Part shown: piece by piece, positions 1 through 64,000 of the stretch
Layout: each line of letters opens with the position of its first letter
Position numbering within the stretch: the stretch's first letter is position 1
Source of the DNA: Octopus sinensis
Lineage: Eukaryota
Assembly: GCF_006345805.1 (NCBI RefSeq)
Contig: NC_042999.1
Coordinates: forward strand, 113,584,001-113,648,000
Length of the DNA stretch: 64,000 nucleotides
Direction of reading: 5' to 3'
Translations under genes and position numbers: made by a program
Notes under the pieces: model-generated
The model's input: the letters and a program-made list of their open reading frames with translations, nothing else
Told to the model about the DNA's origin: nothing
Databases searched by the model: none

Positions 1-1340
1 TTCTAATTGCATATTTTTATTCTTTGTTTCTTTAATATTTTGAAGAGAAGGTGATAGAGTGACAGATTGATAAACTTATTCTCTTTAACAATGTTCCAAC
101 TCCGACAAATAATATTGTACTATTTCGCATATACGGTGAAGCCAATAATCTGTTGATGAGATCGCAATAAAACCGAAACAGCCAGTTTTGTCTCCATTAC
201 TTCTGAAAATGATAAAAAAAAAATATTAATCAATGACTTATGTTATTCTGCTTTCCTTATGACCTTATGTTCTGAGATAAAAGCTACTCAATATAAACTG
301 AACGAATATGTTTTAGTTCTCTCTTAAAATGAAATAAAATAAAGTATTTGCTACATATTTTAAACAATTCTCTGTATTGATCGAAACTAAATTTCTGTGC
401 ACCAAATAAATAGAATCTACTTTGATAGCTTTTCAATATGCTAGCAGTTGCGTAGTCGAAACTTTCACTTGGGATTCCCATTAAAGAAAACGTCAGTTTC
501 CCATACAGAATATATTAGATAAAATGTATTCATATTGTATGCGTATATTACTTCTGTATATAGGATGATTTTCTTGAAGATTTAGCTGGCTTTGTTGTTG
601 TCATCTTGTATTCTTATTAAGTTGAGGATAAAATTGTAATGTAGATAGAGATTTTCTTGAAAGTGTTACGTGGACAAATGTGATATATATTACTAATATA
701 ATCAAATCATAGTTATCAAACAATTGTATGTTGATAATGTAGTCAAGTGAACTATATTATGGTCAGACTGTGATTTATTAGTCTATAGCAGCGATATCAT
801 TATAGATGGGTGATAGCACCTCTTTAGGTGCTTTGTGAACTTACAAGGAGGTAGTATGTGTTTTTGAAGGGGGTCATGATTTTTCTTAGAAACAGAATAT
901 TTTAGCCAGATACAATACTTGTATTTTAAGCACATTAATAAAATCTGGGTTGGGATTAAAATATGAATACAACGTTCTGTTATCAGTAAGTAGAAACAAG
1001 GCTGAGTATGAGCCAATGTCCGATGTCTAATATAATTTCATTATTCAAGTTCGCATCTTTTTTAGTGATTTCCATTGCTATTGAACATAGCAGGCAATAA
1101 TGCATACAAATATCTTTTTTTAAAAAAGCAAGGAAAAAGGGGGAAAAAAGCACGTGTTGGATGGAATAATGTAAGAAAATATGAAAGATAAACAATTGCA
1201 CTAAACTTCTATTTGATTCAAATCATCTTTTCCCCCACAAAACAATAGAAGAGGCGTTTCTAAACGTTGTTTAGTGAAAGAGTGCGTTGAATTATAAAAC
1301 ACTGAAAACAGTGTTTCTAGAGATTTTGGTAATTGAATTT

Positions 1341-1512
1341 CCGTATTTTAACGTGTATAAGGAACCCTTTTTTGTCAAAAATTAGGTTTAAAAAATATGG
1401 GAGTTTCTCATACATGGATAGTTTTATGATCCCTTACAAAACCTTTTTTGCCAAATTTTAAGCCCACCACCACGACCAAATTAAGGGGTTTCTTATACAC
1501 GTTTAAATACGG
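1341..1512. mobile_element. Tc1/mariner-superfamily (Tc2/pogo-like) MITE
   Basis: ~27-bp imperfect terminal inverted repeats CCGTATTTTAACGTGTATAAGGAACCC / GGGTTTCTTATACACGTTTAAATACGG followed by TA; no coding capacity. Confidence 0.7.
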
Positions 1513-2004
1513 TATATTAATGTCGGCTTCCTGTCAATGTTTAACATGGTCGCCTTGTAGCTATGGAACTATTGTTATCAAAAATTAGTGTGGTGACGTC
1601 TCTATAGTTATAATAATGTATTACTGTGAGGTTAGTTATCAGCTACAAATATATATTTCAGCTCTAAGTTGTTGCCATTCTGCAGAATATAAATTGTGAC
1701 AAACACTTCAATACTACTCTGGAACCCGAGACGATACCACCACTATACTCAAGCACATACTTGCCTGCACAAAATAAAGACCAACCGGTTCATTAATAAA
1801 GACCCATTCAGACACATTCACCGACTCTTCTTCCGACTCTAAAATTAGTCTCCGTTCCTCTGAGCTAACAAGATACACTCCTAAACCCAATCAAGGCAAC
1901 CATTACATACTCTCTCATCAATCCTACTGGTTCCAGGCACAAACCCTACACCTTGCTTTGGGTTTATTCAAATATTATGAGTGAAATTGAATTAATAGGA
2001 AATG

Positions 2005-2220
2005 AGATCTTTACCTTTTGACCTACATGTCATTCATTGGTTGAAATTACCAAAATAGGACTACTTTGACGTGAAATTACTTCGTAAATATAAGTTTTTC
2101 CTCAAAAATGCTAAGAGTAAAAGATGTTTTACATGACACATTCTACCAGTATCCGAAGTTTGAAAGTGTTTAGTTACAAAAAATTATTTTTTAAATCTGT
2201 AGGTCAAAAGGTAAAGATCC
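2005..2220. mobile_element. MITE with 22-bp TIR and 8-bp TSD (Merlin-like)
   Basis: Perfect inverted repeat GATCTTTACCTTTTGACCTACA / TGTAGGTCAAAAGGTAAAGATC; flanked by direct repeat AGGAAATG at 1997-2004 and 2221-2228. Confidence 0.75.
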
Positions 2221-2448
2221 AGGAAATGTATTGAAATCTGTTGGATGGATTGCATACTTTCGTAGATGGTAGACCTAATCCTTTGCTTGGTTTATTTACT
2301 ATTTGTATTCTTTTATTTTTTAATGCCTTCCAATTTACGAAAGCCTGCAAGGTTTATGCTTAATCTTTTCAGTGTGGGAAAGCATCCTAAAGTTAAGGTA
2401 CCGTACTTTGAAAATATTGTTTAGCTCTAAAAACAATACAGCCGCACC

Positions 2449-2497
<49 letters not shown>

Positions 2498-2654
2498 ATG
2501 CGTGCGCGCGCGCGTCTTTGGTTTCAGTCATTAGACTGCGGTCAACAACCTGGCGCTGTACCTTACTGTCTTAATATTTCCATAAAACCATCTGGTAATC
2601 ATAAAGTTATTACACTGCCAGATTATTGATTTCATTTGATAAAAATAAGTATAA

Positions 2655-2740
2655 AGTTCTGGGGTCGATTTGCTAGACTAAATGCGGTGCTCCAGCATGG
2701 CCACAGTCAAAAGACTGAAACAAGTAAAAGAGTAAAGAGT
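2655..2740 (+). mobile_element. 3' fragment of SINE family A (CORE-like tRNA SINE)
   Basis: GCGGTGCTCCAGCATGGCCACAGTCAAAAGACTGAAACAAGTAAAAGAG matches the 3' end of full copies at 16506-16935 and 24118-24527. Confidence 0.75.
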
Positions 2741-3227
2741 AATAATCTTGCCTTTTCAAAACAAAAAAAAATCACATGTAAGTAGTATACTCGACAGTGA
2801 ATCGAAACTGAGTCGCTGATGCGGACGACAGATGCATACTTCTATACTACACACCGCTAAAACTCGAACAAAAGTTAGATCAAACTTTCTGCAATCAATA
2901 GTTAAGTTCATATGTGTGGGCGCGTACGTGTGTGTACACTAAATATGGTGGAGTGTTTGACCATTTTCTACAACCGAACCTGTTTTTTGCGAAACAAAAT
3001 CTAAACCGATATATAGAAATAAGGTTGGTGATATTTGTAACTTCGCAGAAGAACTAATTTAGAACATGCCCTCCGATTGTCTGAGTAATAAATACTAAGA
3101 ACTAAACATAGCTGTCGCCTTTTATAACGACTGTAAATCTGTCATGTCTAACACAATAGAACAAACTTGAGAATACGCATTTGTTCGTTTGCTTTCCACA
3201 AATAAAAGAATTGAATTATTCTTGCAG

Positions 3228-3296
3228 AGTCTGTGAGGCTACTACAACTAGTTTTGGTCCGTGTCCACAACAAAGAAGCTTTCATGCCTCCCGAAG
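3228..3296 (+). CDS. Isolated 69-nt exon candidate, unknown gene
   Basis: Acceptor ttattcttgcag and donor GAAG|gtatat; two open phases (SVRLLQLVLVRVHNKEAFMPPE or VCEATTTSFGPCPQQRSFHASR); no linked exon found. Confidence 0.2.
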
Positions 3297-3650
3297 GTAT
3301 ATTCCAACTGAACACAAGCTTTTACAATCTATCACTAATCTGATAATAATCTCAAGTTTATATGTTTTTCATGGAAATAGATGAGGTTACTGGAAATCTT
3401 TTTGGTGGGCAGTAGATGTAGTAGGCTAGCTCTGTTTCTTTATTGCAATATATACCAAAATGAAGCTATTGTTGTCTTAAATTCAAAACGTTATTATTTT
3501 TTTCTTTGAATATCAATGATGTAAACAAAATTCTCAAGACAGGAAAATATTTCAATGAAAATACAATGTTTAGCATATTCAGGAAGCAATACAATAAATG
3601 AACAATGTGTTATTTATTTTTTGCTTTACGCACACACATACACTAATATA

Positions 3651-3702
<52 letters not shown>

Positions 3703-4229
3703 GATATCTAATGATTTTGTGTGTGTCTGTGTTAATAAAAATATTTCTTATATTGTATGCTTATTGTTAGTTTTAAAACATGCTAATGCTCAATACGCCT
3801 TTGTATTGGAAATAATTGTGTGCATGGAATCCAGAATTGCAAAACTCAGACCTAAAAAACGGAGTGGGGGGATTCGTGCATCCAATCTCGTTTGGTAGAG
3901 AGAAAGAAATAATGGATAATAGGTAAAAGTTTTAAACGGTAACCTACATCGTAACCGGTTGAGATGGACCATGGCCATGGTGAAAAAATATTATGCATCG
4001 GGATGGTTTCCCTTCAATCTACCACGAAAGGAATTGAAGATGTGGTGCAAGGTTGAAGTGAACTGTGTTTTACTGTTAATGAGTGTAGGGTGGGACACTC
4101 GAATGATATGCAATGTTTACATAAGACAGAAGTTGCGGTTCCATTTCTGAGCGTTTGTACTTTCTCCAGGGTTGATGTGATATTTGTGTTTCTCCTTTCA
4201 TCTTTCTATATCCAAATAAATTTAAAGAG

Positions 4230-4790
4230 TGCTGAGTTGTTTTCAAAAGTTTCAGGATCTCGGGGCTGTATTCAAGAGCGAAGGGAAGCAGGAGGCTGAA
4301 ATGGATGCTAGAATCTCAGGTACTGGCACAGTAATACGCCAGTTCCAACATTCGATCCTCAGAAGAGGAGAGATTAGTAAGAAAGATGCCTATCCTATGG
4401 TCATGAATGTTGGGTATGATCGCGTATACAAGCGATAAAAACGGGGTTTTTTCGAAGGATCTCTGGAGAGAAGTTACTCGACATGGTGCCAAGCTCGGAG
4501 GTGAAGGATTCTCTCCAGGTCGAGCCACTACTTCTCTGCATTGAGAAGTTACAGCTCCAGTATTAAGGATATCATTAGAATGTCACAGGAAATAATCACA
4601 AGACAAATTCTTCAAGCCGAGTCAACCAGCAGAATACCTAGGGATAGACCAAGAACGAAATGATTGGATGATTTCCAATCAGTTGGTCATGTTTGGGACT
4701 CCAGCCAGAAAGTCTAATGACGGTTGGTTCTAATAGGAACCAATGGAGGAGATTCTACCAACACGACCTAGGAATAGGAGTTGAGAGTAG
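4230..4790 (+). mobile_element. RTE-clade LINE, degenerate 3' RT region
   Basis: Frame-broken translation DLGAVFKSEGKQEAEMDARIS...RRISGEKLLDMVPSSEVKDSLQVEPLLLCIEKLQLQY...RPRTK.LDDF...GSNRNQWRRF, typical of the RTE post-RT region. Confidence 0.8.
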
Positions 4791-5865
4791 AATTGATGGA
4801 TGTGTTTTTTTTCTAAGTTGTAATAAAGAAGCCTTTGTAATGTTGCAGATCATGTTTTTATGTTTTCTCTGCGAGTCCTGTATAACTGGACGATGTGTGT
4901 ATTAATAGGGACACCAGCACTACATATCATCCCCTTTTTTAAAGGTATTTCTCTTCAAGGAAACAGAATTCCACACTCTGACGTCAATCTTTTTATTCTT
5001 CATTCGTAATACTTTTACCTTCTGTTGCTTTTTAACATTTGAAATATTCTGAATCTAGTTTAAAAGGAAATGATTTTGTTGAACAAACGGTTGAATTCGC
5101 CGTTCGGCACATATAAATCTCAGCCAGCATTTCAATCGTCAGTCTCCAATTAAGATGATGAGCTCTGTCCATTTCCCTCCACAAACCAACAAATAAAATA
5201 ATTTCTTACTAATTTTTTCATTTTCTAACGATTCGCAACCTCCCTTTCTGTCTCTGCTTTTCAGAATCTCGTGCACACAATAGCAAACATCTTGGAAACT
5301 CTTTCACATCCTCTTTACCAAGTTTAGTTCTGCAATAAAAATAATGATCTTGTCTACTATATTGCCAATTCGTTGGTCCCTGTCCAGTTTAGTAACCTAT
5401 ATTAAATATTCTTCTTCAAAAGGTTAAAGAAAAAACGTTTTAGTAGACGAGGGTACTTTTAAGAAATGCCTATGAAAATTTTAAGAAAATGCTTTTCAAT
5501 TTTTTACGAGAGGCCAGCATAGTGGGATAGCGATAAACTATCGACAAGACAATAAATTTGTAACAAAAATACCTATTTCTACTTAATTTATATTACTAAC
5601 ATCTTTAGAAGACACAAATAAAGGCTCCAATTTTATTTTCCGATATCTAATAAATTCATTATGGATAATTAACTACATTGCCAGTAATTTCACGGGTTTG
5701 TTACTTTCCTCACAAAGTTGGTTAATTCATTTGTCATTCTTTTTATTCGCACAATAAATACGTCGCTTAACATCATTTACTTTAATTTGGAGTAAATATC
5801 TCGGTTTTTGTTTATAATGAAACTAAAATTAATAGACACAAAAATTATTGATATTAAATCTACAC

Positions 5866-6048
5866 GCAAAATGCATAGCAGCATTTCACCTTTCTTTATG
5901 GTCTGAGTTCAAATCCTGGAACAGTCGATTTTGCCTTTCATCCTCTCGAAGTCGATAAAATAAGTACCAGGTGAGCAGTGGAGTCAATGTAATCGACTAA
6001 CCCCCTCCCCCAAATTGCTGGCCTTGCGCCAACATTTGAAGCCAATAT
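5866..6048 (+). mobile_element. SINE family B copy (ATT-tailed tRNA-like SINE)
   Basis: GAGTTCAAAT B-box-like motif, GATAAAATAAGTACCAG and GATGTAATCGACT core shared with copies at 10886, 35477 and 44826. Confidence 0.75.
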
Positions 6049-6117
6049 TAAATCCACACAATATGTATATGAATAACAAACCAAAGTTACTTTTAACAAT
6101 GGAATCACACACACACA

Positions 6118-6157
<40 letters not shown>

Positions 6158-6860
6158 AGTTAGAAGACAACACTATTTTAAATCAGGGGAAGAAAGATAC
6201 TTTTTAAAAAGACAATAACAAATGAGTAATGCCTCTTAAATAATTCAGCATTTCACCATTTTGATTATTATTGACAATGCGCTGAGTTCACACTGCGTGA
6301 TCTTAATATTTCTGTTTTTTTTTTTTTTTTGTGATGAGGAATAGCAGCTGCGACGATGTAACTGGTTGATTATTAATTTGCATTTTTCATCCCCTTTTTC
6401 AAAACTGATCGTTCATTTTACAGGATTTCTAAAAATTAGCTGGCTGCAGGACGGAATTCTTCGTCTTTAAATTTCTTTTTCATTGTAACCGAAATACGAA
6501 TAAAAACTTTAGATGACGTTTAACGATATATTTACCCTGATGATAAAAAGTATGACGAAGAATTTACTGACAATGTATTGGCTCAAATGTAATTAACTTG
6601 CGATGAAGTTACCAGAAAATGAAATTATACGGGATGCATTTACTGCGATGTAATTACCTGCGATGATTTAATAGCAACATTCGCTTTCCTTTAAAATTTA
6701 TTGAACAAAACTGCTACGGAAATTTAATTAACTCTGAGTATCAGGTGCTAGTATAGAATGAAATCTACCCCTTTTGTCAAACAGTATAACCAGGGTTATC
6801 TACCTTAAAAACTACTCGTTATCACCTCACCTTTCCACTTGCGGTTTATCTTACATTGAA

Positions 6861-6930
6861 ATGTTGCTGACAGATTTTTATACACGTGTCATCCTGACAG
6901 AGGAAACAGCAGTCACGTTTTTAAAAGATG
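6861..6930 (+). pseudogene. Possible Merlin/IS1595-like transposase N-terminal stub, truncated by the LINE
   Basis: MLLTDFYTRVILTEETAVTFLKD resembles Merlin transposase N-termini; upstream ATCTACCCCTTTTGTC loosely resembles the MITE TIR at 2005. Confidence 0.3.
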
Positions 6931-9900
6931 CACAACAAGAAGTATGTTGGCATGAGGAAAACGGTACAAACTGCCGGTTTGTTCACCCGAGACCCCGCCA
7001 AAACTACAGGGGCCTTAAGGAGAAATACTTCCCTAAGGAAAGGCACCAATCGCCTCCAAAAGAAAAATATGCAAAAGCAGTGCGCTCTTCAGATGGCAGC
7101 AGCTGAGCAAGAGTCTTTTTTGTGCATGGAACAAAAGATTGTGCAGTAGCTGATCTGGCTACATCAAGCGCAAACAAGGAACCTTGCCTACCACTGCGCA
7201 AGACCACCACAATCAACAGACACAGGATGACCTCCCCTAACGCCTGCACTGTCGTCACGCCAATATGTTTACTAAATATTGGTGGTGGGTGCTGTTACAT
7301 CATAACAGCAAAAGCAAATTTTTTTCCTGAAAGACCTTGCTGCATGCAGTCAAGCCTTGTGCATAGCACTCGTGGAAATTTATCTGAGCCCTGATATAGA
7401 GGATGCACGTACCAAAAATATACCATACTGTGAACAGACAGAAGGGAAAGTAGCCATGGTGGAGTCGCTGTGTACATCCGTGATGACCTCACACCCCAGG
7501 TCTTACTGTCATACTCAAATTCAGTATGTGACACTCTAATTGTATACATAAGACAACACATAGGCAAGTTTGAAGATTGCCTCACAAAAATTAAAGAAAT
7601 CCTCATAAAACTGGAACACCACGTGAGCGTATTTCTTATGGGTGATTTCAACTTCCCCAATGTCAAATGGCCCGAAGGTCTAATGCTCTCAGGAATGACT
7701 CATTGCAAACAAGCACAGGTGGAGTCACTGCTCAACCTAAGCAATGCCCTATTCATGGCACAAGTTGTATTCAGACCAATTAGGGCTAATATCATCTTGG
7801 ATCTCTGCTTCACAAACAATATGGACATCATTCATGATGTGAAAGTGACGCCGACATTAGTCTTGGATCAGAACATAATAAAGCTGTCTGTGTATGGCCC
7901 AAAAGTAGCCAGAGACATACAGCCTAAAGGAAGCACCCAAAATCTCTCCAATCTGAACTTCCACAAAGCAGACTGGAAATCGACCCAAAAAGAGATCCTC
8001 AGACAGGACTGGCCGAAATGTCTCTCCACACCAGACATTGGCATGAAACTAGAATATTTCATGTCTGTAATGCAAACCATATGCCAGAAATATGTCCCAG
8101 AGCACAAGGCCAAGGCAAAAAAGAACAAGATTCCAAGGGAGAGGAAGACCCTAATGAGACGACAGACGAAGGTTGCAAATCACCTCAACATTCCAAAACT
8201 AGCGAGAGGTCCTGCCTAAAAACAACATTGATGGAGTTTCAAAAAAGGCTGCAACAATTCTATGTGAAGAAGAGAGCAGACAAAGAAGCATTAAGTCAAA
8301 CCCAAAGGCCTTCTTTCATTATGCGAAAGGAACAGCCTCAGTACGCAGCAAGATAGGACCCCTCTTCCAAAAGGATGGCTCCCTCACAGACAGTCCAACC
8401 AAGATCAGTGAGGTACTGAATTACTAGTTCAAAAGTGTCTTTGCCATCCCGTTGGAACACAGACAAGTGAACGAGCCAGTGGATTTCTTTGCCGCCTCAC
8501 CTATAACCAGCGAGGCAGTTACGATGGATTACATCGACATTAGCGAAGATATACTACTAGCCATAAATGAGGTGGACGCAAACTCAATTGCTGATCCTGA
8601 TGGTTTCTCAGCAATCCTCCTCAAATCGTGTAAGCGTACCCTGGCAAAACCTCTACAGATTCTCTTTCAGAACTTTCTTACAAATGGCAGGCTGCCAAGC
8701 AAGCTGAAGGAGGGAATAATATTCCCAATCCATAAATGGGGAAGCAGAGCAGATACCGAAAACTATAGGCCTATCTCTCTGACTTCACACATCAGCAAAG
8801 TCATGAAATGGATAGTCAGCGGGAAACTAGTCGCATTCCTTGAAGAAAATAACCTGCTGAATGATACCCCAGCATGGCTTTCGACCAGGTAGGAGCTGCC
8901 TGACCCAGCTCTTACAGCACTACGACTGGATGTTGAGGCAGTTACTCAACAACTCAAATGTGAACGTAATATACCCTGATTTTGAAAAAGCTTTTGATAA
9001 AGTGGATCATGGTATGATATGCCACAAACTGCGTCATCTCGGCATACCTGGAAAACTTACATGACTTTCTGAAAGATAGAAGTCAGGCAGTAGTGGCCAA
9101 TAGAGCCACCTCAATGAAAACACAAATAGTAAGCGGTGTTCCACAAGGCACTGTCTTGGGACCTCTGCTTTTCATAGTGGCCCTCTTAGATATGCCCTCA
9201 ACTGCCCGGATAGCCATCCTTGCTAGCTACGCAGACGACACGAAAGTCTCGCAGAAAATACAGCACCCCAGCGATGTTGCACACATGTAGCAGGAGTTGG
9301 ACTCAATTTACAGATGGGCTGAGGATAATAATATGCAGTTTAATGCTGAAAAATTCCAAGCCCTGCGCTACCAACGTCCAAAACTGAATATAAAACCTAC
9401 AAGGTACACTGTCCACAGAGGATTACAATCCCAGAGCCTAAATCAGTGAGGGACCTGGGTATTGTCATGAGTGATGAAATCTCTTTCCAAGAGCACATTA
9501 CCAGGACGGCGACAAAGTGCAGACGACTAGCTGGATGGATCCTGAGAACGTTCAGAACCAGAGAAAAGGAAACCATGATGGTCTTCTAGAGGACACTCGT
9601 CCTAAGCCGCCTGGATTACTGCTCCCAGCTATGGTCACCCACCAGTGTAAAATTAACCGCGGACCTTGAAGCAATCCAGCGAAACTTCACAAAGAAGATC
9701 GTCTCACTGCAACAGATCAGCTACTGGAAAAGCTAAACAGCTAAAACTCTACTCCCTGGAGCGAAGTCGGGAGAGGTATCCAGTAATATACATCTGGAAG
9801 ATCCTGGAAGGAATTGTGCCAAATTTTGGTATTGAAAGCTACACCAATGCCAGAACGGGTCGACACTGCATGGTGCCAAAGATCCCAGCAATACCATCGC

Positions 9901-10190
9901 GCTTCAGGACTAGTTACTGCAATAACCTGGGTTTCAGGAGCCCATAGCTTTTTAATGTTCTCCCAAAGTGAATGTAGGTGTTTTCAATTCAAAACTGGAC
10001 CTCTTCCCGTCGAGAGTCCTAGATGAACGTACCTCACGGCAAGAAGTGCAAATGAGAGTAGTGACATCAAACTCCATTCTTCACCAAGTCCCACATATTA
10101 GAGAAGGCTCTCGGTAATAACAGTGTAGCAAAACGGCGGTGCCCCAGCATGGCCACAGCTCTGAGGTGAAAGTAGAAAAAGAAAAGAAAT
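6930..10190 (+). mobile_element. CR1/L2-group non-LTR retrotransposon (ORF1 end, APE endonuclease, RT), disrupted
   Basis: CCCH-like CWHEENGTNCRFVHP; APE motifs GGVAVYIRDD and FLMGDFNFPNVKW; RT motifs ENYRPISLTSHISK, QHGFRPGRSCLTQLL, DFEKAFDKVDHG, SGVPQGTVLGPLLF, YADDTK; many stops and frameshifts; purine-rich 3' tail at 10170-10190. Confidence 0.92.
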
Positions 10191-10239
10191 ATATATTATA
10201 TATATTTTATATATAATATGTATCTAAAATATATATTAT

Positions 10240-10607
10240 CAAAGAGTTAAGGAATGCAGTAGATAAAATCCGGACTGCATATGTTTCACATCGAGCGAAA
10301 CCTCGGAAGTTGTAAATATCCAAGTGAGGTTTCTACCGCAGGCTACTCTTCAGGTCAAGGGTATCTTGATTATATAAAGTTTACTTTGTCGCTAGGAGGC
10401 CCATGTTTACACATGGATTCTGATCGAATCCTTCATGTGTTAACATGGGCCTCGTAACGACAATGTAGACTTAATATAATCAAGATACCCTTGACCTGAA
10501 GAGTAACCTGCGGTGTACACCTCGCTTGGATATTTACCACTTCCGAGATTCCGCTCGATGTGAAACATGTTGCCCGGATTTTAACTACTCCAGTCCTTAA
10601 CTCTTGG
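10240..10607. repeat. ~365-bp imperfect palindrome (foldback MITE)
   Basis: Left arm AAGAGTTAAGGA...GGCCCATGTTTACACATG mirrors right arm CATGTGTTAACATGGGCC...TCCTTAACTCTT, with only a few nt of central loop (GATTC TGATC GAATC). Confidence 0.85.
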
Positions 10608-10885
10608 ATTTTTATTCGCATACCAAGCAAGCCTGGTTGCCAACCTTGAAATATAAAATAATTTTTTTCAGCTTATAGTATTTTGATACGGGGAAAATTT
10701 AAAACCTTACGCAGCAATAAACCGTTGTTTTTTGAAATATTATCTACGGATTGCTTGAAGCTCAGTTTCTTTCTATACCTCGATCATTGGATCTTACATT
10801 TATATATACATATGTCTCCCTACAAAAAGAGTATTTTGCTTTGATCCCATTTACTAAATTATTACTTTATTTTTATTTACTTCAA

Positions 10886-11100
10886 GGTGGCAAGCTTGCA
10901 AAATCATTAGCACGTCGGGCAAAATGCTTCTCGGAATCTCTTCTGTCTCTACGTTCTGAGTTCAAATTCCGCCGAGATAGACTTTTTTTCGGGATCGATA
11001 AAGTAATTACCTGTTGAGCACTGGAGTCGATGTAATCGACTTAACCCCTCCCGCGAAATTATTGACCTTGTGCCAAAATTTGAAACCATTATTATTATTT
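10886..11100 (+). mobile_element. SINE family B, near full length
   Basis: AGGTGGCAAGCTTGCAAAATCATTAGCACG...GTTCAAATTCCGCCGAG...GATGTAATCGACT...GAAACC(ATT)n. Confidence 0.8.
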
Positions 11101-11769
11101 TTTTTAAATTTATTTTAGTCTATTTATTTGAAGATTATATCGAACCTAGCACTTCATTAGTACCTATATAATCGATCTCGGAAAGACGATAGATGAAGTT
11201 TCCCGCAGCATTATTTGAACTTGGAAGTGGAAATACGAAATAAAGTAATGTAGTCTTTCGAGTTTGAGAATATACCATTCCCGTCATTCCATTACCAATA
11301 AATATGAAATAATGGTTTGTGAGTACGGCCAACTTCCAGCAATACTGAGGGAATGGGATTAGTCGATATCATCAATCACAGTTCTTGACCAGTACTTTAT
11401 TTTAACGACCCTGGAAAGATGAAAGGCAAAGATAACCTTAGCGGGATTTGAACTTCAAATATAGAGTCGGAAGAAATACGGCAAAGCAATTTTCCAACAC
11501 CCTTAAAGATTCTGCCTGCTCGCTACTATCCTTAATTTTGGCAAAAGGCCAAATTTTCAAGCCATTTGACTACAGTCGATACCTTAGAACCCTGCACTTT
11601 ATTTTATTGATCCCGAAAGGGTAACCGGCGATGATGATAAACAAGAAGATGAAGTAAAAAGAAGAGAAATTAAATTTAGGAAGCTTACATGACAATGTTG
11701 GGGAGAAGGCGAAGGAGGAAGAGAAAATAGCTGGAAAGGATTATAGTGAGTAACAAAATATTCATTTAG

Positions 11770-12186
11770 ATGTGTGTGTGTGGGTGTGTGTGTGTGTGGG
11801 TGGGTGGTGTGTGTGTATGTGTGTGTGTGTGTCTAAGTTTGTGTGCACGCGCGTCTATAAATATGTGTGTGCGTGTATACACACACACAGACACACACAC
11901 ACACACACAGACACACACACACACATACCTACATCAGAAATCGTCGGCGATTTGTTTTGGTTGGTTGGTTCGCTTGCTGGCTGATTGGTAGGTTTGTTGG
12001 TCTCCCTTTCTACATACATACATATATATATATATATATTATATATACATACATACATACATGCAAATATACATGCATGCATACATGCATCCTCATACGG
12101 GCTCTCTCTCTCTCTCTCTCACCCACACACACGTTCATGTGTGCATGCATGCATACATACATACATTACATTACATTTACATACAT

Positions 12187-12231
<45 letters not shown>

Positions 12232-12240
12232 CATACATAT

Positions 12241-12285
<45 letters not shown>

Positions 12286-12290
12286 TATAA
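11770..12290. repeat. Compound (TG)/(CA)/(TA)/(TACA) microsatellite
   Basis: Directly visible dinucleotide and tetranucleotide runs. Confidence 0.95.
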
Positions 12291-12545
12291 TTATTTAAAA
12301 TGCTCCACTTGCTACATCAAGATCCAAGAACAAACAAAACTAAAGGACAGACGACTCTAATAAGTATCTAATAACATTTATCAATACCAAAAAGAAGAGA
12401 AGAATAAAAGTGACCATCTTGTTGACCAATTATCGATGCGAAGTTGTTTGTATTAAAATCGTCATCCTCATTATTTTTGCGATATACATTGCAGAGATAT
12501 TACATACAATCTTGACAACTTGATACCTTAAAATCGGTAAGATTG

Positions 12546-12625
<80 letters not shown>

Positions 12626-12790
12626 CCTATCTATCTACCTATCTATCTACCTATCTACCTACCTACCTACCTATCTATCTATCTCTCTATCTATCTACCC
12701 ATCTATTTAACTACCTACCTAGTCATTTATTTAACTACCTACCTACCCATCTATTTAACTACTACCTACCTATCTATTTAACTACCTACA

Positions 12791-12839
<49 letters not shown>

Positions 12840-12940
12840 CTATCTATCTATCTACCTATCTATCTACTTGTCTAATTACCTACCTATATACATATCAATC
12901 TATTTATCTACCTAACTACTTACCTATCTATCTATCTGAT
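12546..12940. repeat. (CTAT)n/(CTAC)n tetranucleotide array
   Basis: Directly visible, with degenerate CTATTTAACTAC variants in the middle. Confidence 0.95.
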
Positions 12941-13304
12941 TTTGCTCCTATTCTTAGCATTTTGTCTTTGTTAGATTTCTGTTTGGTGAAATGAAATGTG
13001 CACACACAGACACATGCATACATATATCATATACATATATATACACACACATACATGCAAACAGACATGTATATACACATATTCATATACTTGTCGGTAC
13101 ATACATACGTACATCAAACACACATATGCATACATACAAATTTATGTATGCATTTATATATGTATGTACCAATGTAAGTACCCACATGTATATATATATA
13201 TATATAAAATGAGCAAGATATACCCAGCTCTTAACAGAAGAATGGAACGTAGATGTACTTGCATATATATATATATTATAATATAATATATATATGTACA
13301 TATA

Positions 13305-13525
13305 TTCTTTTCTTTTATTCTTTTGTTTCAGTCATTTGACTGTGGCCATGCTGGAACACCGCCTTTAGTCAAGCAAATCAACCCCAGAACTTATTCTTTG
13401 TCAGCCTAATACTTATTCTATCGGTCTCTTTTACCAAACCACTAAGTTACGGAGAGGGGGAAACACACCAACATCAGTTGTCAAGCAATAGGGGAGTGGG
13501 GTCAAACACAGGCACACAAATACAT
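13305..13525 (-). mobile_element. SINE family A, 3' half, CpG-decayed
   Basis: Reverse complement of the SINE-A tail; runs into the large microsatellite at the position of the SINE's internal (TA/TG)n. Confidence 0.8.
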
Positions 13526-13569
13526 ATAGATATATACATATAATATATATATATATATATTATTATATA

Positions 13570-13602
<33 letters not shown>

Positions 13603-13681
13603 GTATACATATATATATTATACATACATATACATATATATATTATATAATATATATAATATATATATGTATACATACATA

Positions 13682-13723
<42 letters not shown>

Positions 13724-13810
13724 ACATACATTACATATATATATATATATATACATATATATATAATATATACATATATATATATATATAGTATTACATA
13801 CATATACATA

Positions 13811-13845
<35 letters not shown>

Positions 13846-14139
13846 GTTATACACATATACATATTATATATATATATATATATATATTACATATGTATAT
13901 ATATATATACATATGTATACATACATATACATATATTATATATATACATATGTATATATATATACATATGTATAACATACATATACATAATATATATATA
14001 TTACATGTATATATATATATACATATGTATATATATATATGTATACATACATATACATATATATATAATATATACATATGTATATATATATATACATATG
14101 TATATATATATATGTATACATACATATACATATATATAT

Positions 14140-14198
<59 letters not shown>

Positions 14199-14220
14199 CA
14201 CATACACATATATATTTATG
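13525..14220. repeat. Long (TA)n/(TACA) compound microsatellite
   Basis: Directly visible; source of the spurious YI-repeat ORFs. Confidence 0.95.
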
Positions 14221-14459
14221 TTATATTTTGTTATTTTCTGTTACTTGTTTCAGTCATTTCACTGTGGTCACGCTGGTGCACCGCTTTACGTTATATATGT
14301 GTGTTTTTATGAATATTACTAGTTTTTTAATGTTTAACACACTTTTTACAACATTGTAAAATTTTTTTAAAAATACAATGTCAAAAAATGTGAAAACCAG
14401 ACTCTGCTGTAACTTTATTCAACTGATATATTATTCTATACACATTTACACAAATATGG

Positions 14460-14504
<45 letters not shown>

Positions 14505-14505
<1 letters not shown>

Positions 14506-14750
14506 GCGTGTGTTTCACTCATTTGACTGAGGCCATGCTGGAGCGATTTTCAGTATCGAACAAATTGACCCCAGGACTTATTTTTTAAGCTTGGTACTTA
14601 TTCTGTCGGTCTCTTTTGCTGAACCGCTGATTTATGGGGGTCCTAAATACATGAACATTGGGTGTCAAGCAGTGAGGCTGACATTGGTCAGCCCTAGGCT
14701 ATTGAAGAACTGAACACAGAATCATGTGGTTGGGAAGCAAGCTTTGTGTG
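14505..14750 (-). mobile_element. SINE family A, degenerate and internally deleted
   Basis: CATTTGACTGAGGCCATGCTGGAGC...TACTTATTCTGTCGGTCTCTTTTGCTGAACCGCT matches the SINE-A 3' half. Confidence 0.7.
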
Positions 14751-14759
14751 AGTGTATAT

Positions 14760-14807
<48 letters not shown>

Positions 14808-14902
14808 TATATGTATATATATATATATATACGTATATATGTATGTATATGTATACACACATATATATGTATGTATGTATGTATGTGTATATATATATAT
14901 AT

Positions 14903-14938
<36 letters not shown>

Positions 14939-15765
14939 TATATATATATATGCACATACATTAAATGTATATCTGCATGTGCGTGTGTGTGCACGTGCAT
15001 GTATGCGTGTGTCCCTAAAGCAATGGATATAGTCAAATTCAGTTGTTAATGGAAGAATGAAAGATGAAGTTAGCAGGATTTGAACTGAAAACATTTCAAA
15101 ACTAATTTAATTTCTGTAATTATGATACTCCTATTAAAAATTTAAAAAACTGATGACATCTAACATTGGCACAAACATCATATTTTCAGAGATTATAGTG
15201 TATGATATACACTTGGGTACTAGAATTGTACCTATTTTACTGATCCTGAAATGATGAAAGACAAAGGTTGCACATATATACATGCTGCATATAAGCACAC
15301 ACACACATGCACACAAAATTATGTATATGTATATACATATGTGATTATGTATATGTATGTATAAATATATATATGAATATATAAATACATATATATGTAT
15401 AAATATATATATAAAATTATGTATATCTATATCTATATGTGTGTGTGTATATTTATATTTATATATATATATAATTATGTATATATATGTATATATGTAT
15501 AACTACATAAATAAAAATAATTTCAATCCACATTAACATCTAATGTCCTCCATTTAGGAAAAATATGATTGAATTTGTTTAACTTTGCTTTATAAGTTAA
15601 ATCATATACTTAATATACTTATATAAATTTTCATATCTATGCTAATTTACACCAGTAAATTAAAGTAAAGTATGAAGAAACAATGTTAGAAATCTTTTGG
15701 AAACTCTCCAATTAAAAGATGCATTCACATTCAACCCTTTATATATATATATATATATATATAAT

Positions 15766-15796
<31 letters not shown>

Positions 15797-15949
15797 ATAA
15801 ATATATATATATATTATATATATTATACATACATACATACATATATATATATTAACTTATACATGTATACATAATTTTATATATATATTTGTATGTGTGT
15901 ATATATATATATAATATATACACACATACACACACTCATATATATATAG

Positions 15950-16145
15950 TTAATCCAAACAAGAAAGCACAAAAAAAAACACAACAACGCGAGGACGTGG
16001 AACAAATATGGTATTATTGGACGCTCAGGAAAGAAGGAGGGTTTAACGTTTCAAGCGGAGCTCTTCGTCGGAAACATAGGAGAAGGAAAGATCCAGAGAA
16101 GGGAGGACAGAGGAAAAAAAATCACCAACGGTATACACGAGGTCA
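15950..16145 (-). mobile_element. ~195-bp hammerhead-bearing short element (Penelope-terminal-repeat or retrozyme-like) embedded in (TA)n
   Basis: Contains a minimal hammerhead motif followed by TTCCTGAGCG..TAATAC, also present in the related element at 40495-40670. Confidence 0.6.
16041..16075 (-). ncRNA. Minimal type I hammerhead ribozyme motif (U4C variant)
   Basis: GTTT CCGACGA A GAGC TCC GCTT GAA ACGT T AAAC: stem I GTTT/AAAC, stem II GAGC/GCTT, palindromic stem III ACGT. Confidence 0.6.
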
Positions 16146-16218
16146 CATGTACATATAAATATACATAATTTTATATATATATTTATATATATAAATATAC
16201 ATAATCTTATATATATAC

Positions 16219-16255
<37 letters not shown>

Positions 16256-16292
16256 TATATACATATAAATATACGTAATTTTATATATATAT

Positions 16293-16358
<66 letters not shown>

Positions 16359-16505
16359 TTATATATACATATATATATGCATACATTTATATATACATAT
16401 AATTATATAATTATGTATATTTATATATATATAATTATGTACATTTACATGCATTATCCTGGCCTCTTCAAATGCTTTCACTCCACTCCACACTTTTGTT
16501 CACCA

Positions 16506-16666
16506 GGTGCAGGAGTGGCTGTGTTGTAAGTCACTTGCTTACCAACCATATGTTTCCAGGTTTAGTCCCACCGCGTGTCACCTTAGGCAAGTGTCTTCTA
16601 CTATAGCCTTGGGCCGATCAAAACTTTGTGAGTTGATTTGGTAGATGGAAACTGAAAGAAGCCCAA

Positions 16667-16702
<36 letters not shown>

Positions 16703-16935
16703 TGCGTGAGTGTGGGGGTTTGAGTGCCTCTGTTTGTCTCCCCAGCATTGCTTGACAACCGATGCTGGTGTGTTTATGCCCTCGTAACTTAGCAGTTCAG
16801 CAAAGGACCCAATAGAATAAGTACTAGGCTTACAATAAATAAGTCCTGAGGTCGATTTGCTCGACTAAAGGTGGTGCTCCAGCATGACTGCAGTCAAATG
16901 ACTAAAACAAATAAAAGAAAAGTAAAAGAATAAAA
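16506..16935 (+). mobile_element. SINE family A, full length, with internal microsatellite
   Basis: tRNA-like head, CORE-like CACCTTAGGCAAGTGTCTT, internal (TA)n, 3' GGTGCTCCAGCATGACTGCAGTCAAATGACT and (TAAAAGA)n tail. Confidence 0.8.
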
Positions 16936-17069
16936 GGATATATAATTATATAATTATGCATATTTATATATATATATATAATTATATATATTTATATATA
17001 TATGTGTGCGTGTGTATGTATGTATGTATGTATGTATGTATGTATGTATGTATGTATGTATGTATGTAT

Positions 17070-17818
17070 AGAACAACTCCAACACAGATGTCCTTGCTTC
17101 TGCAGGCATCACCTCAATTAAAGCTATGATTTTGAGGAACCAAATGAGATGGTGTGGCCATATTGTTCAAATGGCAGATGAACGCATGCTGAAGCAGCTG
17201 TTTTATGATGAGCTTGCAGACCGGGAAACACTATCAGTGTAAACCTAAAAAAAGTTTTAAGTTCAGCATAAGGACTACAATAAAGTCACTTGGAATGGAT
17301 CCAGAAGACATAAAATCCATTGCTTTGGATTCAGTTGGATGGTAAACAAAAGTGTGGAGTGGAGTGAAAGCATTTGAAGAGGCCAGGATAACACATGTAA
17401 AACTCAAAGGAGATCTAAGGAAGAATGTTATGATCAAGAAGGTGCATGACAATGACCTTTTTGTTTGCACAGTCTGTGACAGACCATGCCTTTCTTTTGT
17501 TGTGCTCAAATCTCATTTACAAACCCATGGAAAACGAACCTCCAATAACTATTCTGCCTATATTTCTGTGCACACCTTTGAATGCAGTGTATGCCAGTAG
17601 GTTTGCAAATCTAACAGAAACCTCAAAAGACATTTTAAGATTCACAAAGATCAGACCTTATCTGCAACTCTTGGTGATCCAAATCAGGTGTGTAATTTAT
17701 GTGGGTGTTTTTTCAGAACATTGTCTGGTTTAAAAAGCCTCATCAGATGCCATGATGGTGCTAAGGTGTAGGTACAGGAGGTAGTCAAACTCTGCATAAC
17801 GAGTAGACAGCCACTATA
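17070..17818 (+). mobile_element. RTE (BovB-like) LINE 3' fragment with three C-terminal C2H2 zinc fingers
   Basis: ILRNQMRWCGHIVQMADERMLKQLFYDELA, then CTVCDRPCLSFVVLKSHLQTH, CSVCQ*VCKSNRNLKRHFKIH and CNLCGCFFRTLSGLKSLIRCH. Confidence 0.8.
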
Positions 17819-18159
17819 TATATATATATATATATATATCAAAGAATAAAACATAAAAACATAAAAGAATAAAATAATATACTCTGAAAAATACTCTAAA
17901 AATAATAATATTATAAGGACAGTTGAAGTTAAGGGGAGATAATAATTAGAAATGGGGCTAATCGTAAAGCTAGCTATAAATGAAGTTTTAAAGTGTTGTA
18001 GATTTTGAGATTTATGTTACATAAATGTGGCCTGTCTATTTATTTAAAGGTAATATTGTTTAATAAATTCTTAGTTCTTAGTATATACGTATATAATACT
18101 ACTATAAATACTATTAAAACTTCTACTAACTATATTCATAAGTGTATGGAGATGATATG

Positions 18160-18916
18160 CTGGTTTTAAAAAAAAATTCATAATTTTTTCAATTTTATCA
18201 CACGTAAAGCTATTCCTATGTCAGCATTTTATTCCTCTCTCTTCATTACTGTTTAATAATAATTATCTCGACTGGCGTATTTTCATAAACTTTGTTGTAC
18301 ATAATAAGCACGTTTTGTTATTTTATATGAGTTCGCTGTACAAATAATAAACCAATTAAGGGTGTATTCTATTTTATTAGATACTAGCAGTATCGCCCGG
18401 CGTTGCTCGGGTTTGTAAGGGAAATAACTATATAAGAATTTTTAGAGATGTAAAGTATAATAGCCATCTCAATATGGTTAACCACAAAGGGGGGTGTTAC
18501 TGTAGCTTTTTACGTTCTGAGATTTAATAATACATTTTTAGAGAGTTACTTCCCTTATATAAACCGAGCGAAAATGCATTAAAAATGCGGAAAAATTGTT
18601 AATTTTTTTTTAAATCGTAGACTCATCGTAGACGCGCGCTAATACCCAGAAGGGCTCGATATGAATCACGACTATAAGATACCCGCTTTTGGTTACACTG
18701 CACCGCAAAATATGGGAGTAGTTAGGAATCTAAATCGTAGGAGACAGACACACAACTTCACTTTTATATATAAAGATTAACTCCTATATGTATTTACTTA
18801 GACTTGTAGAATATTTTAATTTGGAATTTTTGAAAGACTGATAATGCTGGGAAATTCTTTTTTAAATTTCGTTCGCTGTGGATTCACTATATTCCTTAAT
18901 ATTAATATTGTTATTA

Positions 18917-18967
<51 letters not shown>

Positions 18968-19370
18968 GAGGTTACTATACATCTATAAATTACGTTTTCT
19001 AGATTGCAATTATTATTTAACCTATATTTGGATATGTCTTTACATGTGCATTTATTTAAAACACGGTTATGTTTATTATTTGTGATAGTTCTCATATGGT
19101 TAATATTAGTTTAATTCGTTTAATTTGAAATTGTTTATTGAGGATATAATATTACTTACATTCCTTGTAGAATATTTTCAATTATTTTATTTGATATAAT
19201 TTTCTCTGCATATACCATACCATGAGGTTATTCTGAAATACGAATTTCTTATCCGTTGGTAAATATCCCAAATTAGTATATATTTTTTACATTTCTTTAA
19301 AAAATATACTTTTTACATTTCATTAGAAAAGTGTAAATTAGTAAACTTCCTGATAACTGGGTACACTTGT
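18160..19370 (-). mobile_element. Penelope-like element, degenerate GIY-YIG region, interrupted by (AAT)n and a HINE
   Basis: NKCTCKDISKYRLNNNCNLENVIYRCIVTS...KEYSESTANEI*KRISQHYQSFKNSKLKYSTSLSKYI, resuming after the HINE as NKIEYTLNWFII. Confidence 0.7.
18378..18777 (+). mobile_element. Non-autonomous Helitron/Helentron-like element (HINE/DINE-1 type)
   Basis: 5' ACTAGCAGTATCGCCCGGCGTTGCTCGGG and 3' GACAGACACAC...CTTTTATATATAAAGAT termini, shared with the element at 32073-33260. Confidence 0.65.
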
Positions 19371-19395
19371 TATTCCCTAATGTATTATATATATA

Positions 19396-19513
<118 letters not shown>

Positions 19514-19576
19514 TATGCATATATACATATATACAGCGATACACATATATATATACATATATCGATATATATATAT

Positions 19577-19654
<78 letters not shown>

Positions 19655-19657
<3 letters not shown>

Positions 19658-20188
19658 AATAAATGAAAGAATGGAGTTGAACGACGAATTAACAAAATTC
19701 CTTTATTTTCGACATATGTTTCGAAGGCTGCATATTCCTAATTTCGAAGGAATAAGGGGTGCATTAAGCCGCCTTCTCATCAGGAAAAACAAGGAACTTA
19801 TGTCAGCATCAAGATGCACAAAAACTTTTAGATGACTGCCCACACGGAGCCCATAGCGATAATGAGTGTTTCTTTAAAATATTCCGTTATAAGCAGTGAC
19901 GTCAAAAATGGTTGAATGTAGAAGATTCTAGAAGGTTCAAGGGTTCAAACAAGGTTGGAGGAGAGAGATCTAAGAATAGGAAGGTGATAGGGTGCAGGTC
20001 ATATGAATGGTGATTTTGTTGTTTTCTTTTGTGAATGAGTGCCTATGTGTGTGTATGTATATAACTACATTAATGTCTATGTGTGTGTATGTGTGTGCGT
20101 GATTGTGTGTGTGGTTGGATAGATGCCAAAAACAGACAGTGGTGAAGTGACAGGTTTGTGTCTGTGTGTTTGATTGTGCTTACGATAG

Positions 20189-20233
<45 letters not shown>

Positions 20234-20773
20234 GAGGGCGAGGTATAGAGACAAAGGTAAAACATACCTCAATGGATTGGGTAGTAGTCCTTTAAGAGTA
20301 TAAAAATTGACAATGGAGGTGATATATAAATGGGACTATATTATTAAAATTCAAGGAGGTTATCTATATTAATCATTATTCATATGAGTGAAGGGTGTGT
20401 TTTTGCCAGTGCATGCACCTATAGGATTTCTCGACCATTGTATTTATTTGGCGAACAATATATGGAAAAGTTCGGAATTACAGACGCCACAAAATTTTCT
20501 GCCCTTATCAAACGGAAAGGATACCGACAATATGGACCATTCCAGCTTGAAAGTTGTATTGCTGTCCTTAAGACGCCAAACTAATTTACTTAGTCCTGTG
20601 CTGTGTTGTTTTCTCTTATCTCGGAAAGTTGAATAATGATTGGAGATCCTGTGGGCTAATTTAGAAGTAGTTGCCCCAATGTAGAAGAAGACATCGGTAC
20701 CGGAAGAAATTTTGCACTGGTAAATGGAATTTCTATTTTTGGAATTGCTGGATAAGAACTTTAATCTCAACTA

Positions 20774-20775
<2 letters not shown>
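19655..20775 (-). mobile_element. Penelope-like element 3' part (GIY-YIG endonuclease and terminal region)
   Basis: ORF 20444-20770: SIYQCKISSGTDVFFYIGATTSKLAHRISNHYSTF...LEWSIL...CGVCNSE; downstream hammerhead motif. Confidence 0.85.
19706..19788 (-). ncRNA. Type I hammerhead ribozyme, intact core, extended stem II
   Basis: TTTTC CTGATGA GAAGGC...GCCTTC GAA ACATATGT C GAAAA; predicted cleavage after GUC, between 19711 and 19710. Confidence 0.8.
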
Positions 20776-20831
<56 letters not shown>

Positions 20832-20883
20832 CACCATACATATATGTACATATACACACATACATATATGTACATATATATAT

Positions 20884-21127
20884 CAGGTCATCCCATAAAT
20901 TCTGTCCGATTTTACTTTTTTTAAATTGAATGAAATTTAATAGTATTTTAGGATGTCTAATGGAATTAAAAATTATTTTTATGCATTTGTGTACATTTAA
21001 ACTAATTAAATATTATTTCACACAATACTAGAATTAAAATTTCTTTATTAAAACTCTTTCTAGTATGGAAGTATCCAAAGGGCGTTTCAGGCACATAATG
21101 CTTTATGAGTACAAAAAAGGAAACATG
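20884..21127 (+). mobile_element. Mariner transposon 5' fragment
   Basis: TIR-like CAGGTCATCCCATAAATTCTGTCCG and transposase start [20 protein letters not shown], which runs into a microsatellite. Confidence 0.7.
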
Positions 21128-21465
21128 CATATATATATACGTATATATACATATATACGTATATATATATACATACATATATATACATACACATACATAC
21201 ATACATACATACATATGTATCTATACATACAAATATATATATATATATATCCATACATATACATATACATATACATACATGTATATATAAATACATATAT
21301 TTATATACATATATATATGCATAGATATATATATACATATATATATGCATACATACATATACATATACATACATGCATATATAAATACATATATATATAT
21401 ACATATATATATGCATATATATATATACATATATATATGCATACATATATATATATACATTCATA

Positions 21466-21496
<31 letters not shown>

Positions 21497-21715
21497 GTAT
21501 ATATATACATATATATTTATTCATAGATATACATAGATATATGCATACATATAGATATACATAGATATATACATACATATATACATAAATATATGCATAC
21601 ATATATACATACATATATATATATACAAATATATATATACAAATATATATATACAAATATATATATATACGAATATATATATATATACATACATACATAT
21701 ATATACAAACATATG
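21127..21715. repeat. (TA)/(TACA) compound microsatellite
   Basis: Directly visible. Confidence 0.95.
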
Positions 21716-22722
21716 AGAAAGATGTAGAGTTCAAGGCAAATCAAGGATTATTCGTGAGATTTAAGGAGCGAAGAAGTTATCAATCCATTAAGAAGCAAGG
21801 TGAAAGTGCAACAGCTGACGAACAAGCAGCAACGGAATTTCCTAATGCATTAAAGTAAATCATCGAAGAAAATGGGTTTCTTCCCGAACAGATTTTTAGC
21901 GTAGACGTAACTGGATTGTACTGGAAAAAATTGCAGACCGTTCATTCATTTCTAAGGAGAAAACTGTTCCAGGCTACAAGGTTTCAAAAGAACCTGTGAC
22001 CATTATGCTAGGAGGTAATTGTGCAGGAGATTTTAAGTATCATGCACACAACCCCGTGCCCTGAAGAACATACCCAAGACATCTCTCCCTGTTATATGAA
22101 TGACTAATTCGACGTTTTTCCAAGACTATGGGTCTTGTCACGAAGCTTTTGCTCCTTATAATGTAATCCTCGAGGAAAAGAAGACAGTTCAAGAAACTCT
22201 CAACCGTTTTTTAAGCGCACCGAACAACAAGAACAGCCAGAGTCAGCTGTTAATGTTGACGATCCACAGCCATCTACATCTGCGATGTAAACCACCAAAT
22301 TGTATGTACGTATTGGTAAATTTAAAATAATTTAGTTTTTTTCTTTTTACAATAATTACTGAATTTGCTTTTTAAGCTTAAAAAATGCTTTTATTTTAAC
22401 AGGTCTTATTGCAAACCGCATTCATAAATAAAGCGTCCGCGATGTACGTAAACACTGCCAAATTGTATTCATAAATTTAGATTACTTTTTTTTTTTTACT
22501 GTACTATATTAAAAAATTAAAATTATCTGTGAGCTTAAAATAGGGTTTTTATTAACCATGTATTTTTGAAAATGCATTCATAAATAAAGTTCAGAACTGG
22601 GAATGGTTATTATCTGTTTAGCCTAGAGACAAGTAAATTCGGCCTAGCCTAGCCTAGAGACAAGTTAATTCGACTTAAGTCGTGTCTCCTAGTACCAATT
22701 AACGACGTAAGGTGACGTATAT
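21715..22722 (+). mobile_element. pogo/Tigger transposon remnant, internally deleted
   Basis: [16 protein letters not shown]...[15 protein letters not shown]...EQIFSVDVTGLYWKK...VTIMLGGNCAGDFK...NPRALKNIPKTSLPV; Tigger-like right end near 22700. Confidence 0.75.
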
Positions 22723-22998
22723 AGTTATGTATGTGTATATATATATATATAATATGAGGGAATATTATTCCAAACTTACAGGGGAAAATTCAATTTAGAA
22801 ATACTAAATCAAATTTCACAAAATATTATATATATATAAATTAGAAAAAAAAACACCTTTTATCAATTCAAAAGGAAAAATTAAACTACACCATCTAGAA
22901 AATTACATATAATAGAAAGATTAAATATAAGATAAAAAAATATAACGATGATTAAGTAATGTGCAAAATAATAAATAAAACGTATATATTTGGTAGAA

Positions 22999-23105
22999 TA
23001 ACGACGCGTGTTTCGTGGCTCTATTTAAGAAATGATTATAATAAAAATATTAGTAGTAGTAGTAGTAAAATCACTTCAATATAAATATAGCCACTCATCA
23101 GGTTA
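22999..23105 (-). ncRNA. Type I hammerhead ribozyme in an AT-rich Penelope-like terminal fragment (~22770-23540)
   Basis: TAAC CTGATGA GTGGCT...AGCCAC GAA ACACGCGT C GTTA; loop II contains a (TAC)n run. Confidence 0.7.
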
Positions 23106-23177
23106 AATATAACTACAATAATAAAATAATTAATTAATAAATATACGTAAATAATCTTTTAAAAAATAAATATATTC

Positions 23178-23245
<68 letters not shown>

Positions 23246-23575
23246 CGATACAAAATATACCTTAAATGAAAACTAAATACAACACTTTAAACTATATACA
23301 TTAAATCAAATTATTAAGTAATATATTTATTTAATAAGCATCCAAATAAAGTATAATACCCATTAAGCAATTAATACTAAAACCTTAATATTAATTAATA
23401 CACACAATGCTAGTACAAGCCATAAATACTGGAATACATGTAGGGATAAGACTACATATAAATTTAATAATAATTGTAATTTAGATAATGTAGTCTATAA
23501 GTGTATGGTAAATATAATAGATGATAAGATATTGAATTATCATAATTAAATACTATTTATATAGGGTCCACTTCG

Positions 23576-23577
<2 letters not shown>

Positions 23578-23649
<72 letters not shown>

Positions 23650-23680
23650 GTATATATGTATATATATATATGTATATATG

Positions 23681-23754
<74 letters not shown>

Positions 23755-23848
23755 TATGTATATAGTATATATATATATGTATATATGTTATATATATATG
23801 TATATATATATATATATGTATATATGTATATATATATGTATATATGTA

Positions 23849-23879
<31 letters not shown>

Positions 23880-23918
23880 ATATATATATGTATATATGTA
23901 TATATATGTATATATGTA

Positions 23919-23974
<56 letters not shown>

Positions 23975-24115
23975 TATATACATATATACATATATATACA
24001 CATATATATACATATATATATACATGCACATATATATATATATTATATATTCATATATGTACATACATACATATATTCATATATATACATACATAAATAC
24101 ATATATACATACATC
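23578..24115. repeat. Long (TA)n(TG) compound microsatellite
   Basis: Directly visible. Confidence 0.95.
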
Positions 24116-24117
24116 TC

Positions 24118-24526
24118 TTTTTACTCTTTTACTCTTTTACTTGTTTCAGTTATTTGACTGCGGCCATGCTGGAGCACCGCCTTTAGTCGAGCAAATCGAC
24201 CCCGGGACTTATTCTTTGTAAGCCCAGTACTTATTCTATCGGTCTTTTTTGCCGAACCGCTAAGTGACGGGGACGTAAACACACCAGCATCGGTTGTCAA
24301 GCAATGCTAGGGGGACAAACACAGATGCACAAACATACACACACATACATACATATATATATATACGACAGGCTTCTTTCAGTTTCCGTCTACCAAATCC
24401 ACTTACAAGGCATTGGTCGACCCGAGGCTATAGCAGAAGACACTTGCCCAAGATGCCACGCAGTGGGACTGAATCCGGAACCATGTGGTTGGTAAGCAAG
24501 CTACTTACCACACAGCCACTCCTGCG

Positions 24527-24527
<1 letters not shown>
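24118..24527 (-). mobile_element. SINE family A, full length, CpG-intact
   Basis: Reverse complement of the 16506-16935 element, including the internal (TA/TG)n and the TAAAAGAG tail. Confidence 0.85.
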
Positions 24528-24572
<45 letters not shown>

Positions 24573-24619
24573 AATGGATGTGTATATTGTTTAAAATTAA
24601 CACGGAAAAAGTAGATAAA

Positions 24620-25990
24620 CAGTTACCAGGGCAGCAAGAAATCACACAAGTAATAAGGACATAACACCCTGTTTGTAAAGGTAGAAACTCCGGGTTGATG
24701 TGAAATATTTTGTATAAGATATATAAATAAATGGAGCTAAATGCAGGTGTTATTCAAATTCTTTTACTTTTGCCATATGTTCCGAAGACAACATTGGTAT
24801 TATTCCAAAATAATAAAATGGTGTGAAACAACATAATCTTCTCATCAGGGAAAGAAAGAAAGAAACCAAACTCATCAATAAGACATTTTAACAGAATGTG
24901 ATGAATGTGTATAATGATGAACGGGACAATATTAAGTTTTTTAAAAAAACCTGTGAGAAGATATAACGTCAAAGGTAGCCTATAGAAAGAGGAAGGGTAA
25001 AGGAAAGGAATAAGCAGAAAACTAATAAAGGAGAAATATAGAGTGTTATGTGAATTATAATAAAGTTAAAGTCCTCAATTGTAACTCTGAAGTAACACAA
25101 CCAGCAGGTGGAAAAAAGGTCAGTGACTATTTCATTTGAGTTTACGAGCATGGAAATAACAAGATTACGAGAGCAAAAGAACTGGGCAGGAGACATGAAA
25201 TAATAACTGACTCAAATCTACCCCCCAAGGAACTTTGGAAAATCCTATTCGATACTACAACAAAACCAAAAATAAATCAGTTCACTGAGAAGGTTGTACA
25301 CGGGTACTTGATATGAAAAACCCTGACCAGAGAATGAATAAATCACGCTAAAGTCCTAGAAGAGAGTACCAACAAGTTTTTAACATCTAATTTGGAAGTT
25401 CGTCTCCGAGCAAACCAGAAGTGTCCCATCAAGTGTCTTCTGCATAGGAGACAAAGATCACCAGCTGACAACTAATGTAGGCTGTGCAAATCCAACACCA
25501 AATTTATTAGCAACATTGCTGCCTGCTATAATAGAAGGACCTCCAAATACTATCCTCTCATGATGCGTGAAGACAGAAATTGAATGAAAACGAAACATAT
25601 GGCAACAAAGATGAATATATTGAGATCGGCAAGTGAATAGATTATTGATGGAATCTAAAATAAAAATAACCAGGCTGATATTGTTGTCTGGAACCACAAC
25701 CGAAAAACATGTTCTCTTGTGAAAGTAATCTGTCCATTTAACACCAATGTGATAAGAAAAATAAAGAGTTTGCAAATATATCATCAAAATGAGATATTTG
25801 TAAATTTAGTTCCCAAATGCACTTCCACTTTTATACCATTTATTATTGGAGTGGTAGGTTATGTTTCATCCCTCTTCGATCAAATATGGCTGACTTGGAT
25901 TTATAATTCAAGCACTGCTGATGACAACGCTATCTAGAATAATAAAACTCTGCAGAATCTTCCAAAAATTTTTAATTGCCAGTCATAATC
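24620..25990 (+). mobile_element. Highly degenerate RLE-type non-LTR retrotransposon 3' part (R4/CRE/NeSL-like)
   Basis: Fragments DIVVWNHNRKTCSLVKVICPFNTNVIRKIK and FIPFIIGVVGYV resemble a PD-(D/E)xK restriction-like endonuclease. Confidence 0.55.
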
Positions 25991-26730
25991 TCTGTTTTCT
26001 CATTAAACTCAATGTCATATCTGTTCACTAAGCAGTGATTATACAAACAAATCCAAAACCAATAGTTGGGAGTACGATGACTAACTAAATAAGACTTTGC
26101 AACGGAGCAAGTGGCTGGTTAAAATAATCTTTAAATTTCTTATAAGCAGGAGAACAACGTTCATACTTAGATACATACATACAAGCTACATACATCCATA
26201 TTTACCAATATATAAGCATTTAGACATGAAGACATACGTGAGTTCTCAGTTAAGTTCGTAACTGAGTTTCGCTTCCAGATTGTACATATTTCTCTTTAGT
26301 TAAATGATTAATCTTAAATTATTTGAGAAGAGAATGAACATTACAGCATGCCAATCTTTCTTCGTGATAACTCTGATCTCGTAGTAATATTTTGCCTTTA
26401 TGACAGTTGATTACTTACCTAGCATTCGGGGTAGACACTCTGTTATGATTCCCACATGAATCCATTTATTTCACTTCTAACGCCATTACTTTTGGGAAAG
26501 ACATGAAAGTCGCACACACCTGTTTTACACTACACTAAACTCAGGCTTCGTATTTACCGTATCCGGAAAGTTTGCCGCGAACATTTTTGACACAGGAAAA
26601 TTCGACTCAAGATTTTTGGCCGCAGGAAAGTTCGCCGCATAGGAAATTTTGCCGCAAGGAAGTTCGCCGCATAGGGAATTTTGCCGCAAGACAATTTAAC
26701 CGAAAAAAAGATGAATTGCTCCTTTGGTAT

Positions 26731-26982
26731 TGTATTATGAACGGTGAAAAGAGTACAACAGAAAAAGGAAGGAATGGAATGTAATTGGGTCTTACCTAGT
26801 CGGAGATAACTTGGATCGCCTTTAGCCAACTCGCTCGTGTCGTGTCTTCGTCGTGTCTCAGTCAACTGCTCGATGCCGCACGTGCGTTCTGCCTGTCGCT
26901 TCCGCTTCCGCCGGCGCATGCGCCCTGCAAGCCCCACTTCCGCTCTCCCCCATCCGTCACACTCCTTCACCATCACACCACA
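26731..26982 (-). repeat. 3' LTR (252 bp)
   Basis: Direct repeat of 30133-30385. Confidence 0.95.
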
Positions 26983-27018
26983 CGCCCCCCTGATCTATAG
27001 ATCACTGAACCGGCTTCC

Positions 27019-27568
27019 TCACTCGCTCCCGCACCTGAAACTGGTTTCATAATCAGCCAACCAGGGAGGAGGGTGCTGCTCCCTCTGTGGTCGCAGTGCG
27101 ACCCTAGGACTTGTTTCTGGTGTGTTGCTGCCGACCTCGTCATCCTGTCTGTTGTTTTCGTCTTGCCCACTGCTGCTTGTCCCATCCTCTGGGGCATGGA
27201 CAATCCTCCGTATGTCCAAAACGTGGCGTGGCATACCATCGACCGAGATGTTATTCTTTGAATTTACGGAGGTTATTGTCCCCTTTCCCCATTGCGATGT
27301 ACACCGTGCGTTTGGGGGTTTTACCCAGACTTCCTCTCCGACCTGCACGAAGGCGTGCTCTTCCTCTGCCCCGGGTCGCATTGATGTAGTACACAGATGC
27401 CTCCACTCGTACCTGAATATTGCCCTGTGTGGCACCGACTCCTCAGCCTGTCCTGATCTGGGCGACATATTGTACCAAAACACGGCCTCGACTGGTGAAA
27501 TGTGACCCCTCTCTGCCATGGCCTTGATGGTACGATGATGCCTTTCCACCACCCCGTTTCCACTTGTT
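27019..27568 (-). pseudogene. Integrase C-terminal part only (core E motif onward)
   Basis: SGNGVVERHHRTIK...EVWVKPPNARCTSQWGKG fused directly to the RNase H end VIFVPSEKNK. Confidence 0.85.
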
Positions 27569-27747
27569 CTTCTCGGAAGGCACAAAGATCACGCTCAGCT
27601 TCAGATTGAACTCAGTGGTTAGTTCACGCAGTATTCCTAATCGACGCTTTACCAGCATCTCTGCAGCCCCTTTGGTCCGCACCCTCCGCTCATCGGTGAT
27701 GACTGCTGTCGCCCAACCAAGTACAGTGGCCGAATCAGTCCTGATTT

Positions 27748-29379
27748 CTATGGTGTGCAACCCCACTTCAAGGCTAGGTTCACCCCCTTCAGCACGGCAT
27801 CCAACTCCGCCACGTTGATATGATTGCAGTCATCCATCTTCCTGAGCCAGGCCGCATCTTCCACCGTGACACCTCCCACTTCCAAGACGACCCCTATTGC
27901 GATGCTACTGGCGTCACACCATACGATCCCGCTTTTTGATTTGGGAACATACCAGCTGCCCCTCACTGGATCCTCTGCTCCTACTCTGACCAAGACTTCC
28001 TTCATCATGTCGATTGTCCTCTCCCCGACTTTATCATTCCACTTCACTCCTTCGGCTCGTCTCTTGATGAAGCTACATGCTGTCCGGAGCCAGCCTGCAA
28101 TCGGGTAGTGTCCCACCAGCTTCCCACACACAGAGAACAGTTCCCGTCTACTCATGCTGGCGCCCAGTTCAGGGACCTCATTCCCTCGCCGGAACACCAA
28201 GGCGTCGGCCTTGTCTCTCCATAGCTTGAGGCCCAGTGCAGCACCTCCCTCCATAGCCTCTGGCGGCTTGGCGATCAGTCCAAAACTCTTCAGGTGGCCT
28301 ATGACCTCCGTTGCTGGTATCACGGTTTCATCCACCAGAATGTCGTCGATGTATGAATTGGTGGCCCTTTTTACTCTGTCCACCTTCCCCAGGATGGCCT
28401 TGAGAATTGTTGCCATAATCTTCGGCGCTGAATTCAGCCCGAATCCCAACCTGGTCAGACAGTACGTCCGGCCCCTATACCTGACGAGCTGGTACTTCCA
28501 TAGTTTCTCAGCCACATGCACCTGAAGGTATGCCGACTTTAAATCGACAATCGTGGAGGCCCCCGTCGTCTGCCTCCACTCTCGCAAGGCGTCTCCGCAG
28601 ACATCCGTGGCCTCGCCGCCTGTATGACACGACACGTGGTCATTCAGCTCTCGGAAGTCGAGCACTGGCCTGACCTTACGCTTTGTGGGCTGTATCACCG
28701 CCATCAGTGGCAGGACTCCGCTCTCTTCTTTTTCCCAGGGGATCAGTATGCCCTCCTTAAACCACCGCTCCACCTCCCCCTCGAACTCACTTCTGGCATC
28801 TCCTTTTAGAGTATACTGATAGCAGCCCACTTTATTCTTTAACATCGAGGGTTCTCCCTTCCAGTGCCACTCCACTGTCCACCTCTCGCCATCAAAGACA
28901 GCCCGAAAATCCTGGTCTTCAATGGTGTGCGCCGCATCCTTTTCCTCACGGTTGTCGTCGGTGCGCGGTCTCGCCCTACACGGTTTCCCCGCTAACCCAA
29001 ACGTTACGCCAGCCTCGTTGACGGTGACACCTCCCAAACGGGTGATTGCATCCATCCCCATCACCACGTCGATCTCGTCCACCAAGTGACCAACCACAAT
29101 TGCTCGCAACGTCAGCTGTAGTCCCTGCACCACAATCTGCGCATCCGTAACCCCTTCGCAGTGAACTTCTCTTCCGTCAACTGCCCTAACACTGCTTCCT
29201 CCACTCCACGTCTCTGCCACTTCTGTGGTCATCAGGGTCGTCGTACAGCCCGTGTCCACCAGGGCTCGCGACATCTTCCCCTTCACCAGAATGTCGACCA
29301 CAGGTAGCGATGATAAACGCGCCGCTACTAATCCAAAGGGACAACTACCGGCGCAGTAGTCTCCCGCGGTCCGTTTCCC
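27748..29379 (-). pseudogene. pol: Pol: protease, RT and RNase H; frameshift near 27762
   Basis: LVDTGC (protease), RPVLDFRELN, IVDLKSAYLQV, YIDD (RT), WCDAS, AELDAV (RNase H); KWGCTP* is out of frame with GLHTIEIRTDS because a G-run is one base short. Confidence 0.92.
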
Positions 29380-30059
29380 CACAGACACTCGCTGGCTACA
29401 TGCCCTGGCTCTCGACACCGGTAGCAAATCACCTCAGGCTTGGGCGACGCGCAGTCATGGAAACACTGTCCTTTGAACGATCGCACGCGTTCTCTCCTCA
29501 GCCCCTCTCCGCTGCTCCTAGCTGGGCCACTTTTCGACGTTACAGTCGCTGCTACCGACGTCAACCTGCTGCACGAAACCAGTACACGTGCCCGCGATAT
29601 GATATCGGCCATCGGCATCGAACGCACGTTCGGGAGCTTCTGTAGCTCGACCGACATGATGTCAGGAAAGCCGGTCACGAACGCTAACCTAACCGTCCGT
29701 TCTAGCGACTCTCCCTCATATCCCGCCAGTTTAGCCAACCTTTTAAGCTCACTGGCGAACACGTCCACCTGTTGCCCAGTCCATCTCATTCTACCCAGCC
29801 GAGCGTACGCTTCAAACATTCCTTCCGCGAAGGCCTCCATAAGTCGGATTTCCACTTTATCTGCGCTGAGTTGGTCCGTCTCCTCCATCTCTAAATATAA
29901 CGCCAACGCCGGGCCATCCAAATACAACGGCATGAAACTCGCCAGGTCAGCTATACCGTGGAGCTTCGCCACCAACTTCACCCTCTTCAACCAAGCGACC
30001 ACATCGGTGTCGCCGCAAAACGGTGTTATAGGCTCGCGTGAAACCAGAGCACTCTGCAT
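29328..30059 (-). CDS. gag: Gag (243 aa) with one intact CCHC knuckle and a truncated first knuckle
   Basis: Open ORF: ITPFCGDTDVVAWLKRVKLVAKL...CFHDCASPKPEVICYRCREPGHVASEC. Confidence 0.9.
   Translation of the reverse strand: MQSALVSREPITPFCGDTDVVAWLKRVKLVAKLHGIADLASFMPLYLDGPALALYLEMEETDQLSADKVEIRLMEAFAEGMFEAYARLGRMRWTGQQVDVFASELKRLAKLAGYEGESLERTVRLAFVTGFPDIMSVELQKLPNVRSMPMADIISRARVLVSCSRLTSVAATVTSKSGPARSSGEGLRRERVRSFKGQCFHDCASPKPEVICYRCREPGHVASECLWGNGPRETTAPVVVPLD
29338..29379 (-). promoter_or_regulatory. -1 programmed ribosomal frameshift signal
   Basis: Slippery G GGA AAC (29379-29373), 7-nt spacer, hairpin GGGAGACTACT-GCGCC-GGTAGTTGTCCC; switches gag WGNG to pol GKRTAG. Confidence 0.75.
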
Positions 30060-30120
30060 AATTTTTCTATTTTTATTTTTACGAAACCGAGTGATTATTT
30101 GCCGGTCCCAGTGATTATTT

Positions 30121-30132
30121 GCCGAAATAGCT
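30121..30132 (-). promoter_or_regulatory. Putative primer-binding site complementary to tRNA-Phe nt 1-12
   Basis: AGCTATTTCGGC abuts the 5' LTR; the plus strand reads GCCGAAATAGCT, the 5' end of conserved metazoan tRNA-Phe(GAA). Confidence 0.65.
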
Positions 30133-30385
30133 TGTAGTATGAACGGTGAAAAGAGTACAACAGAAAAAGGAAGGAATGGAATGTAATTGGGTCTTACCTA
30201 GTCGGAGATGAACTTGGATCGCCTTTAGCCAACTCGCTCGTGTCGTGTCTTCGTCGTGTCTCAGTCAACTGCTCGATGCCGCACGTGCGTTCTACCTGTC
30301 GCTTCCGCTTCCGCCGGCGCATGCGCCCTGCAAGCCCCACTTCCGCTCTCCCCCATCCGTCACACTCCTTCACCATCACACCACA
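30133..30385 (-). repeat. 5' LTR (253 bp)
   Basis: TGTGGTGTGATG...CATACTACA; three differences from the 3' LTR seen by eye (2 substitutions, 1 indel). Confidence 0.95.
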
Positions 30386-30712
30386 GGTATATAATTGTTT
30401 CAACCGACCTATCAATTATACTATTATAGCAAAGCTACAAGGGGTGGGGACGGGCAAAATAAAGCAATCTAAAAGATGATAATGTTTTCAAAAAAAGTTT
30501 GCTTAAAAATACAATATAAATATAACATTTACAAAGAACAAGAAGAAAACAAAAAAACAGTTAAATCTAAAAAGGAATTATAAAACACACACATGCATAT
30601 ATATATATATATATAATCAAAATTCAGTTGAATTAGGTAGGTACTTAAGTTGCGGCACTAAGTCAGTCCGGTGTGGTCCGCACAGCTCGAATTTAGGTGA
30701 ATAAAAAGCAAA

Positions 30713-31288
30713 TAAGTATCAAGGATGTCCAAGTACCAGTGCATTACGGCCGTTTCAAGCGGCTCCATTTAATCGATCAAGGCTAGCATTACATCAATTT
30801 GAAAGAAGCTGCTCTCCTCGGAGCATACGACCATATAGATTTCCAACTTACAGGATACACCGTTATAATTTTTTTAACAAGTTTTCATTAGAACTAGAGA
30901 CTAAAATAATTACAAAGCTTCTCTTTGCTATTTTGTGGCACTAAATTTAGCGAAAAAAATACTTAAAGCCTACTATAATTTAGAGTGGCGGAAGAAAATA
31001 CTGGGGGTCAAGATTAAATCATAGTAGGCTTTAAGTATTTTTCCCTAAATTTCATTCTGCCAGAAAAAAAAAAGCAAAGAGAAGCATTGTAATTATTTTA
31101 GTCTCTAGAAAACTTGCTAAAAAATTATAATGGTGTATCATGTATGTTGAAAATCTAGATGGTTGTATGCACCCGAGGAGAGTTTTTTTTTTTTTTTTTC
31201 AAATTGATGTAATGTTTTCGTTGATTGATTAAATGGAACCGCTTGAAACGGCCGTAATGTACTGATTCCTAGATATCCTTGTTACTTA
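30713..31288. repeat. ~575-bp imperfect palindrome (foldback element)
   Basis: TAAGTATCAAGGAT...ATTACGGCCGTTTCAAGCGG...TACTTAAAGCCTACTAT mirrored by ATAGTAGGCTTTAAGTA...CCGCTTGAAACGGCCGTAAT...ATCCTTGTTACTTA. Confidence 0.85.
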
Positions 31289-32072
31289 TATATATATAGC
31301 AATTTTTTTTCAGAGCCGCAATTTCTTTAAATCAGCTTGCCGGCCTTTTCTTCGAAATTATCTATACGGCGAAATTATCTTACGGCAAAATTTCCTAAAC
31401 GGCACTGCAACAAAAATGTTTACGGCGAATGTTCCTAGAACCCTATTTACACATGAAGAAACAAATAAATTTACTGAGTGCCTTCATACAAGGCTAACAT
31501 ACATACTATAGTGCAGTAATTGCCTTAAATTCTTAAATAAAGAGGTGAACATCACGCAATCTTATTTTCTCCCTATTGTGTAAGCATGAGGCCATAACTC
31601 AAATAAGAAATCAATATTTTATAATTCAAAGTGACGAGTAAAGTTGAGTAATGTATATTCTTCATATGATCCTGTTCAACGACAAGACTTCTGTCCTTAA
31701 TAGGAAATATATTTCCATAACTCCAGTTTACTAGGATTCGATACAATTTTACCATTTATACTGACTTAGAACTTCATGGCAAAATCTGAAATTTGTATAG
31801 AAGAGTATTGTTGATTAAATCAATGTTAGTACGTTATTCAACTCACCTTGGTAAAATGAAAGCCAAAGCAAATTGGATTTCAAATGAAAATAGGTATAAC
31901 TAAATATTACAAGACACCCCACTGCTCACTACCACTCCACTCTACTTTGATATTGTCAACATATCACAGTCTAGAAAACTGGCTCTTATAGAATTTTGCA
32001 AAAGAAATACAAGGCCAAATTAATGAATTAATGTAACTAGTTGTCTATTATTAGAAATGACGGATTTCTTTT

Positions 32073-33260
32073 ATATAAAACTAGCATTAAAGATCCGTCG
32101 TTGCCGGGTCATAGTGCTAGTGCATGTATATATGTGTATATATATGTGTACATATTACATGTACATCTATATATATATACATCTACACATAAAATACAAA
32201 ATACAAAGTTATATCTTGATATCGCTAGTGATAACAATACTCAAAATATACAACAGACTATAATTGTTAGCCCGTCTCTTGTAATTTCGATCAATTGTAT
32301 CTTGTCCTCCCACTTGTATAGGAGTGTGGCTACAATCCAGCCTACCTCTACTTCTGGGGGAGGGGGCATTTTTGATTTTTTTTCCGACACATCCTACGTC
32401 CCAGATATAAAGGTAAAAATAAAATATTTCCACTTTGCAAGGTTCGAGTCGAGTACTCCCTTGCACGCTCCGTTGACTCGAACCTTGCTTCTATTGTGGC
32501 GAATTTACCGCCTCTGATTAGATACCTTTCATAGTCGCACCAAGACACTTTTCAAAGGTGACTTCCTCCATGTGTTCAAATCTTCTTTTTTCTCTACATT
32601 GTATACTTTATAGACAATAGTCTTTTCTTTAATTTGATTTTCTATTATCCATCTGGACTATTCCATTTCTGCACGCTAATTTTATTTTTAATTTATTCCC
32701 ATTCATGTGAAACCCCTTATTCAAGTTCAAATCATTGATGCAATTTTATACCAATTGCTATTTTTACTTTTGTTATGTTACGATTATATTATACTTTAGT
32801 TTGATTTTAATTATTACTTACTACATATAATTCAATTGTTATTATTACTTTTATTGTTAAAGTGAAAGTATCTGACATAAAATAGAGAAATGTTTTTGTT
32901 TCACTTTTAACACCCAATACTGAAATAGTGGAGAAGATATGATATTGCTATGGGCTCGCTCTAGGCAAGAAGTTGAACATTTTTTTGCCCATGAAACTAC
33001 ATGGACCCTAAGTAAGGCATGTGTAAAATTTGAATGGAATTGGTTGAGTAGTTCTCAAATTTTAGGGAATCGTAGTGGAGAAGATATGATATTGGTGTGG
33101 GCTCGCCCTAGGCAAAAAGCTCAAACTTTTTTTGTCGATGACACTCCCTGGACCCTAAGTAAGGCATGTGTAAAATTTGAATGAAATTGGTTGTGTAGTT
33201 CTCAAGTTTTAGGGAAACACACAGACAGACAGACATTATCAGTTTTATATATATAAAGAT
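32073..33260 (+). mobile_element. Non-autonomous Helitron/Helentron-like element with internal ~145-bp tandem duplication
   Basis: 5' ACTAGCATTAAAGATCCGTCGTTGCCGGG; two copies of TAGTGGAGAAGATATGATATT...TTTTAGGGA (32927-33215); 3' (CAGA)n...TTTTATATATATAAAGAT. Confidence 0.65.
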
Positions 33261-33299
33261 GTTATATATCAAAAAGCTTACATTTAGTATAACGGAACA

Positions 33300-34300
33300 T
33301 TCAGAAAAAGACGGAATCCCTTCATTAAACTGAATGTATTTATGGGGAAGATGAGAGGAGCCGTAGGAGCATCAAGTTGATCAATGGGACTAAGACCATT
33401 ATACAGGAGGTGAAGAAATAGAAATAACATTCAGTGTTGGTGTGTGAAAACTTGTTAACTTAGGTGGAAAATTTTTTTCCCTAATAGTTTTTCTGAGATG
33501 CGGACTAGAATTTAATGTGTAAATAGTGTACAAAGTTCTTGATGTCTAATTAGTAAGCTACGTGTTGCGAGTATTTGGATTAAAGAGTTAGTTAGCAGCT
33601 GTTCGACCTTGAAATGTAGTCGGTGAAATTTTGTTTTATTGTCTTTTTTCCCCTCGGGCATTTGTATAGTGTGTAACTGTTGAATAAGATTAAGGACTGC
33701 TTGGCTGCAGGATTTTTTTCAGACTTTTCTGATTTCGTTAGATGTTGAGGCTAGAGAATGAGGAATATGGCTAATGAGAAGAAAGGGAGAGGAGAATTCT
33801 CAGGGTTATTTTCATGTTTATTTGGAACAAATGATGATTAGATTGTCGATGTAATTAAAGGAAGTGAGCCAGAGAGATGAATGAGCAAAGCATGCGAGAG
33901 AAACAAAAACACGACGGAACCAAAAGTTCCGGGCCCAGGTTGTGGGGGTGGTGATAGTAGGAATTATTCTTTCAAAATTCATGAGTGCTGAACTTAATTT
34001 CTTTTTAAGGAGGAACCTAGTAGATAGTCAAGGGCCTCTCCTTGGCTGTCCAGGCCCAAGTACACTTAAATGAAAGTGAGACTAACTAGCTGTCATGTCG
34101 TTCATATCTGTCTTTAAATATATATGATAATCGAGTGAACTGCAAATTAACTGATTGAAATTTTCATGGATAATGTTGTTAAAATTAGTATTTGAAGACG
34201 TGGATAACTCGGACTTCTGCTGAAAATAGTCGTTAGGTTTCCGCATCAAACTTGAGTGGCCACATACCAATTGTACTGGCTGGGAGACATTAACAAGGAT
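33300..34300 (-). mobile_element. Highly degenerate Penelope-like RT remnant
   Basis: Scattered fragments CSSLDYHIYLKTDMND, QGEALDYLL, NNSYY, FNYIDNL and PYSSF occur in Penelope RT order. Confidence 0.45.
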
Positions 34301-35476
34301 GGTAGATTACACAAAACACCAGCTGACTGGCAACATTCAGACAAGAATTTAGAGCTGCTTGATTCCAATGAAGAAATGAGAACAAAGACATGAAGTGCAT
34401 AGCTCTGCGATCTCTGCGACACAATAAAGTTTCTTCCTTTCGTCATAGAATCGATGAACCTATGTTGAAACAGCTGTTTCTAATCAATCTCTCCTCAAAT
34501 AACAACGTTTTAACAGTTATTAAAATCTCCAGTTTGTGAATAAAAAAACATTGGTTATTATTACTTTTTTTTTTTTTTTCCAAAATCGCACTAAAGACAA
34601 AAATGGCCATTAATTTACAAATTACGTATTATTCCTACTTTGCTACCGGCGTCAGTAGTTATATTTCAACTGTTCAATAAAAGAATAATGTTGAATTTAT
34701 TGTTACCTTGTGAGAATAAAAATTTAAAAACAAACGAAACTCAAGAATGATATTTTCGTGGTGAGACCATACCTGGAGAGACCATACGAGCTGTTCACTG
34801 TGGCTTTCATAATAAATGGAAAATTAATTTTCTGTTTTATTTCTTTCTTTCTTTATTTATTTATATAAATATCTACTTTTCGAAGATTTATTTTTATCAT
34901 TGCAATTTTACGATAAGTGTAGCAACCTCTATTCAGGAAATTCACTTTCGATCCCTGGTTAAGACAGATCTTTATTCCATCCATTATATATATGATTACA
35001 AATCATCTGAACTAAATTCCAGATCAAATCTTCACGAGTGGGTAACTTTTTTTTTTTCTTTTTTTGTCTTTTCAAGGAAACTTATTCCATAATCTTCGGA
35101 AATTTCTACACAATATTTAAAGTAGTAATACATGTTTGATTGTCAATCTATGATGAATTTTTAAACACCAAGAAATTTCTTCAAAAATTCTGTTTCTCGA
35201 AATTCGCCAACACTATTGCTGACATACTTCTACATCCTTTCGTCTTTACGGCTCTTTTACTGTTCACTTTCCTGTCTTTTATTGTGTACTGTGCTTTGAC
35301 TACTTTCTTCCCAGTCCTTTTGCTCTTTTCGAGGAGTTGTAGTGCATCTGTGTATTGTATGCGATAAGCTCAGTATCATTTCCATTTTACTTCTCAGAAC
35401 CCTTGATTTTACTTGTTCCGGTTAATTCTGTAAGAGCGGAAAGCAACCTATTATCATTATTTTCTTAAAATATTCA

Positions 35477-35690
35477 AGCTAGCAGAATCGTTACCGCGAG
35501 TAAATGCTTAGCGGCATTTCGTCCGTCTTTATGTTCTGAGTTCAAATTCCGCCGAGGTCGACTTTGCCTTTCATCTTTTCTGGTCGATAAATTAAGTACC
35601 AGTTAAACACTGGGTTGATGTAATCGACTAGTCCCCTCCCGTCAAATTTTAGATCTTGTGCCTTTAGTAGAAAGGGTTGTTTTGTTGCTG

Positions 35691-35724
<34 letters not shown>

Positions 35725-35950
35725 GGCGGCGAGCTAGCAGAATCATTAAGCACACCAGGCAAAATGCTAAGCGACATTTCGTCCGTCTTCATTTTCTCAG
35801 TTCAAATTCTACCGAGGTCCCCTTCCCCACGAATGTCAGTCCTTGTGCTTTTAGTAGAAAGGATTATTTGGATAAGGCAACGAACTAACAGAATCGTTTG
35901 TACACCAGGCAAAATGCTGAGCGGCATTTTGTCTGTCTTCATGTTCTGAA
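35477..35950 (+). mobile_element. Head-to-tail array of three SINE-B copies separated by (ATT)n
   Basis: Heads GCAGAATCGTTA/GCAGAATCATTAAGCAC/ACAGAATCGTTTG at ~35483, 35737 and 35889. Confidence 0.8.
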
Positions 35951-37390
35951 GTGATAGGCGCAAAGATTAACCAGGAGTAGTCGGTAGGCCAACAGTTCGG
36001 CACCTAAACGAAAGGACCGTTTAAATTGCTCGGGATATGATTTGGCCCAGACTTTCAGGTGGACAAGAACGCGGGGGAGGTGACGAGCGGGGTGGTCAGT
36101 CTTACCCAGAAATGGGCAGAGAGGAAGCTGTTCCTGAGGGGTCGGGCAGAGGTGGTGAATGTGTACATAGCTTCTGTCATTTATTATCGCCTGATCGTCG
36201 TCTCTTACCCAGCTTCCTGACGGATCAAGCTGGAGCGCTTACTCTTCTGCTTTCTGTGCAAGGGACGTGTTCCGCTCGCCAGTAGCCGCTGAGTGGAGGA
36301 CTGGGCATGCCATGGCTAATGATGCGCTGAGGTAGCGACATTTCCAACGTTTGTTTAGTGGTAAGCAGGTGTGGTCACCGTTTGTCAGATGGGATTTTCC
36401 GTAGCTCGTCTCATTGACAGAGCTACAGTCCTGGATCAAGTATGAACCGAGCAAGGGCGCTTGGCATCTGGAGTGTCGGCAAGCGCTCACAGTCCTCTAC
36501 CAGTCGGATAATGCTGTGAGTGGAAGTTTCACATTGGAGTTCTATAGGGGATTAGTGACGGGCAAGAGCGACGACGTCGTCAGGGAAGCACTAGGTATCA
36601 GGAAAGATCAATTAGCTGGTCTTTTCCAGGAGACTTTTGGGTCGTAGCCTATGGATAATTTCTAGAAATCCCTGGCCTAGTAGTGCTGCCAGTTCGAGAC
36701 AAGCTCCACAGACACAGAAGTACTGTCAGACGGACTTGTTCGAGATATGCGCAGGGCGATGAAACAGTTTTGTGTGCACTCATCCAATGTCCGGGTGTTA
36801 CTGACACGTGGAGCTTTGTCGAACAGCTGTTGAAGCGTATAGGACGTACCCTGTTGTCAAGCGAACCAATCGTGAGGATCGCCCTGCTATCTTCTTTTGG
36901 TCAAGAAAGGGAGGCAGTTTTCTTTTGTCTGGTGACTGTAGCGAAAGAGGTAGTGTGGTGGGCGAGGTTGAAAGAACTGAAGACAGATACTGTTCTCTTC
37001 AGCCAAGCCTTCATCAACTTTTCAGTTTCTAATTTAAAAGGAAAGTGAAGGTGGAGAGTGAAGTTGTTACCCTGGTGTTTTTGTTGAAAGGTGGGTGAAG
37101 GTATCGAGGGTGGCCCGTGTGAATGGGCCTACTCTTAGCATACACCTGCAGGCCAAGGGGGCTGAGGAGGAGAGAGGTGTCTGCCTGTGGTGCCCTTAGC
37201 TGTCGAGATGACCAGGTTGTGTGGAGTTCCTAGGTCGACCCTGGGTGGAACCCTACCTCTTTTGGTGGAATTTTATTGTTAAATTTTTGTTTCCATTGTA
37301 TACACGTATTTTTGTCCTAAGTCCCACTTGTCCTTTGTTTTGTATTGTCCCTTCTTGTTTTGTTTTCGGCCCTAGTTGCCAATAAAGACA
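35951..37390 (+). mobile_element. Tx1/L1-clade LINE 3' fragment
   Basis: FGPDFQVDKN...KWAERKLFLRGRAEVVNVYIASVIYYRL...GGLGMP...ETVLCALIQC...RW; AATAAA at 37381 then (ATT/ATC)n. Confidence 0.8.
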
Positions 37391-37420
37391 AGATTATTAT
37401 CATTATTATAAAAAAATGAA

Positions 37421-37452
<32 letters not shown>

Positions 37453-37479
37453 TATCATTATTATTATCATTAGGCTATT

Positions 37480-39640
37480 AGAGTAGAGTCGATAAAGTTT
37501 TGTAAAAAAATAGTGATAGCGAATTCTAGAAAAGAAGGAGACCCACTATTAGGAACCTGGAAGAGGCTCTTAAGAAAGGTTTAGTGACTTATGAGCTGTC
37601 CATAAGATTGGTCCTTGACTAATTATTCACAAAGATTGCGTTGGACTTTACTACCCACCTCGACAACTCTAGACTCTCGATTGGGGATGCAGAGTTCTGC
37701 AAAAGGCTTCTAACAGTTGATGAAGTTAATGGTATCTGAACAGGTGAGAAGTCGTTGGGGTTGGATGGTCTTCCCTATGTGCTTTATCTTTATATACCAG
37801 ACTTATTCGAACAACCTCTTGGCACATATCTACTACGACAGGCATCAGAATTCTTAGTCTGCGAAACGAGATGTGGTGGTGTGCTACTATTGCTGTTGCT
37901 GCTGCTGTTGAGCGAAGCGGTCTTCGTCCCAGTGGGAGAAGTCCGAAACGTGGTCCTTTGCTATTCGTAAGACCCGCAGAAGAGAAAGCAGGTCAACCCC
38001 CGACACCGAGAGCATCGACGGATGGATGAATGCGCATCCAGGCTCAGCGGTTGCGTAGGCAGTCGGGGACAAGAAACAGGAAGAAAGAGTGAGAGAAAGT
38101 TGGAGCGAAAGAGTACAACAGGGGCCGAGTGGAGCTTTAGGTGTTTTCGCTCAATAAACACACACAACGCCCGGTCTGGGAATCGAAACCGCGATCCTCC
38201 GATCGCGAGTCTGCTGCCCTAACCATTAGGCCATTGTGCCTCCACTGAAAGAGTCAGCAGAAGTTTCGCCATTACCCGCGTGGAGCTCATAAACACACAC
38301 ATCACCCGGTCTGAGATTCGAACCCGCGATCCCTCGACCGCTGCTCTAACCACTAGGCCATGTGTGCTGTTGCTGCTGAGAAAGGTCCCAAATGCAGAGT
38401 GATTCTGACAACTTTAGGCACGTAACTTTGCTAAATACAGAGTTTAAGTTTTGGATTAAGGTGTTGGTGAAGAGGTTGACACTTGATATTCTGGTTGGTG
38501 GTGCACAGACATACACCGTACCAAATGGATTTATCCCCAACAGCCTCCATTTCACGGGGTACATCATAGAAAGGGGAGATAAGGAACCTATCATGGGGTG
38601 AGCTCTGATTAATTTAGATCAGTTGAAAGCTTTCGAAATGATTGTCCATTAAAAAATAGCAGGTGTCCTCATGGTGATTGGTTTGGTCCTGTCTTCAACA
38701 GCTGGATTGCTGCAATGTACAACAACATCTGCTCGGTGGTCAAAGTAAACAATGTGTCGTCAAGTTCTCACAGTCCTCATCCAATCGGCAATGCGGTTGG
38801 TAGAAGTTCTACTATGCAAAAGCGACGATGTTCTTGAGAAGACTCAAGACATAAATGAGAAACAAGCTGGACTGTTCCAGAGAATTTGGGGACTGGAGCC
38901 CATGGATAATTTCCAGAAATCTCTGGCTTGGTAGTGCTACCGAGGCCATTGTTGGTTCGAAGTAAAATCTCGTGGAAGTGCCGCTTGCTGGGCTTGCCCG
39001 AGAGGTATGCGTAGTGATAAAACTGTTCTGTAGGCATTCGTTCAATGTCCGAGAATTACCAACAAGTGGAGTTGTATCGAACATCTGCTGTCATGAGTGG
39101 AAAAATACGACTATGAGCTGAGTCCATAGTGAAGATTGTTTTACCGTCTTCCTTTGTCCGAAAAGGACAGGCAGAGTTTATCTATCTGGTGGCCTTAGCA
39201 AAAGAGATTGTATGGTGAAAGAAACTGAAATCGTTGAAGTCAAACGCTTTCCTCATTGGCCAATCCCTCATCTATTTTTCCAGATATTTCGTGAAAAAAA
39301 TAAAGAGTGGAAAGGTAAGTATTACCTTCTAGCAAACTCCTTGAAAGATGGATGACAGTGGTATACATGGTCTGAATGATTAGGCCTGCTTTGAACTTGC
39401 TCTTTTAGATTGAAGGATGACTGAAGTGGGAGGATATTTGCCTAAGAGGTCTGGGTAACTGTATATTTGTGTGTGGATTCTGCAAGTAGTCATCAGATAT
39501 CTTCCCACTATTGGCGAACTTTTCATAGACAAAATTGTTTTGTTACTTCATTGTTTTTGTTGTAAGTCTATGTACATGTACAAACCCCTCTGTAGTTTTC
39601 TGTTTTGTATCAATGTCTTTTGTACTTTTGTAGGCTCTTG
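37480..39640 (+). mobile_element. Second Tx1/L1-clade LINE fragment, interrupted by a dimeric SINE
   Basis: GLDGLPY...DNFRHVTLLNTEFKFW...GAQTYTVP...QLKAF; 3' zinc-binding region similar to the 35951 copy. Confidence 0.75.
37896..38361 (-). mobile_element. Dimeric tRNA-derived SINE with (CAG/CAA)n tail
   Basis: Two tandem heads with A box TGGCCTAGTGG/TGGCCTAATGG and B box GTTCGAATC/GTTTCGATTCC; degenerate TSD GTGTGCT....TGCTG at 37879-95 and 38362-78. Confidence 0.75.
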
Positions 39641-40494
39641 TGGCTAATAAACAAGTAATCATTTGCATGCCAAGCAAAACGCTTAGCAGCATTTCGTCTG
39701 CCTTTACATTCTGATTTCAAATGCTGTGAAGGTCGACTTTGCCTTTTATCTTGTTGGGATTGGTAAAATAAGTACCAGTCGAGCCCTGGGATTGATGTAA
39801 TTGACAAGCCCACACCCTCCAAGATTTCAGGCTTTGTGCCTGTAGTAGAAAGGATTATAATTCAACCAAGGTCAACTTTGCCTTCCACCCTTTCAGGTTT
39901 GATGAAATAAAGTGTCAGTAAGCTACTCCAGTCGATGTAATCAACTAGCTCCTGCCCTTAAAATTGCTCATATGAATTCAGCATTGTAGAAAAAGTTGAT
40001 GAAGGCAAAATTTTGATAAATATAAACAGTTCAAAAGTCTAATAAATTGGTTTGCTATAATGATGAGGAAAAGTCCAATGTTTCAGTCAGTATCCTATGT
40101 AGGGGAACGAGGCTTTCTGGTGGTACTGATTATGAACAAATTAGGATTAGGGAAAGAGAGAAAATTGCATGTGGAATGTATTATACAAAATAAAATAAAG
40201 GATGTTATATGGTGACACATGTTGGACAGTAGAGAAGAGATAACCAGCAATAACAATTGCAATTTTGAAAGACACAAAAGAAGAGAAACAAAAGAAGAGA
40301 AACAAAAGAAGAGAAACAAAAGCAGAGAAAGAGAAAGCAACAAAAAGATGATTATCACTATGGATTCCAGAAAATTCAAAAGTAAATTGACAAATTTAGA
40401 AGAAAAAAAAGGAAGAGAAAAGGGAGGCTAGAAGAAGAAAAAGAACATATTCCTATATATGTATATATATATATATATATGAAGGGAAAGTTTA

Positions 40495-40670
40495 CAAAAA
40501 TAAACAAAAAGACGAAGACAGGTGGTGTACAAAACAAACAAATGTATTAGTATAGCGCTCAGGAATAGAAAAAGTCTTTTAAGTTTCGAACCTATGCTCT
40601 TCGACAGAAAGATACACAGAAAAAAACAAGGAGAGAAAGAAATGCGTGTAGGAGCTAACGATCTCTATAT
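40495..40670 (-). mobile_element. Second hammerhead-bearing short element in (TA)n
   Basis: CTTT CTGTCGA A GAGC ATAG GTTC GAAAC TT AAAAG followed by TTCCTGAGCGCTATACTAATAC. Confidence 0.55.
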
Positions 40671-40689
40671 ATATATAACATATTAGCAT

Positions 40690-41350
40690 GCGAAAGAGTC
40701 TGACATCAACTTGAGAATGAGGAGCATTTATCAACACTTGTAAGTAATGAGATTCTTAAAATAAAGATAAGGTATTTCTCTCTGCACTTGTGGGTGTAGG
40801 GCAAGCATCATGTAAGATGATTCTACAAACTGGAAGGTGATTCATAGAGTTGCTTGGCGATCTGAAATGGGCAGTTTGAAGAATTCCTGAGTGTTGTAAC
40901 AAACATCAAATGTGTTCATCGAAGTGATCACCTAGATGATGAAGCTACACCATCCATACAGGAAGAAGACAATCATGAAGTTGATGTAAATGAACAACAA
41001 ATGAATGAAATAACTGTAAAGGAACCTGACATGATATTTCAGGAATCTAAAGCAATTAACAATGGATATCAGCCCTAACATCTAACAAATCAAACAAGTT
41101 CAGCATAACTTGGACAAATCACTGTTCCTACAAGTAGATGTATGCAGAGAAAAAGCAAGGAAAATGTTGTTCAAATGACCTTGGATAAGTATTTTTTATC
41201 GAAATAAATTTGTAAAAACATCTTTTTTTTTATGTGTTCTCTAGTAAAACATACTGTTTCATTTCCAATAAACTATTGAATTATAAATGTATTTTTCTTA
41301 GATTTTCTATAGGACTAGTTTGTTAGTTACACGATCAGTGATTGTATGAC
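40690..41350 (+). mobile_element. Possible pogo/Tigger C-terminal remnant
   Basis: Acidic stretch DDEATPSIQEEDNHEVDV...ITVKE and end KSKENVVQMTLDKYFLSK*; CACTG-TA end at ~41350. Confidence 0.35.
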
Positions 41351-42199
41351 ACTGTATTTTCTATAAACTGCAAACGAGATCAGATCATGCCTGGCAAACG
41401 AGTGCCCACCACTGAAGTGATCCAATAAGATCAAAATCACGAGACCTGGTGGTTTTTGAGCTAGAGTGGCAGGAGTTCTCTCCTGCTTGTAATGAATATC
41501 AAGTGTGAAAGCGCACTAAATAACCAGCTGGAGGAGATGTCTTCCTGGGGTTAAAACAGCAGTATTGTTGGTTCTTAGAGAACACCTGTGCTAAAATGGT
41601 GATAAACACTACCCTTTATTATTTTATTACTTTGAAATGGAATATAGTATTTAAAAAGTTTTTTTCTAAAATAGTTTCATTTAAGTATTTTGAAAATTCT
41701 TGGGCCAATAACTGCATGTCTTATTACCATGTTTAATTTGCATGGTCTTCGGTAGTGCAGCATTTTCTCAGAAACAATTAACTGTACTAACCAAGGAAGT
41801 GCTATTGTGTAGCTGCATACATTTGCTAAAATCCAATAATACAATTAAATACTCATAAAAAATACTAATCACCTATGTAGATAATAAATCATACCTCCAA
41901 GTATGTGCTTAGCTTTGTAATATTTTTGTAATGATCCAAAGTTTTCAGTGGAGCCATTTTATTTTCAGTTACTGCTATCTTCAGATGTGATGGATTATGG
42001 AATGATGTCATAATAAAAAGAGATAGTATTTAATTTAAATTTTATCATACTTTGATCAAACTTCAGTTACAGATTTGTTTTCCCCTAAAATTTACTTTTA
42101 ACAAATTGAACGAAAAGAAATAATCATGTGTCTGTTTAACAAATCTATAAAATCCTTACACTTGCTCTGAAAGTGGAATCCTTACTTTTCATTTCAAAG

Positions 42200-42271
42200 G
42201 TTACCAGTTTATTGGACCCAATGTGCTGGTATTGTACAGAGTGGAGACACACACTCAGCACATTAAGTCAG
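42200..42271 (+). other. Exon candidate A (72 nt; 5'UTR or coding)
   Basis: Acceptor ttttcatttcaaag, donor TCAG|gttggt. Confidence 0.35.
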
Positions 42272-42568
42272 GTTGGTAAATTTGTAATCTAAATTTCATT
42301 AGGTTATGACTTAAATGTAAAAGAAAGCAATTTTGTCTGTTTGTATCACATACATCTGCCTGACTAAACTGTTTCTTTTTATTTATGACTGAGAGGCAAA
42401 TGAGTCTACAATGGCACATGCTGTTCATTGAAGTGCTAAGTGCATTTTAAATAAGAGTTTGTCATCTATTTTTTAAAAAAACTAAGAATTTATAGATCAG
42501 AATGACTCCAATGCCATTTCATGAATGTATGTTCTTTTTATTTATTTATTCATTAATTTATTTTCTAG

Positions 42569-42683
42569 CAAACATGACATCTGGTGTGGTTGGTTTATTC
42601 ATGTTGTCACTGCTGCTCCCTGGAATAGATGCTGCTTTCTTGAATGCTGACACACAACAGCTGTGCTCCTACTTATGTAATAT
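42569..42683 (+). CDS. Exon candidate B encoding a signal-peptide-like N-terminus
   Basis: Acceptor ttattttctag, CAAACATG context, MTSGVVGLFMLSLLLPGIDA-AFLNADTQQLCSYLCN; alternative donors after 42676 (gtaata) or 42683 (gtatgt). Confidence 0.4.
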
Positions 42684-42862
42684 GTATGTATTACAGAATT
42701 AACTACCTTGTTCTAGATAAAGGTCCAATGTTTTTCAGGAGATTATGTAGAGTTATATAAACTGTCACTCATCCAGCTACAATAATAGATAATATGTTGA
42801 TTTTCACTCACTTCCCAACGTTATCTTTCTCTCTCTCTCTCTCTCTCCCTCTCTCTCCTCAG

Positions 42863-42914
42863 TGACAACCAGTACAACTTTTTTTGTAGAACCAGATCTA
42901 AAGACCATACTTAT
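42863..42914 (+). CDS. Exon candidate C (52 nt)
   Basis: Acceptor after (CT)n ctcctcag, donor TAT|gtaatt; open in both phases compatible with the two exon B donors. Confidence 0.3.
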
Positions 42915-43239
42915 GTAATTCAAGAATTATTATTATGTTGAAGCTTGGCACAATATCCTGGCTTGCTAGCTCCTTGTCAAACTATCCAATCCATGCCAAC
43001 ATAGATGAATATTTTTCACCCCCATCATCTTCAAGTATCACTGGAAAAGGAAGATGATAGTAGAGAGAGTGGTGCTGCCTCCTAGTGCAGCACTCCACAA
43101 CTAGTATGCCGCAGCACACTGGTGTGCCACGAGACTGTGCTAGGTGTGCCACAGTGTAACCTGAATATAACTTTTTTCCCCTATGCTTTTAGTCCAAGTG
43201 TGCTACTGAATTTTGAAAAGAATATAAGTGTACCATTAT

Positions 43240-43580
43240 TATCATCGTCATTTAACGTCTGCTTTCTATGCTGTCATGGGTTGGGTGGTTTGAATGAGGA
43301 CTGACAAGCCAGAAGGCTGTAATAGGCTCCAGTCTGATCTGGCAAGGTTTCTACAGCCCTTCCTAATGCCAACCACTTCGAGAGTGTAGTGGGTGGTTTT
43401 TACATGCCACCAGCATAAGGGCCAGTCAAGCGGTACTGGCATCGACCACACTTGAATGGCGCTTTTTACATGCCACCAGCACGAGAGTCAGTCAGGCAGC
43501 ACTGGCAACAACCATGCTAGAATGGTACTTTTTATGTGCCACCGGCACAGGAGCCAGTCAGGCAGCACTGGCAAGTGAAA
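43240..43580 (-). mobile_element. RTE LINE 3'UTR fragment with ~60-bp subrepeats and (GAT)n tail
   Basis: CATCATTTAACGTC...CCCTTCCTAATGCCAACCAC...TGCCACCAGCA repeats; same family at 44056, 48435, 61385 and 61910. Confidence 0.75.
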
Positions 43581-43844
43581 AAGGTTGTTGAGCACTGTTC
43601 TAGTGTCTTCAACAAAAGATAGGTGGGAGTGGCAAGGCTGGTAAGGCTGAATATACTCTCAGTATACATTTCTAAGTGGAAGGAAGGAAACAAAGAAAAG
43701 ATACTTTTGTTGTCTTAGTTGTGACAGAGTAATCCAGGCTTTTGTGTGGGATTTCCCTCTAATTACCTTAAGTGGTCCTCCCACCAAATTAGAAACTTTT
43801 TTTCCTTGGCAATCTTTATTCTTTTGTATTTTTATCTTCTACAT

Positions 43845-44483
43845 GTTCCAATCAATTTTGTTTGTAGTCATGCTGGGATACTGCTTTGAAGGGTTTTAGT
43901 TAAACAAATCTACCCAGGACCTATTTTTTAAAGCCTGGTACTTATTCTGTTGGTCTTTTTTGCCAAACCACTAAGTTAGAGGGATATAAACATCCCAATA
44001 CTGCTTGATGAGCAATGGCGAGGGACAAACACAGACACAAAGACTTGTACACACACATCATCATCATCATCATCATTTAACGTCCGTTTTCCTTGCTAGC
44101 ATGAGTTGGACAGTTCGACCGAGGACTGGGAAGTCAGGAAGCTGCACCAAGCACCAATCTGATCTGGCAGTGTTTCTACAGCTGGATGCCCTTCCTAACA
44201 CCAACCACTCCATGAGTGTAGTGGGTGCTTTTATGTGCTACCAGCACAGGGGCCAGAGGAGGCTGGCAACGGCCACAATCGGTTGGTGCTTTTTATGTGC
44301 CATATATATATATATATATACAATAGGCTTCTTTCAGTTTCCATCTACTGAATCCTCTCACAAAGCTTTGGTTGGCCCAAAGCTATAACAGGAAACACTT
44401 GCCCAAGGTGCTACACGGTGAGACTGAGCCTGGGACCATGTGTTTGAGAAGCAAGCTTCTTACCAAACAGCCATGCCTGCACC
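43845..44483 (-). mobile_element. SINE family A split by an RTE 3'UTR insertion (44056-44302) at its internal microsatellite
   Basis: SINE 3' half at 43845-44050 and 5' half at 44323-44483 flank the inserted element. Confidence 0.75.
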
Positions 44484-44675
44484 TATTTTTGATCTGTCTT
44501 TTAAAAAAATGCTTCATTTTTACTTGATGTAAAGACCATTTTATGTGCATTTGATTTTTCATTTTTATATTTTACTCTATGTCTTGGGTTCTTGTAAGCA
44601 GTAATAGAAATTTTCACTGCCATCATCAAAATTATTGTTATTATTATCATTATCAACATCATTATCATTGTTATT

Positions 44676-44787
44676 ATTAGCAGCATTTCATCCATCTACA
44701 CATTCCGAGTTCAAATTCAGCCAAATTTTGGCTTCCATCCTCTTTTTTTTTTTGGCAGGGAGGGGGTCAATAAAATAAGTACCAGTT

Positions 44788-44827
<40 letters not shown>

Positions 44828-45040
44828 GGTGGTGAGCTGGCAGAATCATTAGCATGCCAGGCAAAATGCTTAACAGTATTTTGCCCATCATTACGTTCTG
44901 AGTTCCAATTCCACCAAGGTCAACTTTGCCTTGCAACCTTTCGGGTTTCAATAAAATAAGTACCAGTGGAGCACTAAAGATGATGTAACTGACTAGTCCT
45001 TTCCCACCAAATTTCAGGCCTTGTGCCTTTAGTAGAAAGG

Positions 45041-45082
<42 letters not shown>

Positions 45083-45425
45083 GTTATTATTAAGGTGGTG
45101 AGCTGGCAGGATCATTAGCATGCTGGGCAAAATGCTTGTGTCTTTACACTCTGAATTTGAGATTTACACCCCTCTCTGAAGTTGCTGGCCTCGTGTCAAA
45201 ATTTGAAATCATTATTATTATTATTATTAAGGTGTGACCTGGCAGAATCATTAGCATGCTGGGAAAAATGCTTAGTAGCATTATGTCCATTCTGTGTTCA
45301 AATTCTGCTGAGGTCAACTTTGCTTTTCATCCTTTAGAGGTCGATAAAATAAGTACCAGTTGAACACTAGGGTCATTGTAATCAACTAGTCTCCTCGCCT
45401 GGTTTTGTGTCAAAATTTGAAATTA
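44676..45425 (+). mobile_element. Head-to-tail array of four SINE-B copies separated by (ATT)n
   Basis: Repeated AGGTGGTGAGCTGGCAG.ATCATTAGCATGC heads at ~44826, 45091 and 45229, plus a partial copy at 44676. Confidence 0.85.
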
Positions 45426-45443
45426 TTATCATTATTATTCTAG

Positions 45444-45527
45444 AAACCAATGTCCAGACAGTTGCAGAATGCAAGTTGGTGTGAAGTGGTCACGAAGATC
45501 TCTCAACTCAGTTCTTCACTTCAAGAG
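45444..45527 (+). CDS. Exon candidate D (84 nt)
   Basis: Acceptor ttattctag, strong donor GAG|gtaagc; open in phase 0 (KPMSRQLQNASWCEVV...) and phase 2 (NQCPDSCRMQVGVKWSRRSLNSVLHFK). Confidence 0.35.
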
Positions 45528-45609
45528 GTAAGCAGCAACAGTGAAATAGTCACCCTCCTAACCCTTTCATCCAATTCACATGATATTCATTCTATCAACT
45601 TGTGATACA

Positions 45610-45834
45610 TATGGGGGATGGAGGGTTGCTGGAAAGTTCCTGGCTTTAAGGGTATTGTGAAAGGACCCATTGGAAGTCCAACCTTCCAAGTTCTTTTACA
45701 GGGCTTAGAAAAACTGAGTGACCACTGCAATAAGTGTGTGAATTTGGAAAGGGAATATGTTGAATAAAATCATAATTAACTGATCTTCCCGTATTTTCTT
45801 TTACTCAGAGCCAGGAACTTTTCAGCACTCTTTC

Positions 45835-45837
<3 letters not shown>
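45610..45837 (+). mobile_element. Internally deleted mariner (MITE)
   Basis: TIR TGCTGGAAAGTTCCTGGCT / AGCCAGGAACTTTTCAGCA; retains a transposase end CNKCVNLEREYVE*. Confidence 0.7.
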
Positions 45838-45876
<39 letters not shown>

Positions 45877-45889
45877 ATATATATATATA

Positions 45890-45920
<31 letters not shown>

Positions 45921-45990
45921 ATATATATGTGTGTGTGTGTATGTATATATATGTATGTATGTATGTATATATATGTATGTATGTATATAT

Positions 45991-46024
<34 letters not shown>

Positions 46025-46041
46025 GTATGTATATATTATAT

Positions 46042-46127
<86 letters not shown>

Positions 46128-46216
46128 TATATGTATGTATGTATATATTATATATATGTATGTATTATATATATATATGTATGTATATATATATATATAT
46201 ATATGTATGTATATAT

Positions 46217-46297
<81 letters not shown>

Positions 46298-46310
46298 ATA
46301 TATATATATG

Positions 46311-46350
<40 letters not shown>

Positions 46351-46355
46351 AGTGT
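45838..46355. repeat. (TA)/(TATG)/(TG) compound microsatellite
   Basis: Directly visible. Confidence 0.95.
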
Positions 46356-46433
46356 GTATTACATCACATTTCTTCCTTTCAATAATAAAATAATGAGAAA
46401 TCATTAAGTCAGCTTTCTCTTCTGACATTACAG

Positions 46434-46538
46434 AAGTGTGCTGATGGAAAGCAGGAAAGAAAAGTGAAATCAACATGCAACAATCAATGCAGAAAAGACT
46501 TACAAATTCAACAAGCCATTGATACAGTACAGTTATAG
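46434..46538 (+). CDS. Terminal exon candidate E
   Basis: Acceptor tttctcttctgacattacag; phase 0 KCADGKQERKVKSTCNNQCRKDLQIQQAIDTVQL*. Confidence 0.3.
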   Translation, partial: KCADGKQERKVKSTCNNQCRKDLQIQQAIDTVQL

Positions 46539-48434
46539 TTGCTGGAGATGTGTGCAGTAGAGAGGTAGAAGAAAACCGATATGTGAAATCTATTGAACAT
46601 GCAAAGTATTTGATTAGAAAGAAAAAAAAAATAATAACTATTTATAAACTGTAGTTTTTTTTTTTTTATAAAATAATTTATCATCAAAAGAATATATATT
46701 TATTTTAATGTTATATTAAAATCCTAGTTGTATCTTCTTTTTTTTTATTTGATTAGCAATAGCACACAAGATGGTTGTGGAGGTCAGAAACTTGATGTAA
46801 AACTTAGTTGTAAAACCTTATTCAGTGCTTTATGATATTTGTCTTTAGTTAACACCAGTTTTGATAGGTTTACATCCTGTTACAGCTGCTTTTGTGTCGC
46901 TCACACTCATACACACATTCTTAACACTCATTCACACGCATACACACTTTCACATGGAGACACATTTTCATGCTAATTACACATCCACACACCCATACAC
47001 ATTTCAAACACATACACACACACACACAGAGCTTGTGTTTTGGCTTTATATTTTAAGAATTTAAAATGAATTGACCCTTGATATTCCCATGTTGGATTGG
47101 ATGGGAGATTTTGTGAAAAGTATGAATAATGTTTAGCCTCTCTAGTTAACCTTAATGAGCAGACCTATGATGAAAGGAAGGCAGTCCAATCATGACCATC
47201 CTCTCTTTTTAATAGCATCTATGATTACAAAAGCTAATATGTTCTTTTTTCTAAGATGATGGAGTGTCATTTGAAGAATATTTGACTGCTAGGTTTAGCA
47301 GGTCAAACAATTTCATAGAGGCTTCCTGGTAACTCTTTCACCTATTGATGAGGCAAATGAAATAGGAGAGTAATATCTCTTATCTTGTTATAAAACATAA
47401 CAACTAGAGCAAAGATTGAACTCAAGTACATATGGTCAGTAACAGTCCACCGTCATAATGTCAGACACTGAATCTTCAGTTATCTCTCTCTCTTTCTTCT
47501 CACACACACGCACATGCACGCACGCACGCACACACACACACACACACAGACACACACATATATGCACATGCATGCGCATACAGAAAGGAATCCAGCTGAT
47601 GATGTACAAATATTACTTTTGGTTGAAATAAAATGATATAAATGAAATCTGAAAATGTTATTTAATCCTACATTTCTTTTATGATAAATGATCTAAATCA
47701 GTCATGAGTGAACTACAGGCAGTTGGGCTTTCTGAATGGCATGCTTAACTAAAAATTACCATGAAATTTTCTTAGTAGTGAGGCTCACCTAATGGTGAGC
47801 CATGTCTCATGTGGTCTGCTTCTTGAAAACAGTTGCCCATGCCTGCTAAAAATGTTGGCGATCTAGTAGTATTGTGTGTGTGTGTGTGTGAGTGTGTATT
47901 AACAATAACCTAAAATAAGTAATACTTAAAAGGAAATAATGTTGGGCTTCTCAATTGTATTTGATATTAAAAGTAAAATATGCATGGATGGCTTTTGTTT
48001 GTTTAGACTCACTGAATGTTTGCAAAAAAAAGAATCTTCTACTTCTGTTGACAAAAAGTTTTTTAAAAATTCAAGTTTCCAGTTAATTAATTCCAAGAAT
48101 ATTTAATTATCCATTTATTTCTAATTTTTTGTAATGTGTTAAAATAAACACTTCTATATATATTAGTAACAGAGGCAATGTTAAAACAGAGAGGTATTAT
48201 TTATGTCCACTTAAACATGGATGTTCTGCCAGAACAAACTATACTGCAATTATCATGAGAGAAACTCTCATATTGGCTTTTGGGGCAAAATATTACTTCT
48301 TGTTTCACTGAATCTTGTCAATGATGGACAAGGAAGGTCAAAATCACATGGTCTTGGCATAGAGAAGGCAGGGATTTATCTCCCTGCTAGCGATATAAAC
48401 AAGAGTAGATTTTGCACCAGTTTCTCTCAAAATC

Positions 48435-48620
48435 ATCATCATTATCATTTAACATCCGCTTTCCATGCTAGCATGGGTTGGCAAACCAGATGGCTGCACC
48501 AGACTCCAATCTGATCTGGCAGAGTTTCTACAGCTGGATGCCCTTCCTAACACCAACCACTCTGAGAGTGTAGTGGGTGATTTTACGTGCCACTGCCACA
48601 AGGGCCAGTCAAGCAGTACT
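48435..48620 (-). mobile_element. RTE 3'UTR fragment
   Basis: CATCATTTAACATCCGCTTTCCATGCTAGCATGGG...GATGCCCTTCCTAACACCAACCAC. Confidence 0.75.
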
Positions 48621-49350
48621 GTTTGTGCTAACAGATTTACATTTAACTGGGGAAAATTTTCAATGTATGCTTGTGGATAATTACATTGCAAGTCCTTCTG
48701 GTTTTATATCATATGCAGTCAAAAATAATTTTTTTTTTTTTCCATAATCTGAAAATGATGCTATTTTAACAGTTTAGTACGATTTAGATATAAACTTAGA
48801 TTTGTGATGTGCCCTAGGACTCATAAGGCTGGAGATTGACCCAGTTTCCATGACATAAAAGTGACTGAGATTGCAATACTCACCCTTGAATAAGATGCTG
48901 ATCTGTCACAAGGTTAACTTCACAGCTATTGCTGAAACTCATTTACAGCTTAGTAGTCTGGTGAAATACGAAATGAAGAGTTTTGTTGAAGAATACCATG
49001 CACTGCCTTGTTTGGGAATTGAAACCATGTGTTCATGATCAGGAATGCAACACCCTAACCACTCAGCAATGTAAAGACAAGGTTTTTTTTTTGCTAATGA
49101 TTGGCCAGTTTTGGTTGTCTACAGTCATGTCAACACTATGTATATGATATGTCGGTTCAATACCAATGTATCTTTGTCTGGTTGATGTTGCTTTCGGTCA
49201 TTTTCATCACTTCTGGTACAATGAAAAAAACTCATACAAACATTACAAATGAATAAGATCAGATTGTTTGTTCTGTGGAAGTAATAATAATAATGATAAT
49301 AATAATAATAATATTTTAAAAGGATTGGCGTAACTCTTCATGAAGGTAAA

Positions 49351-49555
49351 TAGACAATATGAAGAGCATGGTGTGATTGCAATAGATATTTTATTGGTTT
49401 GAACGATATTTCAACAGCTTGCCTGTCTTTGTTGAGTTCAAAATGAAAAGTGATACACAGAAATTCAAAATTATATGAATGCGAAACTCCTGCATTTCCA
49501 TGTTGACAGAATGACATCATCAGTGTTCAATTATCAATTTTACAACTGGCAAAAG
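49351..49555 (+). repeat. ~205-bp arm, inverted copy at 52723-52928
   Basis: TAGACAATAT...CAATAGATATTTTATTGGTTTGAA...GTGATACACAGA...TGACAGAATGACATCATCAGT...GGCAAAAG. Confidence 0.85.
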
Positions 49556-50233
49556 GAAAAGGAAAGAAAGAAACAAATAGAAAGCAACAGAAGAAAAAGA
49601 AAATGAAGACCAATATTTAGTCAAACAGTTTTGTGTAAATATGATGAAATTCCCCTGTCATTTTATTCATTCCTTCAAGGCATGATGTTAATAACTCATA
49701 TATTTGTTCTCATGCCTTTTGAGAACTGAACGTGTAGTAGATTCAGAATATTTTCTGAGAATATGCACTTTCAAGTTTTTTTTTTCAATATTGCAGCCAT
49801 TTGATGTAAAATGTTAAGCAAATTCTGTCAAACTACTGCTATTGTGCCTGATGTCATACATGTGTCCATTGAATCTTTTTATTGTTTTGTTGTACAACTA
49901 ACATAAATCAAGTTGTTTTTGGTGCATTCTGCTCCATACACCAAATGGGAATCTCTATACATCCCACATTTCTGTTATGATTCCTGATGGACAGGGCTTA
50001 CCTCTCGTGCAGCTATTTTTCAAAGTACAGCATTCAGAAACTCCAATGTTAATTTTCTTGGAGTCAGAAGTAGAGGTTAATAGCTCTCATATTTTTTTTC
50101 TATCTAATGGCTACAATAGGTGCCTGAGGGAATATTTGTTTGAAATGAGGATATTTTTCTGCAACATGCTGGTAACTTTCATGTAATACTTTTGAAATGC
50201 TAGCAAAATTTTGGTGCCAATTAACCACTATTG

Positions 50234-52682
50234 CAGGGATGTCCAACTTTTTTCCTAGTGGGCCAAATTATGAATTTAAGTATATTTACCAGGCCACAAA
50301 GGTACTTAGATATAAACTTTTAAAAAGTTCAAAATATAGGGAATAAAAGTTTTTAATAACAAATATAAATACAAAATAATGTGCTATTGATAGTAAAATG
50401 AAATTACACTTACACAAAATAAAATCAATGTGATTTTTAGCATTACTTTCCTTTTATGATATTTTCAAGATTTACTTTTATGGTACTATGCTTTCCTCTA
50501 AGAATGTTAGCTAAATGGCAATCACTCAGCCTATTTCTTTCAGCAGTTTTGATGTTTTTCACATGCAAAAAGAATTGTTCACAGCAGTATGTAGTACCCC
50601 ACATGCACAATAGTTTTCTAGCTAAATTGGCAATCTGATCAAATTCATTGAAAGAAAGTAATTTCTTATAAAAGTCAAGAAGAGTATAGTCTCTATAAGT
50701 TTTCAAAGATTCTCTATTTTGAAGCTTAATGAATTCTAGCTGGTATTTGACTGATGCTTCCAAAAAAATAAATGAAAATGGAGCATTCAACAATTTTAGT
50801 TCAGTTTCTATCTTTCTGAAGTCAGAAATTCTGGTTGTAAAATCTTCTACCAAAGCTTCACATAATTTAGTGTATTTTTCAAAGTTCACAGGAAATTATT
50901 CTTGTCTTTTAGATAAATTCTGAAAACGTACAATTTCTCCACCCTTCAACTGTATTGTGAAAAGTTCTAATTTTTTAGTAAAATTTGTTATTCAGTCAAA
51001 CATTGAACAACATAACTGCTCTTTTCCTTGTAAATGCAAATTAAGCCCAGCTAACATTTCAGTGATACCTGCTAAGAAGGACAGATCATTCAACCATTCT
51101 TCATTTGCTAAGAAATCTACATTTTGCTTTTTGTTTTGTATGAACTATTTTATTTCAGGCAACAATAACTGAAATCTATTCAAAGTTGCTGCTTGACTGA
51201 ACCATCTGATTTTTGGGAAATAAAAAACATCCTTATACTCACTGCCAACTTCTACCAAGAATGCTTTGAATGTATGAGGGTTCAAATCCCGAGACCTGAT
51301 AGAATTAACAACTGTTTCATATTTAATTTTTGAGCACATAATTGCTGTTGATGAATCAAGCAATGATAGCTAAGTATATCATGATCAACCATTTCTTTGA
51401 ATAAAGCAATAAACCCATTATTTTTACCAGTTACTGCAGGAGCACCATCAGTTGTAATCGAATTAATTTTATTTCTATCAACATTGAACTTTGCAAATGA
51501 TAAATTAAGTTTCCCTTGTTATGTTGCTACCAGTTGTTGTACCCTTCATATGGCACATGTCCAACATTTCTTCAATGATAATAAAATTGGCATCAATTCC
51601 TCTGGTGGAAATAACCAATTGTGCAATGTCACTTTGATCAGTACTTTCATCCAATGCTAAACTGTAACGAACACATTTAGATAATTGACTCTGCAATGTT
51701 TCCACAATATTGTCAACTAAGTCATCAATTCGTCTACCACTTGTCTGTTGCGACAGACTTGTTTCATTAAATAAGTCACCTTCTCAGGACAATATTCATT
51801 AAAAGCAATTACAATGCATTCTTTTATTAATTCACCATCTATCAGTGCCTTACCCTTCTAAGCCAATTTTTAAGCTATTAAATAACTAATTTTTGTACAT
51901 GTACCAGTTTTCTCAACATGTTTTTTGAAATTGTTTTGTTGTGAACTAAGCTTCTTCTTTCCTTCTTCCTTCATTTAATTCATTATATTGTGACTCATGT
52001 TTGGCAGCATAGTGACATTTAATATTATATTCCTTGCATACAGCAATTTTACCATTACATATGAGACAGATAATATTATTGCATGTTTCAATTACAAAAT
52101 ATTTTTCTGTCCATAGGATATTGAATTTTCTCTTTACTTCTGTTATTTTTCTCTTCTTATTATCAGATGTCATGACTAAATAATGGGCAATTAAAATTAA
52201 CAATTAAAATTATTACGTGATCATGCTGATATTAATATTCCAGAAATCAGAAACAAATAAAGAATAAATAGGATCTTCCTCATAAAGCATTAGCATTAGG
52301 CTTAGCCTAGACTAGAAACACTGAAGTCACTATCACTTGACATTGTAAACAGGGTTAGGAAATAACACAATCAATATTGATCCAACCGCAAAAGATTTGA
52401 AACTGAAACCATAGTTGTTAATTATACATCAACAAAATGGCTGACTCTATGATGTAGAGTCAGCCATTCTACGTCATAAACCCCACAGCCTCCCTCGTTT
52501 TACCTCCTTCTATTGAGGTTTTCATTGGTCCATTCAAAATAGCACACTCCGAAAAAAATTTTTTCATACAATATCAAAGTAAATGAAAATATAACTAGAA
52601 AATAACACGTAGAATTAGAATCGCCAATGGGCCACATGAAAATATTAAGTGGGCCACAATGCAGCCCATGGGTTAGACATCA
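50234..52682 (-). mobile_element. hAT transposon (Buster/SPIN, GTF2IRD2-like), degenerate
   Basis: BED-like CLICNGKIAVCKEYNIKCHY; YSLALDESTD; KIRWFS; LCMWGTTYCCEQFF; TIR CAGGGATGTCCAAC / GTTAGACAT. Confidence 0.9.
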
Positions 52683-52722
52683 AAACTGTTTGACTAATAT
52701 TATTCTTCTTTTTCTTTTTCTT

Positions 52723-52928
52723 CTTTTGCCAATTGCAAAATTGATAATTGAAGACTGATGATGTCATTCTGTCAACGTGGGAACAAAGAAGTTTTTGTGT
52801 TCATATAATTTTGAATCTCTGTGTATCACTTTTCCTTTTGAACTTGATAAAGATAAGCAAGCTGTTGAAATATCATTCAAACCAATAAAATATCTATTGC
52901 AATCACATTGCACTCTTTATATTGTCTA
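52723..52928 (-). repeat. ~205-bp arm, inverted copy of 49351-49555
   Basis: Reverse complement aligns along its length with scattered substitutions. Confidence 0.85.
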
Positions 52929-52952
52929 ATAATAATGATGATGATGATGATG

Positions 52953-55300
52953 AAAGTCAACAGTTCTGGGGTAAGATATGAAGTAAGCAAGAACAACATA
53001 ATACTGCAGCTGAATGATCTGCCACATGAAGTAAACAGATTCTTATCCCCAGCAAGAGGCTATCCACTTCACAGAAGACATTATTAGAAAAGTGAATAAA
53101 ATGTACAGGGATTTTGAATAAAAAAAAGTTCAGTATCTGCCATAAATTGATCACAGAGTAATTTAATGCAATGATTGATGGAGAGGAAGAAATCCCAGGT
53201 TGGCTGACAAAAGGTCAAACAGTGTTGTATCTGAAGGATGCACCAAAAGGAAATGCTGCCAACAATTACAGGCCAATTTTTTGCTTCCTGTTATTGTGGA
53301 AATTACTGTCAGGAGGAATTGCAGAAGAACTGTGTAAATTTCTTGATGTGAATGGTATGTTACAGACGGAATAAAAAGGTTGCAGAAGGAAATGCAGAAG
53401 TATCAAATACCAATTATTGATAAACAAAATGGTAATGCAAGATTGTAAATGAAGAACAAATTTGGGAATGGCCTGGACTATCACAACGCTTATGATGAGA
53501 TTCCATGTTCGTGGATCATTGAGTGCTTAGATTTGTTTGGAATTGTGAGAAATGTAATGCGTTTTCTGAAGAGATGTATGGTGGGGTGGAAAACTGAGTT
53601 GACATCTCACGGAAAAAGCTTGGGCACCCTGGGCATTAGAAGAAAGATTTTCCAGGGTGATAACTTACCTCCATTGCTTTTTGTTCTCTGCATGATCCCT
53701 CTGACTTTGGTACTTAGGAAACTGAACCTGGGATATCAGTTAAAGGGAAAATCTCAAACAATCAACCACCTCCACTTCATGGATGATTTGAAGTTGCAAG
53801 GCAAGGATGAGGTACAAGTGAGTTCCTTAGTGAACATGGTCCACTGTCTTAGTGCTGATATTAGAATGGAATTCAGACTCAAGAATTGCCGAATAGTGTA
53901 CCTAAAAAGAGGCAAAGTACAGTCCCTAGCAGGGATAGAATTGCAATGGAAGGCTACAAATACCTTGGCATACTAGAGTTCAACAAGATAATGGAGAAGG
54001 AAATGAAAGTGTTACTGAGGATAGAATATTTCTGAAGACTAAGATTGGTGTTGTACTCAAAATTGACCAGATAGAATAAAATCCAAGCAGTTAATACATG
54101 GGTGATAGCATCACTTTGGTATGGAGCTGGAATCATAAAATGGCAAAAGAAAGAACTGATGAACATGGATACAAAGGCAAGAAAAATGTTGACAGTTCAC
54201 AGAGCCTTCCCTCCTAAGAGTGATACTAATAGGCTGTACTTGTCCAGAAGAAAGGATGGAGAGGTTTAATCAGCTGCCAGGATTGTATCAAAGCAGAAGA
54301 AAACAGCTTAGGGTGGTATGTAAAAAATACTGTGGAATCATTGTTGAAACATGTGAAGAAGCATGTGAAGAAGGCTGGTGTCATTAAAACTGATAATTGT
54401 GTAAAGAAAGAAAAGCTTAAAGAGGAAAAGAACATAAAAAAGAAACATCATGGAAGGGGGAAAATGTACAATCAGTTTGCAAGAAATACAAATGTCAAGA
54501 CAGATACAGAAGACCAGTAGCTATGGATGAGGAGGAGTGACCTGAAGATAGAGAGAGATGCACTTATAAGCACAGCTCAAGAACAAGCATTAAGGACTAA
54601 CTGTGAAATGCAGAACTGACAACACTACAAACAGTGGTAAATGCAGAATGTGTGGTAAGAGGGGTGAAATTATATGGCACATTGTTAGTGAATGCCCGAA
54701 ATTGACACAATGAGAATACAAAAGGTGCTATGACAATGTGGCAAGAATGATCCATTGGGAGCTCTGTGGAAATCACAGCCTACAAAAAGCAAAGATGTGG
54801 TATGAAAAAATACTGGAAGGAGTCACCGAGAATGAAAATTGCAAAATCCTGTGGGATACAATGATTCAGTGCAATCACCTGACCAAACATCGGAAACTGG
54901 ACATTGTGGTGGAAATTGTCATGCATATAATCAACATAGCATGTCCCAGTGACAACAGGATCAAAGAAAAAGAAGAAAAACTGAACAACTATGGCAACTT
55001 GAAGAGGGAAATACGAAGGTTGTGGTCAATGAGGAGAGTTGATGTGATACCAATAGTAACTGGCACACTTGGAAGTACCAGCACCCAACTACCATCATAG
55101 CTCTAAAAGATTGGTACAAATGCAAATGTAGAACACCTACAAAAATCAGCATTGCTTGGAACTGCAAAAATTCTTCACTGGGTTCTTGAAGCATGACCAG
55201 TAAACAAGTGTCGCCATAGTCTGCTGGCTGTGGACAGCTGACACTTTCCATCATACCCAGTAAAATAAGTTGTAAGTTTGCATCAAATGATGATAATAAT
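52953..55300 (+). mobile_element. R4/Dong-clade non-LTR retrotransposon (RT, CCHC, RLE), 5'-truncated
   Basis: NYRPIFC, DYHNAYD, IFQGDNLPPLLFVL, HLHFMDDLKL, CRMCGKRGEIIWHIVSECP, KLDIVV..IINIACP, IPIVTGTLG; bounded by (TAA/TGA)n on both sides. Confidence 0.9.
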
Positions 55301-55929
55301 AACCCTTTCTGCTATAGGCACAAGGTCTGAAATTTTGGGGGAGGGAGCCAGTCAATTACATTGACCCCAGTACACAACTGATACTTAATTTATTGACCCT
55401 AAAAGGATGAAAGGCAAAGTTGATCGCCACAGAATTTGAAATCAAAATGTACAGACAGACAAAATGTCACTAATAGAGGCACAAAGCTTGAAACTTTGGG
55501 AGAGTGGATAGTTGATAACATGAACCCTCAGTGCTCAGCTGACCCTTATTTTATTGACCCTGAAAGAATGAAAAGGCACAGCTGAACTTAGAGGAATTTG
55601 AACTCCAAACATAAAGACAGAAGAAATGTGGAAAGGTAATGATCTTGCCAACTTGCCACCTTAATAATGATAATGGTGGATTCTCCCATCAAAGACAATG
55701 TATGAGCATTCAGCTTTTGCTGAACAACCTGCACAAATGATTAGTTTGTAGTGATCAAATGCATGTGCTGTACATTAGCTCACTCCTTCCATCTAATTGA
55801 TGTTACCTAAACAGGTGCATGGTGTGCCATGCGACAGGTGTTGAAGTGATTGCAGAGTAATGTGAGATGAAGTGTTTTGATCAAGAACACAACACACCAC
55901 CTGTAAGTTGATTACATTGACCTCAGTGT

Positions 55930-57240
55930 TCATCATCATCATCATTTAACATCTATGTCCCATGCTAGCATGGGTTAGATGATTTGATAGGATCCTCTAA
56001 GTCCAAGGGCTGTATCAAGCTCCAATATCAGCTTTGGCAGAATGCCTTTCCAAATGCCAACCACTTTACAGTGTGGATCAGGTGCTTTTTTTCATGCATC
56101 AGCATTATTGAAGTTCACAGGACGAATCCTGGAAGAGGTGGTGGTGAGCTTCATACTAGGGGATGACAGGATTACTATGAGAGGGGAAGGGCAGAGCAAA
56201 TTCTTGCAAAGAGATCTGAATGGTGACACACATCTGGTAGGAGAAAAAAGGGGGAGGAAAGAAAAAGAGAACATGATCAGAAGCTGCAAGACATAATTGC
56301 GATATGGTGCCCAAATGGCTCCACAAGACACAAGCTGAGAAAAAAATGGGTGGTTGCAAGATTGTCTGGGGAAGTGAATAAGGGAGGGGTGGCAGGGGGA
56401 AAGGTTCAAGAGTAGGTGAAACAAGAACTATGAACTGGGGAAAGTAGAGGGATGCAGGAGAGTGGCAGCATTAAGCAGTGGTAACGATCATACAGTTACT
56501 GTGGGGTGGGAGTGGGGGCAAGAAAGATGTGATATAGTTAGGTAGTATGTGAAGTCAGGGTGGAGAGGGAAGTGGTAGGACATAATGCATGAAGTGGGAG
56601 GAGAGTCATTGTAACAGGTGGAGAATCCAAAACAACACTTCAAGAACTCAGTTTTGTTGATGAGGGGGGAGTCTTTTTGAGAACCTCATATCACCAGAGA
56701 CCCTTGTCCTGTGTCATCTCATCTGTCAGGCTCAGGGCCTTGAGGTCAGCTTCCACCTATTCCTCTCATTTTTCTTGGTCTTCCTCTTCCACAGGTTCCA
56801 GTCACATTATGCAAGCAATACTTCTTCCTACAGCTGTCCTCATCCATATACATCACATGTCTATAGCAGCACAGTCTTCTTTCTTGAACACAACATCTGA
56901 TTCTTCTTATACCCAGTTTTTTATTCAGCACCTTTGTACAAATTCTTTTATGTACACTCATGTTGCACATCCAATAGAGCATGCTCACTTCATTTCTTTC
57001 CAGTCTTCTCAAATCCTCTGCATTCAAGGCTCATGTCTCACTATCATGCAGCATTGCAGTTCTAATACAAGCCAGGAATAACAGTTTATTCTTAGCCAGG
57101 TATTTCTCCAGCAGTTGTCTTGCTAGGAAGATATGCATTTGTGATGCCTCTTCCGGGCACAAAGCCAAACAGCATCTGTTCCAGGTCAACTCTGTCACAG
57201 ATCAGCTGGGCTATGACATTCTCTGTGACCTTCGTAACTT
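55930..57240 (-). mobile_element. RTE LINE 3' fragment, internally deleted, with 3'UTR and (GAT)n tail
   Basis: RVDLEQMLFGFVPGRG...AEDLRRLERNEVSMLYWMCN...VQERRL...GTCGRGRP. Confidence 0.8.
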
Positions 57241-57618
57241 GGACTAAAAGTTTAATTCTTCTACAGTTACTTCAATTAGTACCTCTTTTATTGAACCTGA
57301 AAGAACGAATGGCATAGTTGACCTCAGTGCTGTGCTAAACCTTACCAAACATTTTATCTGACACTCTCATAATCCTGCTAATGCATAACTCTAGTATTAA
57401 TAATTACCAAGAAAGTCCCAGACCAGAAACTGAGAGCAAAGGGGAGGGTTTTTTAAACTGTTCCATGCCATATAAACCAGTATTACTGAACCTGGAAAGA
57501 TGAAAGTCAAAGTTGACTTAAACAAGATTTGAACACATCCCCAAACATTTTTTTTTTTTTTACTAAGAGTCAGACATTTGTGAAGAAGGGAAATTAGTTA
57601 ATAGAATTTACTTTGGTG

Positions 57619-58778
57619 TTTTGGGTTGACTAAAAAGTCCATTTGTTTTTTGTTATGTTCTTTTTTTTTTGTCAAAACTTCATGTACACTATTAAGTAGC
57701 TAACTACAATCTGACCCTTGTGTATGCACACTAGCTAGATACTTGACACTTCAACGTAGTTCAAAACAAACTTGTGACAAAACATGTATTTTGTGTGCTT
57801 GGGATCACCCTTCATAGTGAAATGAAACAAACATTATTGACACCTTATGCTTTTTTATTTTAAAAGAGGCAATAAAGCAATGGAAATTGGCAGGAAGATA
57901 TGCACAATGTACGGAGAGGATGTTGTTATGGAACATTTATACCAGAAATGGTTCTCATAGTTTTGATCAGGAAATTTTGGGGCTCAAGATGCACCACACA
58001 CTGGTTGGCTAACTGAGATTAAAAGTGACATGAACCATCATTATATGATCAGGATGATTGCAGATAACGAAATCAAGTATTGGAAACCATCTGCATCAAC
58101 TTGGATACATCAGCAGGGGCTTGACTTCTGCATCCCACATCAATTAATGAGGCAAATTTTGTCCAACAGATTTCTATTTGTAATTTGTTGCAAGAACATG
58201 ATGAAAACAATCCTTTTTACAAGAGAATGGTGACAAGAGATGAAAAATGGATCATCTATAACAATGTAAAGCATGCATAATCATGGAGAAAGTGTAGCAA
58301 ATCATCACAAAAATCTACCAAATTAGGACTTCACCCAGAGTTGATTATGCTTTCACTTTAATTGGTAGGGTTATTGTCTTTTAGGAGCTTCTTCCCAGAC
58401 AGGACCATCAACTTGGCTGTGTACTGTGACCAGCTGGTCTCACTAAATGCAGTGATCTACCAGAAGCATCTAGCACAAGGGTATTGTCTTTCATCACAAT
58501 TGTAACAGACCACACATTTCTTTACAGATGCAGAAGAAGTTTGAGTGGGAAATTTTGCAGCACCCTCCATATTTACATGACTTTGTGCCTCCAAATTCCC
58601 ACCAGTTTTGGTCTCTTCAAAATGCATTGAGGGTTAGGGTTAGAAAAACCATCAACTCAGAAGGGGATGTAAGAATTCACCTGGAAGAGCATTTTATTAA
58701 TTGAATAAATCACTTTATGTTTAAAATTTGAGTCTTATTTTCACTTAAAAAAACCCAGACGTTTTGGCCAACCCAATA
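57619..58778 (+). mobile_element. Mariner transposon, full-length but degenerate
   Basis: TIR TTGGGTTGACTAAAAAG / GTTTTGGCCAACCCAATA; MVTRDEKWIIYNN and WEILQHPPYLHDFVPP motifs (DD34D type). Confidence 0.85.
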
Positions 58779-59589
58779 TGTAAAGTTTTATGCTTTATCA
58801 ACTTCAGTTTATTACTTGTTTATTAGTTTCAAGTCACAGAACTGTAGCCATGCTGGAGCACCACGTTCTAATGTTTTGATATTTTGTTAAACCTAGTACT
58901 TGTTTCTTCAATCTCCATTTATCAAATGGCTCTTGCCTTTTGATATGAAAAGGATGCAATTCAACACATCAGCGTAATACAATAATACACACACATTGCC
59001 TAGTGTTCAGGATGTTGCACTCAAGATCATAAGATTGCGGTTTTGATTCCTATATTTGGTAGTGTGTTGTGTTCTTAAGCAAAACAGTTCATTTTGTACT
59101 ATGTTGTGATTACTTCAAGACTTGATGTGTGGTATGCCATGCACCTGTTCAGGTAATGTTGATTTGATGAAGGGAGTGAACTTATGTACAAATGTATAAA
59201 CAAATTCTCTGTGAAAATTATTTTGCAGAACCTTCGCCTGTCATCTACAACAGGAGAGTCCACGATGTGTGTGTGTGTGCGTGCTGCAGTAAAATACATT
59301 TTACCCAAGTTACAACACTGCAGGATCAAATCTGAACCCATGTGGCTACAGAGCACACTTCAAAAACCACATGGCTATGCTTGCACAAATTTTACTGGAT
59401 CACATCTACTTCTTTCATTGACTCTCAAATAATAAAAAAATAAAGTCAATCCTGGCAGGGTTAGAACTCAGAAGAAAGAGAAATGAAATTAAACAATGTA
59501 AAACACTCACTCTGATGTTTAATGGTATTCACTCATCATTCCTATCCAAGTATTTAATTCATCTATTCCACACGTTTGCACATTAGGTG

Positions 59590-60030
59590 GAAGTTCTCCT
59601 CTCATCCTCTACATCAGTTGTATACTCTTCTATTTCCTTCCAGTTTCTATTGACACCCTTTAGGTCCTCCTGAAATCTTTTGAACAATTGTAGCCATTGA
59701 TCTTCTTCCTGTTGGTGCTTTTCTCAATGCTTATTTCGCATATCAATGACCTGGCTGTTGCACAACATAACCAGCCAGCCAGCCAGCCACGTTCATTGTT
59801 TTGTAACTGTCATGAAGTCCCATATCTTCATTTCTGGTATAATCATCTACAAAAATCTGTGCAATGATGGGCATGCTGAAATTCATGTTAAATGTTGAAC
59901 AGTATTTCAACAAATGTTCAAAATCTGGTCCATGATCAGTCAACACTAACATTAAGAGTTATCTGTATAATGCCATTGTGTCACCAACAGTAGCACAGGC
60001 CAACAAAATGTGAGCTAGTGGGAATACAAA
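59590..60030 (-). mobile_element. Degenerate RTE 3' end
   Basis: GWLAGYVVQQPGH*YAK*ALRKAPTGRR...FQEDLKGVNRNWKEIEE resembles the RTE R(W)AGHV..RGRP..W region. Confidence 0.55.
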
Positions 60031-60415
60031 AATTAAAAAGTCAAATGTCTTTCACATAAGGTGTTTCAGTAAAGTTCTGAGATTCCATATTCTAATATTA
60101 ATGTAACTTATTTTGCATTAATTCAAGACTTCACATTTTACACAGTGAGATGTAAATGATTAAATGAGCTTTCTTACCAATCATGTACTTAACCTGGGAG
60201 GATGAGATGCAGAATTGATGACAGTGGGAATTAAAATATAAAATTACAGGAAAGTATGCAAAACATGCAGTAGTATTATATATAAATCCTAAGCACTTTC
60301 TAACCAATGAACAAGGCCATAAGTATATTTTCAAAAGGAAGGATTTAGTCAATCAAATTGAACTCAATATTGACTAGCATTTTGTTTTATCTTACACTGT
60401 TTATTTTGTCTGCAG

Positions 60416-60463
60416 TAACCACATCTGGTCTTCTTACTTCAATAGTATGGTCACTCTTCATGG
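60416..60463 (+). CDS. Exon candidate F (48 nt)
   Basis: Strong acceptor tttattttgtctgcag and consensus donor TGG|gtaagt; open phases TTSGLLTSIVWSLFM or NHIWSSYFNSMVTLH. Confidence 0.45.
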
Positions 60464-61384
60464 GTAAGTCCTATAAGATCCTGTAATTTTCATTTTGCAA
60501 CAGCCTTTATTATTATTATTTAACAATGTCATACTGCTAGAATTTGTTTTTCTTTTTTTGGAGTCACTTAAAAACACATTCCTGACTAATATATAAGGGT
60601 AGTGATGGGATTTGACTTTGACCAGATCAAGACTTTGAAAGTGAGATGTGTAAAATATTTTATCCAAATACAAAGGAATCTAACTAAATATCATAAGGTA
60701 TTTTATCTCTAGTTTAAGCAAAAATATTACCATTTTCGCTTTAATAGTAATGATTTCTAACATAGTCACAAGACAAAAGGTTTTCAAGGCAGGTATAATT
60801 TGTTTCACAATTCTTTTTGTTGATAACCAACCACTACACTATCATCATCATTTAACATCTGTATTCTATGTTGGCATGTGTTGGATGGTTCGACAGGATC
60901 TTATTATGTGCCAAATAAACTGGTGCCTTCAACAAAAATTGTGTTATTTATTATGACTGATTTTCACAAGCACTCCCTTGCCATTCTTGCTATTGGAAAT
61001 AAAGTGAATGACTGGCATGCTATTATCAACAAAAAAGTGATATAAGATTTTAAAAATAAAATTAATAAGTAATTATTTCTCTTAACTAATATTAAAATAT
61101 TACATAATTCAAGATAACCCAACCTTATAATTCAAATGTTCTGCAAGGGTGGAGGGAGGACATTATCTGACATTTACCTACAAACTGTCAAGTTAGCCTC
61201 TACAGAGTCACTCAACTTTGCAGGCAAATCCCCAGCAAGTCACACTGTACTATCTTAAATCCTTCAAGGAAGTCTTTATGCTTTCATTCATCCATTTACA
61301 TATAGCAATTAAATCTCCTTCAAATAACATGCTATTGATTATTTTTTTAAGAAAGGACACATTTGACAAAATAGTCCAAGTAAA

Positions 61385-61680
61385 AAAACAAATTTTTAAA
61401 TAGTCGTTTAACATCCACTTTCCATGCTAGCATGGGTTGACTGAGGGCTGGCGAACCAGATGGCTGCACCAGGCTCCAATCTTGATCTGGCAGAGTTTCT
61501 ACAGCTGGATGCCCTTCCAAACACCAACCACTCCGAGAGTGTAGTGGGTGCTTTTTACGTGCCACTGGCACGGGGGGGGGGGGCAGTCAGGTGGTGCTGG
61601 CAACGACCTTGCTCGAATCTTTTTACACATGCCACCAGCACAGGTGCCAGTAAGGCAACATTGGTAACGATCACGCTTGA
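61385..61680 (-). mobile_element. RTE 3'UTR fragment
   Basis: Same family as 43240 and 61910. Confidence 0.8.
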
Positions 61681-61909
61681 AACAAATTTTTAAATAGATG
61701 GTCAAGGTTGGAAAACGTTTGCTCATAAGTCAGATTGATCAGGACTGACATGGGAACAAACAGCAACCACATCATCTTTAACAATGTGTATATATGGGTC
61801 TTATAACCAGACTAAGACAATGATTGTTATCAGTTAGCAAGAATCACCATCAAGCAAATATCATCTTGAAAGATATGCAGTCAACATTTGAGAGAGCCAG
61901 CCACTGGAT

Positions 61910-62420
61910 CATCGTTTAACGTCCGCTTTCCATAGTAGCATGGGTTGGCCGATTTTGACTGAGGGCTGGTGAACCAGATGGCTGCATCAGGCTCCAATCT
62001 TGATCTGGCAGAGTTTCTACAGCTTGATGCCCTTCCTAACGCCAACCACTCTGAGTGTGTAGTGGGTGCTTTTTACGTGCCACCAGCACAGGGGCCAATC
62101 AGGTGGTGCTGGCAACGACCTCGCTTGAATCTTTTTACACATGCCACCAGCACAGGTGCCAGTAAGGCGATGTTGGTAACGATCATGCTCGGATGGTGCC
62201 CTTTTATGTGCCACTGGCACAGAAGCCAGTAGGCTGCTCTGGCAACGATCATGCTCGGATGGTGCTCTTGGCACCCTACTAGCACAGGCACAAGTGCCAG
62301 TAAGGCGACGCTGGTAACGATCACGCTCGAGTGCCTTTTAAGTGCCTCTGGCATGGAAGCCGGTTAGCTGCTCTGTCAATGATCACGCTCGTATGGTGCT
62401 CTTTGCATCCTGCTAGCACG
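61910..62420 (-). mobile_element. RTE 3'UTR fragment with about six tandem ~55-60-bp subrepeats
   Basis: Repeated GCCAGT...CTGGCAACGA/CTGGTAACGATCACGCTCG..TGGTGC units. Confidence 0.85.
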
Positions 62421-62754
62421 GACATAGCTGAAAAGGGAAGATGAATCCTAGTGAGAGAAGAGATGTACAGGTGTGAAGCCTATATGACAAGAGTGATCTG
62501 TACGCCTCTGCAGTTTAAATGGTGGTGATGATCCTGAAAAGGAACTTAAGATTGAATACTAATCAGCTGATCCAGTAGATGGAGGCCACATATCAGTGAA
62601 AAGCAGGTGAGCAATGCAGCATAAAACCATTGAGAGGAAGGCTCCAAAATCATGCATGTTCTCTCCTGATGACTCCTAAAACCTACTGATGTTCAGTATG
62701 CAGGACTTTTGATTGACAGCACTCACACAAACAAGCTGTTTCCAAGTCTCTATG

Positions 62755-62782
62755 CATGTACATATATGTGTGCATGTGTATG

Positions 62783-62813
<31 letters not shown>

Positions 62814-62850
62814 TATATATATATATACATATACATATATACATATACAC

Positions 62851-62897
<47 letters not shown>

Positions 62898-62950
62898 CAT
62901 TATATATATATATATACATATATATAATATATACATATATACATATACAC

Positions 62951-62981
<31 letters not shown>

Positions 62982-63145
62982 ATATATATATATATATATA
63001 CATATATACATATACACATATATATATATACATATATATATATATTATATATATATATATATATATACATATATAATATATATACATATAATATATATAT
63101 ATACATATATATATATATACATATATATATATATTATATACATAT
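62755..63145. repeat. (TA)/(TACA) compound microsatellite
   Basis: Directly visible. Confidence 0.95.
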
Positions 63146-63149
63146 TCTC

Positions 63150-63720
63150 AAATGTCCAAGAGGATCTTTCAAGATAGTAGACAACTTATTACATTGGTGA
63201 TCTAATCTAATTAGCAAGTCTCAAAATATAGTTATTATAAAACAAACTGGTTGCAGAAAGTTCTGAGAACTATTACCTCTGTCAGTAACAAAAGGCCTTT
63301 CCCTCAAAGTAAAAGGCAAATTGTAAGATGCTTGTATACAAACAGCAGTACTACATAATAGTGAAATATGGGTGGTGAATGCATGTGAAGACAAGGAAAA
63401 AATGAATGCTCCATGCTCCACAAGATGTGTAATGTCCATATGTATGTATGACAAAGAGCAAATGTGTAGAGAGAAAGACTGGACACACAGATGTCTGATA
63501 TAATGTACAAAAGAAAAGACACCTGCATAAAGTGCAGGTCACCAAATGTGGATGGAACTTATGAAAGAGGAAGACTCAAGAAGACATGGATCATATTAGT
63601 GAAGTGGTTGAGCCTCAAAGAGCAGATGACAAAAGGCCATGATGAGGACAATTCATGGTGCTCATGGAGACCTATCCAGCTCAGCAAAAATGAGTCCTAA
63701 AAGCATATTGTTCCTGTTGA
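63150..63720 (+). mobile_element. RTE LINE 3' RT fragment, degenerate
   Basis: ELLPLSVTKGLSLKVKGKL*DACIQTAVLHNSEIW...DGTYERGRLKKTW. Confidence 0.75.
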
Positions 63721-64000
63721 TGCTCTCACACCCAATCGCTATCTGTCAAGAGAGAGAGAGAGAGAGAAGAGATGCAATTTAGATAAAATTAGATTAATTT
63801 TTTGTAGACAAACTTCCAAGAAATGGATGAATAATAAATGCTTAAATAATCTCTATTAGGTGCATATTATAAGTCTTGCTTGATAGGATTCATTGATAAT
63901 GTGTATATCACTTACAATGTATGTACAAACATAGAATGATGCTAGTTGTAAAATTCAATGCTTTACAATATGTAAAACCATTAGATATTTAAAAAATAAA

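Follow-up and report, generated by a model that had tools for sequence, protein, structure and literature searches.

LTR retroelements depend on a primer for minus-strand synthesis, and in the canonical retroviral and LTR-retrotransposon arrangement the primer-binding site (PBS) lies at or within a few nucleotides of U5, begins with TGG and complements the 3' CCA end of a host tRNA over about 18 nt. With few exceptions, the tRNA 3' end initiates reverse transcription (PMC7472051). One exception is the half-tRNA priming of copia, Ty5 and 1731, in which the PBS pairs with the anticodon stem-loop region of initiator tRNA-Met and a 5'-derived fragment of about 39 nt, made by a cut inside the tRNA, serves as primer. 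Another is the self-priming of Tf1 and Tf2 of Schizosaccharomyces pombe (Tf1/sushi group), in which a short PBS directly after U5, without TGG, pairs with the extreme 5' end of the element's own transcript, and RNase H releases an 11-nt primer by cutting the RNA:RNA duplex in cis between nt 11 and 12 (PMC7175516). According to PMC7175516, Goodwin & Poulter 2001 proposes "novel mechanisms of priming" for Tcn2-5. With respect to overall gene order, Odin LTR retrotransposons carry gag and PR-RT-tether-RNase H-IN, with an acquired cellular-type RNase H and no env (PMC9040795); they were reported only from sea anemones, and that paper does not mention a PBS or tRNA.

Here we describe an LTR retrotransposon whose putative PBS matches the first 12 nt of a host tRNA and not its 3' end. 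As with the canonical PBS, the site lies directly after U5, appears to depend on a host tRNA, and matches different tRNAs in related elements; it is, however, 12 nt instead of about 18 nt, has no TGG, corresponds to the opposite end of the tRNA and would need tRNA cleavage. Compared to copia-type elements, the complementarity is to nt 1-12 of tRNA-Phe or tRNA-Lys-type tRNAs and the cut would lie in the D stem. Compared to Tf1, the site is similarly short (12 versus 11 nt) and matches the extreme 5' end of an RNA, but the partner has the sequence of a host tRNA, and the pol has a retrovirus-type RNase H plus DUF7047, no chromodomain and a weak RVT_1 match. Full-text literature searches, including searches with the 12-mers themselves, returned no description of a PBS complementary to a tRNA 5' end, although an earlier report in the older literature cannot be excluded.

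Structure of the element and its 12-nt site

The window, meaning the whole 64-kb (64,000-nt) stretch of Octopus sinensis DNA that was analysed (contig NC_042999.1, positions 113,584,001 to 113,648,000), holds on its minus strand a single 3.65-kb element, and neither another copy nor a solo LTR was found within it. The following features were identified:

30386..30390, minus strand: target-site duplication (TSD) ATACC, upstream copy, read on the minus strand.
30133..30385, minus strand: 5' LTR, 253 nt, TGTGG...CATACTACA.
30121..30132, minus strand: 12-nt putative PBS AGCTATTTCGGC, the exact complement of tRNA-Phe(GAA) nt 1-12.
30085..30124, minus strand: copy-specific 20-nt tandem duplication in the leader (CGGCAAATAATCACTGGGAC / CGGCAAATAATCACTCGGTT), overlapping the last 4 nt of the PBS.
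29328..30059, minus strand: gag ORF, 243 aa, with one CCHC zinc knuckle (Pfam zf-CCHC, E = 1.3e-5).
27748..29427, minus strand: pol ORF, 559 aa, with aspartic protease, reverse transcriptase (YIDDILV; a weak RVT_1 match), DUF7047 (PF23088, which sits where a retroviral connection/tether would) and the start of RNase H, ending in a premature stop.
27563..27775, minus strand: remainder of RNase H in another frame (frameshifted), by tblastn with residues 517-587 of P0008, a full-length 931-aa relative.
27049..27570, minus strand: C-terminal remnant of integrase, by tblastn with P0008 residues 769-929.
26983..26995, minus strand: polypurine tract GATCAGGGGGGCG, directly 5' of the 3' LTR; the same ATCA(G/T/A)GGGG motif occurs in relatives.
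26731..26982, minus strand: 3' LTR, 252 nt.
26726..26730, minus strand: TSD ATACC, downstream copy.

The two LTRs differ at 3 positions and have TG...CA ends, and the identical pentamer abutting both outer ends fixes the LTR boundaries to the base. Against P0008 the copy aligns over residues 7-587, with a frameshift and a stop in RNase H, and then jumps to residues 769-929. About 180 aa of integrase (P0008 residues 588-768, the zinc finger and most of the catalytic core) are therefore deleted. The copy is young, as its LTRs are nearly identical, but it is defective and not autonomous.

The 12 nt that follow the 5' LTR with no spacer (30132..30121) are the only such site in the window on either strand, even with 1 mismatch allowed. 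The reverse complement, GCCGAAATAGCT, equals nt 1-12 of tRNA-Phe(GAA) as printed for human, both as a qRT-PCR forward primer (GCCGAAATAGCTCAGTTGGGAGA, PMC2175372) and as a 5' fragment (PMC12025293), and for Drosophila as a 5' probe (GCTCTCCCAACTGAGCTATTTCGGC, PMC7038984). No canonical TGG-type PBS adjoins the LTR, and the only TGG in the 61-nt leader lies inside the copy-specific duplication. The comparison rests on metazoan tRNA-Phe from these sources, since ARAGORN and Rfam searches of the window found no tRNA gene and no Rfam match, and ARAGORN on 77 related loci found no tRNA-Phe. The observation made in the preliminary description, that this LTR is followed immediately by a 12/12 complement of the tRNA-Phe 5' end in place of a TGG-starting PBS, is correct.

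Conservation of the 12-nt site among related elements

To assess whether the match was a property of one copy or of a family, we searched for relatives of the pol protein. The search returned 675 relatives at E below 1e-10, among them proteins of the cephalopod Argonauta hians and the mantis shrimp Oratosquilla oratoria, and 78 loci (numbered here with the prefix L) were retrieved from NCBI genomes, ENA and JGI metagenomes. The contig of L045 looked rearranged and was left out. In nearly every locus that reaches far enough upstream of gag, about 45 relatives with 29-63% pol identity, the sequence AGCTA-NNNN-GGC follows a typical LTR end (...ACA), whereas the U5 sequence before it and the leader after it share nothing between elements. 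In 13 elements (the window copy, L001, L002, L025, L069, L070, L072-L074 and L190-L193) both LTRs are present and the 12-mer starts at the first base after the LTR; where readable, these have 5-bp TSDs.

Across 38 elements, information content was high only at -3..-1 (the ACA LTR terminus) and at +1..+12, and fell to background from +13 onward. Positions +1..+3 were AGC in 38 of 38 relatives, bar one C at +1. Position +8 was fully variable and +6, +7 and +9 were partly variable. Most sites were located by a motif search, which inflates the apparent conservation, but the 13 LTR-bounded cases and the strand asymmetry do not depend on that search: the pattern AGCTANNNNGGC occurred 47 times on the sense strand and 2 times on the antisense strand of 366,635 nt of loci, where about 4.5 are expected per strand.

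Other copies and relatives keep the site, which passes the refutation test set in the preliminary description, under which a different, canonical 3'-tRNA PBS in other full-length copies would have refuted the reading. Four independent Oratosquilla insertions all carry AGCTATCTAGGC, and two Argonauta insertions both carry AGCTATTTCGGC. In many members (e.g., L004, L008, L011 and L042) the gag ATG follows the 12-mer by 0-10 nt, so there is no other non-coding sequence in which a PBS could lie.

Read as its complement, the site is GCC-NNNN-UAGCU. The nearly fixed bases correspond to tRNA nt 1-3 and 8-12 (U8, A9, G10, C11 and U12), and the variable bases correspond to the inner acceptor stem, nt 4-7, which is where tRNA species differ. 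The complements found were the following:

GCCGAAATAGCT, exact match to tRNA-Phe, in the window, L002-L004, L009, L015, L018, L023, L025, L053 and L191.
GCCCGGATAGCT, exact match to tRNA-Lys3 (UUU), in L027 and L034.
GCCCGGCTAGCT, exact match to tRNA-Lys(CUU), in L043.
GCCTCGGTAGCG, one base from tRNA-Met(e) GCCTCGTTAGCG, with a D stem that starts GCG, in L041.
GCCGCGATAGCT and GCCGTGATAGCT, no eukaryotic tRNA identified, the commonest variants in metagenomes.
GCCGGGATAGCT, no eukaryotic tRNA identified, in L013 and L070.
GCCTAGATAGCT, no eukaryotic tRNA identified, in the Oratosquilla copies, L001 and L074.

An IMG/VR scan for GCCG[CT]GATAGCTCAG returned prokaryotic or phage tRNA-Thr, tRNA-Phe and tRNA-Leu, which shows that GCCGCGATAGCT and GCCGTGATAGCT start real tRNAs but says nothing about the hosts. 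On an RT tree the variants were interspersed, with GCGA and GTGA types as sisters and GAAA next to GCGA; the putative primer has therefore been switched repeatedly. Complementarity stops at nt 12, as the conserved U5 end ...ACA cannot pair with tRNA nt 13-15 (C, A, G), and only Argonauta, whose LTR ends ...AAG, reaches 13 nt.

Inferred priming from the tRNA 5' end and its alternatives

The explanation we favor, with moderate confidence, is that the window holds a recently inserted but defective copy of a retrovirus-like element whose lineage uses a 12-nt PBS, placed directly after U5, complementary to the 5'-terminal 12 nt of a host tRNA (acceptor-stem strand nt 1-7, U8, A9 and the first three D-stem bases), which for this copy is tRNA-Phe(GAA). 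In this view, the gag zinc-knuckle chaperone would anneal tRNA nt 1-12 to the PBS, and the duplex would end at the U5 boundary because U5 cannot pair with tRNA nt 13-15. The tRNA would then be cut between U12 and C13, most likely by the element's own RNase H acting on an RNA:RNA duplex by analogy with Tf1, and the freed 3'-OH of U12 would prime minus-strand strong-stop DNA. Plus-strand strong-stop DNA would later copy the 12-nt primer to its natural 5' end, which would account for conservation stopping exactly at PBS position 12. What the sequences themselves establish is the anatomy of the element, the exact complementarity, its conservation across the family with sharp boundaries, the absence of self-complementarity and the intact RNase H catalytic residues of relatives (the D, E, D and D columns are invariant or nearly so in 20 full-length relatives); the annealing, the cut, the agent of the cut and the priming itself are inferences, with no biochemical evidence for any step. 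Several points also weigh against this explanation: annealing requires opening both the acceptor stem and the D stem, no natural tRNA-cleaving activity for priming is known in the D stem, and the searches above identified no matching eukaryotic tRNA for the commonest metagenomic variants or the Oratosquilla variant.

The interpretation offered in the preliminary description was partly supported. The data support its statements that this is an LTR retrotransposon, that the sequence after the LTR is a genuine PBS, here conserved in the family, and that the site is complementary to the 5'-terminal 12 nt of a tRNA and not to a 3' end; its proposal that a fragment of about 12 nt is the primer, possibly made by a Tf1-like cut, remains an inference. 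Its suggestion that a duplicated segment and a GGGACC in the leader hint at bipartite pairing was not supported. The GGGACC is present, but a 6-mer complement to tRNA-Phe appears in 39% of shuffled leaders (P about 0.39), and a search of U5, the leader and the start of gag in nine tRNA-Phe-type elements found no shared second complementarity. The duplicated 15-mer, CGGCAAATAATCACT, does occur twice (30124-30110 and 30104-30090), but it is part of the 20-nt tandem duplication private to this copy, which is absent from relatives, whose leaders are unrelated or missing. No other stretch of 7 nt or more complementary to tRNA-Phe exists in the window's LTR or leader, and the copia/Ty5 arrangement was thus not found.

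Of the alternatives, the one that survives best, although we consider it unlikely, is that the primer is a 5' tRNA fragment already made by a host nuclease before annealing, with no part played by the element's RNase H. The complementarity data fit this reading equally well, and 5' tRNA fragments are abundant in animal cells. However, known 5' fragments are 14 nt or longer (16-35 nt in PMC7515703), and their extra 3' bases (C13, A14, G15...) cannot pair with the conserved U5 end and would leave an unpaired 3' end that cannot prime unless trimmed. More doubtful still is that the 12-mer pairs with another conserved trans-acting RNA whose 3' or 5' end merely looks like a tRNA 5' end, such as a tRNA-derived SINE transcript, or that it has a non-priming role such as packaging, dimerization through the palindromic AGCT, or translation control. 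The absence of identified eukaryotic tRNAs for several variants and the AGCT palindrome may favor this, but three variants equal the 5' ends of tRNA-Phe, tRNA-Lys3 and tRNA-Lys(CUU) exactly, the variable positions are those that vary between acceptor stems, and the site sits exactly where a PBS must be, so the many members with no other non-coding sequence between the LTR and gag would be left with no PBS at all.

Self-priming of the Tf1 type is very improbable and is refuted at the sequence level. The short PBS without TGG resembles Tf1 and sushi elements (PMC7175516), but no copy of GCCGAAATAGCT exists as a separate complementary site in the window even with 1 mismatch allowed, none of 32 elements contains the complement of its own PBS with up to 2 mismatches, and the PBS is conserved across elements whose LTRs are unrelated in sequence. 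Coincidence, conceivable for one 12/12 match chosen after the fact, is refuted by the family-wide conservation, the strand asymmetry and the exact boundaries.

A broader reading, which we regard as about as likely as not, is that a whole, widely distributed retrovirus-like lineage, with hosts including molluscs, crustaceans and unidentified organisms in marine, estuarine, soil and peat metagenomes, starts reverse transcription from the first 12 nt of host tRNAs (Phe, Lys and others), with the element's RNase H cutting the primer out of the tRNA in trans. This would be a further mode of LTR-element priming besides the tRNA 3' end, the tRNA-iMet half and self-priming, and would link Tf1's RNA-duplex cut to tRNA use. 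Primer choice is one of the few steps in which LTR retroelements depend on a specific host RNA, and each host would be expected to carry a tRNA that begins with the complement of its resident PBS, i.e., GCCGAAAUAGCU (Phe) for the host of the window and Argonauta hians GCA_054771915.1 and GCCUAGAUAGCU for Oratosquilla oratoria GCA_046742065.1. These elements would also be natural targets of 5' instead of 3' tRNA fragments, and abundant 5' fragments might silence them, as 3' fragments do for mammalian ERVs. PBS detection in LTR-annotation software would need to change, because a search against tRNA 3' ends misses this whole lineage.

Lineage and flanking sequences

Full-length relatives encode PR and RT (the latter only a weak RVT_1 match), DUF7047, an RNase H of the PF00075/PF13456 type and not the Ty3/gypsy type, an H2C2 zinc finger and an rve integrase. 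The closest solved proteins by sequence were retroviral integrases and HIV-2 RT. An AlphaFold2 model of the window pol (pLDDT 78.6) best matched foamy-virus and HIV-1 PR-RT, with no Ty3 RT in the top 50. DUF7047 lies between RT and the RNase H, and there is no room for env in an element of about 4.2-4.5 kb. The overall order, gag, then PR, RT, a connection-like domain, RNase H and IN, with no env, resembles that described for Odin retrotransposons (PMC9040795). By domain order and predicted fold alone, the pol looks Odin/retrovirus-like and closer to retroviruses than to Ty3, so the trait also bears on how priming evolved near the root of retroviruses.

Other families were ruled out on their defining features. 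Troyka has 3-bp TSDs and CG...CG termini (PMC12440569), whereas the window copy and 12 relatives have 5-bp TSDs and TG...CA termini. For BEL/Pao, none of the Pao-type families (Pfam Peptidase_A17 and the associated DUFs) was hit by the window pol or by three full-length relatives. The Tf1/sushi group was rejected on the absence of self-complementarity described above. Chronos/Archon, considered as possible new LTR superfamilies, are plant and oomycete Ty3/gypsy lineages.

Targeting of tRNA genes was also considered. The single tRNA gene that ARAGORN detected among the 77 related loci was a tRNA-Val(CAC) next to one Oratosquilla copy. One of five Oratosquilla or Argonauta flanks examined later had a tRNA gene nearby, so this is not a general feature.

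Flanks and termini of related elements

In one Oratosquilla oratoria copy (related locus L069, CM102924.1), a tRNA-Val(CAC) gene at 8095-8167 lies 195 bp from the 5’ LTR. However, three other Oratosquilla copies and two Argonauta copies have no tRNA gene within 10 kb, so targeting of tRNA genes is not a general feature. In a further related locus, the ENA contig L073, a C1q-domain gene at 7802-8218 lies next to the element, which suggests a metazoan host for this contig, possibly a mollusc.

The polypurine tract is conserved across the family as (G)ATCA(G/T/A)GGGG, although the LTRs that follow it are unrelated in sequence. This was observed at 26983-26995 of the window and just 5’ of each 3’ LTR in the related loci L001, L002, L025, L069, L070, L072-L074 and L190-L193. 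The LTR termini were non-canonical in some elements. The LTRs of Argonauta hians (L002 4969-4975, and L191) end ...CAAG, as confirmed by the target-site duplications TCAGT and AGTAC in two copies, and this ending extends the tRNA-Phe complementarity to 13 nt. The LTR of L074 (4082-4086) ends ...ATA.

Departures from the primer-binding site pattern

Young copies keep the GCC...UAGCU pattern, which is the primer-binding site read as its complement, whereas older copies (LTR identity 93-95%) carry single-base departures from it. These departures, at L072 9330-9341, L042 75-86 and L073 9808-9819, read AGCTATCCCAGC, AGCTATCCGGAC and AGCTATTCCGGC, and the first two look like CpG decay. In the related locus L024, the 3’ repeat at 4002-4559 includes the LTR plus the primer-binding site again (86% identity), which indicates either two elements in tandem or an assembly artefact.

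Other repeats in the window

Besides the LTR element, the window contains a 249-aa ORF that matches the endonuclease domain of non-LTR retrotransposons (PF14529, E = 1.5e-6) and is a fragment of a different retroelement. Much of the window is filled by very long (AT)n and (TCTA)n microsatellite arrays of hundreds of copies each. There are also a 147-nt unit in two copies, a 66-nt tandem repeat at two distant places, and two dispersed repeat pairs (74-81% identity), all of which are probably other interspersed repeats. The positions are as follows.

7470-8219 (+), ORF matching the non-LTR retrotransposon endonuclease domain
12546-24111, 45866-46323 and 62779-63145, (AT)n and (TCTA)n microsatellite arrays
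32926-33216, 43397-43574 and 62142-62419, the 147-nt unit and the 66-nt tandem repeat
24349-24531 versus 44304-44486, and 39859-39948 versus 44907-44996, the two dispersed repeat pairs
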